From: Anaerolineales bacterium
GTDB taxonomy: Bacteria > Chloroflexota > Anaerolineae > Anaerolineales > UBA4823
Assembly: GCA_016929095.1 (NCBI GenBank)
Contig: JAFGJM010000002.1
Coordinates: 128,137 to 192,136 of the forward strand
Direction of reading: 5' to 3'
Length of the DNA stretch: 64,000 nt
In this document: one piece after another, positions 1 through 64,000 of the stretch
How the letters are laid out: every line of letters starts with the position of its first letter
Numbering within the stretch: the stretch's first letter is position 1
Position numbers and translations under genes: made by a program
The notes under the pieces: generated by a model
Told to the model about the DNA's origin: nothing
What the model saw: only the letters and a program-made list of their open reading frames with translations
Databases searched by the model: none

Positions 1-837
1 CTTGAACGACGCCTTGCTGGCATAATGCATTCTGCCGTGCGTATCAAATATATCCTGAATTGTGCATCCTGGATGTTGCGTGACAAACTGTTTGACGTCC
101 ATCATGGTCATTTTGTACGGGGTCAATCTACGCCCGTTGCTACAACCGGCTTTTGAATATGTTTTATGCTCCTCTGTCAACCTGCTCAACAATATTTTAG
201 CCATTTTGTTATGGTTAAGATACAGCGGAGGTCGGATTATCTCGTCAACGTATTCTCGATCAACCGTTATTACTCCGACGCCATAATAGCTTTTTGCCAA
301 TTGATAATCTCTTTTATAATCGTTTTTCGCTTTAGGAACGGCTATACTCCGATAATGAACCGGCCAGCGCGATGCTTGATTTAATACCGAAATGCTCATG
401 GCGGTTTTCGTTTCCACGATCCATAAAATTCCATGACGCTCAGCAACAATATCGGCGATACCGCCATACAATAATTCCACTTCTTGATAAATAGTCCAGT
501 GTTGTGACTGAAGCCAGTCAACAACGTGTTCTGCCAGCTCCGTTTCTCTCATCGTTACTTTTTTCTCCCTTAATTTCGGACAACTCTTTTTAATATGCAC
601 TTCTCCGCACACCGGGCATACCGGTACTTCGGTATACGCCGGCAGCCCCAGCTTCGACCTGATCGTCGGATTTTTGGGTTCGTAATCCCGTTCCGCTATC
701 CGAAACGCCATCGCTCCGGAAATACCGAATTCGTCTCCGACCGCCCGCCAACCACCGTGTTTTTTGAGCTTGCGGTAGGCGCGTTTGAGTTTTCGACGTA
801 CTGTATCAATATCGGTAAAAGCGGGCATTGTAGCCAT
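1..837 (-). CDS. Partial CDS open at left window edge (absent from supplied ORF track): basic HTH-like/Cys-pair N-terminus + PD-(D/E)xK nuclease-like domain
   Basis: Hand translation of the minus strand from ATG 837..835 is stop-free for 279 codons down to nt 1 (MATMPAFTDIDTVRRKLKRAY...CPVCGEVH...MRETELAEHVVDWLQSQHW...GIADIVAERHGILWIVETK...). It shows a D-x(n)-E-x-K pattern. Plus-strand ORFs 62..286, 166..384 and 595..864 are its antisense shadows. Confidence 0.6.
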   Translation of the reverse strand, partial: MATMPAFTDIDTVRRKLKRAYRKLKKHGGWRAVGDEFGISGAMAFRIAERDYEPKNPTIRSKLGLPAYTEVPVCPVCGEVHIKKSCPKLREKKVTMRETELAEHVVDWLQSQHWTIYQEVELLYGGIADIVAERHGILWIVETKTAMSISVLNQASRWPVHYRSIAVPKAKNDYKRDYQLAKSYYGVGVITVDREYVDEIIRPPLYLNHNKMAKILLSRLTEEHKTYSKAGCSNGRRLTPYKMTMMDVKQFVTQHPGCTIQDIFDTHGRMHYASKASFK

Positions 838-860
838 GTTACAGGCCGTAACAAGTATTT

Positions 861-1367
861 CTAGGACGGTTTCTCGTCCCATATTTTCCCGTCTAATAAA
901 GGCATATGAATGACCTTGCCTCCGATCTCCATTTGCTTTAAAAAGAAGGGGACGCCATTGGGGTATCGGGTGGTAGGCTCTTTACATTGATCTCGTAGAT
1001 CACGGAAGGCGTTGATAGTAACATGCCGGCGGTTTGCCCCGCTCTCGCAGCCGGCTATGACCCAATCCAGGTTGTCGAGAACCAGATCGCCAACGCCTTG
1101 CCCGTGATCGATCCATAGGTTTACCTTCTCAAGCATCGGTTCGATACTGACGATCCTTTTTCCCGCCGGCGTGGTACAAAGAATTGGCATCGTTTTATTA
1201 ATATCCGACTGAGTGGATACCGATACACCGTATCCAGGAGTGTTCATTGCGACCAGGCGCGCCGCCATTTTTTCGGCGTAGCAATGGATGCATCCGGTGG
1301 CTATTTTCTCGCAGCCGGTTACGGGGTTCCAAACATAATCGCACCAATCGATTTTGCTTTTAGCCAT
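861..1367 (-). CDS. Gp37/Gp68-family (DUF5131) phage protein, unusually short
   Basis: N-terminus KIDWCDYVWNPVTGCEKIATGCIHCYAEKMA fits the family signature W-NP-x-GC...GC-x2-CYA. Start trimmed to ATG 1367 (TAATG overlap with the upstream stop). Confidence 0.65.
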   Translation of the reverse strand: MAKSKIDWCDYVWNPVTGCEKIATGCIHCYAEKMAARLVAMNTPGYGVSVSTQSDINKTMPILCTTPAGKRIVSIEPMLEKVNLWIDHGQGVGDLVLDNLDWVIAGCESGANRRHVTINAFRDLRDQCKEPTTRYPNGVPFFLKQMEIGGKVIHMPLLDGKIWDEKPS

Positions 1368-1981
1368 TATTTGATCCTTTCGAATTGGATCACCCACACC
1401 CAGGGATTGCTACCCCAGGGATATTTTTTGCCGTTAAGTGAATCCCAATAATCAGCAAAATTCCGAATAGGACTTCCTGGATCAGAAGGAATTATTCCCT
1501 CTGCGCATGCATCATAACCATTGATTTGCTGCAATTTCTCAACGCGTACCCCGGTCACTTCCAGCGTGATTCTGGACGCCCAAAGCGGCATATGGATGGA
1601 TGGCCTCCACCATTTACAATCTCCGGGATCATCAGCAAAATAACAAATAACCCCGCGTGCTTCTTCTTGACTTTTTGGAATAAATTCACATTCAACGCCC
1701 TCATAGTCCCAATCATCTTCACCTGCCCCATAACAAACAGGTTGGGCAACTATATAATTCCATTTTTCCCTCACCCATAAATGGTCACCGACTTGATATG
1801 TGGAACGTAACACGGGAGGAATCGCATTTGTATTAGGATAAAAATGTCCCGTATTATTGTGTTCAGTCCAGTAATCGGCGTTTAACGGTTGCGGCTTTAT
1901 TACCCGCCTTGTCTGTGTCTTGCGCCCATCCAGAATTGCTTTGACCATTTCAGGCGAGAAAATAATTGGTCGCTCTTTCAT
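1367..1981 (-). CDS. ASCH/PUA-like phage protein
   Basis: MKERPIIFSPEMVKAILDGRKTQTRR is an N-terminus typical of ASCH-like phage proteins. GGAGG lies upstream of ATG 1981; the longer ORF-track start at 2065 is rejected. Confidence 0.5.
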   Translation of the reverse strand: MKERPIIFSPEMVKAILDGRKTQTRRVIKPQPLNADYWTEHNNTGHFYPNTNAIPPVLRSTYQVGDHLWVREKWNYIVAQPVCYGAGEDDWDYEGVECEFIPKSQEEARGVICYFADDPGDCKWWRPSIHMPLWASRITLEVTGVRVEKLQQINGYDACAEGIIPSDPGSPIRNFADYWDSLNGKKYPWGSNPWVWVIQFERIK

Positions 1982-2006
1982 AGGTCCACCTCCGAATTGA
2001 AGATTG

Positions 2007-2324
2007 TTATTTTGCAAATTCGAAATAATAGCCATGCCCTTCAATATGTACGGGGTTAATACCAATCAAACCTCCACCAGCGTAATCGCATGGGCCGTCC
2101 CCTGTATCTCCAAAAGCGCGTCGTTTTGCCCCCTTCCAACGACCAACACACAAGAAGCCAACCGCCCCTTCCGGTGCGCCGGCTTCTTGATATTCTTTTA
2201 CACTTGCAACATAACCGCAAGCCGGACATACGAATTTCCAATTCATCTTATCTGAACCAAATATAGCTTCAGCTTCTGCTGTATATTGCTCCAGAGTGGT
2301 TACCCTCACATTGCTTTTATCCAT
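2007..2324 (-). CDS. Small Cys-rich phage protein (VVA0879-family-like, tentative)
   Basis: WKFVCPACGYVASV...FLCVGRW...GPCDYAGGG. AGGAGG RBS before ATG 2324. The family call is from memory only. Confidence 0.4.
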   Translation of the reverse strand: MDKSNVRVTTLEQYTAEAEAIFGSDKMNWKFVCPACGYVASVKEYQEAGAPEGAVGFLCVGRWKGAKRRAFGDTGDGPCDYAGGGLIGINPVHIEGHGYYFEFAK

Positions 2325-2559
2325 TATTAGCCTCCTCGGTATCTTCCATACTATCAAAAATCGGGCGCACAACACACTTCAAATCCGGCACTGGTTTATC
2401 ATTCAGTGAATTGATCCATTGCACATAAACCGCACCGCACCCTTCCGGACACGAAAATGTATTACTCCCTTTTGGAATTTCTAATTCACCTTCTGCACCA
2501 CACCCCTCGCAGATAAAATGAAAAGTATTCATGCCATTTTCAGATTTAATTAACTTCAT
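2317..2559 (-). CDS. Small zinc-ribbon protein
   Basis: Two CxxC-type pairs (CEGCG ... CPEGCG). Overlaps both neighbouring genes. Confidence 0.5.
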   Translation of the reverse strand: MKLIKSENGMNTFHFICEGCGAEGELEIPKGSNTFSCPEGCGAVYVQWINSLNDKPVPDLKCVVRPIFDSMEDTEEANNG

Positions 2560-3020
2560 TCCTTGCCTCCAGTCTCACTCAAAAACCTCTGATAAATCTC
2601 TTCCTCTTTCCAGATTGCCTCATCCTGCATTGCCTGGATATCCGGGTCGGTCTCACCAGCGTAATATTCAGGCTTTTTCTCCATTTCTTCAGCTACCAAA
2701 ATATCCGCCAACATCGGATACTTCTTCTGCATGCGCCGCTTTATTCGTTTCTTTCGCACCTCCGCCAGCGTGTCTTTCGGCAATTTCTTATGTGGTGTTG
2801 ATACGGCAGAAATATGGCAACCATATCCATCGCCAAGGGTGTGCAAGGCGGATAGTTGCCTTGGGAAATACTCATCTCCATTGGCTACACGGTTTTTTCG
2901 TTGCTTGATGGTTTCAAACATCTCAGCAATCACTCTGGGTTTACCCTCCGGCGGGTCAGTATAGGGATTACCCCATTGCAAGGTATAGTGATAGCCAATG
3001 TGCGTCATATCATTTCCCAT
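2556..3020 (-). CDS. Hypothetical protein
   Basis: ORF 2556..3032. The start is ambiguous (ATG at 3020 or 3008) next to the upstream TGA at 3010-3012. Confidence 0.45.
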   Translation of the reverse strand: MGNDMTHIGYHYTLQWGNPYTDPPEGKPRVIAEMFETIKQRKNRVANGDEYFPRQLSALHTLGDGYGCHISAVSTPHKKLPKDTLAEVRKKRIKRRMQKKYPMLADILVAEEMEKKPEYYAGETDPDIQAMQDEAIWKEEEIYQRFLSETGGKE

Positions 3021-3888
3021 AATTGTCAACAAACTTTTGTAATTCCCGCCTCATTTCATCCTCACGGTTAACCGCTTCTTTCCATTTATCGAGATCCCGA
3101 TATTTCCATACCGCGGTTTTAACCAGCTCAGCCAAAATACGAGGTTCGATAGCATCCAGTTCCCAGGACGATTCCCCGTAGCGCCTTCGATATTGCTTAA
3201 AACGGGCATCGGTCTCTTTTGCCGGATTTTTGGGAGGCTGCCATTGCTCGATCTGATCCCAATTCAACGCCAGGCGTTCAACCTGAATATCATTGATATC
3301 GGCAAATAATTTCAACCGGTCTTCCACATCACGGGTCATATCGATCCCGGATGGGTCATGGTCTCCCAGGTAAAAAACAATGATTTCATGATTCCCATAT
3401 TTGCCAAGCAGCCTTTTTCCAATATCGTACATCGTGGAAGAAGATGAATATCCCTTATTAGCTGTAAACCGGATATCCAATTCTCGACAAACAGGTATAA
3501 GAACACCTTCCAGGGCTTGCTTTTCGACCATCACTTCGACGTGATAATCCTGGTTTTCCCACTTATCGATGGCAAATTGATCTGCTGCCGCTTCTACAAT
3601 TTCAGCCGGATTATCCCAATGGGTTGAGAATACCGTATGCCTGCCCCGGTCGGTGATCATGTTCCAGTCAACCAGACCAGCCAGACGAGCGTTATTCAAC
3701 AGGTCGCCGGTGCGTTTATATGAACGTTCCGAGTTTTCAATATATCCCCTGGCGACCAATTGGTAGTAAAGCTGTCGAAGAGAAAGATCGTATCCCTCAG
3801 CTGCATATTCTGCCAAAATGGAATTGATCAAATCGATTTTTTGAAGGCTTTCCGGTTTGAACCGTTTTTCAATGAATTGCTCTTTCAT
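3010..3888 (-). CDS. Stand-alone Spo11 / topoisomerase VI subunit A-like protein (winged helix with catalytic-Tyr motif + Toprim)
   Basis: LSLRQLYYQLV matches the R-x-(I/L)-(F/Y)-Y catalytic tyrosine motif. Toprim glutamate in VMVEKQALEGVL. Toprim acidic cluster in FYLGDHDPSGIDM. No B-subunit/GHKL ATPase gene is nearby. Confidence 0.6.
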   Translation of the reverse strand: MKEQFIEKRFKPESLQKIDLINSILAEYAAEGYDLSLRQLYYQLVARGYIENSERSYKRTGDLLNNARLAGLVDWNMITDRGRHTVFSTHWDNPAEIVEAAADQFAIDKWENQDYHVEVMVEKQALEGVLIPVCRELDIRFTANKGYSSSSTMYDIGKRLLGKYGNHEIIVFYLGDHDPSGIDMTRDVEDRLKLFADINDIQVERLALNWDQIEQWQPPKNPAKETDARFKQYRRRYGESSWELDAIEPRILAELVKTAVWKYRDLDKWKEAVNREDEMRRELQKFVDNYGK

Positions 3889-3903
3889 AGGATTTCCGCT
3901 CTC

Positions 3904-4482
3904 TCACACTTCCACCCTGGGCTTTATCAATAATTGCGCCGCCAATCTATTCGCCCTGGTCTCCCGGTTGTGGATCACCTTGACCCCGGTGACGCCCTGC
4001 GCCTGGCTATAACACTCCTCCAGGGTCTCTACCCACCTGCCGGGGATAAATATATAGTTCGTTTCTTCTACATTCGGGGCAAATAAACAGCCTCGCTTAG
4101 GAAATTCGGGCCGCCCGTCGGTATATTTTAAATACACAATCCTGTCTTTCACGCCTTCCACAAAACCCCAAACGGCGATATGTTTCCGATATCGGTTATA
4201 CGCGCCGGGTATATGCGCGCCCAATCTAATAAAACTATGCAATGTCAAACCATCTTTTTCGAAGACATAAGCCTGGCCGGAAGTATCATAATGCACAACC
4301 GCCCGCTTACCCAGGGTTTGGGTCACCTCTACGATCTTCTCGCAAATCCGTTGATCGTGAGCCTGTGTCAGCCAGTTCAATTTGTAAGCGATCAACTTGT
4401 TCAATCCGGTATCGTCCGAACAGTCTTCCGGCATAGCCATCTCTGATAATTGGGTATCAAGCGCCATATCCATGATATTCAA
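3904..4482 (-). CDS. Hypothetical protein
   Basis: 192-aa ORF; its ATG overlaps the upstream stop (ATGA). Confidence 0.5.
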   Translation of the reverse strand: MNIMDMALDTQLSEMAMPEDCSDDTGLNKLIAYKLNWLTQAHDQRICEKIVEVTQTLGKRAVVHYDTSGQAYVFEKDGLTLHSFIRLGAHIPGAYNRYRKHIAVWGFVEGVKDRIVYLKYTDGRPEFPKRGCLFAPNVEETNYIFIPGRWVETLEECYSQAQGVTGVKVIHNRETRANRLAAQLLIKPRVEV

Positions 4483-4685
4483 TTCGCCCTCTCTAAATGC
4501 AAACTTCCGTTTTTTGATACCGACACTATCTTGTAAATAACTCCGCGAATTTCTAGTGTCATACCGCGCCTGGGTTTAAATACTCTCACTTCCTTTATTT
4601 CCGGATCGTTCAATATTTCTTTCATCTTTTCGACGTCGAAAGGTAGAGGCTCTAATGCCTCTCCATTTTTGGTAATTGGTTGCAT
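4479..4685 (-). CDS. Hypothetical small protein
   Basis: 68-aa ORF with a GGAGA RBS in the 15-nt spacer upstream. Confidence 0.45.
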   Translation of the reverse strand: MQPITKNGEALEPLPFDVEKMKEILNDPEIKEVRVFKPRRGMTLEIRGVIYKIVSVSKNGSLHLERAN

Positions 4686-4700
4686 GAATATTTCTCCTCT

Positions 4701-5534
4701 CTATATCTCAATCCCGTACTTCTCCGCCAGGTCATTTATCATCCCGACTCTTTGTATGGCTCGGTAGTGAGCCGCAACGGTCATGTCGTCTTTTTTCATC
4801 ATTTTGCCTATTGCCACCCAACTCAAGCCCTTCGCCTTTGCCTGGATCAAAAAAGCATCGGCGTCGTCTGACCAATTAATGCTGAAGCCCGCCCCGCGGC
4901 CTTTTGGAAAATACAGACCTGGCTTTAAAACCTCGCTTTTCTTGAGTCGCCAGTTGCCCCACTTCTTTCCCTGTATTTTCCCCATATGAATATAGCGGTT
5001 GATATCTCGTTGATCCACACCGTGCCAGGCAGCTGCTTGCCCTGGCGTCCACCATTCATCGTTCCATCGGGCAGCTTCGAGAGCCAGCAGCCGCTTCAAT
5101 TTTTTATCACGGACGTTCTCGACCTTGAAGTATATCCAGCGCTCCGGGTTGACCGCCCATTGATAAAGCTTCGCCTTTCGAATATTCAAAATACCTTTGA
5201 CGCCGGGTATTATCTCCATCGGCAATATCCCCATCCTGGAAAGTTTCATAATACAGTGGATATCCACGCCCAGGGTTTTCGCTGCCTGATGGCCGGTCAA
5301 CCAGCCCGGCCGCCTCGAGTGCGCCGGCATACCTTTGCGTATGCGCCTGATCTTGATCGCCGCCTCGGTTCTGCCCAACGCCAGCCCTATTTCTTCATCG
5401 GTCATTTTCCCGATCTTGGAACGCACAAATTGTTCTTCTTCGAAGAGCCAGGGTTTCCTGACGTATACCCGGGTATCTTTCTCTACCACGGCGACCTGCC
5501 ATACAATATCGGCAATCATGTGAACCACATCCAT
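4701..5534 (-). CDS. Multi-HTH DNA-binding protein (sigma-r4-like, two excisionase/MerR-like HTH, Myb/SANT-like C-terminus)
   Basis: MTDEEIGLALGRTEAAIKIRR; LTGHQAAKTLGVDIHCIMKLSRMG; WTPGQAAAWHGVDQRDINRYIHMG; WSDDADAFLIQAKAKGLSW. Start moved to ATG 5534 (TAATG overlap with the ParB-like stop). Confidence 0.5.
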   Translation of the reverse strand: MDVVHMIADIVWQVAVVEKDTRVYVRKPWLFEEEQFVRSKIGKMTDEEIGLALGRTEAAIKIRRIRKGMPAHSRRPGWLTGHQAAKTLGVDIHCIMKLSRMGILPMEIIPGVKGILNIRKAKLYQWAVNPERWIYFKVENVRDKKLKRLLALEAARWNDEWWTPGQAAAWHGVDQRDINRYIHMGKIQGKKWGNWRLKKSEVLKPGLYFPKGRGAGFSINWSDDADAFLIQAKAKGLSWVAIGKMMKKDDMTVAAHYRAIQRVGMINDLAEKYGIEI

Positions 5535-6394
5535 TACGGCTTTCCCGCTTCTAACATCCGCCGCAATAACTCGACCGCCGGACAATTTCTGCAGCTTTCT
5601 TCCGATGCCACCGGCCGTAATCCGCAACCTTCGCAGGTTGCCGACGCGGCATCTTCCACGACTTTCCACGGCGGTACTTTCCCCAATTGCCGCAAGATAT
5701 CCCAATCTGTTCGCTTTTTACGCTCCTGAACCCGCACCCTGGCAAGAGTGATCGCCGGCGCCCCTTGATTGTATTGACAAGGTTTGTCGGTCATGGCTTT
5801 AGCGACCCGGTCGCATATTCTTAGACTGGTATCCAGTTTTACCCGCCGGCGGACGATTTCTCGGGTAGTTTGTACACGCGCTTGCCGGTCGGTGATGGCA
5901 AGTAAACCCTTGGCAAGACGCGGGTCTCTGTGCAGACTACCAACCGCAATCATTTCCTGGATTTCCGCATCCAGCTTCAATAAAAGCAAACGGTCGTCGA
6001 TGGTCTTGCGGCACTTCCCGGTTTTTAAAGCTATTTGATCGACGCTGAATCCGAATTCTTTTTGAAGGCGCTTATAGCCCAGGGCTTCTTCGATGGGGTT
6101 CAAATCCGCCCGCTGCAAATTGGCGACCATCGCCTGTAACAGGCGCTTGCCGGCGCCGTTGCTGTACGGGGTAATGGCGGCAGGTATTTCTGTCAAACCA
6201 GCCAGCTTCGAGGCTCGCAAACGCCTCTCGCCGTCGACCAGCATATATTTCCCATCGCCCGTTTCCTCGACCGTGACCGCCTGGATCACCCCGTTCTCTC
6301 TAATACTTTGCGCCAAGTCTTCCAGGGAAGTCTGGTCGAAGGTCTTCCGGGGTTGGTCGGGATTGGGAATGATTTTGTTTATTGGAATATTCAT
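5534..6394 (-). CDS. ParB/Spo0J N-terminal-domain (ParB-like nuclease) protein
   Basis: IPINKIIPNPDQPRKTFDQTSLEDLAQSIRENGVIQAVTV...LVDGERRLRASKLAG. Start at ATG 6394, preceded by AAGGAG. The upstream in-frame extension looks non-coding. Confidence 0.75.
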   Translation of the reverse strand: MNIPINKIIPNPDQPRKTFDQTSLEDLAQSIRENGVIQAVTVEETGDGKYMLVDGERRLRASKLAGLTEIPAAITPYSNGAGKRLLQAMVANLQRADLNPIEEALGYKRLQKEFGFSVDQIALKTGKCRKTIDDRLLLLKLDAEIQEMIAVGSLHRDPRLAKGLLAITDRQARVQTTREIVRRRVKLDTSLRICDRVAKAMTDKPCQYNQGAPAITLARVRVQERKKRTDWDILRQLGKVPPWKVVEDAASATCEGCGLRPVASEESCRNCPAVELLRRMLEAGKP

Positions 6395-6536
6395 TTGATT
6401 AATACTCCTTTTCTTTCCTCCCCTTTCCCTGCCCGGGAAAACACCGAAAAACCGGGCAGGGATGTGGAGGGGGATTATGAGCCGGGAATGGGAGACCCGG
6501 GTATACGCCCATATACCTGAGCCGCGCCATCCCGAA

Positions 6537-6577
6537 TCGGCGGCCGGGGAGTCGAACCCCGATTTTCCTCTCCGCCG
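6537..6577 (-). ncRNA. tRNA-like acceptor/T-arm minihelix within a structured 190-nt intergenic spacer
   Basis: Minus strand reads CGGCGG-A-GAGGAAAAT-CGGGG-TTCGACT-CCCCG-G-CCGCCG-A. That gives a 6-bp acceptor-like stem, a canonical T-arm with a TTCGACT loop, and a discriminator-like A. Confidence 0.35.
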
Positions 6578-6585
6578 TATTAAAT

Positions 6586-7482
6586 CTAGGCATAGACGCT
6601 GCACACTTTCGCCAACGCTTTTTCGACATCCATGCCGCAGTCTTTAAATATCTCGAACGCTTTTTCAAGCTCCAGCCCATCCTCGCCGGCCTGCTTGAAA
6701 TAAGGCAGCGCAGTCATTGCCGGGGCAAAGTCGGTATTCTTTCCGGGCGCACCCCCCAACACCAGCCTGGCGATCTCCCTGGCAACTTCGCTGGTGAATT
6801 CAAACTTTCCTCCCGTGGCAGCAATGTAATAAGTGGTGGAGGATACGCGTTCAACAGATGTTGTGGTTGTGGCTGGCGGCGAGTTTGTCGGAGTGTCAGC
6901 CGTGGTAGTGGCCGATGGTGAATTCGTCGGAGTATCAGCCGTGGTTGTTGCAGGCGGCGAATTCGTTGGGGCATTTGTCGTACCTGTTGTTGGCAGCGCA
7001 ACGTGCGCCTTGTTGCCATTGCCGTTGCCTTTGATGATCGCATCCAGGTCTGTATCACCCAGTGGCCGGAAACATAAACCCAGGCTTTCCGTGCAGGCTT
7101 TCAAGGCATCGGTGACGACCGCCTTTAAGACAGTTTCGTACCGCTCAGGAGAAGTATCGTCCAACCCAACACTGTTGCCGTTTTTGTCTTTTGTTGCCAC
7201 CAAAGGCCAGACCCCGACGTCATCATGCGTGACGACTTTCCCGTCGGCAAATTCCACGGTGAGCCGTACCACCGCTTCGACATAGGCATTGTTGTCGTTC
7301 AATGTGACCAGATCCGGTCCCTTTGTGATCATGCTGCTCCAATGGTCAGGCCCGAATACCTGGTTGAGTTTCCATCGCACATAATCCCCGCTGGTAAACG
7401 GGCCTTTTATGCCCGGTTTGATTTTGATATATTTCTTCTCTACAGGAGAAGATAGTGCATCGATCTGTTCTTCGTGATTCAT
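6586..7482 (-). CDS. Rad52/22-type single-strand annealing protein with Pro/Thr-rich repeat linker
   Basis: YVRWKLNQVFGPDHWSSMI...AYVEAVVRLTVEF...GVWP resembles the Rad52/Sak annealing core. Start trimmed to ATG 7482 (GAGG RBS). Confidence 0.65.
   Translation of the reverse strand: MNHEEQIDALSSPVEKKYIKIKPGIKGPFTSGDYVRWKLNQVFGPDHWSSMITKGPDLVTLNDNNAYVEAVVRLTVEFADGKVVTHDDVGVWPLVATKDKNGNSVGLDDTSPERYETVLKAVVTDALKACTESLGLCFRPLGDTDLDAIIKGNGNGNKAHVALPTTGTTNAPTNSPPATTTADTPTNSPSATTTADTPTNSPPATTTTSVERVSSTTYYIAATGGKFEFTSEVAREIARLVLGGAPGKNTDFAPAMTALPYFKQAGEDGLELEKAFEIFKDCGMDVEKALAKVCSVYA
6863..6979. repeat. Three tandem 39-bp coding repeats (TNSP(P/S)ATTTADTP units)
   Basis: Units at 6863-6901, 6902-6940 and 6941-6979 are near-identical. 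They lie in-frame inside the Rad52-like CDS. Confidence 0.85.
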
Positions 7483-7496
7483 CAATAGCCTCGCTT

Positions 7497-8120
7497 TCAG
7501 CTGCAGCGGCTGCAGCTTTCGCATACTTCATTCTGGATTAACTCTTTCAGGATAGCTATCAGGCAGTCTTCCGGGCGCTCGTTCGCTTCTTTGGATTTCA
7601 ATTCTTCGATCTGCTGTTTGTCTGCCTGTTCCTGCGCTTCGCTATAAGCCTTCAATCGCTCCTCGTATATTTTCCCCCGCTCTTCAGCTACCGCCAGAGC
7701 AAGAGATAATTCGAGATATGCATCTCCACGTTCCCTCCAAGAGGGACGCAGCCCGGGGACAATAGCGGGTACATAAAACGTTACACCCGCCCCGATTCTC
7801 CAGGCGTCGTTTACGGTATTTCTTTCTACACAAAACATCAGCGGAGCATAACCAGGAATTTCAGCCCGCATGTAAATTTTCCCTGTGTCGAAACCTGTGA
7901 GCTCGTACCTTCTGTCCTCGATGTATTCCACCATCCACGGCCATTTTTCTTTGATCGGCGCAAGCGCTTCGTTCCACCCTCGAAGCTTTTCAGCGCGATA
8001 CTCTTCGTTACTCCGTTCTTCTTCGATCTGCAAGTTTGCGAGCTTTGTCCGCCCTTCCTCCAGCAGCGCTTCCAGGCTGCGCTCTTCGGTGTTTACTATA
8101 TATTCCGCTTGTGTTTCCAT
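7497..8120 (-). CDS. Hypothetical coiled-coil protein
   Basis: 207-aa ORF, GGAGGG RBS, charged helical termini. Confidence 0.5.
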   Translation of the reverse strand: METQAEYIVNTEERSLEALLEEGRTKLANLQIEEERSNEEYRAEKLRGWNEALAPIKEKWPWMVEYIEDRRYELTGFDTGKIYMRAEIPGYAPLMFCVERNTVNDAWRIGAGVTFYVPAIVPGLRPSWRERGDAYLELSLALAVAEERGKIYEERLKAYSEAQEQADKQQIEELKSKEANERPEDCLIAILKELIQNEVCESCSRCS

Positions 8121-8199
8121 AACTTCCCTCCATAGAACATATTTTCTAATTATATATGTTTTATAATGCCCGTCCGGGTCTCTAACCCGAAATTAATCT

Positions 8200-8592
8200 T
8201 TAGTACCAGTACCTCAAATCTACCTGTCCGTTTGGTACTTTGAATTCGCCGGTCGTGATCATGGTGCGCAAGCGCAGGATTTCTTCCCGGGTGCGCACCG
8301 GCATGGGTTTTCCTGAAAACGCCCGGCAGCGTTTTCCTCTTTCGAAATCGAACCAGGTCTTGCAATTCCATCCATTTTCATTGAGCCAGGCAACCATGTC
8401 GTCGAAAGGCTGTTCATCGGTGGTGTAGCTCTCATCCGCATAAGAGCCGGCAGTCCAGCCTTCTTTGTACTTGCTGACAAAAACCGATCCATCTACCTGT
8501 TCTGTCAGTTCTATCCTCGTGACCGGTTTTTTCTCGTAGTCGGGATCGTGCTTGAAATGATCCCATGAATACATATGCATTCGTTTCATCAC
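8200..8592 (-). CDS. Hypothetical protein
   Basis: 130-aa ORF with a GAGGTG RBS. Confidence 0.5.
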   Translation of the reverse strand: MMKRMHMYSWDHFKHDPDYEKKPVTRIELTEQVDGSVFVSKYKEGWTAGSYADESYTTDEQPFDDMVAWLNENGWNCKTWFDFERGKRCRAFSGKPMPVRTREEILRLRTMITTGEFKVPNGQVDLRYWY

Positions 8593-8628
8593 ACACCTCT
8601 ATCGGTTAAATTGCATCGGGATCTCGTT

Positions 8629-8730
8629 TTACAAAGTACTGTTTTTCCCGATCTGGTAAAGCTCGATAAGCCCCGGGGCGCTGCAGGCGATCACGATTAC
8701 GGCAATCCCGATCAGTTCTATCGTGGTCAT
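8629..8730 (-). CDS. Candidate 33-aa single-TM peptide (below ORF-track cutoff)
   Basis: MTTIELIGIAVIVIACSAPGLIELYQIGKNSTL. Its ATG overlaps the upstream TGA (ATGA at 8727-8730). Confidence 0.35.
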   Translation of the reverse strand: MTTIELIGIAVIVIACSAPGLIELYQIGKNSTL

Positions 8731-9302
8731 CCCGCTATCTCCTGCCATTGAATATCTGAGGCTTTGATGCTTTCGAAGAACCAATATTCAACGCTCTCTT
8801 CCGCCTCGGCGATCACGCGCTCTACAAATTTCTCGATCTCAAAATCGCTGCCCCCCTCGATCTCAGGCAGCCGGTTTATCAAAGTCTCGGCGGCGTCTGC
8901 GGCGCTCAGGTCGGTGGAATTTATCAGCCGGTCAATTCTTTGATAAAGAAATAAGCTGCTGCCCCATTTCAGACACCAACGCCAGATGATACGCCCGGCA
9001 GCTGCCAGCCGGGGCTTGATTTCCAGGAACGCCAGGTTATAGCGGTGGCATTCCGGGCAGTAATAAAAAATGTCAAGTGATGAGGGGGAATAGTTCTCGT
9101 TTTCGGGTATATGCAGCCATTGGCAGGCTTCGCCTTTTGCCAATGTTTTCCCGCAGCGTTTGCAGCAGGCTTTGCGTAAATTACTCTCGCCGGTAGGGAT
9201 AAAATGTTCTTCGTATTCGCCAGGGCGATAGCCGGCGCGCACCTGGTTGCACAAGTCTTCGATATTTGCTTCGTGTTGGGGGTTAATTCGCATTCCACTC
9301 AT
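8727..9302 (-). CDS. Hypothetical zinc-ribbon protein (first gene of leftward operon)
   Basis: CCKRCGK...CPECH Cys pairs; 191-aa ORF. Confidence 0.5.
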   Translation of the reverse strand: MSGMRINPQHEANIEDLCNQVRAGYRPGEYEEHFIPTGESNLRKACCKRCGKTLAKGEACQWLHIPENENYSPSSLDIFYYCPECHRYNLAFLEIKPRLAAAGRIIWRWCLKWGSSLFLYQRIDRLINSTDLSAADAAETLINRLPEIEGGSDFEIEKFVERVIAEAEESVEYWFFESIKASDIQWQEIAG

Positions 9303-9354
9303 TGAATTTTCCTGTTTTGGTATAAAAAAGGTTCATAATCTTCTGTAAAAATTA

Positions 9355-9383
9355 TTGGCAACAAGTATTGCCTATGTTAGAAT
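9355..9383 (+). promoter_or_regulatory. Sigma70-type promoter P1 (TTGGCA-N17-TAGAAT, TGT extended -10)
   Basis: -35 at 9355-9360, 17-nt spacer, -10 at 9378-9383. It ends 29 nt before the tRNA-like gene. Confidence 0.55.
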
Positions 9384-9411
9384 GTTTTTGTTGATATCCC
9401 TTTTCGACCAG

Positions 9412-9480
9412 GGGGCCGGTTGATGGCAACAAGACGGAATTCGCATTCGTCCTATGTGGGTTCGACTCCCACCGGCTCCA
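9412..9480 (+). ncRNA. Non-canonical tRNA-like cloverleaf RNA (tmRNA/tRNA-Ala-like acceptor and T-arm; possible regulatory RNA, phage tRNA or att remnant)
   Basis: Acceptor GGGGCCG/CGGCTCC with G3:U70. Mini D-arm GTTG-ATGG-CAAC. Stem ACGGA/TTCGT closing the 7-nt loop ATTCGCA. Variable CCTAT. T-arm GTGGG-TTCGACT-CCCAC. Discriminator A; no CCA encoded. Confidence 0.55.
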
Positions 9481-9497
9481 CAACACATTTTTGTTAA

Positions 9498-9526
9498 TTG
9501 ACAATTCCATAATTCGATGCTATTAT
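9498..9526 (+). promoter_or_regulatory. Sigma70-type promoter P2 (TTGACA-N17-TATTAT, TGC extended -10)
   Basis: -35 at 9498-9503 and -10 at 9521-9526. Predicted TSS is about 9532-9535. Confidence 0.6.
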
Positions 9527-9530
9527 AGAT

Positions 9531-9635
9531 ATGCGAATTCCGTCTTAGCCCACATGGGGCATCCCGATGAGTTCTTCGTGTATTGGACTCATCATTCATT
9601 AGCGCCGCTCCGGTTTTTCCGGAGCGGTTGTTTTT
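9531..9635 (+). ncRNA. Candidate small RNA 1 (about 105 nt) from P2 to an intrinsic terminator
   Basis: A consensus promoter and a terminator bracket about 105 nt with no credible ORF. The 5' 25 nt are complementary to the tRNA-like RNA. Internal hairpin GCCC-ACATG-GGGC. Confidence 0.5.
9605..9635 (+). terminator. Rho-independent terminator
   Basis: CCGCTCCGG-TTTTT-CCGGAGCGG followed by TTGTTTTT. Confidence 0.75.
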
Positions 9636-9660
9636 ATAAACCGCTTGATTATTTATTTCT

Positions 9661-9689
9661 TTGTTCATTGTGGTTTTTGATGCTAAAAT
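9661..9689 (+). promoter_or_regulatory. Sigma70-type promoter P3 (TTGTTC-N17-TAAAAT, TGC extended -10)
   Basis: -35 at 9661-9666 and -10 at 9684-9689. It shares GATGCTA with P2. Confidence 0.5.
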
Positions 9690-9695
9690 AAATAT

Positions 9696-9800
9696 GGTTT
9701 CCGTTCTTACGGCTGGGCGTTCCAGCCAGGGTGATCGCCGGTCTCCTGCCGGTATCACGATCCGCCGCTCCGGGGGTGTTTCGCCGGGGCGGTTTGTTTT
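9696..9800 (+). ncRNA. Candidate small RNA 2 (about 105 nt), paralogous cassette to small RNA 1
   Basis: Hairpins GGCTGG-GCGTT-CCAGCC and GTGAT..CCGG-TCTCCTG-CCGG..ATCAC. The terminator uses the same left arm CGCCGCTCCGG as cassette 1. Confidence 0.45.
9765..9800 (+). terminator. Rho-independent terminator
   Basis: CCGCTCCGG / CCGGGGCGG stem (one G:U), 10-nt loop, then TTTGTTTT. Confidence 0.7.
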
Positions 9801-9848
9801 ACGGGGGAGATAATTATCAATTAAGTATTTTGACTTCATAACAAACAC

Positions 9849-9877
9849 AATATAGCATAAACTTATCAATATGTCAA
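9849..9877 (-). promoter_or_regulatory. Leftward sigma70-type promoter PL (TTGACA-N17-TATATT, TGC extended -10)
   Basis: Minus strand: -35 at 9877-9872 and -10 at 9854-9849. The 8-mer TTATCAAT (9863-9870) sits in its spacer. Confidence 0.55.
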
Positions 9878-9905
9878 GATGTTGATACTGTTACTAGTAT
9901 ATATC

Positions 9906-9934
9906 TTGACATGCGTTATCAATTGTGCTAATAT
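9906..9934 (+). promoter_or_regulatory. Rightward promoter PR for the XRE gene (TTGACA-N17-TAATAT, TGC extended -10)
   Basis: -35 at 9906-9911 and -10 at 9929-9934. The 8-mer TTATCAAT (9916-9923) sits in its spacer. Confidence 0.6.
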
Positions 9935-9967
9935 GTACTCAATAAAACTTTTCGGGAAAGGAGTGAA

Positions 9968-10201
9968 ATGCTCGTTGATATGGCTACAGGGACTCGTTTT
10001 TTGCGGGTCTCCGAAATACGAGAGCAAGCCGGCATTAGCGTTGAAGAACTAGCAACTCGCGCCGATATTGCTTACAATACAGCGCTATCGTATGAGCGAG
10101 ATGTGAGCGAATTGATTAGTAAAAAAGTGTTACGAAAAATCGCAAAAGCTCTCGGTGTCAGGGTTCGCGATTTAATCGCTGACGATGAGGAGACAAATTA
10201 A
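9968..10201 (+). CDS. XRE-family (Cro/CI-type) HTH transcriptional regulator
   Basis: VSEIREQAGISVEELATRADIAYNTALSYERD...LRKIAKALGVRVRDLI. AAAGGAG RBS. Confidence 0.8.
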   Translation: MLVDMATGTRFLRVSEIREQAGISVEELATRADIAYNTALSYERDVSELISKKVLRKIAKALGVRVRDLIADDEETN

Positions 10202-10389
10202 AAAACGAAGTCCCCGGTCATAAAACCGAGAACCTCATTTCCCAAAAATATGGGCATCATTTTCTCCACCCGGGAGCTTGCCGGCTAAAGGTGGAGAACC
10301 AAACAACTCAAAGGAGTTGGGATGGTAAATAAAACAATTGATTATTCAATCGATCCGCATATCTCCATCAATCAATATAATTTACATTG

Positions 10390-11127
10390 CTATCTTGTCG
10401 CAGTTGGGAATTGAACATACTTGGATAATGTTTTTGTTGGAAATGGCGATTTTGTCGCCACAATTCGGTTGGTCGGATATGGAGTTGGTGAACCGTGATT
10501 ATCAAAAATAGCCTTTGTGGACACAATCAAATTATCACAATTCGGCGCGCACGCTTCAATTTCCTTGATCATCTCGACGACTTTCAGCGCCGCAACATTG
10601 CCCATGCCTATATATTCACCCGCCAAAGTGCTGTCTGCATCTTGCATAAACTCCATATATCCCTGAATGTAATAATCCATCGCATCGATATATATAGTTT
10701 TCAACTCTTCCATACAATGCGGTACCTCGACTTTTTGCGTTTCCCGTCGGATCTCTTGAAGGTTGGCAACCGGGCTAGACAAAGCGATCCTGGGCGTGCT
10801 GTTCGCAATATCGATAGCATCTCCCCAGCGAAGTTGGATATCTCTCAAATCTGCCATTGCCCTATCAACATCGGATTTACGACATGTGTTATTTGCACTT
10901 GAATAATTATTATTAGAACCGGAAAAATTAAGAGCTATGAGCGAGAGCGCCAAAATAACAACAATTGCCATGACAACATTCATTACTTTGTTATATGTAT
11001 TCCACCGATTGCGTTTACTCGGTTTATTGATTTTTTCCCTGGCATCGGATACATTCAGCGCCGCACCGCATCCAGAACAATACCTGGCTGCTGCATCATT
11101 TTCATATCCGCAATGTTCACATTTCAT
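10390..11127 (-). CDS. Zinc-ribbon / single-TM membrane-anchored protein
   Basis: MKCEHCGYENDAAARYCSGCGA zinc ribbon, then TM VMNVVMAIVVILALSLIAL and an extracytoplasmic domain. Confidence 0.6.
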   Translation of the reverse strand: MKCEHCGYENDAAARYCSGCGAALNVSDAREKINKPSKRNRWNTYNKVMNVVMAIVVILALSLIALNFSGSNNNYSSANNTCRKSDVDRAMADLRDIQLRWGDAIDIANSTPRIALSSPVANLQEIRRETQKVEVPHCMEELKTIYIDAMDYYIQGYMEFMQDADSTLAGEYIGMGNVAALKVVEMIKEIEACAPNCDNLIVSTKAIFDNHGSPTPYPTNRIVATKSPFPTKTLSKYVQFPTATR

Positions 11128-11237
11128 ATTTCACCCCTTTAGGAAAATAACCTGTGATTAACCCGATTAAACACTTGCATATTTATATGCCTTATGGCAT
11201 AAATAGAATAGATGTTCGAGAACAGGAGGACACAATA

Positions 11238-11387
11238 TTATTTTTCGATTTTTGTAGCCGGCTTCTGAGTTTGATTTTTATGATCGGCCTCTTTAACGTG
11301 TACTGTTGTCATTGGCTTTGGTAATGTTTTTTCTTTTGGGTTTTTTGGCGGATTATTTTGTTTGAATGAAGAGTATTTTGTAATCAT
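11238..11387 (-). CDS. Candidate 49-aa Lys/Pro-rich peptide (below ORF-track cutoff)
   Basis: MITKYSSFKQNNPPKNPKEKTLPKPMTTVHVKEADHKNQTQKPATKIEK. It uses the minus-strand reading of the palindromic GGAGATCTCC as its SD. Confidence 0.25.
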   Translation of the reverse strand: MITKYSSFKQNNPPKNPKEKTLPKPMTTVHVKEADHKNQTQKPATKIEK

Positions 11388-11398
11388 GGAGATCTCCT

Positions 11399-11929
11399 AT
11401 GGCTAAAAATCTTGATACAATGCCCTTCAGCGGCAATATCGAAGGTTATAAATGGGCAATATCAGAACTTAAAGACAATCTATCGAATCAATATATAAGT
11501 ATCACAGCCTCAAAAAATATTGCCCAATCTATGTTTTCGTCATCCAGTATGATTATTGCTATCATTGGCGTTTTTCAAATTTTGAATATATCTATCAATC
11601 CAGAAATCGCAACTCTTTATAACGTGATCCTATTGTTGGCTTTGCTTCTTTATGTATCACTGGTTATTTTGTGTATCTTTGTATTAACGCCGCCTGATGT
11701 ATATGGTACAACTGGCAATGATTGGGATGAAATTTATCCTGCATTTATTGATCAAAAAGAAGATCGTCAGATATATCGCCAGTTGATTTCAAATTACATA
11801 AGTGCTATCGAAAATAACAAACCTATAATCACAAAAAGAGTTTTGCTTTCTAAAATAACAGGATATTTATTTGCGTGTATTGTGATTATGGTATTTGTAT
11901 TAATATTGCTTCCTCTCTATAATCCATAA
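11399..11929 (+). CDS. Three-TM membrane protein of unknown function
   Basis: TMs at MIIAIIGVFQIL, ILLLALLLYVSLVILCIFVL and YLFACIVIMVFVLILLPL. SD GGAG lies 7 nt upstream. Confidence 0.6.
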   Translation: MAKNLDTMPFSGNIEGYKWAISELKDNLSNQYISITASKNIAQSMFSSSSMIIAIIGVFQILNISINPEIATLYNVILLLALLLYVSLVILCIFVLTPPDVYGTTGNDWDEIYPAFIDQKEDRQIYRQLISNYISAIENNKPIITKRVLLSKITGYLFACIVIMVFVLILLPLYNP

Positions 11930-12057
11930 AAAGTCCGGCCGGCGCAAGTGCAATACCTGCGCCAGCCGATGAGACTTGCTGACCTGCAAAATCTACCCAG
12001 ATCACCCAGGCCAGCGCAGAACCTTAACAACGAAATCGCTGTCAAAGCTTCCACAGA

Positions 12058-12131
<74 letters not shown>

Positions 12132-12459
12132 ATGCGGACGAATTATACCGCAAAGAAATGAGATGTCAACTTTATGCCCCTTATGACTCTCTGTATCTTT
12201 TTATATACATTTTTACCTAAAATTTCCCCGTTTTTTACTTACAAATCTATTTATTCTTTATATTTTGTTTATATTTTTACGCAAGTTTTACGGTAAGTAT
12301 TTACTAACCCTGTATAGTGTAAAGAACCATAATGGTAAGAATCGGTCGAGATCCCTAGTGGCATCTTGTGAATAATTAAGGGTTGAAAACGATTATTGTT
12401 GTCATATTGCCTGCCTGAATAATTAAATACGTGATTTTTAGAAATAGGATTTCTGGCAT

Positions 12460-13986
12460 ATGAACGATCTATACTCTCGTAAACACCAGATTCTCATCAT
12501 CGATGATGAGATTATCCTGGCAAATAACATGAAGAATCAGCTTCAACGATTTGGGTATGAAGTGCTCGTTGGTCCCACATCCGGTAAAGATGCCATTCCC
12601 TTCACGATTAACCTTAAACCGGATCTGGTTATTATGGATATTTTTCTTAATGGCGAACCGGACGGGATTGAAGTCTCCAAGAAAATCAACACAGTCTTGG
12701 ACATACCCATCATCTATTCCACAGCTTTTGCCGATGAAGACACCATCAACAGAGCCAGCATCAGTGCCCCTTATGGCTATCTGATCAAACCCATCGATTT
12801 AAACGAATTGCATAGCAGCATCGAAATCGCCTTATACAAACATAAGATGGAGAAAATCCTCAAAGAAAGCGAACAACGTTACCGTTTGATCTCTGAATTA
12901 ACTTCCGATTTCGCTTACGCTTACCGCATCGATCCGGATGGCAATTGCATCAGAGAGTGGGTCACCGATGCTTTTCAGCGCATCACCGGATTTTTACCCG
13001 ATCAAATTGACCCATGCATCGGTTGGCTTAGCCTGGTACACCCGGATGATACCTCCATCGTAACGCAACGCCAAATTCGGCTTACCGAAGGTTATTCGGA
13101 TGTCAGCGAATATCGCATACTTCACAAGGATGGACAATACCGCTGGCTGCGAGATTATTCTCGTCCGATGAAAGATTCCCCCAATCAATCGGTTACCCAC
13201 ATTATCGGCGCCGCCCAAGATATTACACTTTCAAAATATATGGAAAGTCAACTCCAAATATCCCAAAAACGACTTATTCAAAATTCACGCCTGGCAGCTA
13301 TCGGGGAATTAGCTTCGGGTTTTGCTCATCATATCAATAATCCGCTTACGTCAATTTTAGCCGAAGCCCAGCTTATGCTTCATAGCTTACCAGTTGATCA
13401 TCCGTGCCGGGAATCAGCGGACGCCATCCAAAAAGCTTCATGGCGCGTTTTCAATGATATCCAGAAATTGATCGAATTATCCAAACCAATTACGATCACC
13501 CTCGAAAAAACGAGTATTAATAACACACTGGAAACAGCCACAAGCCTCATCACCGATCATTTATCCATAAAACAAGTAGATGTAAAACAAATATTCTCTT
13601 ATGCCAATCCTTGCATCCTGGCAAATGAATATCAACTGTGGGATTTATGGATAAATCTCTTATTGCTTACTTTAGACGCCAATCCAAAACATATCGAGAT
13701 AAAAACCTCGATTTCGCCCGATAATTTAGCCGTAGTAGATATTTGGGACGATGGTAAATATATATCACCGGCAGAAATTGAAGCATTACTCGATGCCGAC
13801 TTCATTACTCTTCCTGGGGAAAGAGGCATCGGCATCGAAATGCGTATTTATCAGGAAATCATTCGTCAATATGGAGGAGAAATCTCCATCGTAAGCGACG
13901 AAAAAGATGGTACTACCCAATCGATCACTTTTCCATTAATTGCGGAAGTTCAAAATCAGCAAGCTGAAATTAGGACTTTCGATTAA
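12460..13986 (+). CDS. Hybrid sensor: receiver + PAS + histidine kinase
   Basis: REC (ILIIDDE, DLVIMDI), PAS region, H-box FAHHINNPLTSI, C-terminal HATPase (GIGIEM...GG). Confidence 0.8.
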   Translation: MNDLYSRKHQILIIDDEIILANNMKNQLQRFGYEVLVGPTSGKDAIPFTINLKPDLVIMDIFLNGEPDGIEVSKKINTVLDIPIIYSTAFADEDTINRASISAPYGYLIKPIDLNELHSSIEIALYKHKMEKILKESEQRYRLISELTSDFAYAYRIDPDGNCIREWVTDAFQRITGFLPDQIDPCIGWLSLVHPDDTSIVTQRQIRLTEGYSDVSEYRILHKDGQYRWLRDYSRPMKDSPNQSVTHIIGAAQDITLSKYMESQLQISQKRLIQNSRLAAIGELASGFAHHINNPLTSILAEAQLMLHSLPVDHPCRESADAIQKASWRVFNDIQKLIELSKPITITLEKTSINNTLETATSLITDHLSIKQVDVKQIFSYANPCILANEYQLWDLWINLLLLTLDANPKHIEIKTSISPDNLAVVDIWDDGKYISPAEIEALLDADFITLPGERGIGIEMRIYQEIIRQYGGEISIVSDEKDGTTQSITFPLIAEVQNQQAEIRTFD

Positions 13987-14005
13987 ACAAGATATAATTC
14001 AATAT

Positions 14006-15013
14006 ATGCAAGCTGATCTATCCATAACATCCATACCTGGTATTCGAGTTGGTCATGCCCAAGATTTCGATGCATTAACCGGTTGTACTGTCATCCTTTG
14101 CCCAAAAGGAGCGACAGGGGGCATCGACCAACGCGGAGGAGCTCCCGGAACCCGCGAATCAGACGCCCTACACCCCATGCACCTGGTCGAGAAAGTTCAT
14201 GCCATTGCCCTGGCTGGCGGCTCTGCTTTTGGATTGGACGCCGCAGCGGGCGTCATGAAATATTTAGAAGAGCAAGGCGTGGGATTTGAAACCGGCGCCG
14301 GGAAGGTGCCCACTGTGCCGGCTGCCATTCTTTTCGATTTAAATATCGGTAAAAAAGAAATACGCCCCGATGCAGCTATGGGCTACCAGGCATGTTTGAA
14401 CGCTTCAAAAACTCCCCCTCAAGAAGGTAATTATGGCGCCGGTACCGGTGCAACCGTAGGCAAGATTTTAGGCATGGGTCAGGCTGTAAAAGCTGGCATA
14501 GGATGTGCAGCCATGGACATTGGCAATGGTGTTTTCGTAGCAGCAATTTTTGCCGTTAACGCATTTGGCGATGTGATTGATCCATCAAATGGAAAGATAC
14601 TGGCAGGCGCACGATCTCTGCAGAAAGGACCAATCCACATTGGGTCCGAAGAAACCTTTGCCGATACTCAGTCAATCATGAAATCCTTTATAGGGCGCAC
14701 CTCGTTAGGTTTTGCCTCTCGGGCAAACACAGTGATTGGCGTTGTCGCCAGTAATGCCCGATTGAACAAGGAAGAAACCAATAAAGTAGCACAAATGGCA
14801 CAAGATGGTCTTGCGCGCTGTATTCGCCCCGCCCATACGATGGTGGATGGCGATACCATATTTGCGATATCTACCGGCCCCAAAAAGGCCGATGTGAATA
14901 TTATTGGTGCTTTTGCCGCCGAAGTTACTTCGCAGGCAATTCTCCGTTCCGTTAAAATGGCAAAATCTATTGGCGGCGTACCCTCAATATGTGAATTAAA
15001 AAATGAACAATAA
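14006..15013 (+). CDS. P1/S58 (DmpA-type) family peptidase
   Basis: IPGIRVGHAQD...TGCTVIL...GGAPGTRE...ANTVIGVVASNA. Start trimmed to ATG 14006. Confidence 0.75.
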   Translation: MQADLSITSIPGIRVGHAQDFDALTGCTVILCPKGATGGIDQRGGAPGTRESDALHPMHLVEKVHAIALAGGSAFGLDAAAGVMKYLEEQGVGFETGAGKVPTVPAAILFDLNIGKKEIRPDAAMGYQACLNASKTPPQEGNYGAGTGATVGKILGMGQAVKAGIGCAAMDIGNGVFVAAIFAVNAFGDVIDPSNGKILAGARSLQKGPIHIGSEETFADTQSIMKSFIGRTSLGFASRANTVIGVVASNARLNKEETNKVAQMAQDGLARCIRPAHTMVDGDTIFAISTGPKKADVNIIGAFAAEVTSQAILRSVKMAKSIGGVPSICELKNEQ

Positions 15014-16019
15014 AGAAACCATACTTATCGTCGAAGACAACCAAATATTAAGAGAAGGATTGCGAGATATCCTATCTTATGAGGGATTTACCATTCTGAC
15101 AGCCGTTCATGGTCAAGATGCCCTCGATCAGATGGGAACCATCACACCCGATTTGATCCTTTCGGATATTTCCATGCCGGAAATGGATGGAATCGCCTTT
15201 TTCAAATCGGTAAGAAAGCACGCCGATTGGGTTACCATTCCTTTTGTGTTTCTCACCGCGCGTGGCGAAAAGGAAGATGTATTAACCGGTAAAAATCTTG
15301 GCGCAGAAGATTACCTGATAAAACCCTTATCACGGGAAGAATTGCTTACCGCAGTACGAGGCAGGCTTAACCGGTCGCGCCAAATTCGAGTAGCTCAACT
15401 TCAACAAGCCTATGAAGCCAGCCTGACTGTTTTAGCCAATGCCATCGATGTCCGCGATGCCTATACTCGTGGACATGTAGAAAGAGTGACCGCATACTCT
15501 CAAACACTGGCGTTTGAGATGGGCTGGCAAGGTCGCCAGGTGGAACAACTGCGTTTTGGAGCGATCTTGCACGATATTGGAAAAATCGTCATCCAGGAAT
15601 CCACCCTCCTCAAACCAGGCGCTTTAGATAACGATGAATGGGAAATAATGAAGAGACACCCTATAACCGGGGCTGAGATGATAAAGGATATCCCTTATTT
15701 AGCGCCCGCTATTCCTGTCATTCGGCATCACCATGAACGCTGGGATGGTAAAGGCTACCCCGATCAACTGGCAGGATACGCTATTCCTCTCAGCGCCCGT
15801 ATCGTTGCCATCGCTGATGGATTTGATGCCATGACCATTGATCGACCGTACCGGGTAAGACTGTCACTAGAAGATGCCGCTAAAGAAATCGAGTCTTGCA
15901 GCGGCACTCAATATGACCCTGCCTGTGTCGCGGCATTTATGAAAGCCTGGGATGATAATAAAATCCAACAAATTTGGGAAAATTGGCAGGCAGTCCACCT
16001 GATGCCTTTAAAAGTATAA
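15003..16019 (+). CDS. Response regulator with HD-GYP phosphodiesterase domain
   Basis: REC (ILIVEDN, DLILSDISMPEMDG) plus HDIGK and HHERWDGKGYP. Confidence 0.85.
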   Translation: MNNKETILIVEDNQILREGLRDILSYEGFTILTAVHGQDALDQMGTITPDLILSDISMPEMDGIAFFKSVRKHADWVTIPFVFLTARGEKEDVLTGKNLGAEDYLIKPLSREELLTAVRGRLNRSRQIRVAQLQQAYEASLTVLANAIDVRDAYTRGHVERVTAYSQTLAFEMGWQGRQVEQLRFGAILHDIGKIVIQESTLLKPGALDNDEWEIMKRHPITGAEMIKDIPYLAPAIPVIRHHHERWDGKGYPDQLAGYAIPLSARIVAIADGFDAMTIDRPYRVRLSLEDAAKEIESCSGTQYDPACVAAFMKAWDDNKIQQIWENWQAVHLMPLKV

Positions 16020-16081
16020 TTCCAGTCAGGCCTTTATCTATTCCTGAGTGATCACATTTTTTTATTCAAGAGGATAAAAAT

Positions 16082-16126
16082 ATCAGGTTGGAGCCGGTAA
16101 AGCCGGCATCCAACCTGATTTTGTTC
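16082..16126. terminator. Bidirectional intrinsic terminator between convergent genes
   Basis: ATCAGGTTGGA...TCCAACCTGAT outer stem with an inner GCCGG/CCGGC stem. T-rich on both sides. Confidence 0.7.
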
Positions 16127-16150
16127 ACCGAATAGTCCGCCATTGGACTA

Positions 16151-17347
16151 TTAATCATCGATCACCCAATATGCGATATCTTCCACATACACGACTAATT
16201 TCGAGGTTTCTGCTGAACCGACCATCAGCCCAAACCTTCCAAAATCGAACATATCGTCTTCATATTCCCCCAATAACTCACCATTGGCATACAACTCAAA
16301 GGAATCACCTACGGCTAAAATGCCCATGCGGTTGGTCTGACCAGGTCCGGTAATTATGTGGCTGTCTTCTTTCCATTCCTGGAGTGCATAATAATTCGAG
16401 CCATCCCAACGATAAAATCGGAAAGAACCATCACACGCAAAACTAATTACATATGCCGAATTGGGTGGAGATACACGGATCACTAATCCATATCGATCTC
16501 GACCTTCGCAATGATCACCAATCTTAAAGGTAGCTTCCATATAGAAATCATCCAACTCAGGATGAGTAGCTAAACCCCATTCATCCTTTTTGCCAGACGA
16601 CAGTACTTTCATGATTAAATGACCCTTTTTGTGAGAAAACACCGTATTATAGGTTTCCAGTAAGTACCAATTATTGGTGTTTTTGAATGTATCATCCCAG
16701 GTGGGAGCTCCCAGCTCGATCCCAGAGATAGTTACTATAACACTTATCTCTACATCAAAAGGTTTCTGCGCTTTTTCTCCAAAGCCGAAATTTACTCCTG
16801 ATCCATTTTGTAATTGCCACTCACCTCGATAATCCCCTTTTCCTTCAGGCGCCGTAAATGAAACAGAGATATCAATTGTCTCTCCCGGAGGAACAACCTC
16901 AGACAACGCTATGGGAGATGCGCCATTCAATTGATTTCCCCCGGTGAATACGTAATTATATTGTTCATTCCAAATGCATGTCCCGCTATTACGTAAACGC
17001 CATGTTTTAATAAAAGTCTCGCCCGGTGAAAATGATGTTCCATCCTCCACAGTTACATCTTCAACCAGTTCTGCTTTATCGATACAAGCTTCAACGGGCG
17101 TAAATGTGGGTGTCTGAGTTGGCTCGCCAGTTGGGGTTTCAATAACATCTTGATCGATGCCAGGCATTGCTTGAGTAACCTCAGAAACAGGTAATTGGGA
17201 TGTGGCGGCAATATCTTGGGTGGGAATTAATGTGTCGGTCGGATAAATCGGACTAGAATTTGTATCCTCTCCAGGATAATTACATCCGGAAAACAACAAT
17301 GCGCCTGAAAGAACCAAAGCCATTATATATATCTCATACCGCTTCAT
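16151..17347 (-). CDS. Lipoprotein with NBR1-FW/Ig-like domain
   Basis: Lipobox LLFSGC. EDVTVEDGTSFSPGETFIKTWRLRNSGTCIW. Confidence 0.6.
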   Translation of the reverse strand: MKRYEIYIMALVLSGALLFSGCNYPGEDTNSSPIYPTDTLIPTQDIAATSQLPVSEVTQAMPGIDQDVIETPTGEPTQTPTFTPVEACIDKAELVEDVTVEDGTSFSPGETFIKTWRLRNSGTCIWNEQYNYVFTGGNQLNGASPIALSEVVPPGETIDISVSFTAPEGKGDYRGEWQLQNGSGVNFGFGEKAQKPFDVEISVIVTISGIELGAPTWDDTFKNTNNWYLLETYNTVFSHKKGHLIMKVLSSGKKDEWGLATHPELDDFYMEATFKIGDHCEGRDRYGLVIRVSPPNSAYVISFACDGSFRFYRWDGSNYYALQEWKEDSHIITGPGQTNRMGILAVGDSFELYANGELLGEYEDDMFDFGRFGLMVGSAETSKLVVYVEDIAYWVIDD

Positions 17348-17508
17348 ATCATTAGCCTCTCAAATAGTAAAACCCGCCTGCGCGGGTTTCTATAACCTCA
17401 GCAAATATAATGCACTGCGGTCGATATTTCTTTATTCGTCCCAAACACTGTGTAGATTGAACCAATGGCTTCTGAATGATGCCTATCTTCAGAAGCCATC
17501 AGTTATTT

Positions 17509-18192
17509 TTAATTATAGAACCAGCTATACGCATAAGCTCCGGTCGATTTATTTTTCACGGTGATCGAAAGCATATCTTTCTTTTTCAATCCAGAGGGGA
17601 TATCAAATGTAGCCGTAAAAGTAGTTTTCTTTCCAGTGGTTATTGTACCGACCTTTTTTCCGGTTGATCCTGCGCCATAGTTATTCAAATAAATGATGAG
17701 TTTGGATTTCTTCGGGAAGTTATAGCCTTTGATGGTTACAGTTTTACCCTCATTCACAGAGACTACTGTGATGTATGGGGCGCCATAATAATATGCGTAA
17801 TTGGTGCCATAGTTACTATAACTTGTGTATGGACCACCATAGCCATAATAATTATAGTAATTATATGGGCCGCCATAACCGTAATAATTATATCCATAGT
17901 AGTTCTGGTAATTATATGGGCCGCCTGTACCATATTTAGTCGCTACGGCTGGAATGCATAATACTTCACCAGCATAGATTTTCCCTGGATTTTTGATATT
18001 ATTTGCCTTCGAAATTTTATCCCAGGTCATCCCGTATCGAAGCCCAATTTTATAAAGAGTCTCACCATACCAAACAGTATGGTAATAGGCACACTTTGTT
18101 GATTTAGCCGGTTGGGTAGTAAAACCAAACCCGCTTAAAGCAACAATTAATGCCAATAAAATTAATATTGATTTTTGTGTCGCCTTTTTCAT
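17509..18192 (-). CDS. Secreted LysM-domain protein with Tyr/Gly/Asn-rich low-complexity segment
   Basis: Signal peptide. LysM YYHTVWYGETLYKIGLRYGMTWDKISKANNI. YG-rich run GGPYNYQNYYGYNYYGYGGPYNYYNYYGYGGPY. Confidence 0.7.
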   Translation of the reverse strand: MKKATQKSILILLALIVALSGFGFTTQPAKSTKCAYYHTVWYGETLYKIGLRYGMTWDKISKANNIKNPGKIYAGEVLCIPAVATKYGTGGPYNYQNYYGYNYYGYGGPYNYYNYYGYGGPYTSYSNYGTNYAYYYGAPYITVVSVNEGKTVTIKGYNFPKKSKLIIYLNNYGAGSTGKKVGTITTGKKTTFTATFDIPSGLKKKDMLSITVKNKSTGAYAYSWFYN

Positions 18193-18418
18193 TGGGTCCT
18201 CCTAACACTCTCTGCAGTGCCTGGTGGAATATCCACCTTTTGTGAACGATGAATTTTGGTTTTTCATTACTATATTTATGCCACCAATAACTAGTATTAC
18301 ATTCCTATATCGACCAATTTTAATAGATTTTAATCTTTTAATATTAACAAAACCGTACACGCATTTGGCAAAATACTTGCAACGAGCGTCCTTTCAAAAT
18401 TCATCATCACAGTAAACA

Positions 18419-18826
18419 TTAATACGTAATGATTCTCTCCAATTTTTTAGCCTGTGAAACCCAATCCGCTACCTGATTCTCGGTAGGTAATTTCCGAACT
18501 AATTCCTTCTCTTGATTGACCGATACTAATTTTTGGAACAGATTCTCTGGATTTCGATTCGCTAATTCCGGCACCGTATCCACACCGGCTTCCTCCAAAA
18601 GATCAGAGTATTCTGATCCTACGCCTACAATGCGATACAAATCTGCATGGTTGACCCATTCCAAAATGAGAGAATCACTAATACCAGTAGTCTGAGAAAG
18701 CTCCTGTCGTCCTTTTGGCGTTTTACCTTTCTCCAACAATGCATCTGTTGTACGAACTCCAGCTTCTATGAGTTTTTCAGCGTATTTTGGACCTATACCT
18801 TCAATGTCTATAATTCTTGGCATCAT
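18419..18826 (-). CDS. DUF4332-like tandem helix-hairpin-helix protein
   Basis: IEGIGPKYAEKLIEAGV and IVGVGSEYSDLLEEAGV repeats. Confidence 0.55.
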   Translation of the reverse strand: MMPRIIDIEGIGPKYAEKLIEAGVRTTDALLEKGKTPKGRQELSQTTGISDSLILEWVNHADLYRIVGVGSEYSDLLEEAGVDTVPELANRNPENLFQKLVSVNQEKELVRKLPTENQVADWVSQAKKLERIITY

Positions 18827-19156
18827 ATCCTCCTATGAAAAAATAATTATCGATGGATGCTTATTATACAATTAAAATCAAAAAAGGGAAAAAAGTCATG
18901 CATCATTTTTTGAAAAAATATGATATTTCCCTTGATATTTTATAAAAAAATTGAAGGATAATCAATTTTTAATTGTGGCTGAGGATATCTGCGTTTATAA
19001 CACGTGCAATTAATTTAATATTAATTTTCCTTATTCTGAGGGATGATTTCCAACAGCCAATTTATATGATTTTTGTCATGAATGATTGCCCTCTTTTGTG
19101 TGATATTCATCACTACTCACAAGCATATACCCCTTATATACTAAGATGGAAATATA

Positions 19157-19189
19157 CAAATTCGTTCATATTGATTCAAATTCGTTCAT
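19157..19189 (+). promoter_or_regulatory. Direct repeat CAAATTCGTTCAT x2 with 20-bp phasing (candidate regulator site)
   Basis: Copies at 19157-19169 and 19177-19189, about 55-85 bp upstream of ATG 19244. Confidence 0.35.
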
Positions 19190-19243
19190 TGCATAAAACC
19201 GTTCTCGGTAGTTAAATACTTTGCATAAGGAGGCAACGCCTCG

Positions 19244-19696
19244 ATGATTAACAATGAAGAATTGCTTTCCTTCACCGGGTTCTCCAAAGAAATTGGTGAC
19301 CTCATTCCCCTGCTGCAAACCTGTCAAAAGCAATTTGGATATATCTCAGAAAATTCTGTTCGCCAGATTGCCCACTACTTAAATATTTCGGAAAATCATA
19401 TTTACGGAGTGGCATCGTTTTATTCGCAGTTTCGATTTAAAAAACCAGGAGATAATTGCATTCGTGTGTGCCTGGGAACAGCATGTCATGTTCAAGGCAG
19501 TCAGCATTTATCCGATGAAATAAAATCTAAATTGGGTATTGAACCTGGTGAAACAACCCCAGATAATCGCTTCGATTACGAAGAGGTTGCCTGTCTTGGG
19601 TGCTGCGCACAAGCATCTGTTGTAGAAATTAACGGAAAAATTTTTGGCAAAATGACCCCAGAAAAACTCGGAAAAATCATCCAAGACTATGAATAA
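19244..19696 (+). CDS. NuoE/HoxE-type [2Fe-2S] thioredoxin-like subunit
   Basis: CLGTACHVQG ... ACLGCCAQAS provides all four Cys ligands. AAGGAGG RBS. Confidence 0.8.
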   Translation: MINNEELLSFTGFSKEIGDLIPLLQTCQKQFGYISENSVRQIAHYLNISENHIYGVASFYSQFRFKKPGDNCIRVCLGTACHVQGSQHLSDEIKSKLGIEPGETTPDNRFDYEEVACLGCCAQASVVEINGKIFGKMTPEKLGKIIQDYE

Positions 19697-21593
19697 ATTT
19701 TACCAATTAAAAAACCAAGCACTTGAAAAGTGGGATAAATTATTTAATGCCGATTTACCTGTCATTTACATCGGCGCGGCGTCTTGCGGTAAAGCCGCGG
19801 GCGCAATGGAGATCCTGGTAACCATTCAAACCACCCTGAAGGAATTAAACAAAACGGCTAACGTTGTGCAGGTTGGCTGCATCGGACCTTGTTACCTGGA
19901 ACCACTCATGGACATAGCTTTACCGGGTATGCCCAGGATCAGCTATGCCAATGTCACCCAAGAGAAAGCCAAAAAAATCCTGAAAGCTGCACTGGTCGAT
20001 GGTGATATTTCTGCAAGCCAGGCTGTTGGACATTTTGGCGATGATCGCTTTACTGAAAAAAGCGGTATCCCAAAATTTTTCGATTTGCCCATGCTCAAAC
20101 ATCAGGTTAGGATCATATTACGAAATTGCGGCTTCATCGATCCGGAAAATATCGATCACTATATTGCTCGTGGCGGATACCAGGGTTTCTTCAACGCGCT
20201 GTCAAAATCATCTTTGGAAGTCATTGAAGAAGTAAAAGAATCCGGAATTCGCGGCAGAGGCGGCGCCGGGTTTCCCACTTATAAAAAATGGGAGATTGGC
20301 CGGGATGTCCCCGGGCCAATAAAATACGTGGTTTGTAATGCCGATGAAGGCGATCCCGGAGCATTCATGAACCGCTCGCTTTTAGAAGGCGACCCCCACG
20401 CGGTTTTGGAAGGCATGTTGATCGCATCCTATGCCATTGGTGCTACTGCCGGATATGTATATGTTCGTGCAGAATACCCCCTGGCGGTTTTGCGATTAAA
20501 AACTGCCATAGAACAGATGCGAGAATATGGGCTGCTGGGGATGAATATTCTGGGTTCCGGTTTTAATTTCAATATTACGGTTAAAGAAGGCGCCGGAGCA
20601 TTTGTTTGCGGCGAGGAAACAGCCTTGATTGCCTCCCTGGAAGGCGAGAGAGGTATGCCCAGACCCAGACCTCCGTATCCCGCCGAAGTGGGTCTGAATG
20701 AAAGACCGACCATTATCAACAATACTGAGACATTCGGTACACTTCCCAATATTCTTCGTAATGGCGGAAAGTGGTACAGCCAATATGGCATGCCGGGTAA
20801 CACTGGCACAAAAACATTCTCACTAGTTGGTAAAGTAAAGTATACCGGTTTAATCGAAATCCCCCTGGGAATGACACTCCGTCAAATTGTGTTTGATATT
20901 GGCGGTGGTACGAAAAAACCCTTCAAAGCTGTTCAAACTGGTGGTCCTCTGGGCGGCTGTCTTTCAGCAGACTTATTGGATACACCTGTTAATTATGAAA
21001 ATATGGCTGCCAGTGGCTCGATTATGGGCTCGGGTGGATTGATTGTTATGGATGAAACCACCTGCCTGGTTGACCTTGCCAGATATTTCCAATCTTTTTC
21101 AAAAAGTGAATCGTGCGGTAAATGTACAGCCTGCCGTACAGGTACACGGATATTGGTGGATACTCTGGATAAAATTGTACGCGGTGAAGGGGAAGCCAAT
21201 GATGTTGGCATTCTCTATACTGTTGCCGATACCATGCAAAAAACCGCCATGTGCGGGGCAGGACAAACCGCCCCCAATCCTGTCCTTTCCACCATCCGTT
21301 ATTTCCTCTCCGAATATCACGCCCACATCCTTGATAAATACTGCCCATCGGGTGTATGCAAAGAACTCTTTGATTATTATATCGACCCCGAAAAATGCAC
21401 AGGATGTGGCCGTTGCATAAAAGTTTGTTCCACGCAAGCGATCACAGGAGAGAAAAAACAGACGCATTTCCTCGATACATCGAAATGCATCAAATGTAAA
21501 AATTGTGTCGATATCTGCCGTTTTGACGCTGTCATCAGCGTCCCGCGAGCAGTAACCGTAAAGACCGATCCTTATTCTGAGATAACGCTATGA
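19689..21593 (+). CDS. NuoF/HydB-type NAD(P)H-binding flavoprotein with extra Fe-S domains
   Basis: GRGGAGFPTYKKW, CNADEGDPGAF, ESCGKCTACRTG, and C-terminal CTGCGRCIKVC / CIKCKNCVDIC. Confidence 0.85.
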   Translation: MNKFYQLKNQALEKWDKLFNADLPVIYIGAASCGKAAGAMEILVTIQTTLKELNKTANVVQVGCIGPCYLEPLMDIALPGMPRISYANVTQEKAKKILKAALVDGDISASQAVGHFGDDRFTEKSGIPKFFDLPMLKHQVRIILRNCGFIDPENIDHYIARGGYQGFFNALSKSSLEVIEEVKESGIRGRGGAGFPTYKKWEIGRDVPGPIKYVVCNADEGDPGAFMNRSLLEGDPHAVLEGMLIASYAIGATAGYVYVRAEYPLAVLRLKTAIEQMREYGLLGMNILGSGFNFNITVKEGAGAFVCGEETALIASLEGERGMPRPRPPYPAEVGLNERPTIINNTETFGTLPNILRNGGKWYSQYGMPGNTGTKTFSLVGKVKYTGLIEIPLGMTLRQIVFDIGGGTKKPFKAVQTGGPLGGCLSADLLDTPVNYENMAASGSIMGSGGLIVMDETTCLVDLARYFQSFSKSESCGKCTACRTGTRILVDTLDKIVRGEGEANDVGILYTVADTMQKTAMCGAGQTAPNPVLSTIRYFLSEYHAHILDKYCPSGVCKELFDYYIDPEKCTGCGRCIKVCSTQAITGEKKQTHFLDTSKCIKCKNCVDICRFDAVISVPRAVTVKTDPYSEITL

Positions 21594-24106
21594 AACTTAA
21601 AGTCACAATCGATGGACAACATCTAGAAGTCGATAGCGGGATTACGATTTTACAAGCCGCTCGCCAGCATAATATCTACATTCCGACCCTGTGTGATTAC
21701 CCCAATCTACCTCCGCATGGTAGCTGCCGCCTTTGCATTGTGGATGTCGAGGGAAGAACAAAAACCCCTGCTGCTTGTACAACACCGGTAGAAGAAGGCA
21801 TGGTAGTGCATACTAACACTGCCCATCTTCAATATTTGCGCAGCGAAATCCTCAAGATGATCTTGTCTGAACACCCTTCATGTTGTTTATTTTGCAAGGA
21901 ACAAGACCACTGTGAAGATTGCATGGTAACCGTCCGAAAGACTGGCGTCACAACCGGATGCCGAACCTGTCCTAAAGATGGACAATGTGAGCTGCAAGAA
22001 TTGATCAGCCATATTGATTTGGGTGAATTTTCCTATCCATTTCACTATCGAGGCCATAAGGTAGAAAGAGATGATCCATTTTTCGACCGCGATTACAACC
22101 TGTGTATTTATTGCGGTCGCTGTATGAGAGTGTGCGAAAATCATCACCTGGTCGGGACACTCACTTATCTAAATAAAGGTTCCCATACCGTGGTGGGCAC
22201 CGCCTTTAATCGCAATCATGTCGAAGCCGGTTGTAGTTTTTGCGGCGCATGCGTGGATGTTTGCCCTACCGGAGCTTTGTCAGAAAAGACACGTAAATGG
22301 GCAGGCGTTCCCGACAAGAAAACCCTGACCAATTGCCCCCTATGCAGCCTGGGCTGTGAAATGGAATTGGTAACGAAAAATGATAAGGTTATCGGGAGCA
22401 CACCGGTTGAACAACCCGGAAACGGGCATTTATGCGTTAAAGGCAGGTTCAGCATTACCGAGATGGTGAATCATCCTTCCCGGCTTACCCAGCCAAAAAT
22501 CTTCGCCGAAAATAAACCCTTGTCAATTACATGGGAAGCCGCAATTAAAAAAGCTGTCGAGAAATTATCCGTTTGTAAACCAGATAAGTTCGGCATGATC
22601 ATATCCGCCAACGCCACAAATGAAGAACTTTACATCGCGGAAAAATTCACACGCTGTGTGATGCATTCAAATCAGATTATCACATCAGCGCGCCATAATT
22701 ACGGCGATAGCTTTTTCACGATGATGGATATCGTAAAAGATTCATTGTCCATCTCTGCTATTGATACCGCTTCCACCGTGTTATGCCTGGGACTTGAGAC
22801 CCGCTATGCCTTATCGGTCATTGAATCGCACCTCAATCAAGCGCGAAAAAGCGGCGCAACGATTTTATCCATCTGCACCGATCGGCATAACTTATCCGAA
22901 AATGCCGATCTATGGATCCAACCGGTACCGGAAAAAGATGAAGACGTTTACCAAAAATTACTCAGCTTCATATGCCCCGACATTGAAAGTACTGAGTTAT
23001 CGCACCGAGATTTTTTAGCCAGACCTCAAATTACCCAATTAAAATCCTTGGCAAGAACGCTGGAAGAGAGTGACAATCCTGTTATTATCATTGGTCCAAA
23101 ATACTTGCGTTTACCAAATACGCAAAATATTCTCCAACTGATCAAAACCATTGCAGAGAAGGTCAATGCGGGAATTATCATTTTACCTGCCCATAACAAT
23201 GTTTATGGCACCGTATTAATGGGCGCTCATCCCGAAGTGTTACCTGGCGGATTACCGATTACCCAAAACTGCTATCGTGATGAAAACGAAAAAGCCTGGC
23301 AGCAACCTCTGCCGGTCCATAAAGAGAATAAAACATGGCTAGATCATCAGGGGGAAAGAAATCTGGATGTGTTTTATTTGATTGGTGAGAACATCCAAAC
23401 TTACACGAAAAACGATGAATTTGTCATTTACCAGCATATGTTCCCGCCGGCTCAATTAAATTCAGTGGATATGTTGCTTCCCATGGCTGCTTTTACAGAA
23501 GGAGATGGCACTTTTATCAATTACGAAGGTAAAGTGTTAAACACAAAAAGTGTATCCCAGCCCCTTGAAAATTCTTTGCCATCCTGGAAAATTCTTTGCC
23601 TGATTGCTCAAGCTATGGGAGTAAAAGGTTTTGATTTTAATTCCGTTGAAGAGATTCAGGAAGAAATAGGTTCGCTGATCCCCGGTTTTCAAATCAATCA
23701 TATTGTATCCAAAATTTCCATCACACCTTTTTTGGATATCAAACCTCCTTCTCAATCTTCAAGCAAGTCAAAAAAGTCCAGCAAAAAAAATTGGCCCTTC
23801 ATGCTTACCGCCCATCTTTCCGATCAAACTTATCTGGGTATGCCAATTTCGAATTTTGTTGAAGGGCTGCAAGTACTTTATCCAGAAGAAATGCTATGCA
23901 TTAATCCAGACGATGCCGAAACCATGGGAATTGAACCCGGCGATAATGTTTTAGTGACATCGCTAAATTTCGCGAAAATATGGCCTGCCTGGCTGGATAG
24001 TCGGCAACAGCCTGGTACGCTTTCGGTAAGCTTAGACCACCTCAATGCGGTTCCACCCACAATCGCACCTGCGGAGATCAAAAAAATCCATGTTCAAACT
24101 GATTGA
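21590..24106 (+). CDS. NuoG/FdhA-like Fe-S + molybdopterin-oxidoreductase-fold subunit lacking the Cys/Sec-His active-site dyad
   Basis: N-terminal 2Fe-2S/4Fe-4S motifs; CPLCSLGC...GHLCVKGRF. The segment aligned to FdhA [14 protein letters not shown] reads QIITSARHNYGDSF. Confidence 0.7.
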   Translation: MKLKVTIDGQHLEVDSGITILQAARQHNIYIPTLCDYPNLPPHGSCRLCIVDVEGRTKTPAACTTPVEEGMVVHTNTAHLQYLRSEILKMILSEHPSCCLFCKEQDHCEDCMVTVRKTGVTTGCRTCPKDGQCELQELISHIDLGEFSYPFHYRGHKVERDDPFFDRDYNLCIYCGRCMRVCENHHLVGTLTYLNKGSHTVVGTAFNRNHVEAGCSFCGACVDVCPTGALSEKTRKWAGVPDKKTLTNCPLCSLGCEMELVTKNDKVIGSTPVEQPGNGHLCVKGRFSITEMVNHPSRLTQPKIFAENKPLSITWEAAIKKAVEKLSVCKPDKFGMIISANATNEELYIAEKFTRCVMHSNQIITSARHNYGDSFFTMMDIVKDSLSISAIDTASTVLCLGLETRYALSVIESHLNQARKSGATILSICTDRHNLSENADLWIQPVPEKDEDVYQKLLSFICPDIESTELSHRDFLARPQITQLKSLARTLEESDNPVIIIGPKYLRLPNTQNILQLIKTIAEKVNAGIIILPAHNNVYGTVLMGAHPEVLPGGLPITQNCYRDENEKAWQQPLPVHKENKTWLDHQGERNLDVFYLIGENIQTYTKNDEFVIYQHMFPPAQLNSVDMLLPMAAFTEGDGTFINYEGKVLNTKSVSQPLENSLPSWKILCLIAQAMGVKGFDFNSVEEIQEEIGSLIPGFQINHIVSKISITPFLDIKPPSQSSSKSKKSSKKNWPFMLTAHLSDQTYLGMPISNFVEGLQVLYPEEMLCINPDDAETMGIEPGDNVLVTSLNFAKIWPAWLDSRQQPGTLSVSLDHLNAVPPTIAPAEIKKIHVQTD

Positions 24107-24956
24107 AAATAAAATGGTTGTCCCCAATCTTCACCAAATCACGGTGGAGGCGCCTGAAATTGCTGCGGCAGTTGAACCCGGCCAATTCGTCATCATACGC
24201 CCAGAGGAAGATGGTGAGCGTATCCCCTTAACTGTATCCGATTGGGATCGAGATAAAGGCACAATTACAATTGTATTTATGAATGTTGGAAAAACCACCG
24301 ACGTTCTTTCATCACTACCTGTAGGAGTATCCCTGGCAACTGTAGTCGGTCCCCTTGGTAAAAATATGGAAATTGATCTTTACGGTACAGCTCTTTGCAT
24401 TGGCGGGTGTTACGGCATTGCCAGTATTTATCCCATCGCCAAAGCGTTGAAGGAAAAAGGGAACACCGTCATCACTATGGTGGAAGCGCGCAGCGCCTAT
24501 CTCCTGTATTGGCTTGAAAAACTGCGGAATGTCTCCGATAAAATGGTCATCATAACACGTGACGGTTCTCGAGGAATACGAGGGCATATCAATCGATTGC
24601 CGGAAATTCTTACTGCCTTAAAAACACCGGTAAACCGCGTGATTATAAACGGTTGTAACTACTTAATGATGCGCGGATCGGAAGAAACCCGGCCTTTCGA
24701 GATCCCTACCATTGTCAGCTTGAATACATTAATGATCGATGGCACTGGTATGTGCGGAGTCTGCCGGGTTACCGTCGATTCGAAGACATTATTTGCCTGT
24801 GTGGATGGACCTCATTTCGATGGTCACCTGGTGGACTGGGAAGAGCTGGCACAAAGACGAAAAGGATATCTAAAAGAAGAAGTTTTACCTGTTCTTAACA
24901 GTCGTCCATATCATAATCAACTCGGCATCAGGCCGCCCATCATTTCTCAAACATAA
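24090..24956 (+). CDS. nfnA: NfnA/SudB-like FAD/NAD(P)-binding small subunit
   Basis: MFKLIENKMVVPNLHQITVEAPEIA...GQFVIIRP...GMCGVCRV. Start trimmed to ATG 24090. Confidence 0.7.
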   Translation: MFKLIENKMVVPNLHQITVEAPEIAAAVEPGQFVIIRPEEDGERIPLTVSDWDRDKGTITIVFMNVGKTTDVLSSLPVGVSLATVVGPLGKNMEIDLYGTALCIGGCYGIASIYPIAKALKEKGNTVITMVEARSAYLLYWLEKLRNVSDKMVIITRDGSRGIRGHINRLPEILTALKTPVNRVIINGCNYLMMRGSEETRPFEIPTIVSLNTLMIDGTGMCGVCRVTVDSKTLFACVDGPHFDGHLVDWEELAQRRKGYLKEEVLPVLNSRPYHNQLGIRPPIISQT

Positions 24957-24983
24957 CCCCACGTCACAATTGGAAAACGATTT

Positions 24984-26396
24984 ATGACTGAAGAAACCCG
25001 TAAAAAACTCGACCTGGAACGAAAACCTATGCCCAAACAGGCTGTGGAAGTTCGCTGCCAAAATTTTCAAGAAGTTGCTCTTGGTTATACCGCCGATTTG
25101 GCAATGGCGGAAGCCAAACGTTGTTTGAATTGCAAAAAACCTCTTTGTATGCTTAAGTGCCCCGTCGAAATCGATATTCCAGGGTTTATTCAATGCATCG
25201 CTAAAGGGGATTTTGAGCACGGCGCGAAAATATTAAAGTCGAAAAATTCCCTGCCCTCTGTGTGCGGTAGAGTTTGCCCGCAAGAGGAACAATGCGAGGG
25301 CGGGTGTGTCCTGGTGAAAAAAGGCGGAGAAATCGCTATAGGTCGGTTGGAAAGATTTTTGGGGGATTGGGAGAACGCACAAACAAACAAGAACCTGCCA
25401 GACATCCCGCCATCCACAGGTAAGAAAGTAGCTATTGTTGGCGGTGGCCCGGCAGGGTTAACCGTGGCAGCCGATTTGATCAAAAACGGTCACGAAGTGA
25501 CCATATTCGAAGCGTTGCATAAAATGGGGGGCGTGCTTGTTTATGGCATTCCCGAATTCAGGCTTCCCAAATCTATTGTGGAGGCTGAAATCGATTATTT
25601 ACGCAAATTAGGCGTAAAAATGATAGTCGATTATGTGGTGGGTAAAACAAAAACCATCGACAGCTTGCTACAAGAATACGATGCCATATTTGTCGGTTCC
25701 GGGGCGGGGTTACCCTGGTTCAGTGAAATGCCTGGCAATAATCTAAATGGGGTTTATTCTGCCAACGAATACCTGACCCGTATTAACCTGATGAAAGGCT
25801 ACCTCTACCCAAAATCTGCCACACCGGTCAAGCCACACCATAAAGTTGCCGTGATTGGTGGCGGGAATGTCGCCATGGATTGCGCCAGAACCGCCCTGCG
25901 ACTTGGCGCAGATACGACAATTATCTATCGCCGCTCCCGACAGGAATTGCCTGCCAGGCTGGAAGAAGTAGAAAACGCAGAAGAAGAAGGCGTTAAGTTT
26001 AATTTTCTCACCCTTCCCGTTCTGTGCCTGGGTGATAAGAACGGCTGGGTTAAAGGTCTCGAATGTATCCGCATGGAACTTGGCGAACCAGATGCCTCAG
26101 GCCGGCGAAGACCGGTTGCGGTGGAGGGTTCGAATTTCTTCATGGAATTCGATTCTGTGATCCACGCGATCGGGAATAGCCCCAATCCTTTGATCCCGGC
26201 GACCACTCCCGGATTGGAAATCGGGCGCAAAGGTAATATCGTTGCTGATGAAGCCACCGGGAGAACCTCCAAAGAAAGGGTATGGGCTGGCGGCGATATT
26301 GTCACCGGCGCCGCGACGGTTATCCTCGCCATGGGTGCAGGTAGAAAAGCTGCCCGCTCCATGCACGAATATCTAACCAATCCAACTCACTGGTAG
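24984..26396 (+). CDS. nfnB: NfnB/GltD-like NADPH oxidoreductase large subunit
   Basis: CLNCKKPLC, VCGRVCPQEEQCEGGC, VAIVGGGPAGL, VIGGGNVAMDCART. Confidence 0.75.
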   Translation: MTEETRKKLDLERKPMPKQAVEVRCQNFQEVALGYTADLAMAEAKRCLNCKKPLCMLKCPVEIDIPGFIQCIAKGDFEHGAKILKSKNSLPSVCGRVCPQEEQCEGGCVLVKKGGEIAIGRLERFLGDWENAQTNKNLPDIPPSTGKKVAIVGGGPAGLTVAADLIKNGHEVTIFEALHKMGGVLVYGIPEFRLPKSIVEAEIDYLRKLGVKMIVDYVVGKTKTIDSLLQEYDAIFVGSGAGLPWFSEMPGNNLNGVYSANEYLTRINLMKGYLYPKSATPVKPHHKVAVIGGGNVAMDCARTALRLGADTTIIYRRSRQELPARLEEVENAEEEGVKFNFLTLPVLCLGDKNGWVKGLECIRMELGEPDASGRRRPVAVEGSNFFMEFDSVIHAIGNSPNPLIPATTPGLEIGRKGNIVADEATGRTSKERVWAGGDIVTGAATVILAMGAGRKAARSMHEYLTNPTHW

Positions 26397-26430
26397 TTTT
26401 CGATATTCTTCACAAAATCCAGATATTTAA

Positions 26431-26466
26431 GAAACCAGGGTCACACACCTGGTTTCTTCTTTATTG
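26431..26466 (+). terminator. Rho-independent terminator of the five-gene operon
   Basis: GAAACCAGG-GTCACACA-CCTGGTTTC followed by TTCTTTATT. Confidence 0.7.
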
Positions 26467-26654
26467 TAAAACCTTTTATCCGATTATTACGAAATTGTAT
26501 CATTGCGGAGGCAATATTAATGCGCCATAATTAATTCCTGGAATAAGATTTATGACCATTAATTAAGGAAGGTAAGAATGCAGGAAGGTTACTTTCTGCT
26601 ATAAAATATACGGACGTTCTTTGTCCGGCATTATGATTGTAATGATCTTTTATT

Positions 26655-27662
26655 CTATTCTACGATAACTTTAGTCCCGGCTTCTTTATCTTCAACATAA
26701 TCCTCGCCAAACGGAACGATTGGCGTTGTCCACCTGAATAACCATTTGGCAGCTTTAGGGGTTAAATTAATACATCCATGGCTACGTGGCGTTCCATAAT
26801 CGTGATGCCAATAGGTGCCGTGTAATGAGACACCCGTCCAGGAAATGAAGCAAACCCAGGGCACGCCTGGCAGATCGAATCCGTTTCCCTCATCAGCCGC
26901 CATATGCCGGGAGGGTTGTTTTCGCTCTATCCTGTATTCTCCTACGGGTGTACTCCCCTCAAACGTACCTGTCGATGCCGGTGCCGCGAAAACCATGCGT
27001 CCATTCTCAAACGCTGCCACTTTTTGATTTGCCAGATTCACAACTATCTTTTTATCCGTGACTTCAGGGGAAATCGGCGAAATTTCAGAAGCCTCGATTG
27101 GACGCAAATGTTCTGCGAGGACATAGTAGGAACCCCCTAAAAGATCATCAATAATCCGGTACCATACATCTCCATAGGCATCTGTAGACACTTCATACAC
27201 CCAATACGTACTGGCAAAATATAACCGGTAAGCCCGTTTTAGTTTAGATTTTTCGTTAATCCAAGCCTGAGTCCAGGGAACCGATACTTCGGCTAAAAAT
27301 CCATCTTTAGGAACATCAAAAACAGGCTCGTTCAATTTTTCTTCGACAGGTTGTACATACAAACCCCGTATCCAGCCATCTTCTGTGCGTAACCACAATG
27401 GGTTTTTCTCTGGTTTCGGATCCCCCAATGCTGTTTCATAAATCTTGACTGTTTCATCAGTCAGATAATACCCTAATTCATGACTTGATACTGTAGGGGT
27501 TTCATAATACCGAAGTGACTGCGTTGTGCGTCCCAGTCGAAAGGTCTGTGTGTTTTGCGCGAGGGCGTTGGTTTTTTTATAATACGTCGAAAACGCGGCG
27601 CTTAATAATGCAGCGCCGCCCAATTTGAGGAATTGGCGCCTTGTGATGGAATGATCTGACAT
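26655..27662 (-). CDS. Tat-exported L,D-transpeptidase (YkuD family)
   Basis: Twin-arginine signal ITRRQFLKLGGAAL. Catalytic HGTYWHHDYGTPRSHGCINL. Confidence 0.8.
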   Translation of the reverse strand: MSDHSITRRQFLKLGGAALLSAAFSTYYKKTNALAQNTQTFRLGRTTQSLRYYETPTVSSHELGYYLTDETVKIYETALGDPKPEKNPLWLRTEDGWIRGLYVQPVEEKLNEPVFDVPKDGFLAEVSVPWTQAWINEKSKLKRAYRLYFASTYWVYEVSTDAYGDVWYRIIDDLLGGSYYVLAEHLRPIEASEISPISPEVTDKKIVVNLANQKVAAFENGRMVFAAPASTGTFEGSTPVGEYRIERKQPSRHMAADEGNGFDLPGVPWVCFISWTGVSLHGTYWHHDYGTPRSHGCINLTPKAAKWLFRWTTPIVPFGEDYVEDKEAGTKVIVE

Positions 27663-28068
27663 AAAGCTTACCTGAAGAATAACCTTTCATAGTGATAATA
27701 GTATTAATTATAACCAATTCTTACCTGATTTTCGAGATGATAAACGATTCCTGGGCGAGTTAGAGGTAAATTCCTTCCCCCTAAAATATATTGTTATTTT
27801 CGTTTTCCATTTTTTTGCCTTTCATGCATTGCCAAACAACGGTATGGGATTATTGCTTTCGCTTTTTTCCTCATGTATAATAAAAATGAAAAAGTTAAAA
27901 AATGTTTTCATACGGCGGGATTTCATCAGTATTGTCATCATTTCATTAACACCGCCTTAGCAAATACCCGCCCCTTTCGTGAGCGTTTTTTTTAATAAAC
28001 TAGAACCGCATTCGCAGCAGAAATCTGGTGTATGGTATTGTGTATGTTTCGGAGAAAGGTGGAATGCA

Positions 28069-28956
28069 ATGAGAAAAGAGAACACAACCTTGAAAATACT
28101 ATTTGCGCACGATGGCTCAGAACACTCCCAGGCTGCTATTTATTTGCTTTCTGATTTACCAGTTCATCAATCAAGTTCAATAATCGTGGTTTGCATTCTT
28201 CCGGAGCGGCAAATATCCGAACGCGGGAATTTTGAAAATATTCTAACTCAAGCCCATAACCAATTGGAAGGAGATGGTTTTCGTGTAGACTCCCGGCTTA
28301 TAATCGGGGATCCTGCCGAAATGATTGTCAAAACTGCCGAAGAAGAAAACCCGGACCTGATCGTATTAGGGGCAATTGGATTGCGAGCTACCCTGGGTAT
28401 ATTATTAGGGGGTGTTGCTCAACAAATTGTCGAATATGCCAAACAGGCAGTATTGATAGTACGCGCTCCCTACCTGGGTTTAAAAAACGTCTTGTTGGTC
28501 ACTGATGGATCAGAACGTAGCCAAAAAACCCTGGACTACTTACGCCGTTTCCCTTTACCGAGCAGTGCACACGTAAAGGTGATGCATGTATTACCGCCTT
28601 TGCCATCGCCCGAAATTATCGTGCGTACCTGGCCTATGGGGGCTGAAGCAATACCTCCCCTGCCGCCCGCTACACTCAGTGAAGAATTCGATAAATGGGA
28701 AGCAGAAGAAAAACAACAAGGGCAAAAAATACTCGAACAATCGGTAAACTCGTTGAAATCGGTCGGTAAAGAAGCAACCAGCCTTCTGAAACGAGGCGAT
28801 GCCGCTACCGAAATCATAGACTTCGTTAAATCTGAAAAAATCGATTTGATCATCTCAGGTTCACGGGGAGTCAGCCGGTTTCAAGGCTGGCTTTTGGGTA
28901 GTGTTTCACGTAAATTGATCCATTACGCTGGCTGCTCGATCCTTGTCGTAAAATAA
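28069..28956 (+). CDS. Tandem universal stress protein (UspA) domains
   Basis: ILFAHDGSEHS...DLIVLGAIG and VLLVTDGSERS...DLIISGSRG...CSILVV. Start trimmed to ATG 28069. Confidence 0.7.
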   Translation: MRKENTTLKILFAHDGSEHSQAAIYLLSDLPVHQSSSIIVVCILPERQISERGNFENILTQAHNQLEGDGFRVDSRLIIGDPAEMIVKTAEEENPDLIVLGAIGLRATLGILLGGVAQQIVEYAKQAVLIVRAPYLGLKNVLLVTDGSERSQKTLDYLRRFPLPSSAHVKVMHVLPPLPSPEIIVRTWPMGAEAIPPLPPATLSEEFDKWEAEEKQQGQKILEQSVNSLKSVGKEATSLLKRGDAATEIIDFVKSEKIDLIISGSRGVSRFQGWLLGSVSRKLIHYAGCSILVVK

Positions 28957-28969
28957 TCAAAAAAAGCTA

Positions 28970-29004
28970 AGCGTGCGACGTGTTCTTCTTTTACGTCGCA
29001 CGCT
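28970..29004. terminator. Bidirectional hairpin terminator between convergent genes
   Basis: 12-bp stem AGCGTGCGACGT / ACGTCGCACGCT with a T-rich loop and flank. Confidence 0.65.
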
Positions 29005-29047
29005 CTTATTTAAATCGTGGTTGTCGTCAATAAATTAACTACGGTGA

Positions 29048-29953
29048 TTATAAAATGGGGAGTAAATACTCATAGGCGCTTAACGCGGCTTTTGCGCCTT
29101 CACCTACCGCAATTAACACCTGTTCTGCAAAACCATCGGTAACATCGCCTGCCGCGAATATTCCAGGTATGTTAGTGCGCGCCATGTAATCCACCTTTAC
29201 CCGTCCGAATTCATCCAATTTAACCAGGCCAGCCACCATTTGCGAATTAGGAATTAATCCCATTTCAACAAAGGTGCCTTCCGATTCGATTTCCTCAATA
29301 TTCCCTTCGGGGCTTTTTACTATGACTTTTTCACAATAATCATTCCCCTTTACTTCAATCACCTGGTACGCTTTAAAGACGGTGACATTTTCTAACTGGC
29401 TTAGTTTTTTCCCCAGGGATGTGTTCAACGAATCATCGCTAATCCCGACCATGTGCACGTGTTTTGCCACTGTCGCTAACTCTGCCGCTGAGCGTAACGC
29501 CAAATCTCCATCACCGACAATAACGGTTTTTCGATCGATGAGAAGAGGCGCATAACTCAGGGCAGAATAGCACAGTCCTCGCATAATGAATTTTCTCTCG
29601 CCAGGCACTTCAAGGCGTTTTAACCTTACACCCGAGGCAACGATGACGGCTTTAGCAGTCAACTCACCTCCGCCTCGCGTATGCACCATAAAGCCATCCG
29701 TTTTCTTTTCGAGTAATTCAACCGCTTCCATGTGGCGGGCAAATTTCAAATACTCCAATTCGGTACGGAATTTATTGACCACCTCAATGCCGCGGATCAC
29801 TTGGTAATCTTCAACCCACGGCAAAGATAAACGATACTGCGTTTTTCCTCCCAGATCTTTTGACACCAATAACGCATTCAAGCGTTTACGGATGGCATAG
29901 ATCATCGCCGTAAGGCCTGCAGGACCACCGCCAATAATAATTAAGTCGTACAT
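29048..29953 (-). CDS. Thioredoxin-reductase-like FAD/NAD(P) oxidoreductase without the redox CxxC
   Basis: MYDLIIIGGGPAGLTA, VIVGDGDLA, AAGDVTD. The site equivalent to CATC reads GLCYSALSYAP. Confidence 0.6.
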   Translation of the reverse strand: MYDLIIIGGGPAGLTAMIYAIRKRLNALLVSKDLGGKTQYRLSLPWVEDYQVIRGIEVVNKFRTELEYLKFARHMEAVELLEKKTDGFMVHTRGGGELTAKAVIVASGVRLKRLEVPGERKFIMRGLCYSALSYAPLLIDRKTVIVGDGDLALRSAAELATVAKHVHMVGISDDSLNTSLGKKLSQLENVTVFKAYQVIEVKGNDYCEKVIVKSPEGNIEEIESEGTFVEMGLIPNSQMVAGLVKLDEFGRVKVDYMARTNIPGIFAAGDVTDGFAEQVLIAVGEGAKAALSAYEYLLPIL

Positions 29954-29987
29954 CCCTCACCTGGATTTCTAGGTTTTATTTTGAATA

Positions 29988-31346
29988 TTAAACTGGCGCC
30001 TCAGGAATAAAACCTTCTTTCATCATCATCTGGGTTAAGTCGCGGGACCGTTTGATGATCTTCCGAGCTTGTTCATATACCTCATCATAGGTCATCTTCT
30101 TACCAGCAACGCCAATTTCCTGGGCTTTCATAGCTACAGCAGCCGCTTCCCTGGGGAATACTTCCCAATCATCCATATTTGGAAGGATATGTTCGGCATC
30201 TATCTTATCGCTAATTTGATTCGCCATGGCTTCAGCTGCGGCAAAACACATCTCATCGGTTATGGTCTTTGCGCGTACGTCTAAAGTGCCGCGGAAAATA
30301 CCAGGAAAACCAAGCGAGTTGTTGACCTGATTGGGGAAATCGGAGCGACCGGTAGCCACCACGACTGCACCCGCTTCCTTTGCTTCCCACGGCCAAATCT
30401 CCGGCACCGGATTGGCGCAGGCAAACACAACCGCATCTTTATTCATGGTTTTAATCCATTCGGGATTGATTACCCCGGGTCCGGATTTAGAAAGGGCAAT
30501 AACCACATCGGCGCCTTTGATAGCATCCGGCATTTGCCCTTCACGCCCTTCAGCATTGGTGGTTTCACAGAGTCGCCATTTATCAACATATTCCGCTTTA
30601 CGCATCTCAAGGTCTTTGCGGTGCTTGCCAAGAATGCCCTTTGAATCCACCATGCAGCATTTCGCAGGATCGGCGCCCCAACCAAATATTAATCGTGAAC
30701 AAGCCACATTAGAAGCCCCTGTACCGATGAATGTTATTTTTACTTCACTCATCTTTTTGCCAACTACTTTTAATGCATTGATCAAACCGGCTAAAGTAAC
30801 CGTCGCGGTCCCTTGTTGATCATCATGCCAGACGGGTATTTCGGCTTTTTCCCTCAAAGTATCCAGAATATAGAAGCATTTCGGGTTGGAAATATCTTCC
30901 AGGTTAACCCCACCAAACCCGGGTTGTAACAATAAAACGGTTTCGATGATGGCGTCCGGGTCTTTTGTATCGAGCATAATGGGAACGCCGTCTACCCCGC
31001 CCAAATACTTATATAGGAGCGCCTTACCTTCCATCACCGGAAGTCCGGCTTTTGGGCCGATATCGCCCAGCCCTAATACACGCGTGCCGTCACTAACGAC
31101 TGCTACAGTGTTCCATTTATTTGTATGTTCATAAACCAATTCCGGATCTGCTTCAATGGCTTTGCATGGATCAGCAACACCAGGTGTGTACCAAATTGCA
31201 AAATCATCGAAACTTCTCACGGTGCATTTTAAAGCGGTTTCGACTTTTCCTCGATAAAAAGGGTGCAGTACCATTGCATCGGCAGCTGGTTTTTTTGCTT
31301 TTGCAAGTAGTTCTTCAACTGTGACCTTTTTTTGTTCGTTCGACAT
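29988..31346 (-). CDS. NAD(P)-dependent malic enzyme
   Basis: YTPGVADPC, VAVVSDGTRVLGLGDIG, FGGVNLEDI, GTGASNVA. ATG 31346 follows GGAGG. Confidence 0.85.
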   Translation of the reverse strand: MSNEQKKVTVEELLAKAKKPAADAMVLHPFYRGKVETALKCTVRSFDDFAIWYTPGVADPCKAIEADPELVYEHTNKWNTVAVVSDGTRVLGLGDIGPKAGLPVMEGKALLYKYLGGVDGVPIMLDTKDPDAIIETVLLLQPGFGGVNLEDISNPKCFYILDTLREKAEIPVWHDDQQGTATVTLAGLINALKVVGKKMSEVKITFIGTGASNVACSRLIFGWGADPAKCCMVDSKGILGKHRKDLEMRKAEYVDKWRLCETTNAEGREGQMPDAIKGADVVIALSKSGPGVINPEWIKTMNKDAVVFACANPVPEIWPWEAKEAGAVVVATGRSDFPNQVNNSLGFPGIFRGTLDVRAKTITDEMCFAAAEAMANQISDKIDAEHILPNMDDWEVFPREAAAVAMKAQEIGVAGKKMTYDEVYEQARKIIKRSRDLTQMMMKEGFIPEAPV

Positions 31347-31714
31347 TTTATCCTCCAAAATAATTTTTCATAATTAAATCAAGAGACAATGTGTCACCAC
31401 AACAATCTGCTTTGAGAAAAGCTTGCAGGATTATTTCACCTCCATTCCCCATAGAATCCATTTGCTCGAATGATTTATTTGCGCGAATAAATACCTCTTA
31501 GTGCATTGTATCAATAACATGAATGAAAGTCATTTGCTAAAGATAATGTAAAAGTCATGACCTCATTCTGACATATGTCACAGTTTTTAATAATAATTTT
31601 ATTATTTAAATACTGAATTTATTATGTGAATTGATCCGCCGATGATTGATCCCCTAACATTATTCCTTATTGTCGCCCTACTAAAAAATGCCTTCCTGAA
31701 AAACAATAAAATAA

Positions 31715-31743
31715 ATCCCCGGGTATTAATACTCCCCGGGGAT
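31715..31743 (-). terminator. Rho-independent terminator downstream of fdhA
   Basis: Minus strand reads ATCCCCGGG-GAGTATTAATA-CCCGGGGAT followed by TTATTTTATTGTTTTT. Confidence 0.65.
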
Positions 31744-31759
31744 ATTACAGGTGATTTCG

Positions 31760-34447
31760 TTATTTCACTTTTTCGATCTTAACCGCGCAGGCTTTATATT
31801 CTGCAGTTTTTGTTTCAGGATCGAACACGTTGTTGGTAAGCCAGTTTGCATTTCCTTCTCGGAAGTGGAACGCCATCCATACCAATCCCGGTGGAATTTG
31901 TTCGGTCACGCGTGCTTTGACCTTTACCGACCCCCGGCGTGAACTTACCATGACATATTCGCCATTTTCAATACCCAGGTGTTCGGCGTCAGCAAACGAA
32001 ATATCAGCCGTCTCTTCCGAAAGTATCTGATCTAAACCAACCCTGCTGGTTTGTGTTCTTGTGTGGTAATGGAACAGGCGTCGTCCCGTACTCAGCATAA
32101 GCGGGTATTCATTATCTGCGACTTCTGCCGGGGGCGTCCAGTCAATTGCCTTGAACAATCCTTTACCACGCGAGAACTTACCCTCTTTATGCAAGAACTT
32201 GGTCCCCGGATGATCGACCGTTGGGCAAGGCCATTGTAAACCATCCTTCTCGATACGCGAGTATTTAATGCCGCCATAAGCTGGTGCAAGAACAGACACC
32301 TCGTTATCCCATATTTCTTGCGCGCTGTTTGACTCCCAATCGTAACCCATTCGTTTGGCGATTTCTTTGAAAATCCACCAGTCCGGCTTTGCCATTCCCG
32401 GGGCTTCTTTAATCTTGCGTACCCGGTTTACTCTGCGTTCGCTGTTTGTAAAAGTACCATCGTCCTCACCCCAGGCAGTAGATGGGAAAACAACATGCGC
32501 AAAACGAGTGGTTTCCGTAGGAAAGATTTCATTGCACACCAAGAATTCTGCCGAAGCAAGTTCTTTTTCAACATGGGCAATATTGGGTTCCGAATTTGCA
32601 AGGTTCTCACCGAAGATATAAAAACCACGGACTTTTTTGGTTACTAAACCGGCCATCATATCCGGAATAGTGAGTCCAACTTTTTCTGAAAGATTGGGGT
32701 TGCCCCAGGCTTTGGCAAATTTTTCTTTACTTTCTTTACTCGTGACAGCCTGATAGCCAGGGTATACGTTTGGAAGAGCGGCCATATCACAAGCCCCTTG
32801 GACGTTATTCTGGCCTCGCAGCGGATTTACACCTGCACTTTCCAAACCCATGTTTCCGAGAAGCATTTGCAGATTGGCTACCGACATCACGTTATTTTTT
32901 CCGCAGGTGTGCTCCGTAATGCCCAATGTATAGCAAGCCATCGCCGGTTTTATCGAAGCCAAGGTATGGGCGATCTCTTTGATTAATTCAATAGGGACCC
33001 CGGATATTTCCGCTGCTTTTTCGGGAGAATACTCCAAGACTTTTGATTTCAAAGCCTCGAAATCTTCACAGTTTTCCTCAACAAATTTTTTATCATAAAG
33101 ATCTTCAGTGATCAATACATTCATGAGTCCGTTCAGGAAAGCGATATCAGAACCGACTTTGATCTGAGCAAATAGGTCTGCTCTTGTTGCAAGAGGCTGA
33201 TTCCGCGGATCGACAACGATAAGTTTGGCGCCCTTTTTTAATGCCCGTTTGAGAAAATAAGAGGCAACCGGGTGCGCTTCGGTCATGTTTGTACCAATCA
33301 AGAAGAATAATTTTGCGTTTTCAAATTCACTGAATGAATTTGTCATTGCGCCTGAACCAAAGGAGGTCACCAGACCGGCGACCGTTGGAGCGTGTCAGGT
33401 ACGGGCGCAGTGATCGATGTTGTTTGTCCCAAAGACCCCCCGGAACAATTTTTGCATATTGTAAGAATCTTCGTTTGAACTTCTGGCACAACTCACTCCT
33501 GCCAGTGTATCCGGGCCGGATTCTTGGATTATTTGTTTGAATTTCCCGGCTACCAGGTCAAGCGCTTCATTCCAACTGGCTTCACGGAAAACACCATTCT
33601 CTTTGATAAGCGGCGTAGTGAGACGGTCGCCCGAATAAATAAAGTCATAACCGTAGCGTCCTTTCACACACAGGTGCCCCTGGTTGGGTTGTGCGTCTTC
33701 AACACCGGTAACTCGAACAATCTGATCCTCCTTCATATGGAGTTCAAGCTGGCATCCCACACCACAATATGGACATGTCGTCCTGACTGTATGCGTTTCC
33801 CAGGTGCGCGCTTTTCCGATTGCCTTTTTATCGATCAGCGCACCCACAGGGCAGAGTTGAACACATTCACCACATTGAACACAGGTGGATTCTCCCATCG
33901 GAATATCGTTATCACAAATTACCTTTATTTCCCCGCCTCGATACCCAAAGTCGAGCACTTCATTGACCACCAACCGGTTGCACCCTTCAATACATCTGCC
34001 ACATTTTATGCATTTTCCTGGATCACGAAGGATAAATACACCCGATTCATCTCTTTCTTCGGGTTGTTCGATCAGGAAAGCGGGAATTTCTATACCGAGA
34101 TGATAGGCTGCATCCTGTAGTTCACAATCACCATTCACTTCGCAAGAAAGACAATTGTGATTCCCATTCGACAGCAGAAGATTAACAACTGTCTTACGAG
34201 CTTCTATCACCCGTTCGGTATTTGTGAGGACTTTTGCGCCTTCCGCGGGGATCGTTGCACAAGATGGTTGAAGCCCGCGCATCCCTTCAACTTCCACAAC
34301 GCACACACGGCACATGCTCGCCGGCCCCAGTTTTGGATGGTAACAAAGAGAAGGGATATAAATATTATTTTCTCTGGCTATCTCAAGCAGAGTTTTGTTC
34401 CCCTCATATTCAATCTTTTTCCCATCAATAAAAACCGTTTTTGTCAT
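31760..34447 (-). CDS. fdhA: Selenocysteine-containing formate dehydrogenase alpha subunit (NuoG-like Fe-S N-terminus + Mo/W-bisPGD domain); in-frame TGA at 33395-33397
   Basis: ORFs 33395..34447 and 31760..33370 are in the same frame. The junction reads [32 protein letters not shown], the canonical FDH Sec-His site. Confidence 0.85.
33365..33383 (-). promoter_or_regulatory. SECIS-like hairpin 11 nt downstream of the UGA
   Basis: mRNA GGUCGCC-GGUCU-GGUGACC: 7-bp stem (one G:U) with GGU in the apical loop. Confidence 0.6.
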
Positions 34448-34471
34448 ATCAAATTCTCCTAAGTCATGCCC

Positions 34472-36187
34472 TTATCTAACCAGAGCTTCGAATTCTGGTC
34501 TAAACTTCGTTATCATTGCTTGAATCGGCACCGTAAAAGCTTCTCCGGTAGGACAAATGGTTAGCCCTTTAATATTTCCACATAGTCGAAGGATAAGATC
34601 GATATCGTCCTTTTTCCCTTTTCCTTCGATCAATCCCTTGAGTTTCTTTACGATTACCTGTGTACCTTCGCGACATGGCATACATTGACCACACGACTCA
34701 TGGGCGTAGAATTCAATTGTTCTCAATGTCAATTCCGGAATTGGAACTGTGTCATTAATCACGATGATGCCCCCTGAACCGAGTGCTGTACCTGCTTTTT
34801 GGCACGATGCAAAATCCAATGAAAGGTCTTCCGCTTCTTCTGCAGTAAGAATGGGAACAGAAAGCCCGCCGACAATAACAGCCTTAAGCTTTCTCTTCAC
34901 CCCGCCAGCTGTTTCCAGAATGGTTTTAAGTTTTGTGCCCATCGGATATTCAAAAACACCAGGGTTATTCACATGACCGGAAACCCCATAGATTTTCGGT
35001 CCAAAATCGTTGGGACCACCAATATTTTTAAAAGCCTCAGCCCCGTTTTTGATAATATACGGCACACTGGCTAATGTTTCAACGTTATTTACTACGGTTG
35101 GGCACCCGTATAATCCAAAACTTGCTGGAAATGGAGGTTTTGCCCTTGGGTTTCCTCGTCTCCCCTCTAAAGACTCAATTTGAGCAGTTTCATCACCACA
35201 AACATAAGAGCCAAATCCACGGTGAACAGTTATTTCCACATGTTCTAATTGGTTATCTTTTTTAGCTTCTTCAACGGCTGTTTCCAGTATTTCTGCAATC
35301 CAAGAAAATTCACCACGGATGTAAATAAATGCCTTCTGTGCACCCACTGCAAACGAGCTGATGGCAATACCTTCAATGACCAAATGAGGATTGAACTCCA
35401 TGATTTGCCGGTCTTTGAATGTGCCTGGTTCTCCTTCATCTGCGTTACAAATCAAATATACCGGTCGCGGATCGTTTTTGGGTAAGAACGACCATTTTAC
35501 GCCTGCCGGGAATGCTGCACCTCCACGACCCTTTATCTGAGATTCTTTTACCTCATTGACGATATCCTCAGGTTTCATCGCCAGAGCTTTCTTCAAAGCC
35601 TGATATCCGCCGTTCTTTTTGTAAAACTCCAACGTCCGGCATTCTTTTTGAGTTCTATCATTTAATAATATACCGCACTCAGAAACCACGGTCATCGAAG
35701 GATCATTTTCGGGTTCTTTCCCCTCAAGTAAATCTTTGATTAGTTGGTCTGTTTTTTCGATGGTCATATTTTCGTAATATTTATCATTGACCTGAATAAC
35801 GGGTCCGGTGGCGCAAGAAGCCAGGTCCTGTACAGTGGATAATGTGAACATCCCGTCTTGCGTTGTTTCACCAACCTCAATATTGAGCTTTTTCCTCAAA
35901 TATTCCACAATTTCATCCGCACCGTGTAGAAAGCCGGGAACACATGTATCCACCTGCAGATGATATTTCCCAATTGGTTTTGTGTTGAACATGGTGTAAT
36001 AAGTAGCAATCCCAAAAATTTTACTCATACTCATGTTCATGGCATTGGCAACTTCTTTCATTTCCGAAACACCTAAATAATTCTGGTTTTCATCTTGAAA
36101 AAGCTGCATAATTGGCATTACTGCCGATTCCATTTTTGGGTATTTCTCGATAATATTTTTCAATCTCTCTTGATTTTCTTTTTTCAT
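34472..36187 (-). CDS. Fused NuoE-like/NuoF-like NAD(P)H flavoprotein subunit of the FDH complex
   Basis: GRGGAAFPAGVKW, CNADEGEPGTF, ESCGQCMPCREG. Only 2 of 4 NuoE-type Cys ligands are retained in the N-terminal domain. Start trimmed to ATG 36187. Confidence 0.8.
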   Translation of the reverse strand: MKKENQERLKNIIEKYPKMESAVMPIMQLFQDENQNYLGVSEMKEVANAMNMSMSKIFGIATYYTMFNTKPIGKYHLQVDTCVPGFLHGADEIVEYLRKKLNIEVGETTQDGMFTLSTVQDLASCATGPVIQVNDKYYENMTIEKTDQLIKDLLEGKEPENDPSMTVVSECGILLNDRTQKECRTLEFYKKNGGYQALKKALAMKPEDIVNEVKESQIKGRGGAAFPAGVKWSFLPKNDPRPVYLICNADEGEPGTFKDRQIMEFNPHLVIEGIAISSFAVGAQKAFIYIRGEFSWIAEILETAVEEAKKDNQLEHVEITVHRGFGSYVCGDETAQIESLEGRRGNPRAKPPFPASFGLYGCPTVVNNVETLASVPYIIKNGAEAFKNIGGPNDFGPKIYGVSGHVNNPGVFEYPMGTKLKTILETAGGVKRKLKAVIVGGLSVPILTAEEAEDLSLDFASCQKAGTALGSGGIIVINDTVPIPELTLRTIEFYAHESCGQCMPCREGTQVIVKKLKGLIEGKGKKDDIDLILRLCGNIKGLTICPTGEAFTVPIQAMITKFRPEFEALVR

Positions 36188-36319
36188 TTTTGCACCTTGA
36201 ATATAAATCCAGATTTTTTGGTTTGAAGAATACAAAGTCCAGATTCCTGACTGCTGGTTGATTACAAAATTTTAATCTTCGCAATTATACTAAAGAATAA
36301 AAATATACCGAATTTATCA

Positions 36320-37204
36320 CTATTCATTTCCCAAAACCAATGATTTTTCCTCTATTAAAAGGATTTTTTTATTTAGTGGCTCAGAAAAGACTGTATATAT
36401 TGGTTTGGTTGTTGCCAGAATTCTTTCTGAGTGCGAATAAATATTCAATTCTTTTCCTCGTGCAAAACCAACAACGGTTATTCCAAGTTGATTTGCCATA
36501 TCAATAGCTAACCCGGTGATTGCCGATCGGGAAATAACAAGCGGGATACCTATTCGCACCACCTTGATCATAATTTCGGAGGAAATCCGGCTGCTTATCA
36601 CTATTGCTTTATCCGAGGTGTCAAGATTATTAAGAAATGAATATCCAAGTATACGGTTAAGCGCATTATGACGACCTATGTCCTCACAATAAAGAATAAA
36701 TCCATCATTATTCGCTAAAGCAGCTTCATGCACTCCACCGGTTAATTTGAATGTATTCGATGATTTATCCAATAATGCGGATAATTTTATAATCTCATTT
36801 ATTGAATATTTTTTTGATGGGATATTTCGGGGGTTTTTTATAATTTCATCCGCCGACGCTTTAGCAAAAAAAGCTTTTTTAAAACGACTGGCAAAATTTC
36901 GCCTTTGAAACCCATCTGCTCGTTTTGATCCATCTGTAGTATCAATCCATATGGCATTCTTTTCCGGTGAATAGGAAATCTTTTTTAACTCATCGAGCTT
37001 TTGTAATACCCCTTCACTCACTAAAAATCCGATTGCTAATAACTCAATAGAATTCGGAGAGCAAAATATCGTCGCCAATTCATTTTTATTTAAATAAATT
37101 GATAATGGAATTTCTTTGACAACATGATGCTTAAAAATCTTTGTCTCCCCATCCTTATATGTCGTAATAAACCGTTCCTCGTAAATATTTATATCTTCAA
37201 CCAT
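36320..37204 (-). CDS. fdhD: FdhD-family formate dehydrogenase accessory protein homolog (no Cys-x-x-Cys loop)
   Basis: LTGGVHEAAL...CEDIGRHNALNRILG...ISSRISSEIMIKVVRIGIPLVISRSA. Confidence 0.7.
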   Translation of the reverse strand: MVEDINIYEERFITTYKDGETKIFKHHVVKEIPLSIYLNKNELATIFCSPNSIELLAIGFLVSEGVLQKLDELKKISYSPEKNAIWIDTTDGSKRADGFQRRNFASRFKKAFFAKASADEIIKNPRNIPSKKYSINEIIKLSALLDKSSNTFKLTGGVHEAALANNDGFILYCEDIGRHNALNRILGYSFLNNLDTSDKAIVISSRISSEIMIKVVRIGIPLVISRSAITGLAIDMANQLGITVVGFARGKELNIYSHSERILATTKPIYTVFSEPLNKKILLIEEKSLVLGNE

Positions 37205-37348
37205 AAGCCTATGCGCATACCATCAGCTTTACCGTATAAATGAACAGGTCACTTCAGTTTCTGATAAGTATCCTTTTATAAATTAGACAGGCTGGTGAAT
37301 AAACACCAGCCTGAAATTAATCGGCAATTTACTATCCAAAAATCAATG

Positions 37349-38248
37349 TTAGGCTTTTTTACGGAGATACAAAAACCAATACACCACACCGACCATGAAT
37401 GCACCACCAATGATATTTCCGATGGTGACGGGCAGTAAGTTTGCCAGGAAGAAATTCCCCCAGGTCAGGTTCGGGAAATTCTCGGCTGTTTTACCAATAG
37501 CCTCAAAGAACTTTGGATCCCCTCCATATTTAATAAAAAGTGCAACTGGAATAAAGTACATATTAGCTACGCTGTGCTCGAAGCCGGCTGCAACAAAACA
37601 CGCAATAGGAGGAATGATCGCCAATATCTTATCCGTGGTAGTCCGGGCGCTATAGCACAGCCAAACTGCCATACAAACCAATGCATTACACATAATACCC
37701 AACGCAATAGCCTGAATAAATCCAAGAGCTGTTTTAGATTCCCCTATGCCGAGGGCGGTTGCGCCAACCACACCGCCGCCAAAGGAATATTGCTTTGAAA
37801 GGAAGACAATGTATGCGGTTGCGACAGAACCGACAAAGTTGCCTAAATAGACTACCCCCCAATTCCTTAATAATGAGCCAAGGGAAATTTTCTTACTGGC
37901 AAAAGCCATAATGATAAGATTATTGCCGGTGAAAAGCTCTGAGCCGCCAACGACAACCAGGATCAGGCCTACAGTAAAGACTAACCCGGTTAGTAAACGC
38001 ACAACACCGTAAGGCAAGCCTGTCGAAAAAGCGGCAGCGCCTGCAGCATCCTTAACCGACATGCTTCCGGCGCTGACAGTGGTCGCAAAAATCGCTCCCA
38101 ACGCAATGAAAGCGCCTGCCAGAACAGCCAAAAGAAACATATTGGTGAACGGGAGTGCGGCTTTCTTCACTCCTAAATCTTCTGCTTTCGTTGCCATTCC
38201 GGGTGGTAATACTGCATCTATATTTATTTGAATATCACTATTACTCAT
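37349..38248 (-). CDS. focA: Formate/nitrite transporter family channel
   Basis: Six-TM FNT pattern: ELFTGNN, GNFVGS, GFEHSVANM. Confidence 0.8.
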   Translation of the reverse strand: MSNSDIQINIDAVLPPGMATKAEDLGVKKAALPFTNMFLLAVLAGAFIALGAIFATTVSAGSMSVKDAAGAAAFSTGLPYGVVRLLTGLVFTVGLILVVVGGSELFTGNNLIIMAFASKKISLGSLLRNWGVVYLGNFVGSVATAYIVFLSKQYSFGGGVVGATALGIGESKTALGFIQAIALGIMCNALVCMAVWLCYSARTTTDKILAIIPPIACFVAAGFEHSVANMYFIPVALFIKYGGDPKFFEAIGKTAENFPNLTWGNFFLANLLPVTIGNIIGGAFMVGVVYWFLYLRKKA

Positions 38249-38429
38249 TTTCGATTTCTCCTCTTCTTGGAGTATAAAATTTATAAAAACTACCCCAGAG
38301 TTTTTCTTAGCGTTACCCTTGGATCAGGTCATGGGGCAGTTTATATAGCTTTACATGAATGCACTCAAATATTTGAAAGAATCATCATTAATATCTTTCG
38401 ATGTATATAAATATAACGGAAATCATTTC

Positions 38430-40331
38430 CTATTCTTTTAATACAGGCAATATAACAGTAAATTGGCTGCCTTTACCGAGCTTGCTCTTCACACTTATCC
38501 TGCCGCCTATGTGAGTAACAATATCTTTAACAATCGCCAAGCCTAATCCGGTACCTTCCCGCTCGATTTCCTTGGCGTTAGGAGCGCGGTAAAATTCCTG
38601 AAACAATTGGCTTTGTGCCTCCATTGATATACCAATTCCTGTATCTTCGATGATCGTATACGCTTCATCACCAATTCGTTCAAGCGACACAATTACTTTC
38701 CCTTTTGGCAGGGTATATTTTATCGCATTGGAAACCAGGTTATTAAAAATTCGATCTAATCCTTCTTTTGTGGCTTTGGTCGAAATTAAAACACCAGGTG
38801 ATTGATTATACCATTCAAAAGTTATTTCTTTTTCTTTAGCGATAACTTCAAATCGTTCCATTACTTGCACAATGACATCTTCCAAATTGATGGCTTCTGC
38901 CTCCCCATGCGATTTTAACTCAACTTTTCCGGCAGCCAGGTCTAGCAAATCGTCAATCAAACCTTGTAAAGCATCCACTCGTTTTTGTGCCCGATTAAGA
39001 ATATCACTTTGTTGATCATTCAACCCACCCGCATATCCTGCAGTAATAGTACGCAATAAACTTCGCATGACACTTACCGGCGACCGCAGTTCATGGGTGA
39101 CCATACGCACAAACTGGCTTTTGGTCGCATCCAGAGTTTCTATCGCTTGATATGCCAATGCATTTTCAATGGCAATACTGCCTTGTGCAGCTATGGCTGA
39201 TAAAAACGTCCCGTCGTCATCAGAGAAACGATCGGTCTCGCGGCTGTACGCGCGCAAGATGCCCATTGGACCATTCTTCCCTATCAAAGGGGCTGAAAGC
39301 ATCGAACTAATCCCTTCCTCGGCAGCCTCGGAAGGGTATTGTAATAAATTGGTTTGGGTAGTATCCGGAATATTGACTACCTTTCCGGATAAGACTTCTC
39401 GAGCCAATGGGTTTTTTTCTAACTCTAAAGGGCCTTTATTCAAATAAACCTGGCTCAATCCATACGCTGCCATTTCTTCCAGTATTTGACCGGTAGCATC
39501 CACCATTCGGATAGAACAAGCATCCACTTGTATCGCTTCGGCAGTATTTTTAACCAGGCGGTTCAACACTTGAGTTAAGTCTAAAGTAGAAGAGATAGTA
39601 CGTGCGCCGTCATTTAACGCTTGCAAACGGTCGGTGGCGCGCTGCAAACTCTCAGTTAATTCCATCACTTCTTCTTCCCGCTGCCGTAATCTCTGGTTTA
39701 TGGAGGTCGCTAAAAATGCCGAGATCAAACCCGTTGCCCCGAAAAAGAAGAGCGTCGCAAGAACATACCATATGTTTTTATATAGTGGTTCTTGAATAAA
39801 TCCTACAATCGGTCGATGAGGCAATATTCCCCAAAATTCCAACCACACCGTTCCCCAAACCAACAGAATAGCCGCGATTGTAAACCCATATGCTGTGCGT
39901 GGTTTAAAAAAGATCGACGCAATGATGATATGGAAAATAAAAAATAGGATTGCCGGGCTTTCAATTCCCCCCGAGTAATGAAACAATAGGACCATAGCCA
40001 ACCAATCCAACCCCACCTGCCATTGTGCTAAACCAATATACCCTTTAACCGAAATAGATGTTTGTTTAAATCGCTGTTCGGTGAAATAAAAAATGATGTT
40101 ATACAATAAAATTACAGCGCCGATAAGATAAAGCGGGAATGGGGAAATTCGGAATTTAAAAATTGCGTTGACCGACCAGGTGACAATTAACACCCCTATC
40201 CCAGCCAGCCAACGCAATCCAATTAGCCATGCTACGCTCGCCTCAAGTTCCGCTTCAACCAGCGATCTGCCACCCTTTTGGGATGAATGGAAATTTGTCG
40301 ATGGATACCATCGAGGTGGCTGTCCGCTCAT
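38430..40331 (-). CDS. Membrane sensor histidine kinase (multi-TM + GAF + HisKA/HATPase)
   Basis: H-box VTHELRSPV, N-box NLVSNAIKYT, G-boxes DTGIGI / GTGLGLAIV. Confidence 0.85.
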   Translation of the reverse strand: MSGQPPRWYPSTNFHSSQKGGRSLVEAELEASVAWLIGLRWLAGIGVLIVTWSVNAIFKFRISPFPLYLIGAVILLYNIIFYFTEQRFKQTSISVKGYIGLAQWQVGLDWLAMVLLFHYSGGIESPAILFFIFHIIIASIFFKPRTAYGFTIAAILLVWGTVWLEFWGILPHRPIVGFIQEPLYKNIWYVLATLFFFGATGLISAFLATSINQRLRQREEEVMELTESLQRATDRLQALNDGARTISSTLDLTQVLNRLVKNTAEAIQVDACSIRMVDATGQILEEMAAYGLSQVYLNKGPLELEKNPLAREVLSGKVVNIPDTTQTNLLQYPSEAAEEGISSMLSAPLIGKNGPMGILRAYSRETDRFSDDDGTFLSAIAAQGSIAIENALAYQAIETLDATKSQFVRMVTHELRSPVSVMRSLLRTITAGYAGGLNDQQSDILNRAQKRVDALQGLIDDLLDLAAGKVELKSHGEAEAINLEDVIVQVMERFEVIAKEKEITFEWYNQSPGVLISTKATKEGLDRIFNNLVSNAIKYTLPKGKVIVSLERIGDEAYTIIEDTGIGISMEAQSQLFQEFYRAPNAKEIEREGTGLGLAIVKDIVTHIGGRISVKSKLGKGSQFTVILPVLKE

Positions 40332-40340
40332 ATATTTCCT

Positions 40341-40742
40341 TTACTCGCCAAGCAGCTCTTTTACGGAGGCTATTAATACTTCCGGTTCTACCGGTTTCTC
40401 CAAGAATTTTTGCACTGGCAAATAATCTTGATCCGGAGAAAACCGCAATGGTGTGGTGCCATGAATAGCTGTGAGCATAAGAATGGGAATTTCTTTATAC
40501 TCTTTTAATTCCGATTTCGGATCTTCGCTGTGGAGATCTAGCGCAAATTGAAAACCTGCTGTGGCGCTATCCATCATCACATCCAAGATGATTAAATCGG
40601 GTTTGCTATTTTTTATGGCGGTCAATCCTTCTTTTGGATTGGCTGCTTCAGAAATGGCATATCCTGTGGCTTCCAGCGGTAAACGAAGCGACAAACGAAC
40701 ATCCGGATCATCGTCCACAAGGAGGATTAATTTTTTATCCAT
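40341..40742 (-). CDS. Stand-alone receiver-domain response regulator
   Basis: ILLVDDDPD, DLIILDVMMD, LMLTA. Its ATG overlaps the protease stop (TAATG). Confidence 0.8.
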   Translation of the reverse strand: MDKKLILLVDDDPDVRLSLRLPLEATGYAISEAANPKEGLTAIKNSKPDLIILDVMMDSATAGFQFALDLHSEDPKSELKEYKEIPILMLTAIHGTTPLRFSPDQDYLPVQKFLEKPVEPEVLIASVKELLGE

Positions 40743-41227
40743 TATTTTATTTTCCCAAGGTCATCCAATATTATATTGATCAGGTTGAGCAAAGTCTCAG
40801 TGACTTCCAGACTGAGTCCTTCTCCAATTTCTGTACTGACAGGTTCAACACCGTATAGCGATAATTTTTCCGGCCAGATATCTAAAGCCTCTGCAAGGGC
40901 TAATCCGGCGGCTAAACCCGGTTGATGAAGAGAGAGAATTTCGTCTTCGGTGATCATTTTTACTTCATGTGGTGAAAACTTACGCCATTCGCCTGGATTC
41001 TTTCCCATTCGAACAGCATCGATTAACACGACTGAAGACCAACCATCCAACCAATTAGGTAATCCCCAGCCTGGCGTATTGATTGTTTCAACACTTACAC
41101 CGGATGGTAATTCTCGCTCCTTCAACATTTGTGCTGCCATAATGCCCAAGCCATCATCACGGCATAGAATATTGCCTACCCCAAGGATGAGTGTTTTGCC
41201 ATCCCTGTCTGGGTTAAGTGACAACAT
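40742..41227 (-). CDS. NiFe-hydrogenase maturation endopeptidase
   Basis: LILGVGNILCRDDGLG ... family pattern, immediately downstream of the large subunit. Confidence 0.75.
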   Translation of the reverse strand: MLSLNPDRDGKTLILGVGNILCRDDGLGIMAAQMLKERELPSGVSVETINTPGWGLPNWLDGWSSVVLIDAVRMGKNPGEWRKFSPHEVKMITEDEILSLHQPGLAAGLALAEALDIWPEKLSLYGVEPVSTEIGEGLSLEVTETLLNLINIILDDLGKIK

Positions 41228-41233
41228 CTTATC

Positions 41234-42520
41234 CTACCTGTCCTCTATCTTTAGAACATGCACCGAACAAGAAATGCATGGGTCGTATGCCCGTACCAGC
41301 ATCTCTAGATCATTCCGAATTGCATCCGCCGGTTTATCGATGATTTGGGGTACCAGTGACTCAAAATCCGCTTGAATATTGCCCACATTCTGATTAGTAG
41401 GGATGATGCAATTCGCGCCAGTCATGTTTCCATCCGCGCCAATTTCATAATGGTGAATAAGCATGCCTCGCGGAACTTCTGCTGCGCCTACACCACTTGT
41501 ATTTTTCAACTGCACGGCTGCGGGAGCTTCGGGTTTGATTCCAACATTGATCAGTTTATCGATCACTAAAATCGCATCTTCAATACAATGCGCAATCTCC
41601 ACTACCTGAGCCCCAGAATTTAGGTAAGGGTTGGTCACTTTGGGTTTCATCCCCAATTGGGCTGCGGCAGCTTTTGCACGAGGATGAAGTTGTTCATAGT
41701 TATTATTGAAGCGCGCCAGCGCCCCTACCATCAGCGATTGCCGTTTATTTCGAGTCAATTTTGCGGTCGAATGAGGCACCATGTATTCATTCGTTACCTG
41801 TTTATATGATTCAACCGGCACCTTAACCCCATCACTGGTCATAATTTCGCCGTCAATGAAAGCGTATTCATCTGGCTTTGTCAGGGATACATATTCGGTA
41901 TCTCTTTCAAACTCAGGCCAGGGTAAAGATGAAAACAATTCCACGGTCGCGTCCACATCTGCGCGGCTGGCTACCAATCTTTCCCGGAGTTCCTTTAATT
42001 CACTGATTTTCGGGAGGTGAGTGAACCCGCCCACCGTCATAGCAATAGGATGAGTATGCCGTCCGGTAACCACAGCGCACATATCACCCGCCAGTTTTTT
42101 CATACGCAGGGCTCTCAGCACAACTTCACGGTGGGTTTTTGCCAGCGGGATAACGCTCCCAACACCAAGGAAATCTGGAGCGACCAACATATATACGTGC
42201 AATATATGGCTGTCCAATATCTCGCCATGGAAAGTTAACTTTCTCAAAAGTTGTGTTTGCTCACTCAATTGCACCCCCAGGGCCTTCTCAGAAGCCCGTA
42301 ATGAGGCGGTGGCATGCCCTGTAGCACAAATTCCACAAATACGGCTGGTAATATGAGAAGCCTCCAGATAAGGCCGGCCGCGTAACATGGCTTCAAAGAA
42401 ACGAGGCGATTCAACGATTTCAAAACGGCATTCCTTGATTTTTCCATCGGCGATCTCTACGATGATGTCGCCGTGCCCTTCAACTCGCGTCACATGATGA
42501 ACTTCTATTCGTTTACTCAT
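41234..42520 (-). CDS. [NiFe] hydrogenase large subunit (group 3b-type locus)
   Basis: RVEGHG, RICGICATGH, and C-terminal DPCISCSVH followed by a cleavable tail. Confidence 0.85.
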   Translation of the reverse strand: MSKRIEVHHVTRVEGHGDIIVEIADGKIKECRFEIVESPRFFEAMLRGRPYLEASHITSRICGICATGHATASLRASEKALGVQLSEQTQLLRKLTFHGEILDSHILHVYMLVAPDFLGVGSVIPLAKTHREVVLRALRMKKLAGDMCAVVTGRHTHPIAMTVGGFTHLPKISELKELRERLVASRADVDATVELFSSLPWPEFERDTEYVSLTKPDEYAFIDGEIMTSDGVKVPVESYKQVTNEYMVPHSTAKLTRNKRQSLMVGALARFNNNYEQLHPRAKAAAAQLGMKPKVTNPYLNSGAQVVEIAHCIEDAILVIDKLINVGIKPEAPAAVQLKNTSGVGAAEVPRGMLIHHYEIGADGNMTGANCIIPTNQNVGNIQADFESLVPQIIDKPADAIRNDLEMLVRAYDPCISCSVHVLKIEDR

Positions 42521-42533
42521 GACTCCTCCACCT

Positions 42534-43307
42534 TTAAACCGTTTCTTTTCCTTGCTTCATCTTCTGTTGAACTTGATATGTGGTGAACATTGTGTATATC
42601 GAAGTGATTTCATCCACACTTAATCCTGCTTCAGCAAGAACCTCACGCATTGAATCATCATTCGGATTTGTGATATATCCCCTACAGCCTTCACAAGAAG
42701 CGCCATAGGTGGGACAAATAGCGTTGCAGCCCGCCCTTGTAATTGGTCCAAGGCACACTTTCCCTTTTTTAAAAAGGCAAACGTTCTCTTTTAATTTACA
42801 CTCCACACAAACAGGATAATCTGGAATAGGAAGTTTTTTACCCATCAATAGAGCTTTTACACAGGCAATAAATTCATCCCGGTCGATAGGGCATCCCGGT
42901 ATCTCTCCATCGACTTTAATAACCGCATCAATAGGACGCGCGTCATAGGTTTCATACCAGTCTGCTTTATCGCCATATACATATTTCCTTACATCCTCCA
43001 AGGGATGCAGCGCTTTTAGGGAATTTATCCCCCCCAGATGGGCGCAAGCTCCCAGCGCAATAACAATTGAAGCCTGTTCACGGATTTTTCTCAGTCTCTC
43101 TTCATCACTTTCTCGAGTGCAAGAGCCTTCGATAAATGCCACCAGGTAATCTTCCCCTTTTTCACTCATTGCTTCTCGAAATTGGACGATATCGACGACA
43201 TCAAGTAATTCTGGATGTGTTTGCAAGGAATCGATAACGGTAAGCTGGCATCCTTCACAACAAGTAAAATCAAAAAAAGCGATTTTGGGTTTACCGTTTT
43301 GGCTCAT
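42534..43307 (-). CDS. [NiFe] hydrogenase small (delta) subunit
   Basis: FDFTCCEGCQ, GACAHLGG, and distal Cys clusters CVECK...C. Confidence 0.8.
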   Translation of the reverse strand: MSQNGKPKIAFFDFTCCEGCQLTVIDSLQTHPELLDVVDIVQFREAMSEKGEDYLVAFIEGSCTRESDEERLRKIREQASIVIALGACAHLGGINSLKALHPLEDVRKYVYGDKADWYETYDARPIDAVIKVDGEIPGCPIDRDEFIACVKALLMGKKLPIPDYPVCVECKLKENVCLFKKGKVCLGPITRAGCNAICPTYGASCEGCRGYITNPNDDSMREVLAEAGLSVDEITSIYTMFTTYQVQQKMKQGKETV

Positions 43308-44173
43308 AATGCTTCCTCCAAACCTTTGATTTCAGAATATGGAAATACCGGCCCAGATTGGCAGGAATATACATTATTGATCTGACAATGTCCGCATTTA
43401 CCAATACCACATTTCATGCGGCGTTCCAGTGACAAATATATATTTCCTTCGGTAATACCTTTTGCCAAGAATTCCATTAATACAAATCGATACATCACAG
43501 GAGGACCAACAGTAACAGCTATTGTGTTCCGTGGATAAATGGAAATCTCTTTAAATAAGGTGGTGATCACTCCGACATGCCCCTTCCAGTTTTCTTCACC
43601 CTTGTCTACGGTCAATAGCAGTTCGACATCCTTTCGATCTCCCCATTCCTTAAGTTCATCCTTGAAAAGCAATTCATCCGGGTTGCGGGCGCCATAAAGG
43701 ATAATCACTCGACCAAAATGAGCTCGCTCATCCAATACTTGGTTGATCAAAGATCGCAGTGGTGGCAATCCTAACCCCCCGGGAGCAAATAGGATATCTT
43801 TCCCGCGAAATTTTTCGATTGGGAATCCACGACCAAAAGGACCTCTAATTCCAACAATATCGCCGGCTCTCATATTATGAAAAGCACTGGTTAAATCCCC
43901 AACTTTGCGGACACATAACTCAAATTGGCTGTTACTTCGGCTGGGGGAACTGGTGATACTGATTGGCGCCTCGCCTACACCAAAGATCGAAACTTCCACA
44001 AACTGTCCGGGACGATGATCTAAAGACATACCACCGGGAAGCTCGAGGGTAAATAATTTGTTGAGGTCGTTTAGAGAAACAACCTTTTTAATCCGGGTCG
44101 GAACTGGCATAAAAAGTTGGTTATCCACAGAGCCATAATCTGCCAGAGTAACATAGCTTTTATTGGCAATCAT
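43304..44173 (-). CDS. Hydrogenase gamma subunit (FAD/NAD(P)-binding, C-terminal 2Fe-2S)
   Basis: RPGQFVEVS, GPFG, GGLGLPPL, CGIGKCGHC. Confidence 0.8.
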   Translation of the reverse strand: MIANKSYVTLADYGSVDNQLFMPVPTRIKKVVSLNDLNKLFTLELPGGMSLDHRPGQFVEVSIFGVGEAPISITSSPSRSNSQFELCVRKVGDLTSAFHNMRAGDIVGIRGPFGRGFPIEKFRGKDILFAPGGLGLPPLRSLINQVLDERAHFGRVIILYGARNPDELLFKDELKEWGDRKDVELLLTVDKGEENWKGHVGVITTLFKEISIYPRNTIAVTVGPPVMYRFVLMEFLAKGITEGNIYLSLERRMKCGIGKCGHCQINNVYSCQSGPVFPYSEIKGLEEAL

Positions 44174-45219
44174 GATTGACCTCCGACTTCTTTCTGACGA
44201 TAAAGTTCATTGAATACTCCAACCGGAGTGATATCAACCAGACAGGCGCGAGCACAACGTCCGCATCCAACGCAGCCTAAATAATCATGGGCTTCTAAAA
44301 TATACTTCCCTTTGCGCATGAAGCGGTGACGTTGTCGTAATGCACGACTCTGCCGGAAATTATGCCCATCAGCAATCGTAGCAAATTCATCCAACTGGCA
44401 AGAATCCCATTTCCGAATACGCTGTCCATGTTGAAGATCCAAATCGATTTCATCTCTTACATCAAAACAGAAACAAGTTGGACATACATTCGTGCAGGCA
44501 GCGCATGCCAGACAACGCTCCCCTAATTCTTCCCAAAGAGGGCTTTTCATACTCATATTGAGCAAGGACGGCAAATCACTGATATCAAAATCCAGACGAT
44601 AAGGAAAGCGTGGCCATTTCTCACTGATCACCGCATTCAACTTTTTCATGTTTTCCTCTGTTGCCGGGGCTGTTTTGGCATATTGTAACAATTCTTCTCC
44701 CACTTCAGTTCCAATATCAATGGTATAAAAATTGCCAACATCGGTCATATGAAGATCATACCCATCATCTGCCGAAAGCGTACCCATACTTTTACAAAAT
44801 GAGTTCTCATCGCAGGGGGTCAAGCATTCAATACTCACGATCAATGTCTGTTTACGCCTTAAGGTGTAATTTGGGTCAATATGACCAGTTGAAAAAACCC
44901 GATCCAGCAATTTAATTGCGTGCAAATCACACGTATGCACGCCCAATACCACTGTTCTCGGTTCAACAACAGGCGCTTGAACGGTTCCATTCCCGCTCTT
45001 ATCGAATTCAAAAAGGGTTTCTTTGGTAGGCAGCAAGAACTTTTTAGGTGGCAAGATTGTTGTTGGGTAATCCAACCTGAGGTCATCTGAATTCTCGATA
45101 ACCCTGAACGCATACCCACCATCTTCTTCCACCGGACCGCTTACTCTGAATTGAGATAAAAGACGGTTAACAAAATCTGGAAAGTCTTGTTTTTGAATAA
45201 TAGTGACACTCACTTTCAA
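44170..45219 (-). CDS. Hydrogenase beta subunit (4Fe-4S dicluster protein)
   Basis: CLACAACTNVCPTCFC and CVGCGRCARAC. Confidence 0.75.
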   Translation of the reverse strand: MKVSVTIIQKQDFPDFVNRLLSQFRVSGPVEEDGGYAFRVIENSDDLRLDYPTTILPPKKFLLPTKETLFEFDKSGNGTVQAPVVEPRTVVLGVHTCDLHAIKLLDRVFSTGHIDPNYTLRRKQTLIVSIECLTPCDENSFCKSMGTLSADDGYDLHMTDVGNFYTIDIGTEVGEELLQYAKTAPATEENMKKLNAVISEKWPRFPYRLDFDISDLPSLLNMSMKSPLWEELGERCLACAACTNVCPTCFCFDVRDEIDLDLQHGQRIRKWDSCQLDEFATIADGHNFRQSRALRQRHRFMRKGKYILEAHDYLGCVGCGRCARACLVDITPVGVFNELYRQKEVGGQS

Positions 45220-45379
45220 CTCCTCTTTAGCGAATTCTCAAAAATCAACGGAATCGTCGAATATACAAGCTGATTAATGGAAAAAATTCACGACCAAACG
45301 ATTATAAAATATTTTTTTTACCTATACATGTACCATTTGTCCTAAATCTTTTAGAAAAAAATACTACCAATTTTGTCTA

Positions 45380-46129
45380 TTAATTTATCTTACCGGTGAG
45401 TTTTTCCCATTCTTCATCTTTAACTAGCGTCACAACCCGATATCCTTCAGCATACGTCATACCGTTTTTCTTGGCATATTCTGTAGCCCATTGGCGAATT
45501 TGATCGCTGGGATCCCAATCACCCAGCTGGCTTTTATGGGCTCTTAAAGCAGCAATTTTAATAACAATAGTTTTTTCGATATTGACATAATGATCGGCTT
45601 TGTCCCAAACAAACATATACACCTTACGGGTTTTATGCGCTGATAATCCTTCTTGAGCCAGTTCTTCAAACAAATGAGGTTGCCCGGCTGCAGGAAAAAC
45701 AGCATCTAAAGCAGCCGTTGCCGCTGCCCGATGGTCAGGATGATTGAGATAATTCTCGCTCTCCCAAAAAACGGTTGGATCGCCGGTAATGACAATCTCC
45801 GGTTTGAAACGACGAATTTCTCTTACGATTTTTTTCCTTAATTCTAGCGTTGCTTGCAATAATCCATCCGGTTCTCTCAGAAAAATCACATCCTTTACAC
45901 CCGCGATATCTGCCGCAGCCAGTTGTTCTTTCTCCCTGATTTCAGCCGCTTTTTCTTTTGTCATACCAATTTCAGCAATACCCACTTCACCACTCGTGCA
46001 TAACACGTAAATAATTCTGCTTCCCATCTGACTCCATAACGCGGTTGTCCCTGCACAAGAAAATTCAATATCATCTGGATGCGCCACAATCACCATGGCG
46101 CTTTCCGGTATGTACATATGATTAGTCAT
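45380..46129 (-). CDS. PIG-L/LmbE-family N-acetylglucosaminyl deacetylase
   Basis: [16 protein letters not shown] and HPDHRA. Confidence 0.75.
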
Positions 46130-46268
46130 GAAGAGTATCTCCTAATATCATTAAGGTTTTTCCATAACCCAAATATTATATAACCACTGATAGATGTTTT
46201 AAGAAATTCGACTTGGTGAAACGCTGATATTAGATAAAAAATTGCTGAGAACTGGGAACTAAAATTGA

Positions 46269-46296
46269 TTGACTTTCAATTGTTTTCATCTATACT
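46269..46296 (+). promoter_or_regulatory. Sigma70-type promoter (TTGACT-N16-TATACT)
   Basis: -35 at 46269-46274 and -10 at 46291-46296. Confidence 0.45.
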
Positions 46297-46360
46297 ATGA
46301 ATGCATGTTTATGCAGTGCCAAAGGATTCTAATTCGCCAGTGAGAGAAAAGGAGGAGGAA

Positions 46361-48040
46361 ATGGAAGATAGAATGTGGTTTAAACATTATGATGAGGGCG
46401 TTCCTCATCATATTGATTACCCACAAGCCCCATTATTTAATTTTTTAGAAGAAGCCGCTAAAAAATATCCTAACTCGCCGTGTACGATATTTAAAGGGGC
46501 TATCATAACATATCGGGAAATGAATGAACAAACCGATCGCTTGGCTGCTGCACTTTATGAATTAGGTGTAAAAAAAGGCGATCGAGTAGGAATTCTTATG
46601 CCCAACACGCCGCAATTTGTCATAGCATATTTTGCAATTCTAAAAATTGGCGGTGTTGTTGTCGCTACAAACCCCTTATATACGGCAACAGAAATCCAGC
46701 GCCAGGTTGTCGATGCTGGCATTGAAGTGATGCTGGTAATGAGCAATTTCTATCATTTGGTTAAACAAATCCAAACGAAAACAAAAATCCGCACATTTAT
46801 CGTCACCAACTTGAAAGAAACTTTACCCCCCATCCTGTCCTTACTTTTTACCATCGCAAAAGAAAAGGAAGGCGGTTTTCGTGTTCAAATCGGAGCAGGG
46901 GACCACTGGTTCCAGGATTTGATTAAAAAATATTCGCCTCAAGACCGTCCCAAGATTGATGTAAGCTCTGAAGATGTTGCCTTGTTCCAATACAGCGGAG
47001 GCACAACCGGTGATTCGAAAGGCGCGATCGCTTTACACCGTAATTTGGTGGCAAATTCCATGCAAGTACGCTCCTGGCTCCCCAATGCCGAAGAAGGCAA
47101 AGAAGTGGTGCTAATGGCAATCCCCCTCTTTCATGTTTATGGCATGGTGGCAGGTATGTGTTTTGCAATAAAAGCTGCTGCCTCGATGGTCATGATCCCC
47201 AATCCCAGAGACATGAAAGACGTGCTGACCAGCATCCAAAAGTACAATGCCTCGATTTACCCTGGTGTTCCCACTATGTATAACGCCATCAATAATCACC
47301 CGGATGTCTTGGCTGGTAAATACAACCTCAGCACGATCAAAGGCTGCATCTCTGGCTCTGCGCCGCTTATGAGAGAAACTAAATTGAAATTTGAAGAACT
47401 CACCGGTGGAAAATTAGTCGAGGGATATGGCCTTTCCGAAGCACCCACTGCCACCCATTGCAATCCTCTATATGGATATAATCCCTCCGGTTCAATAGGC
47501 ATCCCCATGCCGGACGTTGATTGCCGAATTATCAGCCTGGATGATGAAGTTTCTGTATTAGAGCCGGGTGAGGTGGGTGAGTTGGTTATCAAAGGGCCTC
47601 AAGTGTTCAAAGGCTACCACAATATGCCAACCGAGACTACCAATGCCCTGCGGGATGACTGGCTGTACACCGGTGACATCGCCCGTATGGACGAAGACGG
47701 TTATTTTTATATTGTGGATCGGAAAAAAGAATTGATTAAACCCGGTGGTTACCAGGTCTGGCCCAGGGAAGTAGAAGAAGTGATTGCCACGCATCCTAAA
47801 GTTATGGAGGTGGGGGTGGCTGGAGTGCCTGACCCCTACCGGGGCGAGACGGTAAAAGCGTGGGTAGTGCTTAAACCCGGCGAGACATTATCCGAAGAAG
47901 AAGTCAAGGAATGGTGCAAAGAGAAGTTAGCGAAATTTAAAATCCCCACCCTGGTAGAATTCAGGAAAGAATTACCAAAAACCATGGTCGGGAAAATACT
48001 GCGCCGCGAGTTGGTTAAAGAACACCGGGAAAGCGCCTGA
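46361..48040 (+). CDS. Long-chain acyl-CoA synthetase (AMP-binding family)
   Basis: YSGGTTGDSKG, GYGLSE, TGDIARMDEDGYFYIVDRKK. ATG 46361 follows AAGGAGGAGG. Confidence 0.85.
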   Translation: MEDRMWFKHYDEGVPHHIDYPQAPLFNFLEEAAKKYPNSPCTIFKGAIITYREMNEQTDRLAAALYELGVKKGDRVGILMPNTPQFVIAYFAILKIGGVVVATNPLYTATEIQRQVVDAGIEVMLVMSNFYHLVKQIQTKTKIRTFIVTNLKETLPPILSLLFTIAKEKEGGFRVQIGAGDHWFQDLIKKYSPQDRPKIDVSSEDVALFQYSGGTTGDSKGAIALHRNLVANSMQVRSWLPNAEEGKEVVLMAIPLFHVYGMVAGMCFAIKAAASMVMIPNPRDMKDVLTSIQKYNASIYPGVPTMYNAINNHPDVLAGKYNLSTIKGCISGSAPLMRETKLKFEELTGGKLVEGYGLSEAPTATHCNPLYGYNPSGSIGIPMPDVDCRIISLDDEVSVLEPGEVGELVIKGPQVFKGYHNMPTETTNALRDDWLYTGDIARMDEDGYFYIVDRKKELIKPGGYQVWPREVEEVIATHPKVMEVGVAGVPDPYRGETVKAWVVLKPGETLSEEEVKEWCKEKLAKFKIPTLVEFRKELPKTMVGKILRRELVKEHRESA

Positions 48041-48123
48041 TAAATAAAATTGGTATCCAGTTTTTTTTATTTCCAGGATAGATTTTTTACTCATCGACCC
48101 ATTCAAAATTCATTCTCATTCCA

Positions 48124-48166
48124 AACAACCTCCCCATTTTCGTTGAATGAAAATGGGGAGGTTGTT
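48124..48166. repeat. Perfect 18-bp inverted repeat hairpin between convergent genes (probable terminator)
   Basis: AACAACCTCCCCATTTTC-gttgaat-GAAAATGGGGAGGTTGTT. Confidence 0.7.
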
Positions 48167-48190
48167 CTTGGAATTATCTTACGATTCCTT

Positions 48191-50950
48191 TTATTCGTTC
48201 ACTTCCCTGATTTGACCATCTACCCCCATCACTTTTCCATTGGCATCATCTACGAATACCATAGCTAAATTAAACCGTTCAACTAACTCTGCAAACAAGC
48301 CTTTGATTTCCTCATAAGAGATACTTTTCTCGGATACTCCGCTGCTTAATTGCCACCTTCGCTTGATTTGCTTATATTGCTGTTCTATATCTTTCTTCAA
48401 TGCACGAATTCTCATCGCTGTTGCGTGGTCATTAATCATGCGGTGCTCCAAAGCAGTCCACTTTTGATCAATTGTATCTAGTTGCTGTTCCAATTCGATT
48501 ATCGTTTGTCGTTCATCCTCATATCTTTCCATAGCCACAATTACAGAATGGGTAAACTCTTGATATTTTAAAGATATCTCTCCAAACCTTTTCACCCACC
48601 ATATCGCCCGCATGGGTTGTGAGATATTTTTTTCCCATGCCGCATCGATTGTAGAAAGATCAGTGCTTAAATCCGTGAATGAGACCGTCGTGGCAGGCCA
48701 GCTGCGTTTTTCCGGGATATGCGCGGTTGCTTCCAATAATTCTTTCATCGCCCTTTCTTTATGCGTCAACACTGCCTGATAAGCATCGTTCACGGGGTTA
48801 AATATCGTCTCCTCGATCTCGTTGAACACAGCAATCAGATTTTGATAGAGATCATTCTTCCCCTTTAATAGCAAAACCGGATTTTCATAGCGAATAGTTT
48901 TCCCATCGTTTGGTTGCTCTTTCCCCGATGTTGTATTGACCCGGTTTATCAATCTGTGAGCCCGTTGTATGACCGCATCATCCAGATTCGCCATACCACA
49001 TAATTTCCTCAATTGCTCTCGCAGATTATCAGACACCATATCGATATTCTTATTCATCAGAATCATCCAGCGGTTACATGCCATCTCGACCCTGCGATCG
49101 ATAATCGAAACAGCATTTTGTTTATCATGAAGCGTTCCGGTGGATAAACTGTTGACTTTTGTTGTGACTGTATTTAGATTTTTTCTCAATCGTTCGATTT
49201 CCTTTTCCCCTCCCTGCTGTAAAAACAGCGGGTTGCTGTGAACAATCGATTCCAGTTGGCTAATATATGGCTGTATTTTATGAAGCGACTGCCGGGTTTG
49301 ATTGATTTCTTCTCTAAAAATGGTTAGGTAACTTTTAACCTCGGTAATCTGCTCTTCTAATATCCTATAAGAATCAAACAAAATACGCATTTCTTCCAAT
49401 AAAGAAGATAAATGTGATTCGCAAATTGGATTGGGAAATAACCTGTTTAATAACGATTGGTGGTTTAGCAAGTTCTCTTCCAATTCCGAAGCCAAAGATT
49501 GAATGGAAAGATTTTTGGGGAAATTAGCCTGATTGTATGTTTGAGCGGCTTCTATGATCCGTTTTGCTTCTTGATGCCAGTATAAACCCTGGTTTATCTC
49601 CTCGGTTTGATAAAATTCCACCAGTGATTCATGGATCGTAACTACCCGCTTTATTCGAGATAACAACGCAGTGATCTCTTTGTAAAGACCGATTGCAATA
49701 GCCAGGTGGTTTTGTATTTCATCGGGCGAACGCAACCTCTCCTCAACGAGGATATCTTTTTTCCGTTGTTTAAAAGAATATATTAAATCTGCAGACACAT
49801 CCCAGGCGATGGGGAAGATGGAGTGTTTACTCAGAGAAGAAACTAACTCGTCAATTTGAGTCATACTCTCTTCGGTTTGTTCTAATAAAGGTTCTAATAT
49901 CGATTGATTTCTGCGGGCTTGTTGTACCGTGTTTGTAGCGTCTGATGCAAGCTGGTATATCCGGTCTGCCTCTTGAGTCATTTCTGGTAAACTTTCGACT
50001 TCGACTCTGTTAAGAGTATCATTTAAAATATATCCAATGGATTGAATGGTTTTGAAATTTTCCTGTAAATTTCCTAAAGCTATCCTCTGACTCGATTCTT
50101 GAATTAAATCTTGTGTATTGGATAAAGTAGATTGCGCGGTGTCTATCGTTCGGGCAGCCTGTTGATAATCATTCCACCATTGATATAAACGCAGGTGCAA
50201 ACTATCGACGACAGGCTCAATCTCCTGATAGAGATTATAAGCCTCACAGATCGTGGCATATTCAGTCTGTTCAACGATTTCTTCTCTAGAGTTCGCCATC
50301 AATTCTTGAGGGAAGTCAGAGATTTTTCGAGATAATTCCTCGATAGCGCGTTCAACCTCATCGAATGCACTCCCCCGAACATTTTTCTCATACAAGGCTT
50401 GAAAAACCCGTTTACAATCTTTGAGTTTCTCGAGCATCTCTCTGAGCTGACAGGCGACCTCCCATCCAAGCTCCGCTATTTCACGGGTATGGGTGACAGC
50501 CGCAGAAAGATATTCTTTCAGTACAGCGATTTGAGGTAAAAATGAATTTGTTGTAGGGATCAATTGGTTGTAAACCGATCCGGGTAGTAGTGTGAATACA
50601 TAATTTATACGATCCATTTTCTCCCAGTAATCGATTTTCTCTTGCACCTCAATATATTGGTTTCGTAATGTATTAAATTCCAATTCCAACCATGATAATT
50701 CAATATCGAGTGTTTTTACTTTTGATAAAAACGGCTCATTCTTTAAAACCTGGTTTTGCCGGAGATTTACACGTAAAGCATGCATACCAGAAAGTAAATC
50801 TCGCAAAGATTTTTGAACACTTTTCATTTGTTCCAGGAATTTACTTCTTTGCGCGATTGCTCGCATGCATCCCAGCAAAACAATGACGAAACCGATAAAT
50901 AAAATAATCAATAAGCCAGATAAGAAATCCATCATCCCCAGGTTGCTCAT
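48191..50950 (-). CDS. 919-aa N-terminally anchored coiled-coil protein (EzrA-like architecture, function unknown)
   Basis: Single TM LLIILFIGFVIVLLG, then about 880 aa of heptad-like helical sequence. Confidence 0.55.
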   Translation of the reverse strand: MSNLGMMDFLSGLLIILFIGFVIVLLGCMRAIAQRSKFLEQMKSVQKSLRDLLSGMHALRVNLRQNQVLKNEPFLSKVKTLDIELSWLELEFNTLRNQYIEVQEKIDYWEKMDRINYVFTLLPGSVYNQLIPTTNSFLPQIAVLKEYLSAAVTHTREIAELGWEVACQLREMLEKLKDCKRVFQALYEKNVRGSAFDEVERAIEELSRKISDFPQELMANSREEIVEQTEYATICEAYNLYQEIEPVVDSLHLRLYQWWNDYQQAARTIDTAQSTLSNTQDLIQESSQRIALGNLQENFKTIQSIGYILNDTLNRVEVESLPEMTQEADRIYQLASDATNTVQQARRNQSILEPLLEQTEESMTQIDELVSSLSKHSIFPIAWDVSADLIYSFKQRKKDILVEERLRSPDEIQNHLAIAIGLYKEITALLSRIKRVVTIHESLVEFYQTEEINQGLYWHQEAKRIIEAAQTYNQANFPKNLSIQSLASELEENLLNHQSLLNRLFPNPICESHLSSLLEEMRILFDSYRILEEQITEVKSYLTIFREEINQTRQSLHKIQPYISQLESIVHSNPLFLQQGGEKEIERLRKNLNTVTTKVNSLSTGTLHDKQNAVSIIDRRVEMACNRWMILMNKNIDMVSDNLREQLRKLCGMANLDDAVIQRAHRLINRVNTTSGKEQPNDGKTIRYENPVLLLKGKNDLYQNLIAVFNEIEETIFNPVNDAYQAVLTHKERAMKELLEATAHIPEKRSWPATTVSFTDLSTDLSTIDAAWEKNISQPMRAIWWVKRFGEISLKYQEFTHSVIVAMERYEDERQTIIELEQQLDTIDQKWTALEHRMINDHATAMRIRALKKDIEQQYKQIKRRWQLSSGVSEKSISYEEIKGLFAELVERFNLAMVFVDDANGKVMGVDGQIREVNE

Positions 50951-50959
50951 CTCAATATA

Positions 50960-51904
50960 TCACACCATATCATCCAACAGCCATTGAGTAACAAATTGCT
51001 CTATTTCACTTTCTATTCCCTGCTCTGCGCGAAACCAATGGATGGTTGGATCGTCCATTTTAAACCAATTGGCTTGATGACGTACAAAAACCCGCGTCCG
51101 CCTTTTTATCAAAGTAACGGCTTCTTCCAGAGATATTTTTCCCTGAATATATGCAATCATGTCACGGTAGCCAATTGCAGAAAATCCGGGTAAATCAGGA
51201 GAATACCCCTGAGCAAGTAATTTTCTGATCTCACCGATTAGACCTGCCTGGATCATGGCGTCTAATCTGATATCGACCCTTTGATAAAGTTCTGGGCGAG
51301 GACGATATAATCCGATTTTTAATATATGATATCGAGGCAATCGTCGTTGGCGTTGAGCACTGAACGGTTTTCCGGAGGATAGTATCACCTCCAATGCCCG
51401 TATGGTTCGGCGTAAATTCCGATGGTCAATTTTCATGGCTGCCTGCGAGTCCAATACCTTCAAACGTGCGTGTAAACCTTCCGCCCCGATCTCATTTGCC
51501 CAAATATGTAAAATACCGCGCATGGCCGGGTCAGGAGTCACCGCCGGGATTTCCCAGCCCTCCGTGATGGCACGAATATATTGACCGGTACCCCCAACCA
51601 ATATCGGCAGCTTTCCACGTGCATGGATATCCAATATCGCTTCACACACAGCTCTTTGAAATATCGCCAGACTCCAGGGCTTATCCAAATCGGAAACATT
51701 AATCAAATGGTGGGGTATTTCCGCCATCTCTTCGGGCGTTGGTTTGGCTGTGCCAATATCCATACCGCGGTATATCAATCGGGAGTCTCCGGATACAATC
51801 TCGCCCCGCAGTTGACGCGCTAACTTCAGAGATAACTCAGTTTTGCCTACCGCACTTGCCCCTAATATGATGATCAAAGGAGGTAACTGTTTTTTCGCCG
51901 TCAC
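50960..51904 (-). CDS. miaA: tRNA dimethylallyltransferase
   Basis: LIIILGASAVGKTELSLKLA...IVSGDSRLIYRGMDIGTAKPT. Confidence 0.9.
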   Translation of the reverse strand: MTAKKQLPPLIIILGASAVGKTELSLKLARQLRGEIVSGDSRLIYRGMDIGTAKPTPEEMAEIPHHLINVSDLDKPWSLAIFQRAVCEAILDIHARGKLPILVGGTGQYIRAITEGWEIPAVTPDPAMRGILHIWANEIGAEGLHARLKVLDSQAAMKIDHRNLRRTIRALEVILSSGKPFSAQRQRRLPRYHILKIGLYRPRPELYQRVDIRLDAMIQAGLIGEIRKLLAQGYSPDLPGFSAIGYRDMIAYIQGKISLEEAVTLIKRRTRVFVRHQANWFKMDDPTIHWFRAEQGIESEIEQFVTQWLLDDMV

Positions 51905-51944
51905 AAGAGATACTCTGGTTTTTCACTAATTCGTAATATGCGCG

Positions 51945-52328
51945 CTATATTTGAATGGCGTTCTCAAAGTGGGTTATCGTTGCAGGTTCCCCATTTTTTT
52001 TATATTCCACCGCGATAATATCCACTCTCCACTGTTCTTCCATTTCTGGGTGTTCCTGGAAATAGGACAAAATAGTGGCAATTATATGCTCTTGCTTCCG
52101 TTTGTTTACCGAAATCTCTGGCGGGCCAAATCTGGTGGAGGCGCGGGTTTTCACTTCCACGAAAATCAAATCTTTAGAAGATCCCTCTTGGGCAAGTAAG
52201 TCGATCTCTCCAAAAGGGGTTCTTACATTTCGCCCGACAATCGAATACCCTTTTTCTTCCAGGTAACGCGCGGCACAATCTTCTCCCCAGCGTCCTAAAG
52301 ATTGGTTGTGGCGTTTTATCTTTCCCAT
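51945..52328 (-). CDS. YraN-family (UPF0102) endonuclease-like protein
   Basis: GRWGEDCAARYLEEKGYSIVGRNVRTPFGEIDLLA...IFVEVKTR. Confidence 0.8.
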   Translation of the reverse strand: MGKIKRHNQSLGRWGEDCAARYLEEKGYSIVGRNVRTPFGEIDLLAQEGSSKDLIFVEVKTRASTRFGPPEISVNKRKQEHIIATILSYFQEHPEMEEQWRVDIIAVEYKKNGEPATITHFENAIQI

Positions 52329-53518
52329 TTGTCCACGATGCGTTGTATCTGGATGCGAAAGCTGCGTCGACGCCCCCTGGATTGTTCCACCACTTGTTGA
52401 TATTTTTCAATCATTATCTGGCATGTTTTGTTGATCGAGTAATTTTGAGATCGTTCTTTTGCCGCTATTCCCATTTTTTTGCGCATGTCATTATCTGTGA
52501 TCATTTTTGCCATTTTTGCTGTGAAGGCAGCCATATCATTATCTTGTGCCAAACACCCACTCACACCATCTTGCACAATATCTCCAACTCCAGGCGAATT
52601 GATCCCCAACACCGGTAACCCGACTGCCATCGCTTCGATCACCGAGAGAGGATGTACCTCAGTGATCGAGGCGGTGGTGTATAAATCTGCCATCGCTAGA
52701 TAGCGTCGGACATCCTGATATGGCACCATTCCGAAAAATTGTACCCGCTTTTTTACCCCCAAATGCGACACCAGATCCATCAAATTCTCCCTTTCCGGGC
52801 CGTCTCCAACCAATAACAATCCAATATTCTCATAAGCTTTTACAATCCCGGCAAAGCACCGCAATAAAAACGATAAATTTTTCTCAGGACCTAATCGACC
52901 GGTATAAATTAATAAAATATCATCGGGAGAAAAGCCTAAAGACGATCGTTCTACAGGATTTGTGATCGTCTCAAAAGGATGTAAATCCACCCCATTGGGT
53001 ACAACTTCAATCGGAGTGGACACTTTCAATTTCTCTAATATCTTCTTCACACTGGGAGAAGGTGAAATCACCATATCACAGGCACGACAAAAAGAAGGCA
53101 GATACGCTTCCAGCGCGGTCTCTCCAATTGCTTCCGGTAAACCGGGTAAATAAGCTTTAGCGTAAAGATCATAGCGTGTATGATTTGTAAAGACGATCGG
53201 TATCCCCCGCGGGCGGCAATAACGCAGCGCTAAAGACCCACTTAAAAAGGGTTGATGAACATGCACAACATCCATTGTCCGTAAAATAACCCGAGCCTCA
53301 TGTTGATAATTTACATTAAAAAAGTATCCGGTATCCAACAAAGGCAAGCCGGGCGAGCGAATAACATTGGTTTCATCATCTTGATAGTCTTCGTCGCTGA
53401 AAGTAAAAATATAAACTTGATGCCCTTCGTTTTCTAAAAACCGTTTATTTAGCGAGATGTAATTCGTTATCCCACTGACATGTGGTTTATAGACATCCGT
53501 CATCATCCCAATGCGCAT
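52316..53518 (-). CDS. Family-4 (GT-B) glycosyltransferase
   Basis: MRIGMMTDVYKPHVSGI...GRLGPEKN...E(V)HPLSVIEAMA. ATG 53518 follows GGGAGG. Confidence 0.75.
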   Translation of the reverse strand: MRIGMMTDVYKPHVSGITNYISLNKRFLENEGHQVYIFTFSDEDYQDDETNVIRSPGLPLLDTGYFFNVNYQHEARVILRTMDVVHVHQPFLSGSLALRYCRPRGIPIVFTNHTRYDLYAKAYLPGLPEAIGETALEAYLPSFCRACDMVISPSPSVKKILEKLKVSTPIEVVPNGVDLHPFETITNPVERSSLGFSPDDILLIYTGRLGPEKNLSFLLRCFAGIVKAYENIGLLLVGDGPERENLMDLVSHLGVKKRVQFFGMVPYQDVRRYLAMADLYTTASITEVHPLSVIEAMAVGLPVLGINSPGVGDIVQDGVSGCLAQDNDMAAFTAKMAKMITDNDMRKKMGIAAKERSQNYSINKTCQIMIEKYQQVVEQSRGRRRSFRIQIQRIVDKWER

Positions 53519-53633
53519 GGAACCTCCCAGAATAATCTTATCCAATAATCATAATATATTCGGTGTATTTTATTACCTCGATGATTATATCTCGAACTTG
53601 GCAGTTATCCGGTAGGCGAGTACAATTTCATTT

Positions 53634-54446
53634 GTGGTTAAACTTAGTCATTTACCCTCTTTAGAACGTTTAAGTACCATAGCCTCTGTAATATTGCTGG
53701 TATACACACTTTCGCGTTTTATCACTATTCCCGACCAATTTATTCGTTATCAACTACTTGGCTTTTATTTTGAATTTAACATCAATATTCGCGTATTGGT
53801 AGTGTTCATGGTTATTTGTATCACTGTCAGTGGGGTTGATTGGATGCTGCGCAATCACCCTTTCCTGGAAAAATCGAACACTTTTCAACATTGGCTGTTA
53901 CCGGCACTCACCGCCTGGGTCATTGGCTTCCCGCTTTTTCAATTGCCACTCGGGCCTTATTGGTGGGCAAGCATCATTTTGGGAGGCGCTTTATTGATCA
54001 CCGTATTGGTTTCGGAATACATTACAGTAGATCCCGATGATATCCGCCAACCAATTGCAGCAGTCATGTTAACCTCGATATCATTTTCAATATTTCTAAT
54101 ACTTGGCTTCTTTATCCATTATGTAGGCGTTAGGTTGGTCTTGATGCTCCCTGCCCTCTTTCTCGCAAGTGGGTTGGTGAGTATGCGCACTCTAAATTTA
54201 CGCCTACCGGAAAAAAGGGCTTTCACCGAGGCTGGCATTATCGCCCTGCTCTCCTGCCAGTTTGCTGCCGGCTTACATTATTGGCCAATCTCTGCATTTT
54301 CTTTTGGCCTTGCTCTGCTTGGGTTCACATATGCTCTCACAAGTTTTATCGCCAATCTGGCTGATTCTGAGTCATTACCACTTGCGATCATTGAACCGGC
54401 ACTGGTTACCCTGGTTTTATTTGGATTTGCCTACTGGTACCGGTAA
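53634..54446 (+). CDS. Polytopic membrane protein, unknown function
   Basis: About 8 hydrophobic segments; GTG start. Confidence 0.5.
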   Translation: MVKLSHLPSLERLSTIASVILLVYTLSRFITIPDQFIRYQLLGFYFEFNINIRVLVVFMVICITVSGVDWMLRNHPFLEKSNTFQHWLLPALTAWVIGFPLFQLPLGPYWWASIILGGALLITVLVSEYITVDPDDIRQPIAAVMLTSISFSIFLILGFFIHYVGVRLVLMLPALFLASGLVSMRTLNLRLPEKRAFTEAGIIALLSCQFAAGLHYWPISAFSFGLALLGFTYALTSFIANLADSESLPLAIIEPALVTLVLFGFAYWYR

Positions 54447-54451
54447 AACCC

Positions 54452-54871
54452 ATGCTTCTTCATCCATTAGTCATACCTCGAAAATTTTGGGAGCAGATGC
54501 GTAATCACGTGAATGATATTTACCCAGAAGAAGCCTGCGGGCTTTTAGCAGGAAGTGAAGATCGGGTGACAAAAGTATTTACGGTTTCAAATATCTTCAA
54601 AAGTTCCCAGAATTATCGTATGGATGCGCAAGAACAATTGGCGGCTTTCATGTCCATTGAAAAAGAAAATCTGGAATTACTGGGCATTTATCATTCGCAT
54701 CCCCAGGGGCCTCCCTATCCTTCGGAAGTCGACCTCAATGAAGCATATTATCCTGATATCGCTTACCTGATTTGGGCGCAGAATGGGCAAAATTGGATTT
54801 TCCAGGGATTTCTCTTAAAAAACCACGCGGCAACACCAATAAATATTGAAATTGAAGAAGAAAATTTATAA
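54452..54871 (+). CDS. MPN/JAMM-family metalloprotease
   Basis: EEACG...GIYHSHPQGPPYPSEVD (the E ... HxH ... S ... D JAMM motif). Confidence 0.75.
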   Translation: MLLHPLVIPRKFWEQMRNHVNDIYPEEACGLLAGSEDRVTKVFTVSNIFKSSQNYRMDAQEQLAAFMSIEKENLELLGIYHSHPQGPPYPSEVDLNEAYYPDIAYLIWAQNGQNWIFQGFLLKNHAATPINIEIEEENL

Positions 54872-54950
54872 AAAGACATTTAGAAATATCATATCTTAAT
54901 TCTGCTTTTTATCAGTAACTTTAGTATAAAACAGGTGTTACCAAAATTAA

Positions 54951-55691
54951 ATGAGCGAGGTCAATGGGTTCATGAACATTTTTTACAGCGTATGTATTTT
55001 GCTTGTCTCCTATCTTATCGGGGCAATACCGTTCGGACTCATAATCGTAAGGCTCAAGAGCGGGAAAGATATTCGACAAATAGAAAGCGGACGTACCGGG
55101 GGGACAAATGCTTTTCGAGCTGCAGGATTATGGGCAGGTGTGGCGACCGCATTATTAGATGGCGCCAAAGCTGCCAGCGCGGTTTGGATTGCCCGCTATT
55201 TCATACCCGGCAACCATTGGTTAGAAATCATTGCACCATTAATCGCCATCCTGGGACATAACTATTCGATATTTCTGGCGGAAAGAAAAGAAAATGGGAG
55301 TTTCCATTTACGCGGCGGCGCCGGAGGCGCACCCTGCGCTGGCGGTGCTTTTGGATTATGGTATCCAAGCCTGCTGATTACATTACCCGCTGCCTTGTTG
55401 ATTTTAGTTTTTGGTGGTTATGCTTCCGTCGCCACCATGAGTATCGCGTTCATTTCGACCATCATCTTTACCTACCGTGCAATTATCGGCGCATCACCCT
55501 GGCAATACATCCTTTATGGTGTGGTTGCCGAAGCCATGTTAATCTGGGCATTAAGACCAAATATTAAACGGTTAATTCAGGGAAATGAACGTTTGGTTGG
55601 CGTACGGGCTCAGAAAAACCTTAAACGTTATTCATCATCGGTTTCTTCTTCTGGCTCCTCCGATTTATCCTCGAATTCATCATCAAAATAA
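54951..55691 (+). CDS. plsY: Glycerol-3-phosphate acyltransferase PlsY with Ser-rich C-terminal tail
   Basis: SYLIGAIPFGLIIV...SGRTGGTNAFRA...HNYSIFL. Confidence 0.8.
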   Translation: MSEVNGFMNIFYSVCILLVSYLIGAIPFGLIIVRLKSGKDIRQIESGRTGGTNAFRAAGLWAGVATALLDGAKAASAVWIARYFIPGNHWLEIIAPLIAILGHNYSIFLAERKENGSFHLRGGAGGAPCAGGAFGLWYPSLLITLPAALLILVFGGYASVATMSIAFISTIIFTYRAIIGASPWQYILYGVVAEAMLIWALRPNIKRLIQGNERLVGVRAQKNLKRYSSSVSSSGSSDLSSNSSSK

Positions 55692-56551
55692 TCATCAGGT
55701 GATGCGGTCGGGTTCTCTCCGTATAGCTGTTTGTATAATGCGCGCAAATTCCTTTGGTGTAATTCTTCTGCCAATCCCCCAATCAACACCCGGCTTTTTC
55801 CGCACGATTCCACATTGGTTTCCATAAGAAGGTCTAGGGGATATTTTCGATATGAAGCTTTTCGTACAGCTTTTCGGATGGCTGATAAATATGCCAGATT
55901 ATCTTTTATATAATTTTCGATTTCGCCCCGCAATACGATATCACCGTGCCCCTGTATGACATTTTCCAACCCCATTTTCCCGATTTTTTTTAACGATGCA
56001 ATCATATCATCGATATTACCATCTACAAGATAGGGTAATGGCATACAAACATCGCCGGCAAAAAGAACACGATCCTCTTCAACCAATATGCCCACATTGT
56101 CATCGCTATGCCCCGGCAGCATAAAAAGATTGAGATTCTTTTTTCCCACCTTTATGCTGATATGACCATCGTCGAAAGAAATCTGAGGCAAGACAATTTT
56201 CACATTCCGCATCGCAGGATTTTGCTTACGCACCTCATTGAGTGACGGAATACCCCGCTCCTCCAACCATTGTCGGCATAAATTATGACCGATAACCATA
56301 GCCCCCGGAAAGAAATAATTCCCCCAACTATGATCGGCGTGGTAATGAGTATTGATTACATACCTTACCGGCACATTTATCTCTTGCTCGATAAAATCGC
56401 GAATCTCCAATGTCTCTTCAGGGGTAGCCAATGTATCGACAACCACTGCCCAACTTGGACCAATTATCGCTCCGGCTGTGACCTGAGCGTAAACTTCACT
56501 CTGAAAAAAATATACATTTTCCGCAACACGTTCTCGCTGCAACATAGACAA
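55628..56551 (-). CDS. MBL-fold metallo-hydrolase with acidic C-terminal tail
   Basis: NTHYHADHSWGN. TTG start 6 nt after GGAGG. Confidence 0.7.
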   Translation of the reverse strand: MSMLQRERVAENVYFFQSEVYAQVTAGAIIGPSWAVVVDTLATPEETLEIRDFIEQEINVPVRYVINTHYHADHSWGNYFFPGAMVIGHNLCRQWLEERGIPSLNEVRKQNPAMRNVKIVLPQISFDDGHISIKVGKKNLNLFMLPGHSDDNVGILVEEDRVLFAGDVCMPLPYLVDGNIDDMIASLKKIGKMGLENVIQGHGDIVLRGEIENYIKDNLAYLSAIRKAVRKASYRKYPLDLLMETNVESCGKSRVLIGGLAEELHQRNLRALYKQLYGENPTASPDDYFDDEFEDKSEEPEEETDDE

Positions 56552-56630
56552 AGAAATCCTCCTTCATGAATACCAAAGAATAGCACAAACCAATACCCAA
56601 AGTCAAGAAACATTAATGAAAAACACATAA

Positions 56631-56658
56631 TTGACTTTTAGAAATTTACAGATATAAT
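56631..56658 (+). promoter_or_regulatory. Sigma70-type promoter (TTGACT-N16-TATAAT) of the valS leader
   Basis: -35 at 56631-56636 and -10 at 56653-56658. Confidence 0.6.
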
Positions 56659-56692
56659 CTTTTTTATATATAAAATCGTGAAAAACCACATT

Positions 56693-56979
56693 CTCCGGGA
56701 GGAGTAAGTCATTAAAGCGCTGAAAGAGAAGGCAGGTCGTTGGCTGAGAACCTCCGCAGTGAAAAGTGACCGAATGTCGCCCGGATAGATTACCGAAGAA
56801 ATTGACCCAAATAAATGGTCCAAAAATAGACCGGTACGGGTAAGCCCGTTATAGCGAAACCCTGATCGTTTTTCTTACGCCTGTCAGGGTGAGTGTGCTG
56901 GAAGAAACCAGCAAACTGAGGTGGTACCGCGGAATAGTCCCCTTTCGTCCTCAAATTGGATGAAAGGGTTTTTTTTTTC
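56693..56979 (+). promoter_or_regulatory. T-box riboswitch leader (valine specifier) with terminator
   Basis: Stem I base CCGGG 56695-56699 / CCCGG 56780-56784. AGAGA box. Candidate specifier GTC at 56776-56778. T-box core AAACTGAGGTGGTACCGCGG at 56913-56932. Terminator at 56940-56979 with a T10 run. Confidence 0.8.
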
Positions 56980-56992
56980 TTTGGAGGAAGAC

Positions 56993-59710
56993 ATGGCAGA
57001 ACATTCACTCCCAAAAGCCTATGATTTTGTGACGACCGAACAAAATATATATTCGTGGTGGGAGACCAAGGGCTTTTTTAAGCCATCTAATGACCCGCAA
57101 AAACCCGGCTTTGATGCAAAAAAGAAGCCTTTTGTTATCTCCATTCCACCTGCAAATGTTACCGGAGAGTTACATTTGGGGCATGCAATGTTCGTCTCAA
57201 TGGAAGATTTGATGATCCGTTATCATCGTATGAAAGGTATTCCTACGCTTTGGGTACCGGGAATCGATCACGCCGGAATTGCCACCCAACTACAAGTCGA
57301 AAAAGCCCTGGCCAAGGAAAATCTTACCCGTGAGCAAATCGGACGGGAAGAATTCTTACGCCGCACCTGGGCATGGAAAGAAAAATACGGCGGCATCATC
57401 ACCAGTCAAATTCGACGCCTGGGTGCTTCCTGCGATTGGGACCGTGAAAGGTTTACGATGGATGAGGGGCTTTCCCACGCCGTGAGAGAAGCCTTCGTTC
57501 GCCTATACGAAAGAGGTCTGATATATCGAGGTCCCCGCCTGATCAACTGGTCTCCCGGATTAAAAACTGCTGTCTCAGATCTGGAAGTTGAATATTCCGA
57601 AGAACCCGGAAAATTATATTATTTTAAATATATGTTCGCCTCAGAAGAAATGCCACCGGGAGACAATATGGATTATATTTCTGTCGCCACCACACGCCCC
57701 GAAACCATCCTGGGGGATACCGCAGTGGCTGTGCACCCGGATGATCCTCGTTACCAGCGCTTCATTGGGCGAAAAGTGGTGGTGCCTATTCTAAATCGGC
57801 GCATCCCGGTTATCGCCGATCCATACGTAGACCGTGAATTCGGTACCGGGGCTTTGAAAATTACCCCGGGTCATGACCCGAATGATTTTGCCATAGGCGA
57901 AAAACATAATTTAGAAGTAATTTCGGTTCTGGATGAATCTGCACGAGTAAACCAGAATGGTGGCCCCTATAAAGGCCAGGATCGATTCGAAGCGCGTATA
58001 AATTTGTGGGAAGACATGCGCAAAGCGGGGTTGGTGATCAAAGAAGAGCCCTATACACTCAACGTTCCCCGTTCACAGCGCGGCGGTGAAATTGTGGAAC
58101 CGATGGTTTCTACCCAATGGTTTGTGAGTATCCAACCCTTAGCGGAAGCCGCTTTGGAAGCAGTACGTGACGGACGTATCCGTATCGTCCCAGAGCGCTT
58201 TACCAAAGTTTATTACAACTGGTTGGAGAATATCCAGGATTGGTGCATTTCCCGTCAACTCTGGTGGGGGCACCGGATCCCCGTGTGGCACTGCGCGGAT
58301 TGCGGGAAGATGACTGTTTCACGCCAGGACCCAACGGAATGCAGTCATTGCCAGAGTTCCAATATTGAACAAGATCCCGATGTTCTGGATACCTGGTTCT
58401 CTTCCGGTTTGTGGCCGTTTTCCACTTTGGGTTGGCCAGACTCAACCCCCGACCTCGAGTATTTTTACCCCACCTCTACCATGGAAACCGGGTATGACAT
58501 TCTTTTCTTTTGGGTGGCGCGCATGATCATGATGGGCCTGGAATTCACCGGCGATATTCCCTTTGATACGATTTACCTGCATGGATTAATTCGCGATGCG
58601 AATGGACGCAAAATGAGTAAAAGCTATGGGAATGTGATCGATCCTCTGGTGGTGATGAACGAAATGGGCACCGATGCATTGCGTTTTACCTTACTGGTTG
58701 GTTCCACACCCGGTAACGATCTCAACCTGAGCTTGAAGAAAGTCGAAGCAAACCGTAATTTTGCCAATAAAATTTGGAATGCCGGTCGGTTTGTAATCAA
58801 CGCCATTCAACAATCACCTCCGAAAGCCATTTCTGAACCCGAATGGACGCTTGCCGATTCCTGGATTTGGGCGCGTATACAAAGCCTGGTGAGAGATGTT
58901 GAACGATTATTCCAAAGCTATCAATATGGTGAAGCCGGACGTCAGATTTACGAATTTTTCTGGGGCGAATTCGCCGACTGGTATGTAGAAATTGCCAAGC
59001 TTCAACTCGCCGAAGGCGGAGACCGGGCATACTATACTGCTTATACACTGGTGCGTGTTTTGGATACTTGTTTACGATTGTTGCATCCCTTTACGCCCTT
59101 CGTTACCGAAGCCCTGTGGGGGCACCTGAAAGAAGCCTGCCTGGCGCATTCGCCCGGACTATCACCGAAAAATGGTTGGGAAAACGCCTTGATTGTGGCT
59201 GGTTGGCCGGAACCGTGCCCTCAAGAATCTTGGGAAAAGGAAAAAATCCAGGATTTCACAATAATTCAGGATATCGTACGCACCATTCGAAATTGGCGCT
59301 CCGAAAATGGCGTCACACCCGGAAAGCGTATACCTGCAACATTGGTATCGAAAAATTATGAGGATATCTTGAAAACGCAATCCAAAGCCATCGCGACCCT
59401 GGCATCCCTCGATTATGAGAACCTGAATATTATTCCTTCGCTGGCAGAGAAACCGGAAGACAGCGTGGCGCTGGTTATTGGACTCGTGGAAGTATACCTG
59501 CCGCTGGCCGGTCTGGTCGATCTAGAAGGCGAACGTCGCCGGTTGCTAAAGGAATTACAAGAAACCGAAAACCAAATTCTAAGATTAGAACAATTACTAT
59601 CCGGCGCGTTTGCGCAAAAAGCGCCTCCAGCCATTGTCCAAAAAGAACGGGATAAATTAGCTGCTTTTATGGATACTAAAGAAAAGATCACCAATCAACT
59701 TAAAGGCTGA
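56993..59710 (+). CDS. valS: Valine--tRNA ligase
   Basis: PPANVTGELHLGH (HIGH) and KMSKS. Start trimmed to ATG 56993 after GGAGG, because the ORF-track start lies inside the T-box. Confidence 0.9.
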   Translation: MAEHSLPKAYDFVTTEQNIYSWWETKGFFKPSNDPQKPGFDAKKKPFVISIPPANVTGELHLGHAMFVSMEDLMIRYHRMKGIPTLWVPGIDHAGIATQLQVEKALAKENLTREQIGREEFLRRTWAWKEKYGGIITSQIRRLGASCDWDRERFTMDEGLSHAVREAFVRLYERGLIYRGPRLINWSPGLKTAVSDLEVEYSEEPGKLYYFKYMFASEEMPPGDNMDYISVATTRPETILGDTAVAVHPDDPRYQRFIGRKVVVPILNRRIPVIADPYVDREFGTGALKITPGHDPNDFAIGEKHNLEVISVLDESARVNQNGGPYKGQDRFEARINLWEDMRKAGLVIKEEPYTLNVPRSQRGGEIVEPMVSTQWFVSIQPLAEAALEAVRDGRIRIVPERFTKVYYNWLENIQDWCISRQLWWGHRIPVWHCADCGKMTVSRQDPTECSHCQSSNIEQDPDVLDTWFSSGLWPFSTLGWPDSTPDLEYFYPTSTMETGYDILFFWVARMIMMGLEFTGDIPFDTIYLHGLIRDANGRKMSKSYGNVIDPLVVMNEMGTDALRFTLLVGSTPGNDLNLSLKKVEANRNFANKIWNAGRFVINAIQQSPPKAISEPEWTLADSWIWARIQSLVRDVERLFQSYQYGEAGRQIYEFFWGEFADWYVEIAKLQLAEGGDRAYYTAYTLVRVLDTCLRLLHPFTPFVTEALWGHLKEACLAHSPGLSPKNGWENALIVAGWPEPCPQESWEKEKIQDFTIIQDIVRTIRNWRSENGVTPGKRIPATLVSKNYEDILKTQSKAIATLASLDYENLNIIPSLAEKPEDSVALVIGLVEVYLPLAGLVDLEGERRRLLKELQETENQILRLEQLLSGAFAQKAPPAIVQKERDKLAAFMDTKEKITNQLKG

Positions 59711-60052
59711 GTATGATTTTTTATGATAGTGAAAGAAGAATAAGAAAGTCGGGATCCCCCCTCACCTCCCCCATTGTCTGCGAAAATGGGGGGATGTCCG
59801 GAGGACAGAGAGGTAGGAAAGCAGGCAGTTTATTTTCTGTTATAAAAAAAGTGCGCGCTCTTCTACCCGGAATGATGGTTAGTTAGAAAATTGATATTTT
59901 ATTCGTAATGAGTTTTTAGAAAATTTCCGCTGGACAGGTTAAAATGTAATTGAATAACAATTTCCCCCAATTGTGCTGATTAGAATAAGCTTGGACGGGG
60001 GAATATAAAACATATTAGATTTATTGTTTTATTCAAGTGAAGGAAATTGCTC

Positions 60053-60847
60053 ATGAAACTGCAAATCCATCAAATTTCATTAGCCTATGACGATGCAGGG
60101 CATGGTACACCGGTACTTTTCATCCACGGCTACCCGCTGAATCGCCATATCTGGCAGCCTCAGCTCGAGGGTCTTTCCGGTATTGCTCGAATAATTGCGC
60201 CCGATTTACGCGGACACGGCGAATCTCAAGCGACAAGCGGCGAATATTCCATGGAATTGTTAGCTGATGATTGTGCCGCCTTATTAGATTCTTTATCCAT
60301 CACCCAAAAGGTGATTCTTTGCGGGCTTTCAATGGGAGGCTATGTCACGTTTGCCTTTCTCCGTAAATATGCTTCTCGATTGGGCGGATTGATCCTCACT
60401 GCCACCCGTGCGGCTGCAGATAGCGAAGCCGCCAAGGCAAATCGCAATAACGTCTTGGTGCAGGCGCAAACCGAAGGGGCAGAAAAGATCGTAGAAGACA
60501 TGTTACCGAAGATGTTCTCTCCCCAAACCCTCTCCACCAATCCTGCTCTGGTGGATAAGGTAAGGCGCATTATGCAATCCACATCCCTGGATGGCATCCA
60601 GGGCGATCTCATGGGGATGAAAAACCGCCCGGATTCCACGCCTCTCCTATCACAAATCAATATCCCAACCCTGCTGGTATTTGGGGCAGAAGATCAAATC
60701 ATTCCCGTGGATGAAGCTCAAGCTATGCACTCCTCAATAGCCGGTTCGCGATTGGAAATTATCGCCAGCGCCGGTCATCTGCTCAATCTGGAACAGCCTC
60801 AAAAATTCAACATCATATTAGACCGATTTTTAAGAGAGAACTTCTGA
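60053..60847 (+). CDS. Alpha/beta-fold hydrolase
   Basis: VLFIHGYP, nucleophile elbow GLSMGG, C-terminal GH. Confidence 0.75.
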   Translation: MKLQIHQISLAYDDAGHGTPVLFIHGYPLNRHIWQPQLEGLSGIARIIAPDLRGHGESQATSGEYSMELLADDCAALLDSLSITQKVILCGLSMGGYVTFAFLRKYASRLGGLILTATRAAADSEAAKANRNNVLVQAQTEGAEKIVEDMLPKMFSPQTLSTNPALVDKVRRIMQSTSLDGIQGDLMGMKNRPDSTPLLSQINIPTLLVFGAEDQIIPVDEAQAMHSSIAGSRLEIIASAGHLLNLEQPQKFNIILDRFLRENF

Positions 60848-60852
60848 TAATT

Positions 60853-61491
60853 ATGGATCTTTCAACGATAGAACCCCAAAAAAGGGGAGAGCAACTCATT
60901 CAACGAGTAAATGAATTGCGGCTTAAACTTAAGGAAACAAATCCCGATAAACTTGCATCGTTAACCGGTATTCCGTTCATCCATCAAGATTCACAGGGAA
61001 TTTTCGATTTTCAATTTTTGGAGCGTCCCCTTCGTTTAAATTTTCCAAATCTGGAATTGTTCCAAAGGGGGAGTGATGATTCACCCAATCCACTCATCCA
61101 GGCGCTGGTGTTTTATTATTTTTCTACGGCCGATGGCAAGCCGCTAAGCCACCGTTGGATTTCTTTTTCCGAATTGCCAAATGGCATGTTTTATAATCAA
61201 GCGTTTCAAGGTTACACTGGCGTCACCCTTGCCCGTTTTTATCAAAACGATTTTTCGCATTTCTCGTCTTGCGCCAAACGACTGGGCGGCAAATCGGACT
61301 CCTTCGGCGATACTGCTTTCCGCTTTCAATTATTGCCGCGCTTGATGCTTTTAGTCGCCAGCTGGCAAGGCGACGACGATTTCCCATCTTCCTTTAAAAT
61401 CCTTTTCGATGCTTCTGTTTCACATTATATGCCTACCGATGGCTGTGCAATTGCTGGCAGCATGCTGACTGGCATGTTGCTAAAAAAATAA
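60853..61491 (+). CDS. Hypothetical protein (DUF3786-like, tentative)
   Basis: 212-aa ORF, 5 nt after the hydrolase stop. The family call is from memory only. Confidence 0.35.
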   Translation: MDLSTIEPQKRGEQLIQRVNELRLKLKETNPDKLASLTGIPFIHQDSQGIFDFQFLERPLRLNFPNLELFQRGSDDSPNPLIQALVFYYFSTADGKPLSHRWISFSELPNGMFYNQAFQGYTGVTLARFYQNDFSHFSSCAKRLGGKSDSFGDTAFRFQLLPRLMLLVASWQGDDDFPSSFKILFDASVSHYMPTDGCAIAGSMLTGMLLKK

Positions 61492-61630
61492 AATCAGATC
61501 ACCCTAGTATATAAGGGTTATGCATATCAACCTTGTTTGAAATCGATCCGCCCTGATGTATATACATAATGCCCTTGCGAAGGAGCACATTCACTTTTAA
61601 TGCTTTTTTCCATACCCTAGGAGAAATGTT

Positions 61631-62029
61631 ATGCCCTCTGTCATCGACCCGCAAACGATCAATACCGATGATTTACCCTGCATCTGGTCGCCCGTACAAT
61701 GGGAACTCAACCCCGAAGAACACGCCCAGGAATTGGAAGAGCAAGCCACTGCCAGTTTACTCTGGACTGCCGATGCGCCCGAGGCAATTTTGCGCCTACT
61801 TTTGAACGAATCAAAAATCGAACGCACCTTCGCGCCGCCGGATGGATACGACGCCGAAAAACAAGGCGAATGGGATGTCAGCCTGGTAACCTTCAATTTC
61901 CAACGTAAGATATATCTGTTGAAGGAAGAACGCGGGCCAGATCGCCTTTACCTGGAATACGAAGTCGATAATTTGGGGCAATGGGCGATAAACATCGAAC
62001 CGGAAAATGTCTCGATTTTTCGGATATAA
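61631..62029 (+). CDS. Hypothetical acidic protein
   Basis: 132-aa ORF; no recognised motif. Confidence 0.45.
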   Translation: MPSVIDPQTINTDDLPCIWSPVQWELNPEEHAQELEEQATASLLWTADAPEAILRLLLNESKIERTFAPPDGYDAEKQGEWDVSLVTFNFQRKIYLLKEERGPDRLYLEYEVDNLGQWAINIEPENVSIFRI

Positions 62030-62094
62030 AACAGATAGAAATTAATATCGGATTATTGTTGGCAGAAAATTGACAACAGTAGGTGGTGAACGTA

Positions 62095-62964
62095 CTAAAC
62101 CGTGGGTGTCAAGGTGGGCGTTGGCGTTTCTGTCGGCGTTGGCGTGGGAGTAGATGTACTGGTTGGAGCGCTGGTTGCCGAAGGAGGCACGGGAGTTGAG
62201 GAAGGCGCTGTTGTTGAGCTTGGTTTAGTGGTAGCGGTAGCCTTCGACGAGGTTTTTGAAGTGGCTGTTGCCTCGTTAACCACTTTGATATCTGCCCATA
62301 AATAACCGGTGGAATCGTTTCCTACGCCAAATACCTGTCCTGCCAGGTTATATATCATCCAGCCGCTTTTATATCGTCCGTTATTTTTAGGCGCTGTAAG
62401 ATCGATCATAAGGTCAACCGTTTGACTCGGCGCAACCGCCGCATTGATTGGCGTATCGCTGCCGCCACCCATACCATCACCTGAAACTAACACCAGAGTA
62501 TAGGTGCCGTACCATGCGCAACTGCCTGTATTTTTCACCCGCCAGATTTTCGTAAACTTCGACCCTCCGGTAAATTTAGTCCCCGGCGGGACATTGATAT
62601 GTTCGACGAATTCGGCTGCGTAACATGGAGGTGTCGTAGGTGTAAGTGTATCTGGCACAGGCGTCGAGGTCGGGGTTCGCGTAAAGGTCGCACTTGGCGT
62701 GGGGGTTGCTTCCTCGGGAGATCCGCTGCCCTCGCTTACGGAACTTTTATTTCCGGAAACCATCGGCAAATATAAAAGGTGTTTTGGCTGAGGTGTTGTT
62801 TCCTGCCCTTCGGGCAGCGCAGCCATGGTTTGAGCCGCCGCGGTTTGGATTTCTTCTGAACTCATATCCGAGGTCGATGTCTCTGAAGTCCTTTGTGCAC
62901 ATCCCACAAACAGCCAAGAGATCAGAATGAGTAATAATAAAATGGATAATCCATGTTTGTTCAT
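62095..62964 (-). CDS. Secreted NBR1-FW/Ig-like domain protein with Pro/Thr/Ser-rich linkers
   Basis: Signal/lipobox LFVGC. PGTKFTGGSKFTKIWRVKNTGSCAW. C-terminal PT-rich tail. Confidence 0.6.
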   Translation of the reverse strand: MNKHGLSILLLLILISWLFVGCAQRTSETSTSDMSSEEIQTAAAQTMAALPEGQETTPQPKHLLYLPMVSGNKSSVSEGSGSPEEATPTPSATFTRTPTSTPVPDTLTPTTPPCYAAEFVEHINVPPGTKFTGGSKFTKIWRVKNTGSCAWYGTYTLVLVSGDGMGGGSDTPINAAVAPSQTVDLMIDLTAPKNNGRYKSGWMIYNLAGQVFGVGNDSTGYLWADIKVVNEATATSKTSSKATATTKPSSTTAPSSTPVPPSATSAPTSTSTPTPTPTETPTPTLTPTV

Positions 62965-63090
62965 ATGGGTTATTTTTTTAGTTTATTTAACCAATCACAA
63001 ACCAGGTTGATTTATTTTTCATTGAATCCATCACCATTGTTTTCTTTCGCAATGCATTATACTCTACCCAATTTCAGTCAAAAATAATTT

Positions 63091-64000
63091 TTACTCTGAC
63101 TGTATGTATTTTTTACGCCATTCATACAGCTTGTTTAGGGCCTCAATCGGGCTAAGCGTATTAATATCCATGGCTTTTAGTTCATTCAATAAAGGATTAG
63201 TTTCAGGGAAAAGCGCCAATTGCCGTGCGGGTTGAGGGTTCAATCGCACGGCTTTTCCGGAAGATGACTCCAACTGGTTCAGAATTTCACCCGCTCTTTG
63301 CACGACCGGACGTGGTAATCCTGCCAGCTGTCCGACATGGATGCCATATGATCGATCTGAACCTCCAGGAATGATTTTGTGCAAAAACACCACTTGCCCA
63401 TCCGCCTCGCTGACAGCGACATTGTAATTACGGACGCCAGGTAATAATTCAGAAAGCTGCATTAACTCATGATAATGGGTAGCGAATAATGTCTTTGCCC
63501 TCAATTCTGGGTGATTATGGATGTATTCCACGACAGCCCAGGCAATTGATACACCATCGTAGGTGCTGGTGCCGCGCCCAATCTCGTCCAGAACGATCAA
63601 GCTTTTTGAGGTGGCGTGATGCAGGATATTGGCTGTTTCCACCATTTCCACCATAAAGGTCGATTGCCCGGCGAATATTTCATCCTGAGCGCCGATGCGG
63701 GTAAAGATCCGGTCGACCAAACCCAGCCTGGCAGATTTTGCTGGAATAAACGAGCCTATCTGAGCCATTAAAGTGATCAGCGCTACCTGCCTTAAATATG
63801 TGGATTTCCCACTCATATTTGGACCGGTAATGATGCGAATTCTTTCACCATTGTCAAAAATCGTGTCATTGGGAATAAAACGATCTCCCGTAATGGCTGT
63901 TTCTACCACAGGGTGACGCCCCTCACGAATTTCCAATACATCCTCATCGGTTATTTCTGGTCGGCAATAATCCCCGCGCATGGCCGCTTCTGCCAGTGAA
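63091..64000 (-). CDS. mutS: DNA mismatch repair protein MutS, C-terminal part (5' end beyond window)
   Basis: EGRHPVVE, Walker A GPNMSGKSTYLRQ, STFMVEM, DEIGRGTSTYDG, THYHEL. The frame stays open to nt 64000. Confidence 0.9.
   Translation of the reverse strand, partial: SLAEAAMRGDYCRPEITDEDVLEIREGRHPVVETAITGDRFIPNDTIFDNGERIRIITGPNMSGKSTYLRQVALITLMAQIGSFIPAKSARLGLVDRIFTRIGAQDEIFAGQSTFMVEMVETANILHHATSKSLIVLDEIGRGTSTYDGVSIAWAVVEYIHNHPELRAKTLFATHYHELMQLSELLPGVRNYNVAVSEADGQVVFLHKIIPGGSDRSYGIHVGQLAGLPRPVVQRAGEILNQLESSSGKAVRLNPQPARQLALFPETNPLLNELKAMDINTLSPIEALNKLYEWRKKYIQSE

What the first reader, a model, noticed from the sequence alone, without database searches (positions are those of the whole stretch)
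9355..9480. Non-canonical 69-nt tRNA-like gene with G3:U70 acceptor and tmRNA-like 3' end, driven by its own consensus promoter
The cloverleaf is explicit in the sequence:
- a 7-bp acceptor GGGGCCG/CGGCTCC with a G:U at 3:70, which is the alanine identity pair shared by tRNA-Ala and tmRNA;
- a canonical T-arm GTGGG-TTCGACT-CCCAC;
- discriminator A.

Three features are non-canonical:
- the D-arm is a 4-bp/4-nt mini hairpin that abuts the acceptor, so there are no nt 8-9;
- the anticodon-position loop ATTCGCA has a pyrimidine at position 37 (the anticodon would read TCG);
- CCA is not encoded.

It therefore looks like neither a standard decoding tRNA nor a full tmRNA, since there is no tag ORF and no pseudoknots. 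Possible readings are a regulatory tRNA-like RNA, a tmRNA tRNA-like-domain mimic, an odd phage tRNA, or an att-site relic.
Basis: partly seen in the sequence, partly recalled or inferred. Interest (0 to 1): 0.7.

Follow-up and report, generated by a model that had tools for sequence, protein, structure and literature searches.

The report
tRNA-like RNA with matching antisense partner
A prophage in an Anaerolineales genome encodes a shortened, alanine-type tRNA look-alike next to a small RNA whose first 16 bases pair perfectly with the look-alike's anticodon arm, and the same pairing of two genes turns up in several unrelated phage and bacterial sequences, which points to an undescribed RNA-on-RNA control module.

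Summary
Window 9412-9480 (+) folds into a 69-nt cloverleaf with a G3:U70 acceptor, a canonical T arm, A73, a 4-bp D hairpin abutting the acceptor, the loop AUUCGCA and no encoded CCA. A 10/12 sigma-70-like promoter lies at 9355-9383.

- **Detectors.** ARAGORN calls it tRNA-Arg(tcg) only at 95% thresholds. Rfam matches only the tRNA-like domain of tmRNA, at 33.6 bits against a cutoff of 47.
The anticodon-arm segment 9431-9446 is perfectly complementary over 16 nt to 9531-9546. That site lies at or within two bases of the start point predicted for a second, 11/12-consensus promoter, which drives a structured RNA of about 105 nt ending in an intrinsic terminator.
- **Recurrence.** A compact tRNA-like gene plus a small partner whose predicted 5' end matches the anticodon arm recurs in about five other lineages. 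The pairing sequences differ, and the partner lies in tandem, divergent or convergent layout.
- **Reading.** I interpret it as a two-RNA antisense module built on a tRNA scaffold. It works like the phage c4 and CI antisense RNAs but is not a member of that family.
- **Open questions.** Whether the tRNA-like RNA decodes, is charged, or only base-pairs is unresolved. There is no expression data, and this exact sequence has no relatives in the collections searched.

The parts
9355..9383 (+). Promoter P1 of the tRNA-like gene (TTGGCA-17-TAGAAT, TG upstream of the -10)
   Evidence: 10 of 12 matches. The predicted start near 9390 would leave a leader of about 22 nt, presumably removed by RNase P (inferred).
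9412..9480 (+). 69-nt compact tRNA-like RNA: G3:U70 acceptor, D hairpin abutting the acceptor, loop AUUCGCA, canonical T arm, A73
   Evidence: Sequence; cloverleaf as the MFE fold; ARAGORN tRNA-Arg(tcg) only at thresholds of 95% or lower; Rfam tmRNA tRNA-like-domain match at 33.6 bits, below the cutoff of 47.
9431..9446 (+). Antisense segment of the tRNA-like RNA: 2-nt linker, 5' strand of the anticodon stem, the whole 7-nt loop and 1 nt beyond
   Evidence: Perfect 16-nt inverted repeat with 9531-9546 (I4; I2). Duplex energy -25.8 kcal/mol, reached by 0 of 500 shuffles.
9498..9526 (+). Promoter P2 of the partner small RNA (TTGACA-17-TATTAT, TG upstream of the -10)
   Evidence: 11 of 12 matches. 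The complement begins at 9531, the 5th nt after the -10 hexamer; standard spacing puts the start at 9532-9534.
9531..9637 (+). Partner sRNA-1, about 105 nt: a largely unpaired 5' tail of 16 nt (the MFE fold has one 3-bp hairpin within it) that is complementary to the tRNA-like RNA, two hairpins, and an intrinsic terminator at 9604-9628 followed by a T run
   Evidence: Terminator. Fold -41.8 kcal/mol, z = -4.7, 0 of 200 shuffles. The heterodimer is favoured by about 14 kcal/mol over the two monomers.
9657..9806 (+). Paralogous unit sRNA-2: a -10-like TGcTAAAAT, 5' tail AUGGUUUCCGUUCUUA, two hairpins of different sequence, terminator 9761-9800. It does not pair with the tRNA-like RNA.
   Evidence: Repeats D1 and D4; alignment; fold; duplex energy no better than shuffles.
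9285..9295 (-). Candidate second target: GAAUGCGAAUU at +8 to +18 of the mRNA of the first leftward gene (8727-9302), complementary to the loop and 3' stem of the tRNA-like RNA
   Evidence: D3; (the only other match of 11 nt or more in the 64 kb). Duplex -16.2 kcal/mol, reached by 4 of 500 shuffles. Weak evidence, specific to this window.
9351..9380 (-). Weak minus-strand promoter-like site overlapping P1; a possible promoter of the leftward operon
   Evidence: 9 of 12 matches.

Best explanation
The locus encodes a two-RNA antisense module.

**RNA 1 (9412-9480)** is a compact tRNA-shaped RNA. Its acceptor stem and T arm let the cell's tRNA machinery process and stabilise it: RNase P at the 5' end, 3' trimming and CCA addition. 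Its anticodon arm displays a 16-nt antisense sequence.

**RNA 2 (sRNA-1, about 9531-9637)** is made from its own strong promoter. It carries a largely single-stranded 5' tail that can nucleate on the 7-nt loop and invade the 5' strand of the anticodon stem. The result would be a 16-bp duplex that leaves the acceptor stem and T arm folded. Each RNA therefore masks the other.

**In this prophage,** the same loop also matches 11 nt just after the start codon of the first gene of the leftward early operon. My preferred circuit follows from that. The tRNA-like RNA represses that operon by antisense pairing, and sRNA-1, which copies the target sequence AUGCGAAUU, acts as its decoy or anti-repressor.

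**Shown:** the sequences, the complementarity, the predicted folds, the consensus promoters and terminator, and the recurrence of the design elsewhere.

**Inferred:** transcription, processing, which RNA is the regulator, and the mRNA target.
For: **In the window**
- The 16-nt inverted repeat is perfect. Its right arm begins at 9531, the 5th nt after the -10 hexamer of P2. Standard spacing puts the start point at 9532-9534, so the first one or two bases of the 16 may not be transcribed.
- The 5' tail of sRNA-1 is predicted to be largely unpaired (one 3-bp hairpin in the MFE fold). The RNA is far more structured than shuffles, z = -4.7.
- The heterodimer is favoured by about 14 kcal/mol, with the T arm retained.
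- The arm-tail duplex is -25.8 kcal/mol, reached by 0 of 500 shuffles.

**The same design elsewhere, with unrelated pairing sequences**
- Tandem layout: L129 (16 nt, at +41, followed by a terminator), L262/L313 (13 nt, +64), L282 (12 nt, +53) and L235 (11 nt, +45, followed by a terminator).
- Divergent layout: L188/L331, L326/L333 and L323/L329. The complement starts 7-10 nt after a promoter-like pair that the scan tool called in L188, L323 and L326 and that I read by eye in L329. An intrinsic terminator follows, called by the scan tool in L323 only and seen in the partner folds and by eye in the others.
- Convergent layout: L315, with a 20-nt complement.
- The loop and the partner change together between relatives: CUGG in L188/L331 against CUAG in L326/L333.

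**Controls**
- With shuffled inner sequences the longest match never exceeds 11 nt, and reaches 11 in only 6 of 605 shuffles.
- Among 1110 ordinary tRNAs, only 4 have a downstream complement of 11 nt or more. One of them is L262 itself and two are tandem tRNA genes.

**Context**
- The module lies in a prophage regulatory region, between a Cro/CI-type HTH gene and an early operon encoding ParB and a Rad52-like protein.
- The 11-nt match to the translation-initiation region gives -16.2 kcal/mol, reached by 4 of 500 shuffles.
Against: - No expression, processing or interaction data exist. All promoters and transcript ends are predictions.
- This exact sequence has no relatives, only one identical metagenome contig. 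Covariation therefore cannot be tested within its own lineage.
- Second promoters in L262, L235 and L129 were seen by eye only and were not called by the scan tool. In those loci the complement may simply lie in the 3' trailer of the same transcript.
- The 11-nt mRNA match occurs only in this window. One match of that length is expected in 64 kb about 0.46 times by chance.
- Several related genes have canonical anticodon loops (CUG, CUA, UUA, CCA). That fits a decoding role better than a pure scaffold role.
- G3:U70 was imposed by my search pattern, so its conservation across the family has not been assessed.
Confidence: 0.45

Rival explanations
1. **A gated mis-sense or suppressor tRNA.** The compact RNA is a working tRNA. 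AlaRS charges it through G3:U70, and it reads CGA with anticodon UCG. The partner sRNA is an 'anti-tRNA' that masks the anticodon and so restrains a potentially toxic mistranslating tRNA, with toxin-antitoxin-like or timing logic.
For: - ARAGORN accepts it as tRNA-Arg(tcg) at 95% thresholds.
- The same compact scaffold carries a normal Ala anticodon loop (CUUGCAA) in many phage genes.
- Partner-bearing relatives have canonical loops with anticodons not cognate for alanine: CUG, CUA (amber), UUA (ochre) and CCA.
- In most loci the partner seed covers the anticodon loop.
- In most loci the partner is minimal, a seed plus a terminator, like an antitoxin sRNA.
- No UGC-type gene has a partner: 0 of 13, against 6 of 43 for the others.
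Against: - Position 37 is C in the window RNA, and a pyrimidine there is nearly unknown in decoding tRNAs (general knowledge).
- L235, L282 and L129 have anticodon arms that are not tRNA-like.
- The association between partners and non-UGC anticodons is not significant, p = 0.19.
- Charging and ribosome use are untested.
Confidence: 0.25
2. **A DNA-level element.** The 16-bp inverted repeat flanking P2 would be a pair of protein-binding operators, or the ends of a small invertible promoter segment, rather than an RNA pairing site.
For: - The repeat brackets the P2 promoter, and its right arm overlaps the predicted start point.
- In L188 the upstream copy lies within a palindrome, TCTGGATCCAGA.
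Against: - No recombinase was found in window 1-16 kb.
- An 84-bp spacer is very short for inversion (general knowledge).
- The HTH gene's own promoter region carries different repeats and no copy of this site.
- In about ten loci one arm always falls in the anticodon arm of a tRNA-like gene. The other falls a few bases after a -10-like hexamer (none was recognisable in L282) and, where the end could be judged, ahead of a terminator, whatever the gene order. That pattern is expected for RNA ends, not for operators.
Confidence: 0.1
3. **A mimic of the tmRNA tRNA-like domain.** The RNA would be alanylated, bind SmpB and EF-Tu, and enter stalled ribosomes without supplying a tag. It would thereby interfere with, or replace, trans-translation. 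The partner RNA could dock on the anticodon-arm position like helix P2 of tmRNA.
For: - The best Rfam match is the tmRNA model, E = 7e-12 locally. The same holds for relatives.
- The 25 nt at the 3' end are identical to real tmRNA 3' ends.
Against: - The score is below the Rfam cutoff.
- There is no tag reading frame and no pseudoknots.
- ARAGORN makes no tmRNA call even at 80% thresholds.
- No tag-like ORF occurs in the partner RNAs (read from the sequences).
- The D hairpin and anticodon-type arm resemble compact phage tRNAs rather than the open D loop of tmRNA.
Confidence: 0.08
4. **A decaying tRNA or att remnant, with chance complementarity.** The gene would be a dead copy of a phage tRNA or an old attachment-site fragment, and the neighbouring repeat would have no function.
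For: - It falls below the default thresholds of both detectors.
- It is a singleton sequence.
- Many tmRNA 3' ends in IMG/VR lie at prophage ends.
Against: - The cloverleaf is complete, with all seven acceptor pairs and its own 10/12 promoter.
- The gene is not at the edge of the element.
- The 3' segment has no second copy in the window.
- A perfect 16-nt repeat within about 100 bp is expected about 1e-5 times by chance (my own estimate), and the design recurs elsewhere.
Confidence: 0.07

Closest known systems
c4 antisense RNA of phages P1/P7 and CI RNA of satellite phage P4 (Rfam C4 family)
   Same: These are small prophage immunity RNAs. Their 5' and 3' ends form an acceptor-like stem, so RNase P matures them (c4 as an RNase P substrate: Hartmann et al. 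1995, cited in PMC4919922). Their loops are antisense to sequences encoded nearby on the same strand. The features of CI rest on my own knowledge.
   Different: - The region has no match to any Rfam family other than the tmRNA and mascRNA models, even at E up to 10.
- This RNA has a true T arm, G3:U70 and an anticodon-type loop, so it is far more tRNA-like.
- Its complement is the 5' end of a separate, promoter-driven small RNA, not a ribosome-binding site within its own operon.
tmRNA tRNA-like domain (RF00023), including the reduced mitochondrial tmRNAs of jakobids
   Same: GGGG...CUCCA acceptor with G3:U70, a GGGUUCGAxUCCC T arm and discriminator A. The 25 nt at the 3' end are identical to real tmRNA genes.
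   Different: No mRNA-like domain and no pseudoknots. It has a D hairpin and an anticodon-type arm. It scores 33.6 bits against a cutoff of 47.
Compact phage tRNA-Ala(UGC)-like genes in IMG/VR (for example L187, L202, L242, L249)
   Same: The layout is identical: a 7-bp acceptor directly followed by a 3-5-bp D hairpin with an NGG loop, 1-2 nt, a 6-7-bp anticodon stem, a 7-nt loop, a variable region of 2-4 nt and a normal T arm, 68-70 nt in all.
   Different: Those genes carry the canonical loop CUUGCAA and have no complementary partner. The window RNA has AUUCGCA, with C37, and does have a partner.
sRNA-antagonist pairs: the tRNA-precursor spacer 3'ETS-leuZ as an sRNA sponge, prophage anti-sRNAs, and CJnc180/190 of Campylobacter (PMC8687705)
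   Same: One small RNA neutralises another by base-pairing with its seed. One partner can derive from a tRNA transcript.
   Different: Here the pairing surface is the anticodon arm of an intact tRNA-shaped RNA, and the two genes form a compact, portable cassette.
Engineered 'tRNA scaffold' RNAs, in which an insert replaces the anticodon arm to obtain stable, processed RNA (my own knowledge)
   Same: A functional sequence is displayed in the anticodon arm of a tRNA body.
   Different: That is a laboratory design. A natural counterpart has not, to my knowledge, been described.

Membership tests
Canonical bacterial tRNA | 7-bp acceptor stem, discriminator base, and a 5-bp T stem with a TΨC-type loop | tested here: met
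Canonical bacterial tRNA | Connector nt 8-9 and a D arm with a loop of 7-11 nt | tested here: not met
   The 4-bp, 4-nt hairpin starts directly after the acceptor. ARAGORN draws a 3-bp D stem.
Canonical bacterial tRNA | Anticodon loop with U33 and a purine at position 37 | tested here: not met
   The loop is AUUCGCA: U33 is present but position 37 is C.
Canonical bacterial tRNA | Detected at default thresholds by tRNA finders | tested here: not met
   ARAGORN makes no call at default settings and calls it only at 95% or below. Rfam finds nothing at gathering thresholds.
tmRNA (RF00023) | tRNA-like domain with G3:U70 and a T arm | tested here: met
   Alignment.
tmRNA (RF00023) | mRNA-like domain with a tag reading frame, plus pseudoknots, and a score above the cutoff | tested here: not met
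   326 model positions are replaced by 31 nt; 33.6 bits against a cutoff of 47. ARAGORN makes no tmRNA call. The permuted-tmRNA model scores 14.7 bits, E = 0.89.
tmRNA (RF00023) | Alanylation and SmpB binding | not testable with these tools
   Needs biochemistry.
C4 / CI phage antisense RNAs (Rfam C4 family) | Match to the family covariance model | tested here: not met
   The family does not appear among matches at E up to 10 in 9200-9800.
C4 / CI phage antisense RNAs (Rfam C4 family) | Loop sequence antisense to a site encoded nearby on the same strand, in a prophage regulatory region | tested here: met
C4 / CI phage antisense RNAs (Rfam C4 family) | 5' end generated by RNase P | not testable with these tools
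   Inferred only from the acceptor stem and T arm.
att-site remnant of a tRNA or tmRNA gene | Only the 3' part of the gene is present, at the edge of the element next to an integrase, and repeated at the other end | tested here: not met
   The full cloverleaf is present. The gene lies about 2.6 kb from the tRNA-Lys boundary. There is no second copy in the window, and no integrase was found among the ORFs scanned in 861-16019. The far end of the element and the host ssrA gene lie outside the window.
Invertible promoter (inverton) | Inverted repeats flanking a promoter, plus a nearby site-specific recombinase | tested here: inconclusive
   The repeats do flank P2. No recombinase domain was found in the neighbouring ORFs. 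No reads were available to look for the flipped form.

The most novel reading that the evidence does not exclude
Compact tRNA-like genes with alanine identity and anticodons not cognate for alanine (UCG here; CUG, CUA, UUA and CCA elsewhere), each paired with a dedicated minimal antisense sRNA that masks the anticodon, would form a new class of RNA-only cassette. In it a mis-sense or suppressor tRNA, or a tmRNA-like ribosome poison, is the effector, and an 'anti-tRNA' sRNA is its switch or antidote. The cassette would be carried as a portable unit by phages, integrative elements and some chromosomes.
Probability: 0.2. Interest if true: 0.85.

Novelty: new variant of a known kind. Interest (0 to 1): 0.68.

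Why it matters
If the pairing is functional, this is a natural case of a tRNA body used to display, or to be controlled through, an antisense sequence. It comes with a dedicated partner RNA and is found in several unrelated mobile elements.

- It would extend the small set of tRNA-mimicking phage regulators (c4, CI) to RNAs that are almost genuine tRNAs.
- It raises a testable possibility: that phages carry switchable, mis-charging or suppressor tRNAs.
- It flags a class of genes that tRNA finders and Rfam currently miss or score below threshold.
- For this prophage, it suggests that part of the early-gene switch is RNA-based.

Tried and rejected
**My own error**
- The degenerate patterns were one base too short after the T loop (NCNNCTCCA instead of NNNNNCTCCA). 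They could not match the window's own geometry.
They returned mostly odd tRNA-Ala fragments. By luck they also returned L129, which has a 6-bp acceptor.
- The corrected pattern could only be run on viral contigs.
- G3:U70 and the GGG/CCC T stem were imposed by the pattern, so their conservation across the family cannot be judged.

**Searches for relatives of this element that found nothing**
- blastn against the phage and E. coli collections.
- The neighbouring 191-aa protein has no homologue other than itself.
- Of the two protein anchors searched in IMG/VR, the 207-aa protein found nothing and the Rad52-like protein gave only one distant hit (27% identity), which I did not pursue.
- blastn of the L262 and L235 modules against cultured phages.

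**Ideas rejected**
- A two-piece tmRNA with the tag encoded in sRNA-1: no tag-like frame ending before the terminator in any partner RNA (read from the sequences).
- sRNA-1 as a type I toxin mRNA: no ribosome-binding site, its ORF runs through the terminator, and partners elsewhere are only 50-60 nt.
- The terminator of sRNA-1 as an attenuator: I found no alternative pairing of the 5' tail with the terminator arm.
- A leaderless mini-ORF beginning AUG plus the cognate codon (window and L262): the predicted start points do not fit, and it is absent from the other loci.
- sRNA-2 pairing with the tRNA-like RNA: no better than shuffles.
- The opposite-strand 165-aa ORF as a real gene: its codon score is near zero.
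- The link between having a partner and having a non-Ala anticodon: not significant.

**Other**
- A MAFFT alignment of 20 compact genes misaligned the 5' ends. No covariance model or formal covariation count was therefore made.
- Literature searches found no description of such a module.
Full report

Yes. Window 9412-9480 (+) reads GGGGCCG-GTTGATGGCAAC-AA-GACGGAATTCGCATTCGTC-CTAT-GTGGGTTCGACTCCCAC-CGGCTCC-A.

- A sigma-70-like promoter, TTGGCA-17-TAGAAT with an upstream TG, lies at 9355-9383.
- ARAGORN makes no call at default settings. At 95% thresholds it calls tRNA-Arg(tcg), 70 nt.
- Rfam finds nothing at gathering thresholds.
- With relaxed thresholds the best Rfam match is the tmRNA model. 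It aligns only the acceptor and T arm, and 326 model positions are replaced by 31 nt (33.6 bits, cutoff 47).
- The last 25 nt are identical to the 3' end of genuine tmRNA genes in more than 120 viral contigs. They occur only once in the window.
- The window's one ordinary tRNA, tRNA-Lys(CTT) at 12056-12132, also has no encoded CCA.
- A gene caller had placed a 155-aa protein on the opposite strand across this region. That frame scores 0.003 bits per codon, against 0.12-0.32 for real genes in the window. I treat it as spurious.

**2. Where it lies**

The window comes from an Anaerolineales metagenome-assembled genome.

Bases 1 to about 12050 look like a prophage or integrative element that abuts tRNA-Lys. 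They encode DUF5131, ParB, a Rad52-like protein and a Cro/CI-type HTH protein. The only other contig carrying the neighbouring protein is 100% identical and ends inside that tRNA.

The tRNA-like gene lies between the HTH gene (9968-10201, +) and the leftward early operon, whose first gene is 8727-9302 (-).

**3.

Segment 9431-9446, AAGACGGAATTCGCAT, comprises the linker, the 5' strand of the anticodon stem, the whole 7-nt loop and one further base. It is perfectly complementary to 9531-9546 (I4; I2).

- The second arm begins at the 5th nt after the -10 hexamer of an 11/12-consensus promoter, TTGACA-17-TATTAT at 9498-9526. Standard spacing would put the start point at 9532-9534. An intrinsic terminator follows at 9604-9628.
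- The predicted RNA of about 105 nt, sRNA-1, has a largely free 16-nt 5' tail (one 3-bp hairpin in the MFE fold), two hairpins and the terminator. Its fold gives z = -4.7, with 0 of 200 shuffles folding as well.
- The two RNAs prefer the heterodimer by about 14 kcal/mol, with the T arm intact.
- The arm-tail duplex is -25.8 kcal/mol, reached by 0 of 500 shuffles.
- A paralogous unit, sRNA-2 (9657-9806), has the same layout but different hairpin sequences and a different 5' tail. That tail does not pair with the tRNA-like RNA.
- The loop also matches 11 nt, GAAUGCGAAUU, at +8 to +18 of the mRNA of gene 8727-9302. This duplex is -16.2 kcal/mol, reached by 4 of 500 shuffles.
- sRNA-1 begins with the same AUGCGAAUU sequence.

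**4. Related sequences**

This exact element has no relatives.

My first degenerate patterns were one base too short. They wasted the genome and metagenome scans. The corrected pattern on IMG/VR gave roughly 190 loci in all. Two findings came out of these.

*First, the odd D arm is not unique.* A class of 68-70-nt phage genes has the same layout: the acceptor directly followed by a short D hairpin with an NGG loop, a 6-7-bp anticodon stem and a short variable region. Many of them carry a normal tRNA-Ala loop, CUUGCAA. Others carry CUG, CUA, UUA, CCA or UCG.

*Second, a subset has a partner.* In each case a short stretch complementary to the anticodon arm lies nearby, usually a few bases downstream of a -10-like hexamer and ahead of a terminator.

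| Layout | Locus | Complement |
|---|---|---|
| Tandem | L129 (Ca. Acidoferrum chromosome) | 16 nt, extending to 22 bp with a 2-nt bulge; followed by a terminator |
| Tandem | L262/L313 | 13 nt |
| Tandem | L282 | 12 nt |
| Tandem | L235 | 11 nt; followed by a terminator |
| Divergent | L188/L331, L326/L333, L323/L329 | starts 7-10 nt after a promoter-like pair |
| Convergent | L315 | 20 nt |

- Sources: tandem loci; divergent loci; convergent locus.
- The scan tool called the divergent promoter pair in L188, L323 and L326 and a terminator in L323 only. The L329 promoter and the other terminators rest on partner folds and reading by eye. No -10-like hexamer was recognisable in L282, and no terminator was called in L262 or L282.
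- The pairing sequences are unrelated between lineages. Between close relatives they change together: loop CUCUGGA in L188/L331 against CUCUAGA in L326/L333, with the same change in the partner.
- Controls: with shuffled inner sequences the longest match never exceeds 11 nt (6 of 605). Only 4 of 1110 ordinary tRNAs have a downstream complement of 11 nt or more, and those include L262 itself and two tandem tRNA genes.
- Rfam has no family for the partner RNAs. It scores all these tRNA-like genes as sub-threshold tmRNA.

**5. How it most likely works**

The common core is an RNA-RNA pair. I hold this part with fairly high confidence.

A tRNA-shaped RNA is presumably matured by RNase P, 3' trimming and CCA addition. 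A small RNA has a 5' end that can seize its anticodon loop and open the 5' side of the anticodon stem.

The arguments for RNA pairing over a DNA site are as follows.

- The complement ends at or within a few bases of the predicted transcript start.
- It is followed by a terminator in most loci, and the partner sits in three different gene orders.
- Loop and partner change together between relatives.
- One arm always falls in the exposed part of a structured RNA.

What the tRNA-like RNA does is inferred, not shown.

For this window I favour an antisense circuit. The tRNA-like RNA represses the first early-left gene by pairing just after its start codon. sRNA-1, a copy of that target, acts as decoy. 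This single reading accounts for all three sequence coincidences in the region, but the mRNA match is weak evidence.

The main rival is that the RNA is a charged, decoding tRNA (Ala at CGA) held in check by an anti-tRNA sRNA. The canonical anticodon loops of several relatives speak for this. C37 in the window RNA and the degenerate arms in L235, L282 and L129 speak against it. The trend that only genes with non-Ala anticodons have partners is not significant (6 of 43 against 0 of 13, p = 0.19).

The DNA-level readings, the tmRNA-mimic reading and the relic reading are less likely, for the reasons given with each rival.

**6. Comparison with what is known**

The module works like the c4 RNA of P1/P7 and the CI RNA of P4. 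These are tRNA-mimicking antisense RNAs from prophage regulatory regions, and c4 is matured by RNase P (PMC4919922). It is not a member of that family, because the region shows no match to that Rfam model.

It shares the tRNA-like domain of tmRNA but lacks everything else that defines tmRNA. It is built like the compact phage tRNA-Ala genes but differs in the loop and in having a partner.

I found no description of a tRNA-like gene paired with a small RNA against its anticodon arm in the searchable literature. [quoted passage not shown]

**7. Verdict**

It is more interesting than described, because it is half of a recurrent two-RNA cassette. I rate it a new variant of a known kind, the tRNA-mimicking antisense regulators.

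The function is unproven. There is no expression data, and the family sample is biased by my search pattern.

Noticed in passing
window 9657-9806 (+): A second small-RNA unit, paralogous to sRNA-1. It has the same -10 region, a 16-nt 5' tail, two hairpins and a terminator, but different hairpin sequences. Its 5' tail has no complement of 11 nt or more in the 64 kb. Its target is unknown.
   Followed up: partly
window 9351-9383 and 9849-9877: P1 overlaps a weaker promoter-like site on the opposite strand (9380-9351). A strong minus-strand promoter (9877-9849) is 73% similar to P2. It would send a leftward transcript antisense through both small-RNA genes and the tRNA-like gene.
   Followed up: no
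window 12056-12132 (-) and L001: tRNA-Lys(CTT) lies at the apparent right end of the prophage-like region. The only other contig with this DNA (Logan SRR13394437) ends at window 12083, inside the tRNA. No integrase was found among the ORFs scanned in window 861-16019.
   Followed up: partly
window 6863-6979: Three tandem 39-nt repeats (72-100% identity) lie inside the Rad52-like ORF 6586-7524 (-).
   Followed up: no
L187, L202, L242, L249, L298, L302, L320, L215, L291, L310 (IMG/VR): These are compact tRNA-Ala(UGC)-like phage genes of 68-70 nt. They lack connector nt 8-9 and have a short D hairpin directly after the acceptor stem. ARAGORN missed several of them at default thresholds.
   Followed up: partly
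L326/L333, L315, L321, L287 (IMG/VR): The same compact G3:U70 scaffold carries stop-codon anticodons: CUA (amber) and UUA (ochre). If charged by AlaRS, these would be alanine-inserting suppressor tRNAs.
   Followed up: no
L188, L331, L326, L333, L323, L329: The tRNA-like genes of these families have a palindrome (of the type ACGCTCAnTGAGCGT) between the -35 and -10 of their promoter. In L188 the gene lies about 50 nt upstream of a radC-like gene, so it may be the leader of that mRNA.
   Followed up: partly
L097 and L109, downstream of tRNA-Ser(tga): A 10-11-nt complement of the anticodon loop region (AAGTTTTCAAGA) lies 42 nt after the tRNA, just beyond its terminator. It is conserved in two related contigs. 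This may be a further case of the same idea with an ordinary tRNA, or it may be chance.
   Followed up: no
L329 587-801 (+): A strong match to Rfam RT-15 RNA (151.9 bits), a motif named for its association with reverse transcriptases. It is unrelated to the finding.
   Followed up: no

Follow-up and report, generated by a model that had tools for sequence, protein, structure and literature searches.

Two predicted small RNA genes with their own promoters, together with a third that is paralogous to the second, lie on the plus strand in a prophage of an Anaerolineales (Chloroflexota) genome, in the vicinity of a leftward early operon and a repressor gene. The whole stretch of DNA analysed, 64 kb in length, is called the window throughout. 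The independently assembled Logan contig L252 is 100% identical to the window over positions 2417-12083, which rules out an assembly artefact as the origin of the cassette. The features are as follows:

8727-9302, minus strand: first gene of the leftward early operon, encoding an orphan protein of 191 aa
9355-9383, plus strand: promoter P1 of the tRNA-like RNA, TTGGCA-17-TAGAAT, 10/12 with TG in the promoter scan
9412-9480, plus strand: tRNA-shaped RNA, 69 nt up to the discriminator A (A73), followed by CAA instead of CCA
9412-9418/9473-9479, plus strand: its acceptor stem, with G3:U70 and A73
9419-9430, plus strand: its mini D arm, with a stem of 4 bp and a loop of 4 nt, AUGG
9433-9438/9446-9451, plus strand: its anticodon-like stem, 6 bp
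9439-9445, plus strand: its anticodon-like loop of 7 nt, AUUCGCA
9456-9472, plus strand: its T arm, with the loop UUCGACU
9498-9526, plus strand: promoter P2, TTGACA-17-TATTAT, 11/12 with a TG extension, between the complementary arms
9531-9636, plus strand: RNA2, a predicted sRNA of about 105 nt with a seed (9531-9546), a second block (9547-9560), an internal hairpin and an intrinsic terminator
9661-9689, plus strand: promoter P3, TTGTTC-17-TAAAAT, with a -10/start region paralogous to that of P2 (GATGCTAnnATAnATATG)
9694-9800, plus strand: RNA3, paralogous to RNA2, with which it shares the start context and the terminator core CGCCGCTCCGG
9849-9877, minus strand: leftward early promoter, TTGACA-17-TATATT, 11/12
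9968-10201, plus strand: gene of an HTH_3 (Cro/CI-type) repressor of 77 aa, with its own promoter at 9906-9934

Folding of 9412-9483 yields a clean cloverleaf as the predicted minimum-free-energy structure (-28.2 kcal/mol), in which the T loop and the GG of the D loop keep the tRNA elbow. Transcription from P1 is predicted to start at about 9390, close to a GTTGATA operator-like half-site at the same position, and the leader of about 22 nt that would precede the tRNA-like RNA is compatible with 5' processing by RNase P. Neither ARAGORN nor the Rfam models at their gathering threshold identified this RNA, the single tRNA that each reported in the window being a tRNA-Lys at 12056-12132. The second gene is driven by P2, the -35 region of which matches a site at 9812-9824 almost completely (12/13) and is similar to the early promoter (repeats I1 and I3); RNA2 ends at an intrinsic terminator at 9604-9628 plus a U tract (terminator region 9604-9636), with no downstream gene and, in particular, no antirepressor-type open reading frame behind the terminator. 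P3 rests on a direct repeat (D1, 81%) and on alignment, its score having fallen under the threshold of the promoter scan. A scan for the promoter-start motif shared by P2 and P3 returned generic extended -10 promoters only. The 5' end of RNA3 has no significant complement in the tRNA-like RNA or elsewhere in the window, and RNA3 was rejected as a second partner of the tRNA-like RNA on the grounds of a pairing that is not significant (ddG 0).

The relationship between the first two genes resides in the following segments:

9431-9446, plus strand: block A (AAGACGGAATTCGCAT), spanning the 5' strand of the anticodon stem and the entire 7-nt loop, with 2 nt before them and 1 nt after
9531-9546, plus strand: block A' (ATGCGAATTCCGTCTT), the 5' seed of RNA2 and a 16/16 Watson-Crick complement of block A
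9449-9462, plus strand: block B, running from the end of the anticodon stem through the variable loop and the T stem's 5' strand into 2 loop nt

Blocks A and A', which are separated by 84 nt, form the longest perfect inverted repeat (loop of 20-200 nt) across the 64-kb window, and a repeat of 16 was reached in none of 100 first-order Markov shuffles of the window, the highest value being 15, obtained once. The initial annotation had pointed to this perfect complement, and had placed its left arm on the 5' strand of the anticodon stem and the complete loop and the beginning of its right arm at the predicted start of P2; the randomisations, the minimum-free-energy cloverleaf and the position of P2, which predicts a transcription start at about 9531-9534, agree with it on the three points. 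It had also described a second pairing, between 9547-9555 and 9454-9462, that is not colinear with the first one. This pairing is real and somewhat longer than claimed (9449-9462 with 9547-9560, 14 bp including 3 G:U), and the absence of colinearity between blocks A and B was confirmed. Cofolding of the tRNA-like RNA with RNA2 yielded a gain of -14.3 kcal/mol, compared with 0 for non-cognate sRNAs. Judging from the sequence, block A is the recognition element of the tRNA-like RNA.

Metagenomes and genomes were scanned with a search pattern made up of the fixed scaffold positions of the tRNA-like RNA only. The scans returned three loci, L148 (on the same contig as L165), L156 and L166, all of them from Eremiobacterota, soil bacteria that belong to another phylum. 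Each locus consists of a tRNA-like gene, about 50 nt containing a promoter, and then an sRNA that complements the locus's own anticodon loop by its 5' end, so that the gene order and spacing of the window module are repeated. The promoter was called by the tool in L166 (10/12) and lies at the homologous position with 8/12 in L148 and L156, and sRNA terminators were called in L156 and L166. The tRNA-like scaffold is identical in the three Eremiobacterota loci, but their anticodon arms and sRNA seeds are different in sequence and co-vary, giving helices of 14 bp (1 G:U), 15 bp (2 G:U) and 13 bp. In a loop-anchored helix of 15 columns, 91.7% of the cells pair across the four loci against 57% in shuffles (0/500), with only 27-37% pairing when the register is slid, and 13 of the 15 intermolecular pairs have changed on both sides; this sample covers four loci from two lineages, the three Eremiobacterota loci being closely related. 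Five stem pairs in the acceptor, T and D stems have likewise changed on both sides between the tRNA-like RNA and its Eremiobacterota homologues, and the likeness of the scaffold between the lineages, including G3:U70, is partly imposed by the search pattern. Cofolding gave ddG values of -14.3, -17.6, -22.0 and -21.3 kcal/mol for the four cognate pairs and 0 to -7.8 for non-cognate combinations, which predicts cognate-specific binding. All four loci keep the tRNA elbow and a loop of 7 nt with the form N-U/C-NNN-C/U-A in spite of a freely varying sequence, three of the four loops carry a YUNR motif (UUCG, CUGA, CUUG), and the pairing covers the whole or nearly the whole loop in every locus, with G:U pairs lengthening the intermolecular helices on the plus strand only. 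Of the two complementary blocks of the window, one of 16 bp and one of 14 bp with 3 G:U, the second (block B) has no counterpart in L148, L156 or L166. In the covariation check that the initial annotation had proposed, the three homologous loci showed different and mutually compensating sequences for block A.

As controls, we examined around 160 phage tRNAs, ordinary ones returned by a first viral pattern scan that was too loose, where the longest complement within 300 nt on either side was 11 nt or less, and 67 viral loci in which a T arm, CTCCA and a promoter occur together, where the longest complement was 8 nt or less; the latter scan yielded mostly tmRNA 3' ends, in which the complementarity is absent. 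When viral sequences were scanned twice more for the scaffold, the outcome was either empty or an ordinary phage tRNA-Ala. Most of the 30 metagenome pattern matches were set aside as a different tRNA-like family for which no complement was found nearby. The homologous modules lie in ordinary chromosomal surroundings without phage genes, no conserved protein neighbour or defence-system context of the module was found, and in all four loci both flanking genes are opposite in strand to it. [quoted passage not shown] Since the layout recurs with sequences that differ between loci but match within each, it appears to be a genuine RNA-RNA recognition module, and a previously undescribed one, our literature searches having found no description of it.

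With regard to the prophage setting, the 191-aa protein of the first early gene matches only itself in the database (an Anaerolineales MAG) and no Pfam, PHROG or PADLOC family, and to reach the early genes a transcript from the leftward early promoter must pass the entire RNA cassette in antisense. The repressor gene is flanked by TTATCAAT / GTTGATA operator-like repeats. Related prophages were found through ParB (61-67% identity) and the HTH repressor (71-86%), and the region 9849-9912 is 84-86% identical to two of them, L121 and L124. They keep the repressor and the divergent promoters around an intergenic region of about 160-230 nt without the cassette, and the absence of the cassette left them out of the covariation analysis. 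Their weak match to a T arm (E 0.32) was rejected as a homologue, being the ordinary 3' half of a tRNA at attP. No DNA similarity to 9300-10300 was found in phage, plasmid and E. coli collections, nor were relatives of the HTH protein and of a 207-aa protein found in viral contigs. Given that sister prophages lack the cassette and that homologous modules occupy phage-free chromosomal contexts, the core immunity system of this phage family is not to be sought in the cassette, which is an accessory RNA module that may have been recruited to the leader of the early operon. A further site could connect it to that operon:

9285-9295, minus strand: possible third partner, early mRNA 5'-GAAUGCGAAUU-3', at +8 to +18 (codons 3-6) of gene 8727-9302

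This mRNA segment complements 9438-9448 of the tRNA-like RNA (the last stem nucleotide, the full loop and 3 more nt), the match being an 11-nt direct repeat on the plus strand that was found post hoc. The cofold ddG is modest (-5.3 kcal/mol), the full-length duplex energy is unremarkable against shuffles, a match of 10-11 nt is no rarity in 12 kb, and the other three loci present no counterpart of the site. We therefore take the early-gene mRNA as a possible third partner, that is, as a lead.

The reading that we favour, with a probability of about 0.6, is that 9355-9636 encodes a self-contained pair formed by an antisense RNA on a tRNA scaffold and its cognate sRNA, with RNA2 as a possible decoy, a possible control of the early gene being included. 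The first gene would give an L-shaped RNA in which the anticodon-like arm serves not for decoding but for antisense recognition, as a variable specificity element displayed by a U-turn-type loop of 7 nt. The second gene, from its own strong promoter about 50 nt downstream, would give a short terminated sRNA, the extreme 5' end of which is the cognate partner. The two RNAs would pair in trans, the 5' end of the sRNA entering the loop and displacing the 3' strand of the anticodon stem to leave an intermolecular helix of 13-16 bp, and each RNA would thereby mask the only exposed recognition surface of the other. The demonstrated part of this reading consists of the structures, the position of the promoters, the complementarity with its recurrence and covariation, and the predicted specificity for the cognate partner. 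Beyond this, the stable tRNA-shaped RNA would probably be the effector and the sRNA the titrating decoy. In the prophage the cassette would lie in antisense within the 540-nt leader of the early lytic operon, and free tRNA-like RNA may bind codons 3-6 of the first early gene through 11 nt and repress translation of that gene. RNA2 would bear a longer copy of this early-gene site, under a promoter that shares sequence with the repressor-controlled early promoter; from these two properties it would follow that, once the repressor is lost, RNA2 strips the tRNA-like RNA from the early mRNA.

Several other explanations of the inverted complementarity have to be weighed against this pair acting in trans. 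The two arms could work in cis, as a long-range helix in a read-through transcript from P1 or in the minus-strand leader of the early operon, where it would constitute an attenuator, a processing site or a roadblock, with the plus-strand promoters acting mainly through convergent transcription and full-length antisense. The minimum-free-energy fold of 9390-9636 does use the 16-bp helix at the expense of the cloverleaf, no strong terminator was found behind the tRNA-like gene ahead of P2, transcription from the leftward promoter (11/12, 9877-9849) has to run through the cassette, and covariation by itself cannot separate cis from trans action. The antisense position of the module relative to both flanking genes in 4/4 loci also suits such a helix, but has a trivial explanation, because an insertion of two terminators in sense would be polar. 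A promoter nevertheless stands between the arms in every one of the four loci, the downstream arm starts at +5, +6, +9 and +6 from the -10 element, only a few nt from the predicted transcription start, for which a cis helix gives no reason, and the T loop, the D-loop GG, the G:U pairs and the G:U extensions of the helix exist on the plus strand only; on the minus strand, L156 would hold just 9 contiguous pairs. We consequently regard action in cis as unlikely. To the possibility that the arms are DNA sites, either recombinase sites around an invertible promoter P2 or an att remnant, we attach very little weight. The 16-bp arms do flank an 84-bp segment containing P2, and related phages carry the 3' half of a tRNA as attP beside the integrase. 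Among the window, L148, L156 and L166, however, the arms differ completely and the enclosed segment is conserved, which is the opposite of a recombinase-site pattern; moreover, no recombinase gene was present among the open reading frames scanned in window 1-12 kb or adjoining the other loci, 84 bp is very short for an inversion, and the att likeness of the related phages comes down to a generic T arm. Disfavoured above all is a chance match or a functionless relic of a local inverted duplication: bases 1-30 of RNA2 correspond, in circularly permuted order, to tRNA-like positions 20-51 read as their reverse complement, and RNA3 resembles a decayed copy, but the repeat is longer than in any randomisation and recurs with compensatory changes, at the same position relative to the promoter, in another phylum.

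A different set of alternatives takes the tRNA shape at face value. The pair could be an all-RNA toxin-antitoxin or abortive-infection system, in which a chargeable tRNA of alanine identity mistranslates (here CGA, Arg to Ala) and an unstable sRNA masks the anticodon, so that loss of the sRNA would unleash mistranslation across the proteome; the anticodons would be non-alanine ones, UCG in the window and GAC and UGA in homologues. G3:U70 is an identity element of tmRNA and of alanine tRNAs, and it is present in the window together with A73; the retention of the elbow and of the loop form in the four loci and the pairing over the entire or nearly entire loop agree with this model as well. The ACAA end is no argument against charging, given that the host tRNA-Lys likewise lacks an encoded CCA. 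CGA is a common codon (8-10 per 1000), so its mis-decoding would be broadly harmful, and AUG-CGA occurs in frame at the 5' end of RNA2 and in the early gene. The patchy stand-alone distribution, the hypervariable specificity and the accessory location in the prophage are circumstantial points in its favour. We nevertheless hold a toxin tRNA to be improbable. ARAGORN and the Rfam tRNA model (RF00005) do not recognise the RNA, and the elements that the cloverleaf shares with canonical tRNAs, T loop UUCGACU and D loop AUGG, are accompanied by an absent linker between the acceptor and D stems (0 nt instead of the canonical 2), a D loop of 4 nt and an anticodon stem of 6 bp (instead of 5) or irregular. 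The rules of anticodon loops are broken by a pyrimidine in place of a purine at position 37 in 4/4 loci (C37; U37 in L156) and by C in place of U33 in L148, and as this last change is compensated in the L148 sRNA, the loop follows the sRNA and not the rules of decoding; the G3:U70 of the homologues, for its part, was imposed by the search pattern. The supply of a rare codon by a phage tRNA-Arg(UCG) was rejected because CGA is not rare. A split, tmRNA-like ribosome rescue pair, with a tRNA-like domain and an mRNA-like sRNA docked by a P2-like helix, would also account for G3:U70 but is, in our judgement, highly improbable. The Rfam tmRNA model (RF00023) aligns at both of its ends (1-18 and 345-374) with 33.6 bits and an E value of 1.7e-11; this score is below the gathering threshold of 47, the body of the model, 326 nt long, is reduced to 31 nt, and L148 gives no tmRNA match. 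In the three Eremiobacterota sRNAs the frame to a conserved UAA in the terminator loop (CAGUAAUG), inspected by eye, is open from the 5' end, but such open frames are statistically ordinary (about 0.5 each), the putative tags (..REAPQ, ..HEAQQ) are unlike degradation tags, the resume-codon context is not conserved, and RNA2 of the window has no such frame.

If confirmed, the pair that we propose would represent a natural use of the complete tRNA fold as a scaffold for a programmable antisense element with its cognate RNA encoded next door, and hence a new architecture among the RNA regulators of bacteria and phages. Chloroflexota, where it lies in a prophage, and Eremiobacterota, where it lies in chromosomes, have the module in common; about sRNAs in these phyla, to our knowledge, almost nothing is known. 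Its diversified pairs are predicted not to cross-react. It would provide a testable candidate for control of a prophage early operon at the RNA level, a source of orthogonal, stably scaffolded RNA-RNA pairs that synthetic biology could use, and an instance of a class of tRNA-shaped genes that escapes tRNA gene finders and Rfam.

The c4 RNA of P1/P7 and the CI RNA of P4 are small stable phage antisense RNAs with RNase P-type maturation that recognise short complementary blocks downstream on the same strand, and the specificity of c4 co-evolves with its target, as in P1/P7 heteroimmunity. The initial annotation had suggested an RNA of this kind, and the suggestion held only in part. The Rfam C4 model (RF01695) has no match in the whole window at the gathering threshold and none in 9000-10400 even at E<=10. 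The one-transcript arrangement of c4 was not found either, a strong promoter standing between the two RNAs and the target ending at a terminator without an antirepressor-type open reading frame. From the proposed immunity or switch acting on the neighbouring transcript, the selected pairing with the next transcript stands, and the role in core immunity falls with the sister prophages that lack the cassette. The tRNA-like RNA is neither a C4/CI RNA nor a canonical tRNA nor a tmRNA. As in c4, specificity blocks co-vary between related loci (13/15 pairs, cognate-specific ddG); unlike c4, the RNA described here has a full cloverleaf with the T loop and the D-loop GG. What it targets is the 5' end of an sRNA with a promoter and a terminator of its own, and not an mRNA leader preceding a gene for an antirepressor or for replication. 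Conservation is limited to one block, and the module occurs outside phages and is missing from sister prophages.

With tmRNA the RNA shares the GGGG...CUCCA acceptor with G3:U70, the reduced D region and the canonical T arm, but pseudoknots and a tag reading frame are absent and a closed 7-nt loop replaces the body. Its lack of an acceptor/D linker, 4-nt D loop, 6-bp anticodon stem and short variable loop recall the tRNA-Pyl of M. alvus, although tRNA-Pyl is without the G18G19/T-psi-C elbow that is present here. Some allo-tRNAs combine G3:U70 with non-alanine anticodons (PMC7609411). In contrast to the module, neither tRNA-Pyl nor the allo-tRNAs are known to have a co-encoded RNA complementary to the anticodon arm. 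In the RNA described here, a pyrimidine occupies position 37, and the base at position 33 changes in step with the partner RNA.

Neutralisation of one RNA through pairing or target mimicry is known from the prophage-encoded AgvB with GcvB, from 3'ETS-leuZ with RyhB and from the type VIII pair CreT-CreA, in which CreA acts through Cascade, and several sponges or anti-sRNAs are encoded by prophages or derive from tRNA transcripts. These are not, however, known as conserved adjacent gene pairs with co-varying specificity on a tRNA scaffold. Among antisense RNAs with a U-turn loop (IS10 RNA-OUT/RNA-IN, CopA/CopT, Sok/hok, ColE1 RNA I), pairing begins at an exposed hairpin loop of the stable antisense RNA, which in IS10 meets the very 5' terminus of its target. 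Loops of the YUNR type accelerate pairing, and RNA I of ColE1 is cloverleaf-shaped. All of these are encoded in cis, with overlapping genes and full complementarity, whereas the genes of the present module do not overlap, their complementarity is restricted to 13-16 nt, and the scaffold on which the loop is presented is truly tRNA-shaped.

The sequence evidence supports a reading in which the module is a stand-alone RNA gene pair, whose products would recognise each other through the anticodon-like arm of a tRNA-like RNA and the 5' end of an sRNA. In the window, which derives from an Anaerolineales (Chloroflexota) metagenome-assembled genome, the RNA cassette lies in the right part of a prophage (window 1 to about 12080), in the 665 nt that separate the first early gene from an HTH gene. 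The features concerned, with promoters and transcript ends as predicted, are the following; P1, the P3-RNA3 unit and the leftward early promoter go beyond the initial annotation:

8727-9302, minus strand: first early gene, an orphan
9355-9383: P1, the tRNA-like gene's own promoter, 10/12
9412-9480, plus strand: tRNA-like RNA
9498-9526, plus strand: promoter P2, TTGACA-17-TATTAT, near-consensus (11/12), TG-extended; RNA2, the neighbouring sRNA, has its predicted start at about 9531
9604-9628 and U tract: strong intrinsic terminator of RNA2
9661-9689: promoter P3, with RNA3 from 9694 to about 9800, a paralogue of the P2-RNA2 unit
9877-9849, minus strand: leftward early promoter, 11/12, strong, kept in related phages
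9968-10201, plus strand: Cro/CI-type HTH gene, 77 aa
12056-12132: tRNA-Lys(ctt), at the prophage end

The minimum-free-energy fold of 9412-9480 (-28.2 kcal/mol) is a cloverleaf with a 7-bp acceptor stem (G3:U70, A73), a 4-bp D stem with the loop AUGG and without linker nucleotides, a 6-bp anticodon-like stem with the 7-nt loop AUUCGCA, a variable loop of 4 nt and a 5-bp T stem with the loop UUCGACU. Neither ARAGORN nor Rfam at gathering threshold calls this RNA; at a permissive threshold the Rfam tmRNA model aligns the two ends of the RNA only (33.6 bits, gathering score 47), the eukaryotic mascRNA model reaches 26 bits and the C4 antisense RNA family gives no match. The 16/16 complement between 9431-9446 and 9531-9546 described by the initial annotation is present; no other perfect inverted repeat with a loop of 20-200 nt is as long anywhere in the 64-kb window, and its length was reached in none of 100 randomisations. 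P2 separates the two arms and its predicted start does fall where the right arm begins, and the second pairing proved slightly longer than claimed (9449-9462 with 9547-9560, 14 bp including 3 G:U) and, as stated, not colinear with the first. The RNA2 and RNA3 units share their -10, their start sequence and the terminator core CGCCGCTCCGG; nothing in the tRNA-like RNA or elsewhere in the window complements the 5' end of RNA3, which may be an orphaned partner or one of heterologous specificity.

Metagenomes and then genomes were scanned with patterns that fixed scaffold positions only (GGGG, the D-region GATGG, the T loop and CTCCA), so that scaffold similarity among the loci is partly imposed by the search, the complement between loop and sRNA being absent from the patterns. 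The metagenome scan yielded 30 loci, mostly of another tRNA-like family, including L148, from a Vulcanimicrobiota MAG, and L156, a metagenome contig with the same scaffold as L148 and L166; the genome scan yielded two contigs, L165 (the same contig as L148) and L166, from Candidatus Baltobacteraceae. These three loci have the architecture of the window: a 72-nt tRNA-like gene, about 50 nt with a sigma-70-type promoter (TTGCGA-17-TATAAT in L166, 10/12 in the promoter scan; homologous sites in L148 and L156, 8/12) and a downstream RNA, predicted at ~65 nt with a strong terminator at its end. Acceptor, D arm and T arm are identical across the three and the anticodon-arm region is wholly different; at every locus the downstream RNA opens with bases complementary to the loop and adjoining stem of that same locus, over 16 bp in the window, 14 bp with 1 G:U in L148, 15 bp with 2 G:U in L156 and 13 bp in L166. 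No protein gene is consistently adjacent to the four modules, and no defence family was matched among their neighbours beyond a generic HNH domain. The flanking genes are both on the opposite strand in 4/4 loci, for which the polarity of a sense insertion with two terminators may be a simple cause.

The second and much commoner family in the metagenome scan (L135, L137, L140, L142-L147, L149-L155, L158-L163) comprises ~70-nt tRNA-like genes with the D region G(G/T)GGATGGTTCCC, an anticodon-like stem of 9-10 bp and loops CUNNN(C/G)A, CUA and UUA included, almost all missed by ARAGORN and Rfam. In the copies inspected a hairpin stands shortly upstream; some copies are followed by an IS1-like transposase gene and others lie beside odd long-arm tRNAs (e.g. 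Ile-UAU), resembling allo-tRNA clusters. None of the listed loci has a nearby complement to the loop.

The initial annotation had asked whether the complementary blocks covary among related elements, and for the block joining loop and seed (the sRNA 5' end) they do. In a 15-column intermolecular helix of the four loci (two lineages), anchored on the 7-nt loop, 13 of the 15 pairs changed on both sides and, with the register chosen per locus, 91.7% of cells pair vs 57% in shuffles (0/500), slid registers giving 27-37%. Counted from the -10 hexamer, the seeds begin at +5, +6, +9 and +6, so that the register is almost fixed even without regard to pairing. Single compensated changes distinguish L148 from L166, for example U33 to C33 in the loop with an A-to-G change opposite it in the sRNA, and the acceptor, T and D stems also carry compensatory changes between the two lineages. 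Cofold gains of -14.3, -17.6, -22.0 and -21.3 kcal/mol for cognate pairs, against 0 to -7.8 for non-cognate ones, predict cognate-specific binding. As controls, about 160 ordinary phage tRNAs had complements of at most 11 nt within +-300 nt, and in 67 viral loci with T arm, CTCCA and promoter the RNA body complemented no more than 8 nt of the 35 nt following the -10. The covariation excludes chance or a dead duplication as the origin of the repeat.

The functional strand is the plus strand, because the T loop, D-loop GG, G3:U70 and G:U helix extensions are found there only and the promoters point the same way. Interaction in trans is favoured over a cis helix, since in 4/4 loci the promoter lies between the arms and one arm begins at the predicted transcription start; a cis-acting leader structure is less likely, as is a split tmRNA-like pair. 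A recombinase-site role at the DNA level is unlikely, with variable arms, a conserved enclosed segment and no recombinase among the nearby ORFs scanned. The most interesting rival takes the tRNA-like RNA for a chargeable mis-sense tRNA toxin of alanine identity (anticodon UCG, GAC or UGA) and the sRNA for its anticodon-masking antitoxin. A pyrimidine at position 37, a position 33 that follows the sRNA, the absent linker nucleotides and the failure of gene finders to detect the RNA speak against this rival, but loop geometry is kept, the loop is always covered by the pairing, specificity is hypervariable in a patchy, stand-alone module, CGA is a common codon, and an encoded CCA is absent from the host tRNA-Lys too.

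For the antisense pair, we propose that the tRNA fold would make the RNA stable, define its ends and pre-organise the 7-nt loop, on which the sRNA 5' end would nucleate before displacing the 3' strand of the stem; the stable tRNA-shaped RNA would be the effector and the sRNA a titrating decoy. The YUNR motif, known from classical antisense RNAs to accelerate pairing, is present in 3/4 loops.

The prophage's leftward operon encodes DUF5131 (phage Gp37/Gp68-type), PHROG 6247, ParB-like and Rad52-like annealing proteins and several orphans. The Rad52-like protein (gene 6586-7524) has a low-complexity repeat PTNSPPATTTADT in about three copies (residues ~190-235), between the annealing domain and the C-terminal part. 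The interval between the stop of its gene and the ParB start contains a piece (6535-6575, minus strand) resembling a tRNA 3' half or minihelix (CGGCGG..CGGGG-TTCGACT-CCCCG-GCCGCCG-A), with 13 nt in common with the T loop region of the tRNA-like RNA and an ordinary fold energy (z -0.69), which may have been left by recombination or may serve as a signal for mRNA processing. In an independent Logan assembly the phage is 100% identical to window 2417-12083 and breaks off within tRNA-Lys(ctt), which marks this gene as the right attachment site. Between repressor and tRNA-Lys the window phage, unlike related phages, has no integrase; genes for a zinc-ribbon protein and a 176-aa protein without family match are found there.

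On their way to the early genes, transcripts from 9877-9849 must run antisense through the three RNA genes. Between 9814 and 9974 there is a cluster of operator-like repeats, and a further half-site lies at P1: TTATCAAT has three copies within 110 bp (9814-9923) and six in the entire window, and GTTGATA three (9390, 9881, 9974), the first on the predicted start of P1. Together with a palindrome (9863-9887) spanning the -35 of the early promoter, they probably serve the 77-aa HTH repressor as operators. On the minus strand, 9357-9372 forms a terminator-like hairpin followed by a T run, a short way upstream of where ribosomes would bind the first early gene's mRNA and overlapping the -35 of P1; transcription of the early operon may thus have to read through it.

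Related prophages reached through ParB and HTH homologues (L121-L134, L253) share the gene order of the window prophage, with repressors 71-86% identical and the divergent promoter region (window 9849-9912) 84-86% identical in L121 and L124. Because only about 160-230 nt, with no tRNA-like gene, separate their repressor from their early genes, the RNA cassette is an accessory insertion in the window phage and not the immunity system of the phage family. A weak T-arm match beside the relatives' integrase was rejected as a homologue, being the tRNA 3' half of their attP. This half (anticodon loop CTCATAA, T arm, acceptor strand) directly follows the integrase gene at L121 1630-1680 and L127 3975-4027 and is presumably an attP aimed at a CAU-anticodon tRNA gene, a target different from the tRNA-Lys used by the window phage.

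As a lead only, the cassette may form a switch on the early operon's first gene. The sequence AATTCGCATTC (9438-9448: last stem base, whole loop and three more bases) is directly repeated at 9285-9295, and the early-gene mRNA therefore carries at +8 to +18, within the ribosome footprint, 5'-GAAUGCGAAUU-3', complementary to the tRNA-like loop. RNA2 starts with a longer version of this site (AUGCGAAUUCCGUCUU), and P2, whose -35 region is common to a site at 9812-9824, resembles the early promoter. The tRNA-like RNA of the window prophage would damp translation of the first gene, and upon repressor loss RNA2 would be made and would remove it from the early mRNA. The early-gene site was found post hoc, is 11 bp long with modest energy (ddG -5.3), and nothing corresponds to it near the other three modules.

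In the literature searched, no tRNA-shaped RNA is described that is encoded together with an RNA complementary to the anticodon arm. The tRNA-like RNA belongs neither to canonical tRNAs nor to tmRNA; structurally it is reminiscent of M. alvus tRNA-Pyl, a minimal tRNA with no linker, a 4-nt D loop and a 6-bp anticodon stem (PMC7609411), but it keeps the elbow. From the proposal of P1 c4 / P4 CI-style RNA immunity, a co-evolving antisense pair on a tRNA-like scaffold stands, whereas the C4-family assignment and the type of target do not: the family model gives no match, RNA and target have separate promoters, the target is an sRNA that ends at a terminator, and a single block is conserved in the window module and its homologues. 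Judged from sequence, the finding is a putative new variant of antisense RNA control, functionally closest to P1/P7 c4 and P4 CI RNA and also to IS10 RNA-OUT / RNA-IN, a loop-to-5'-end antisense pair.
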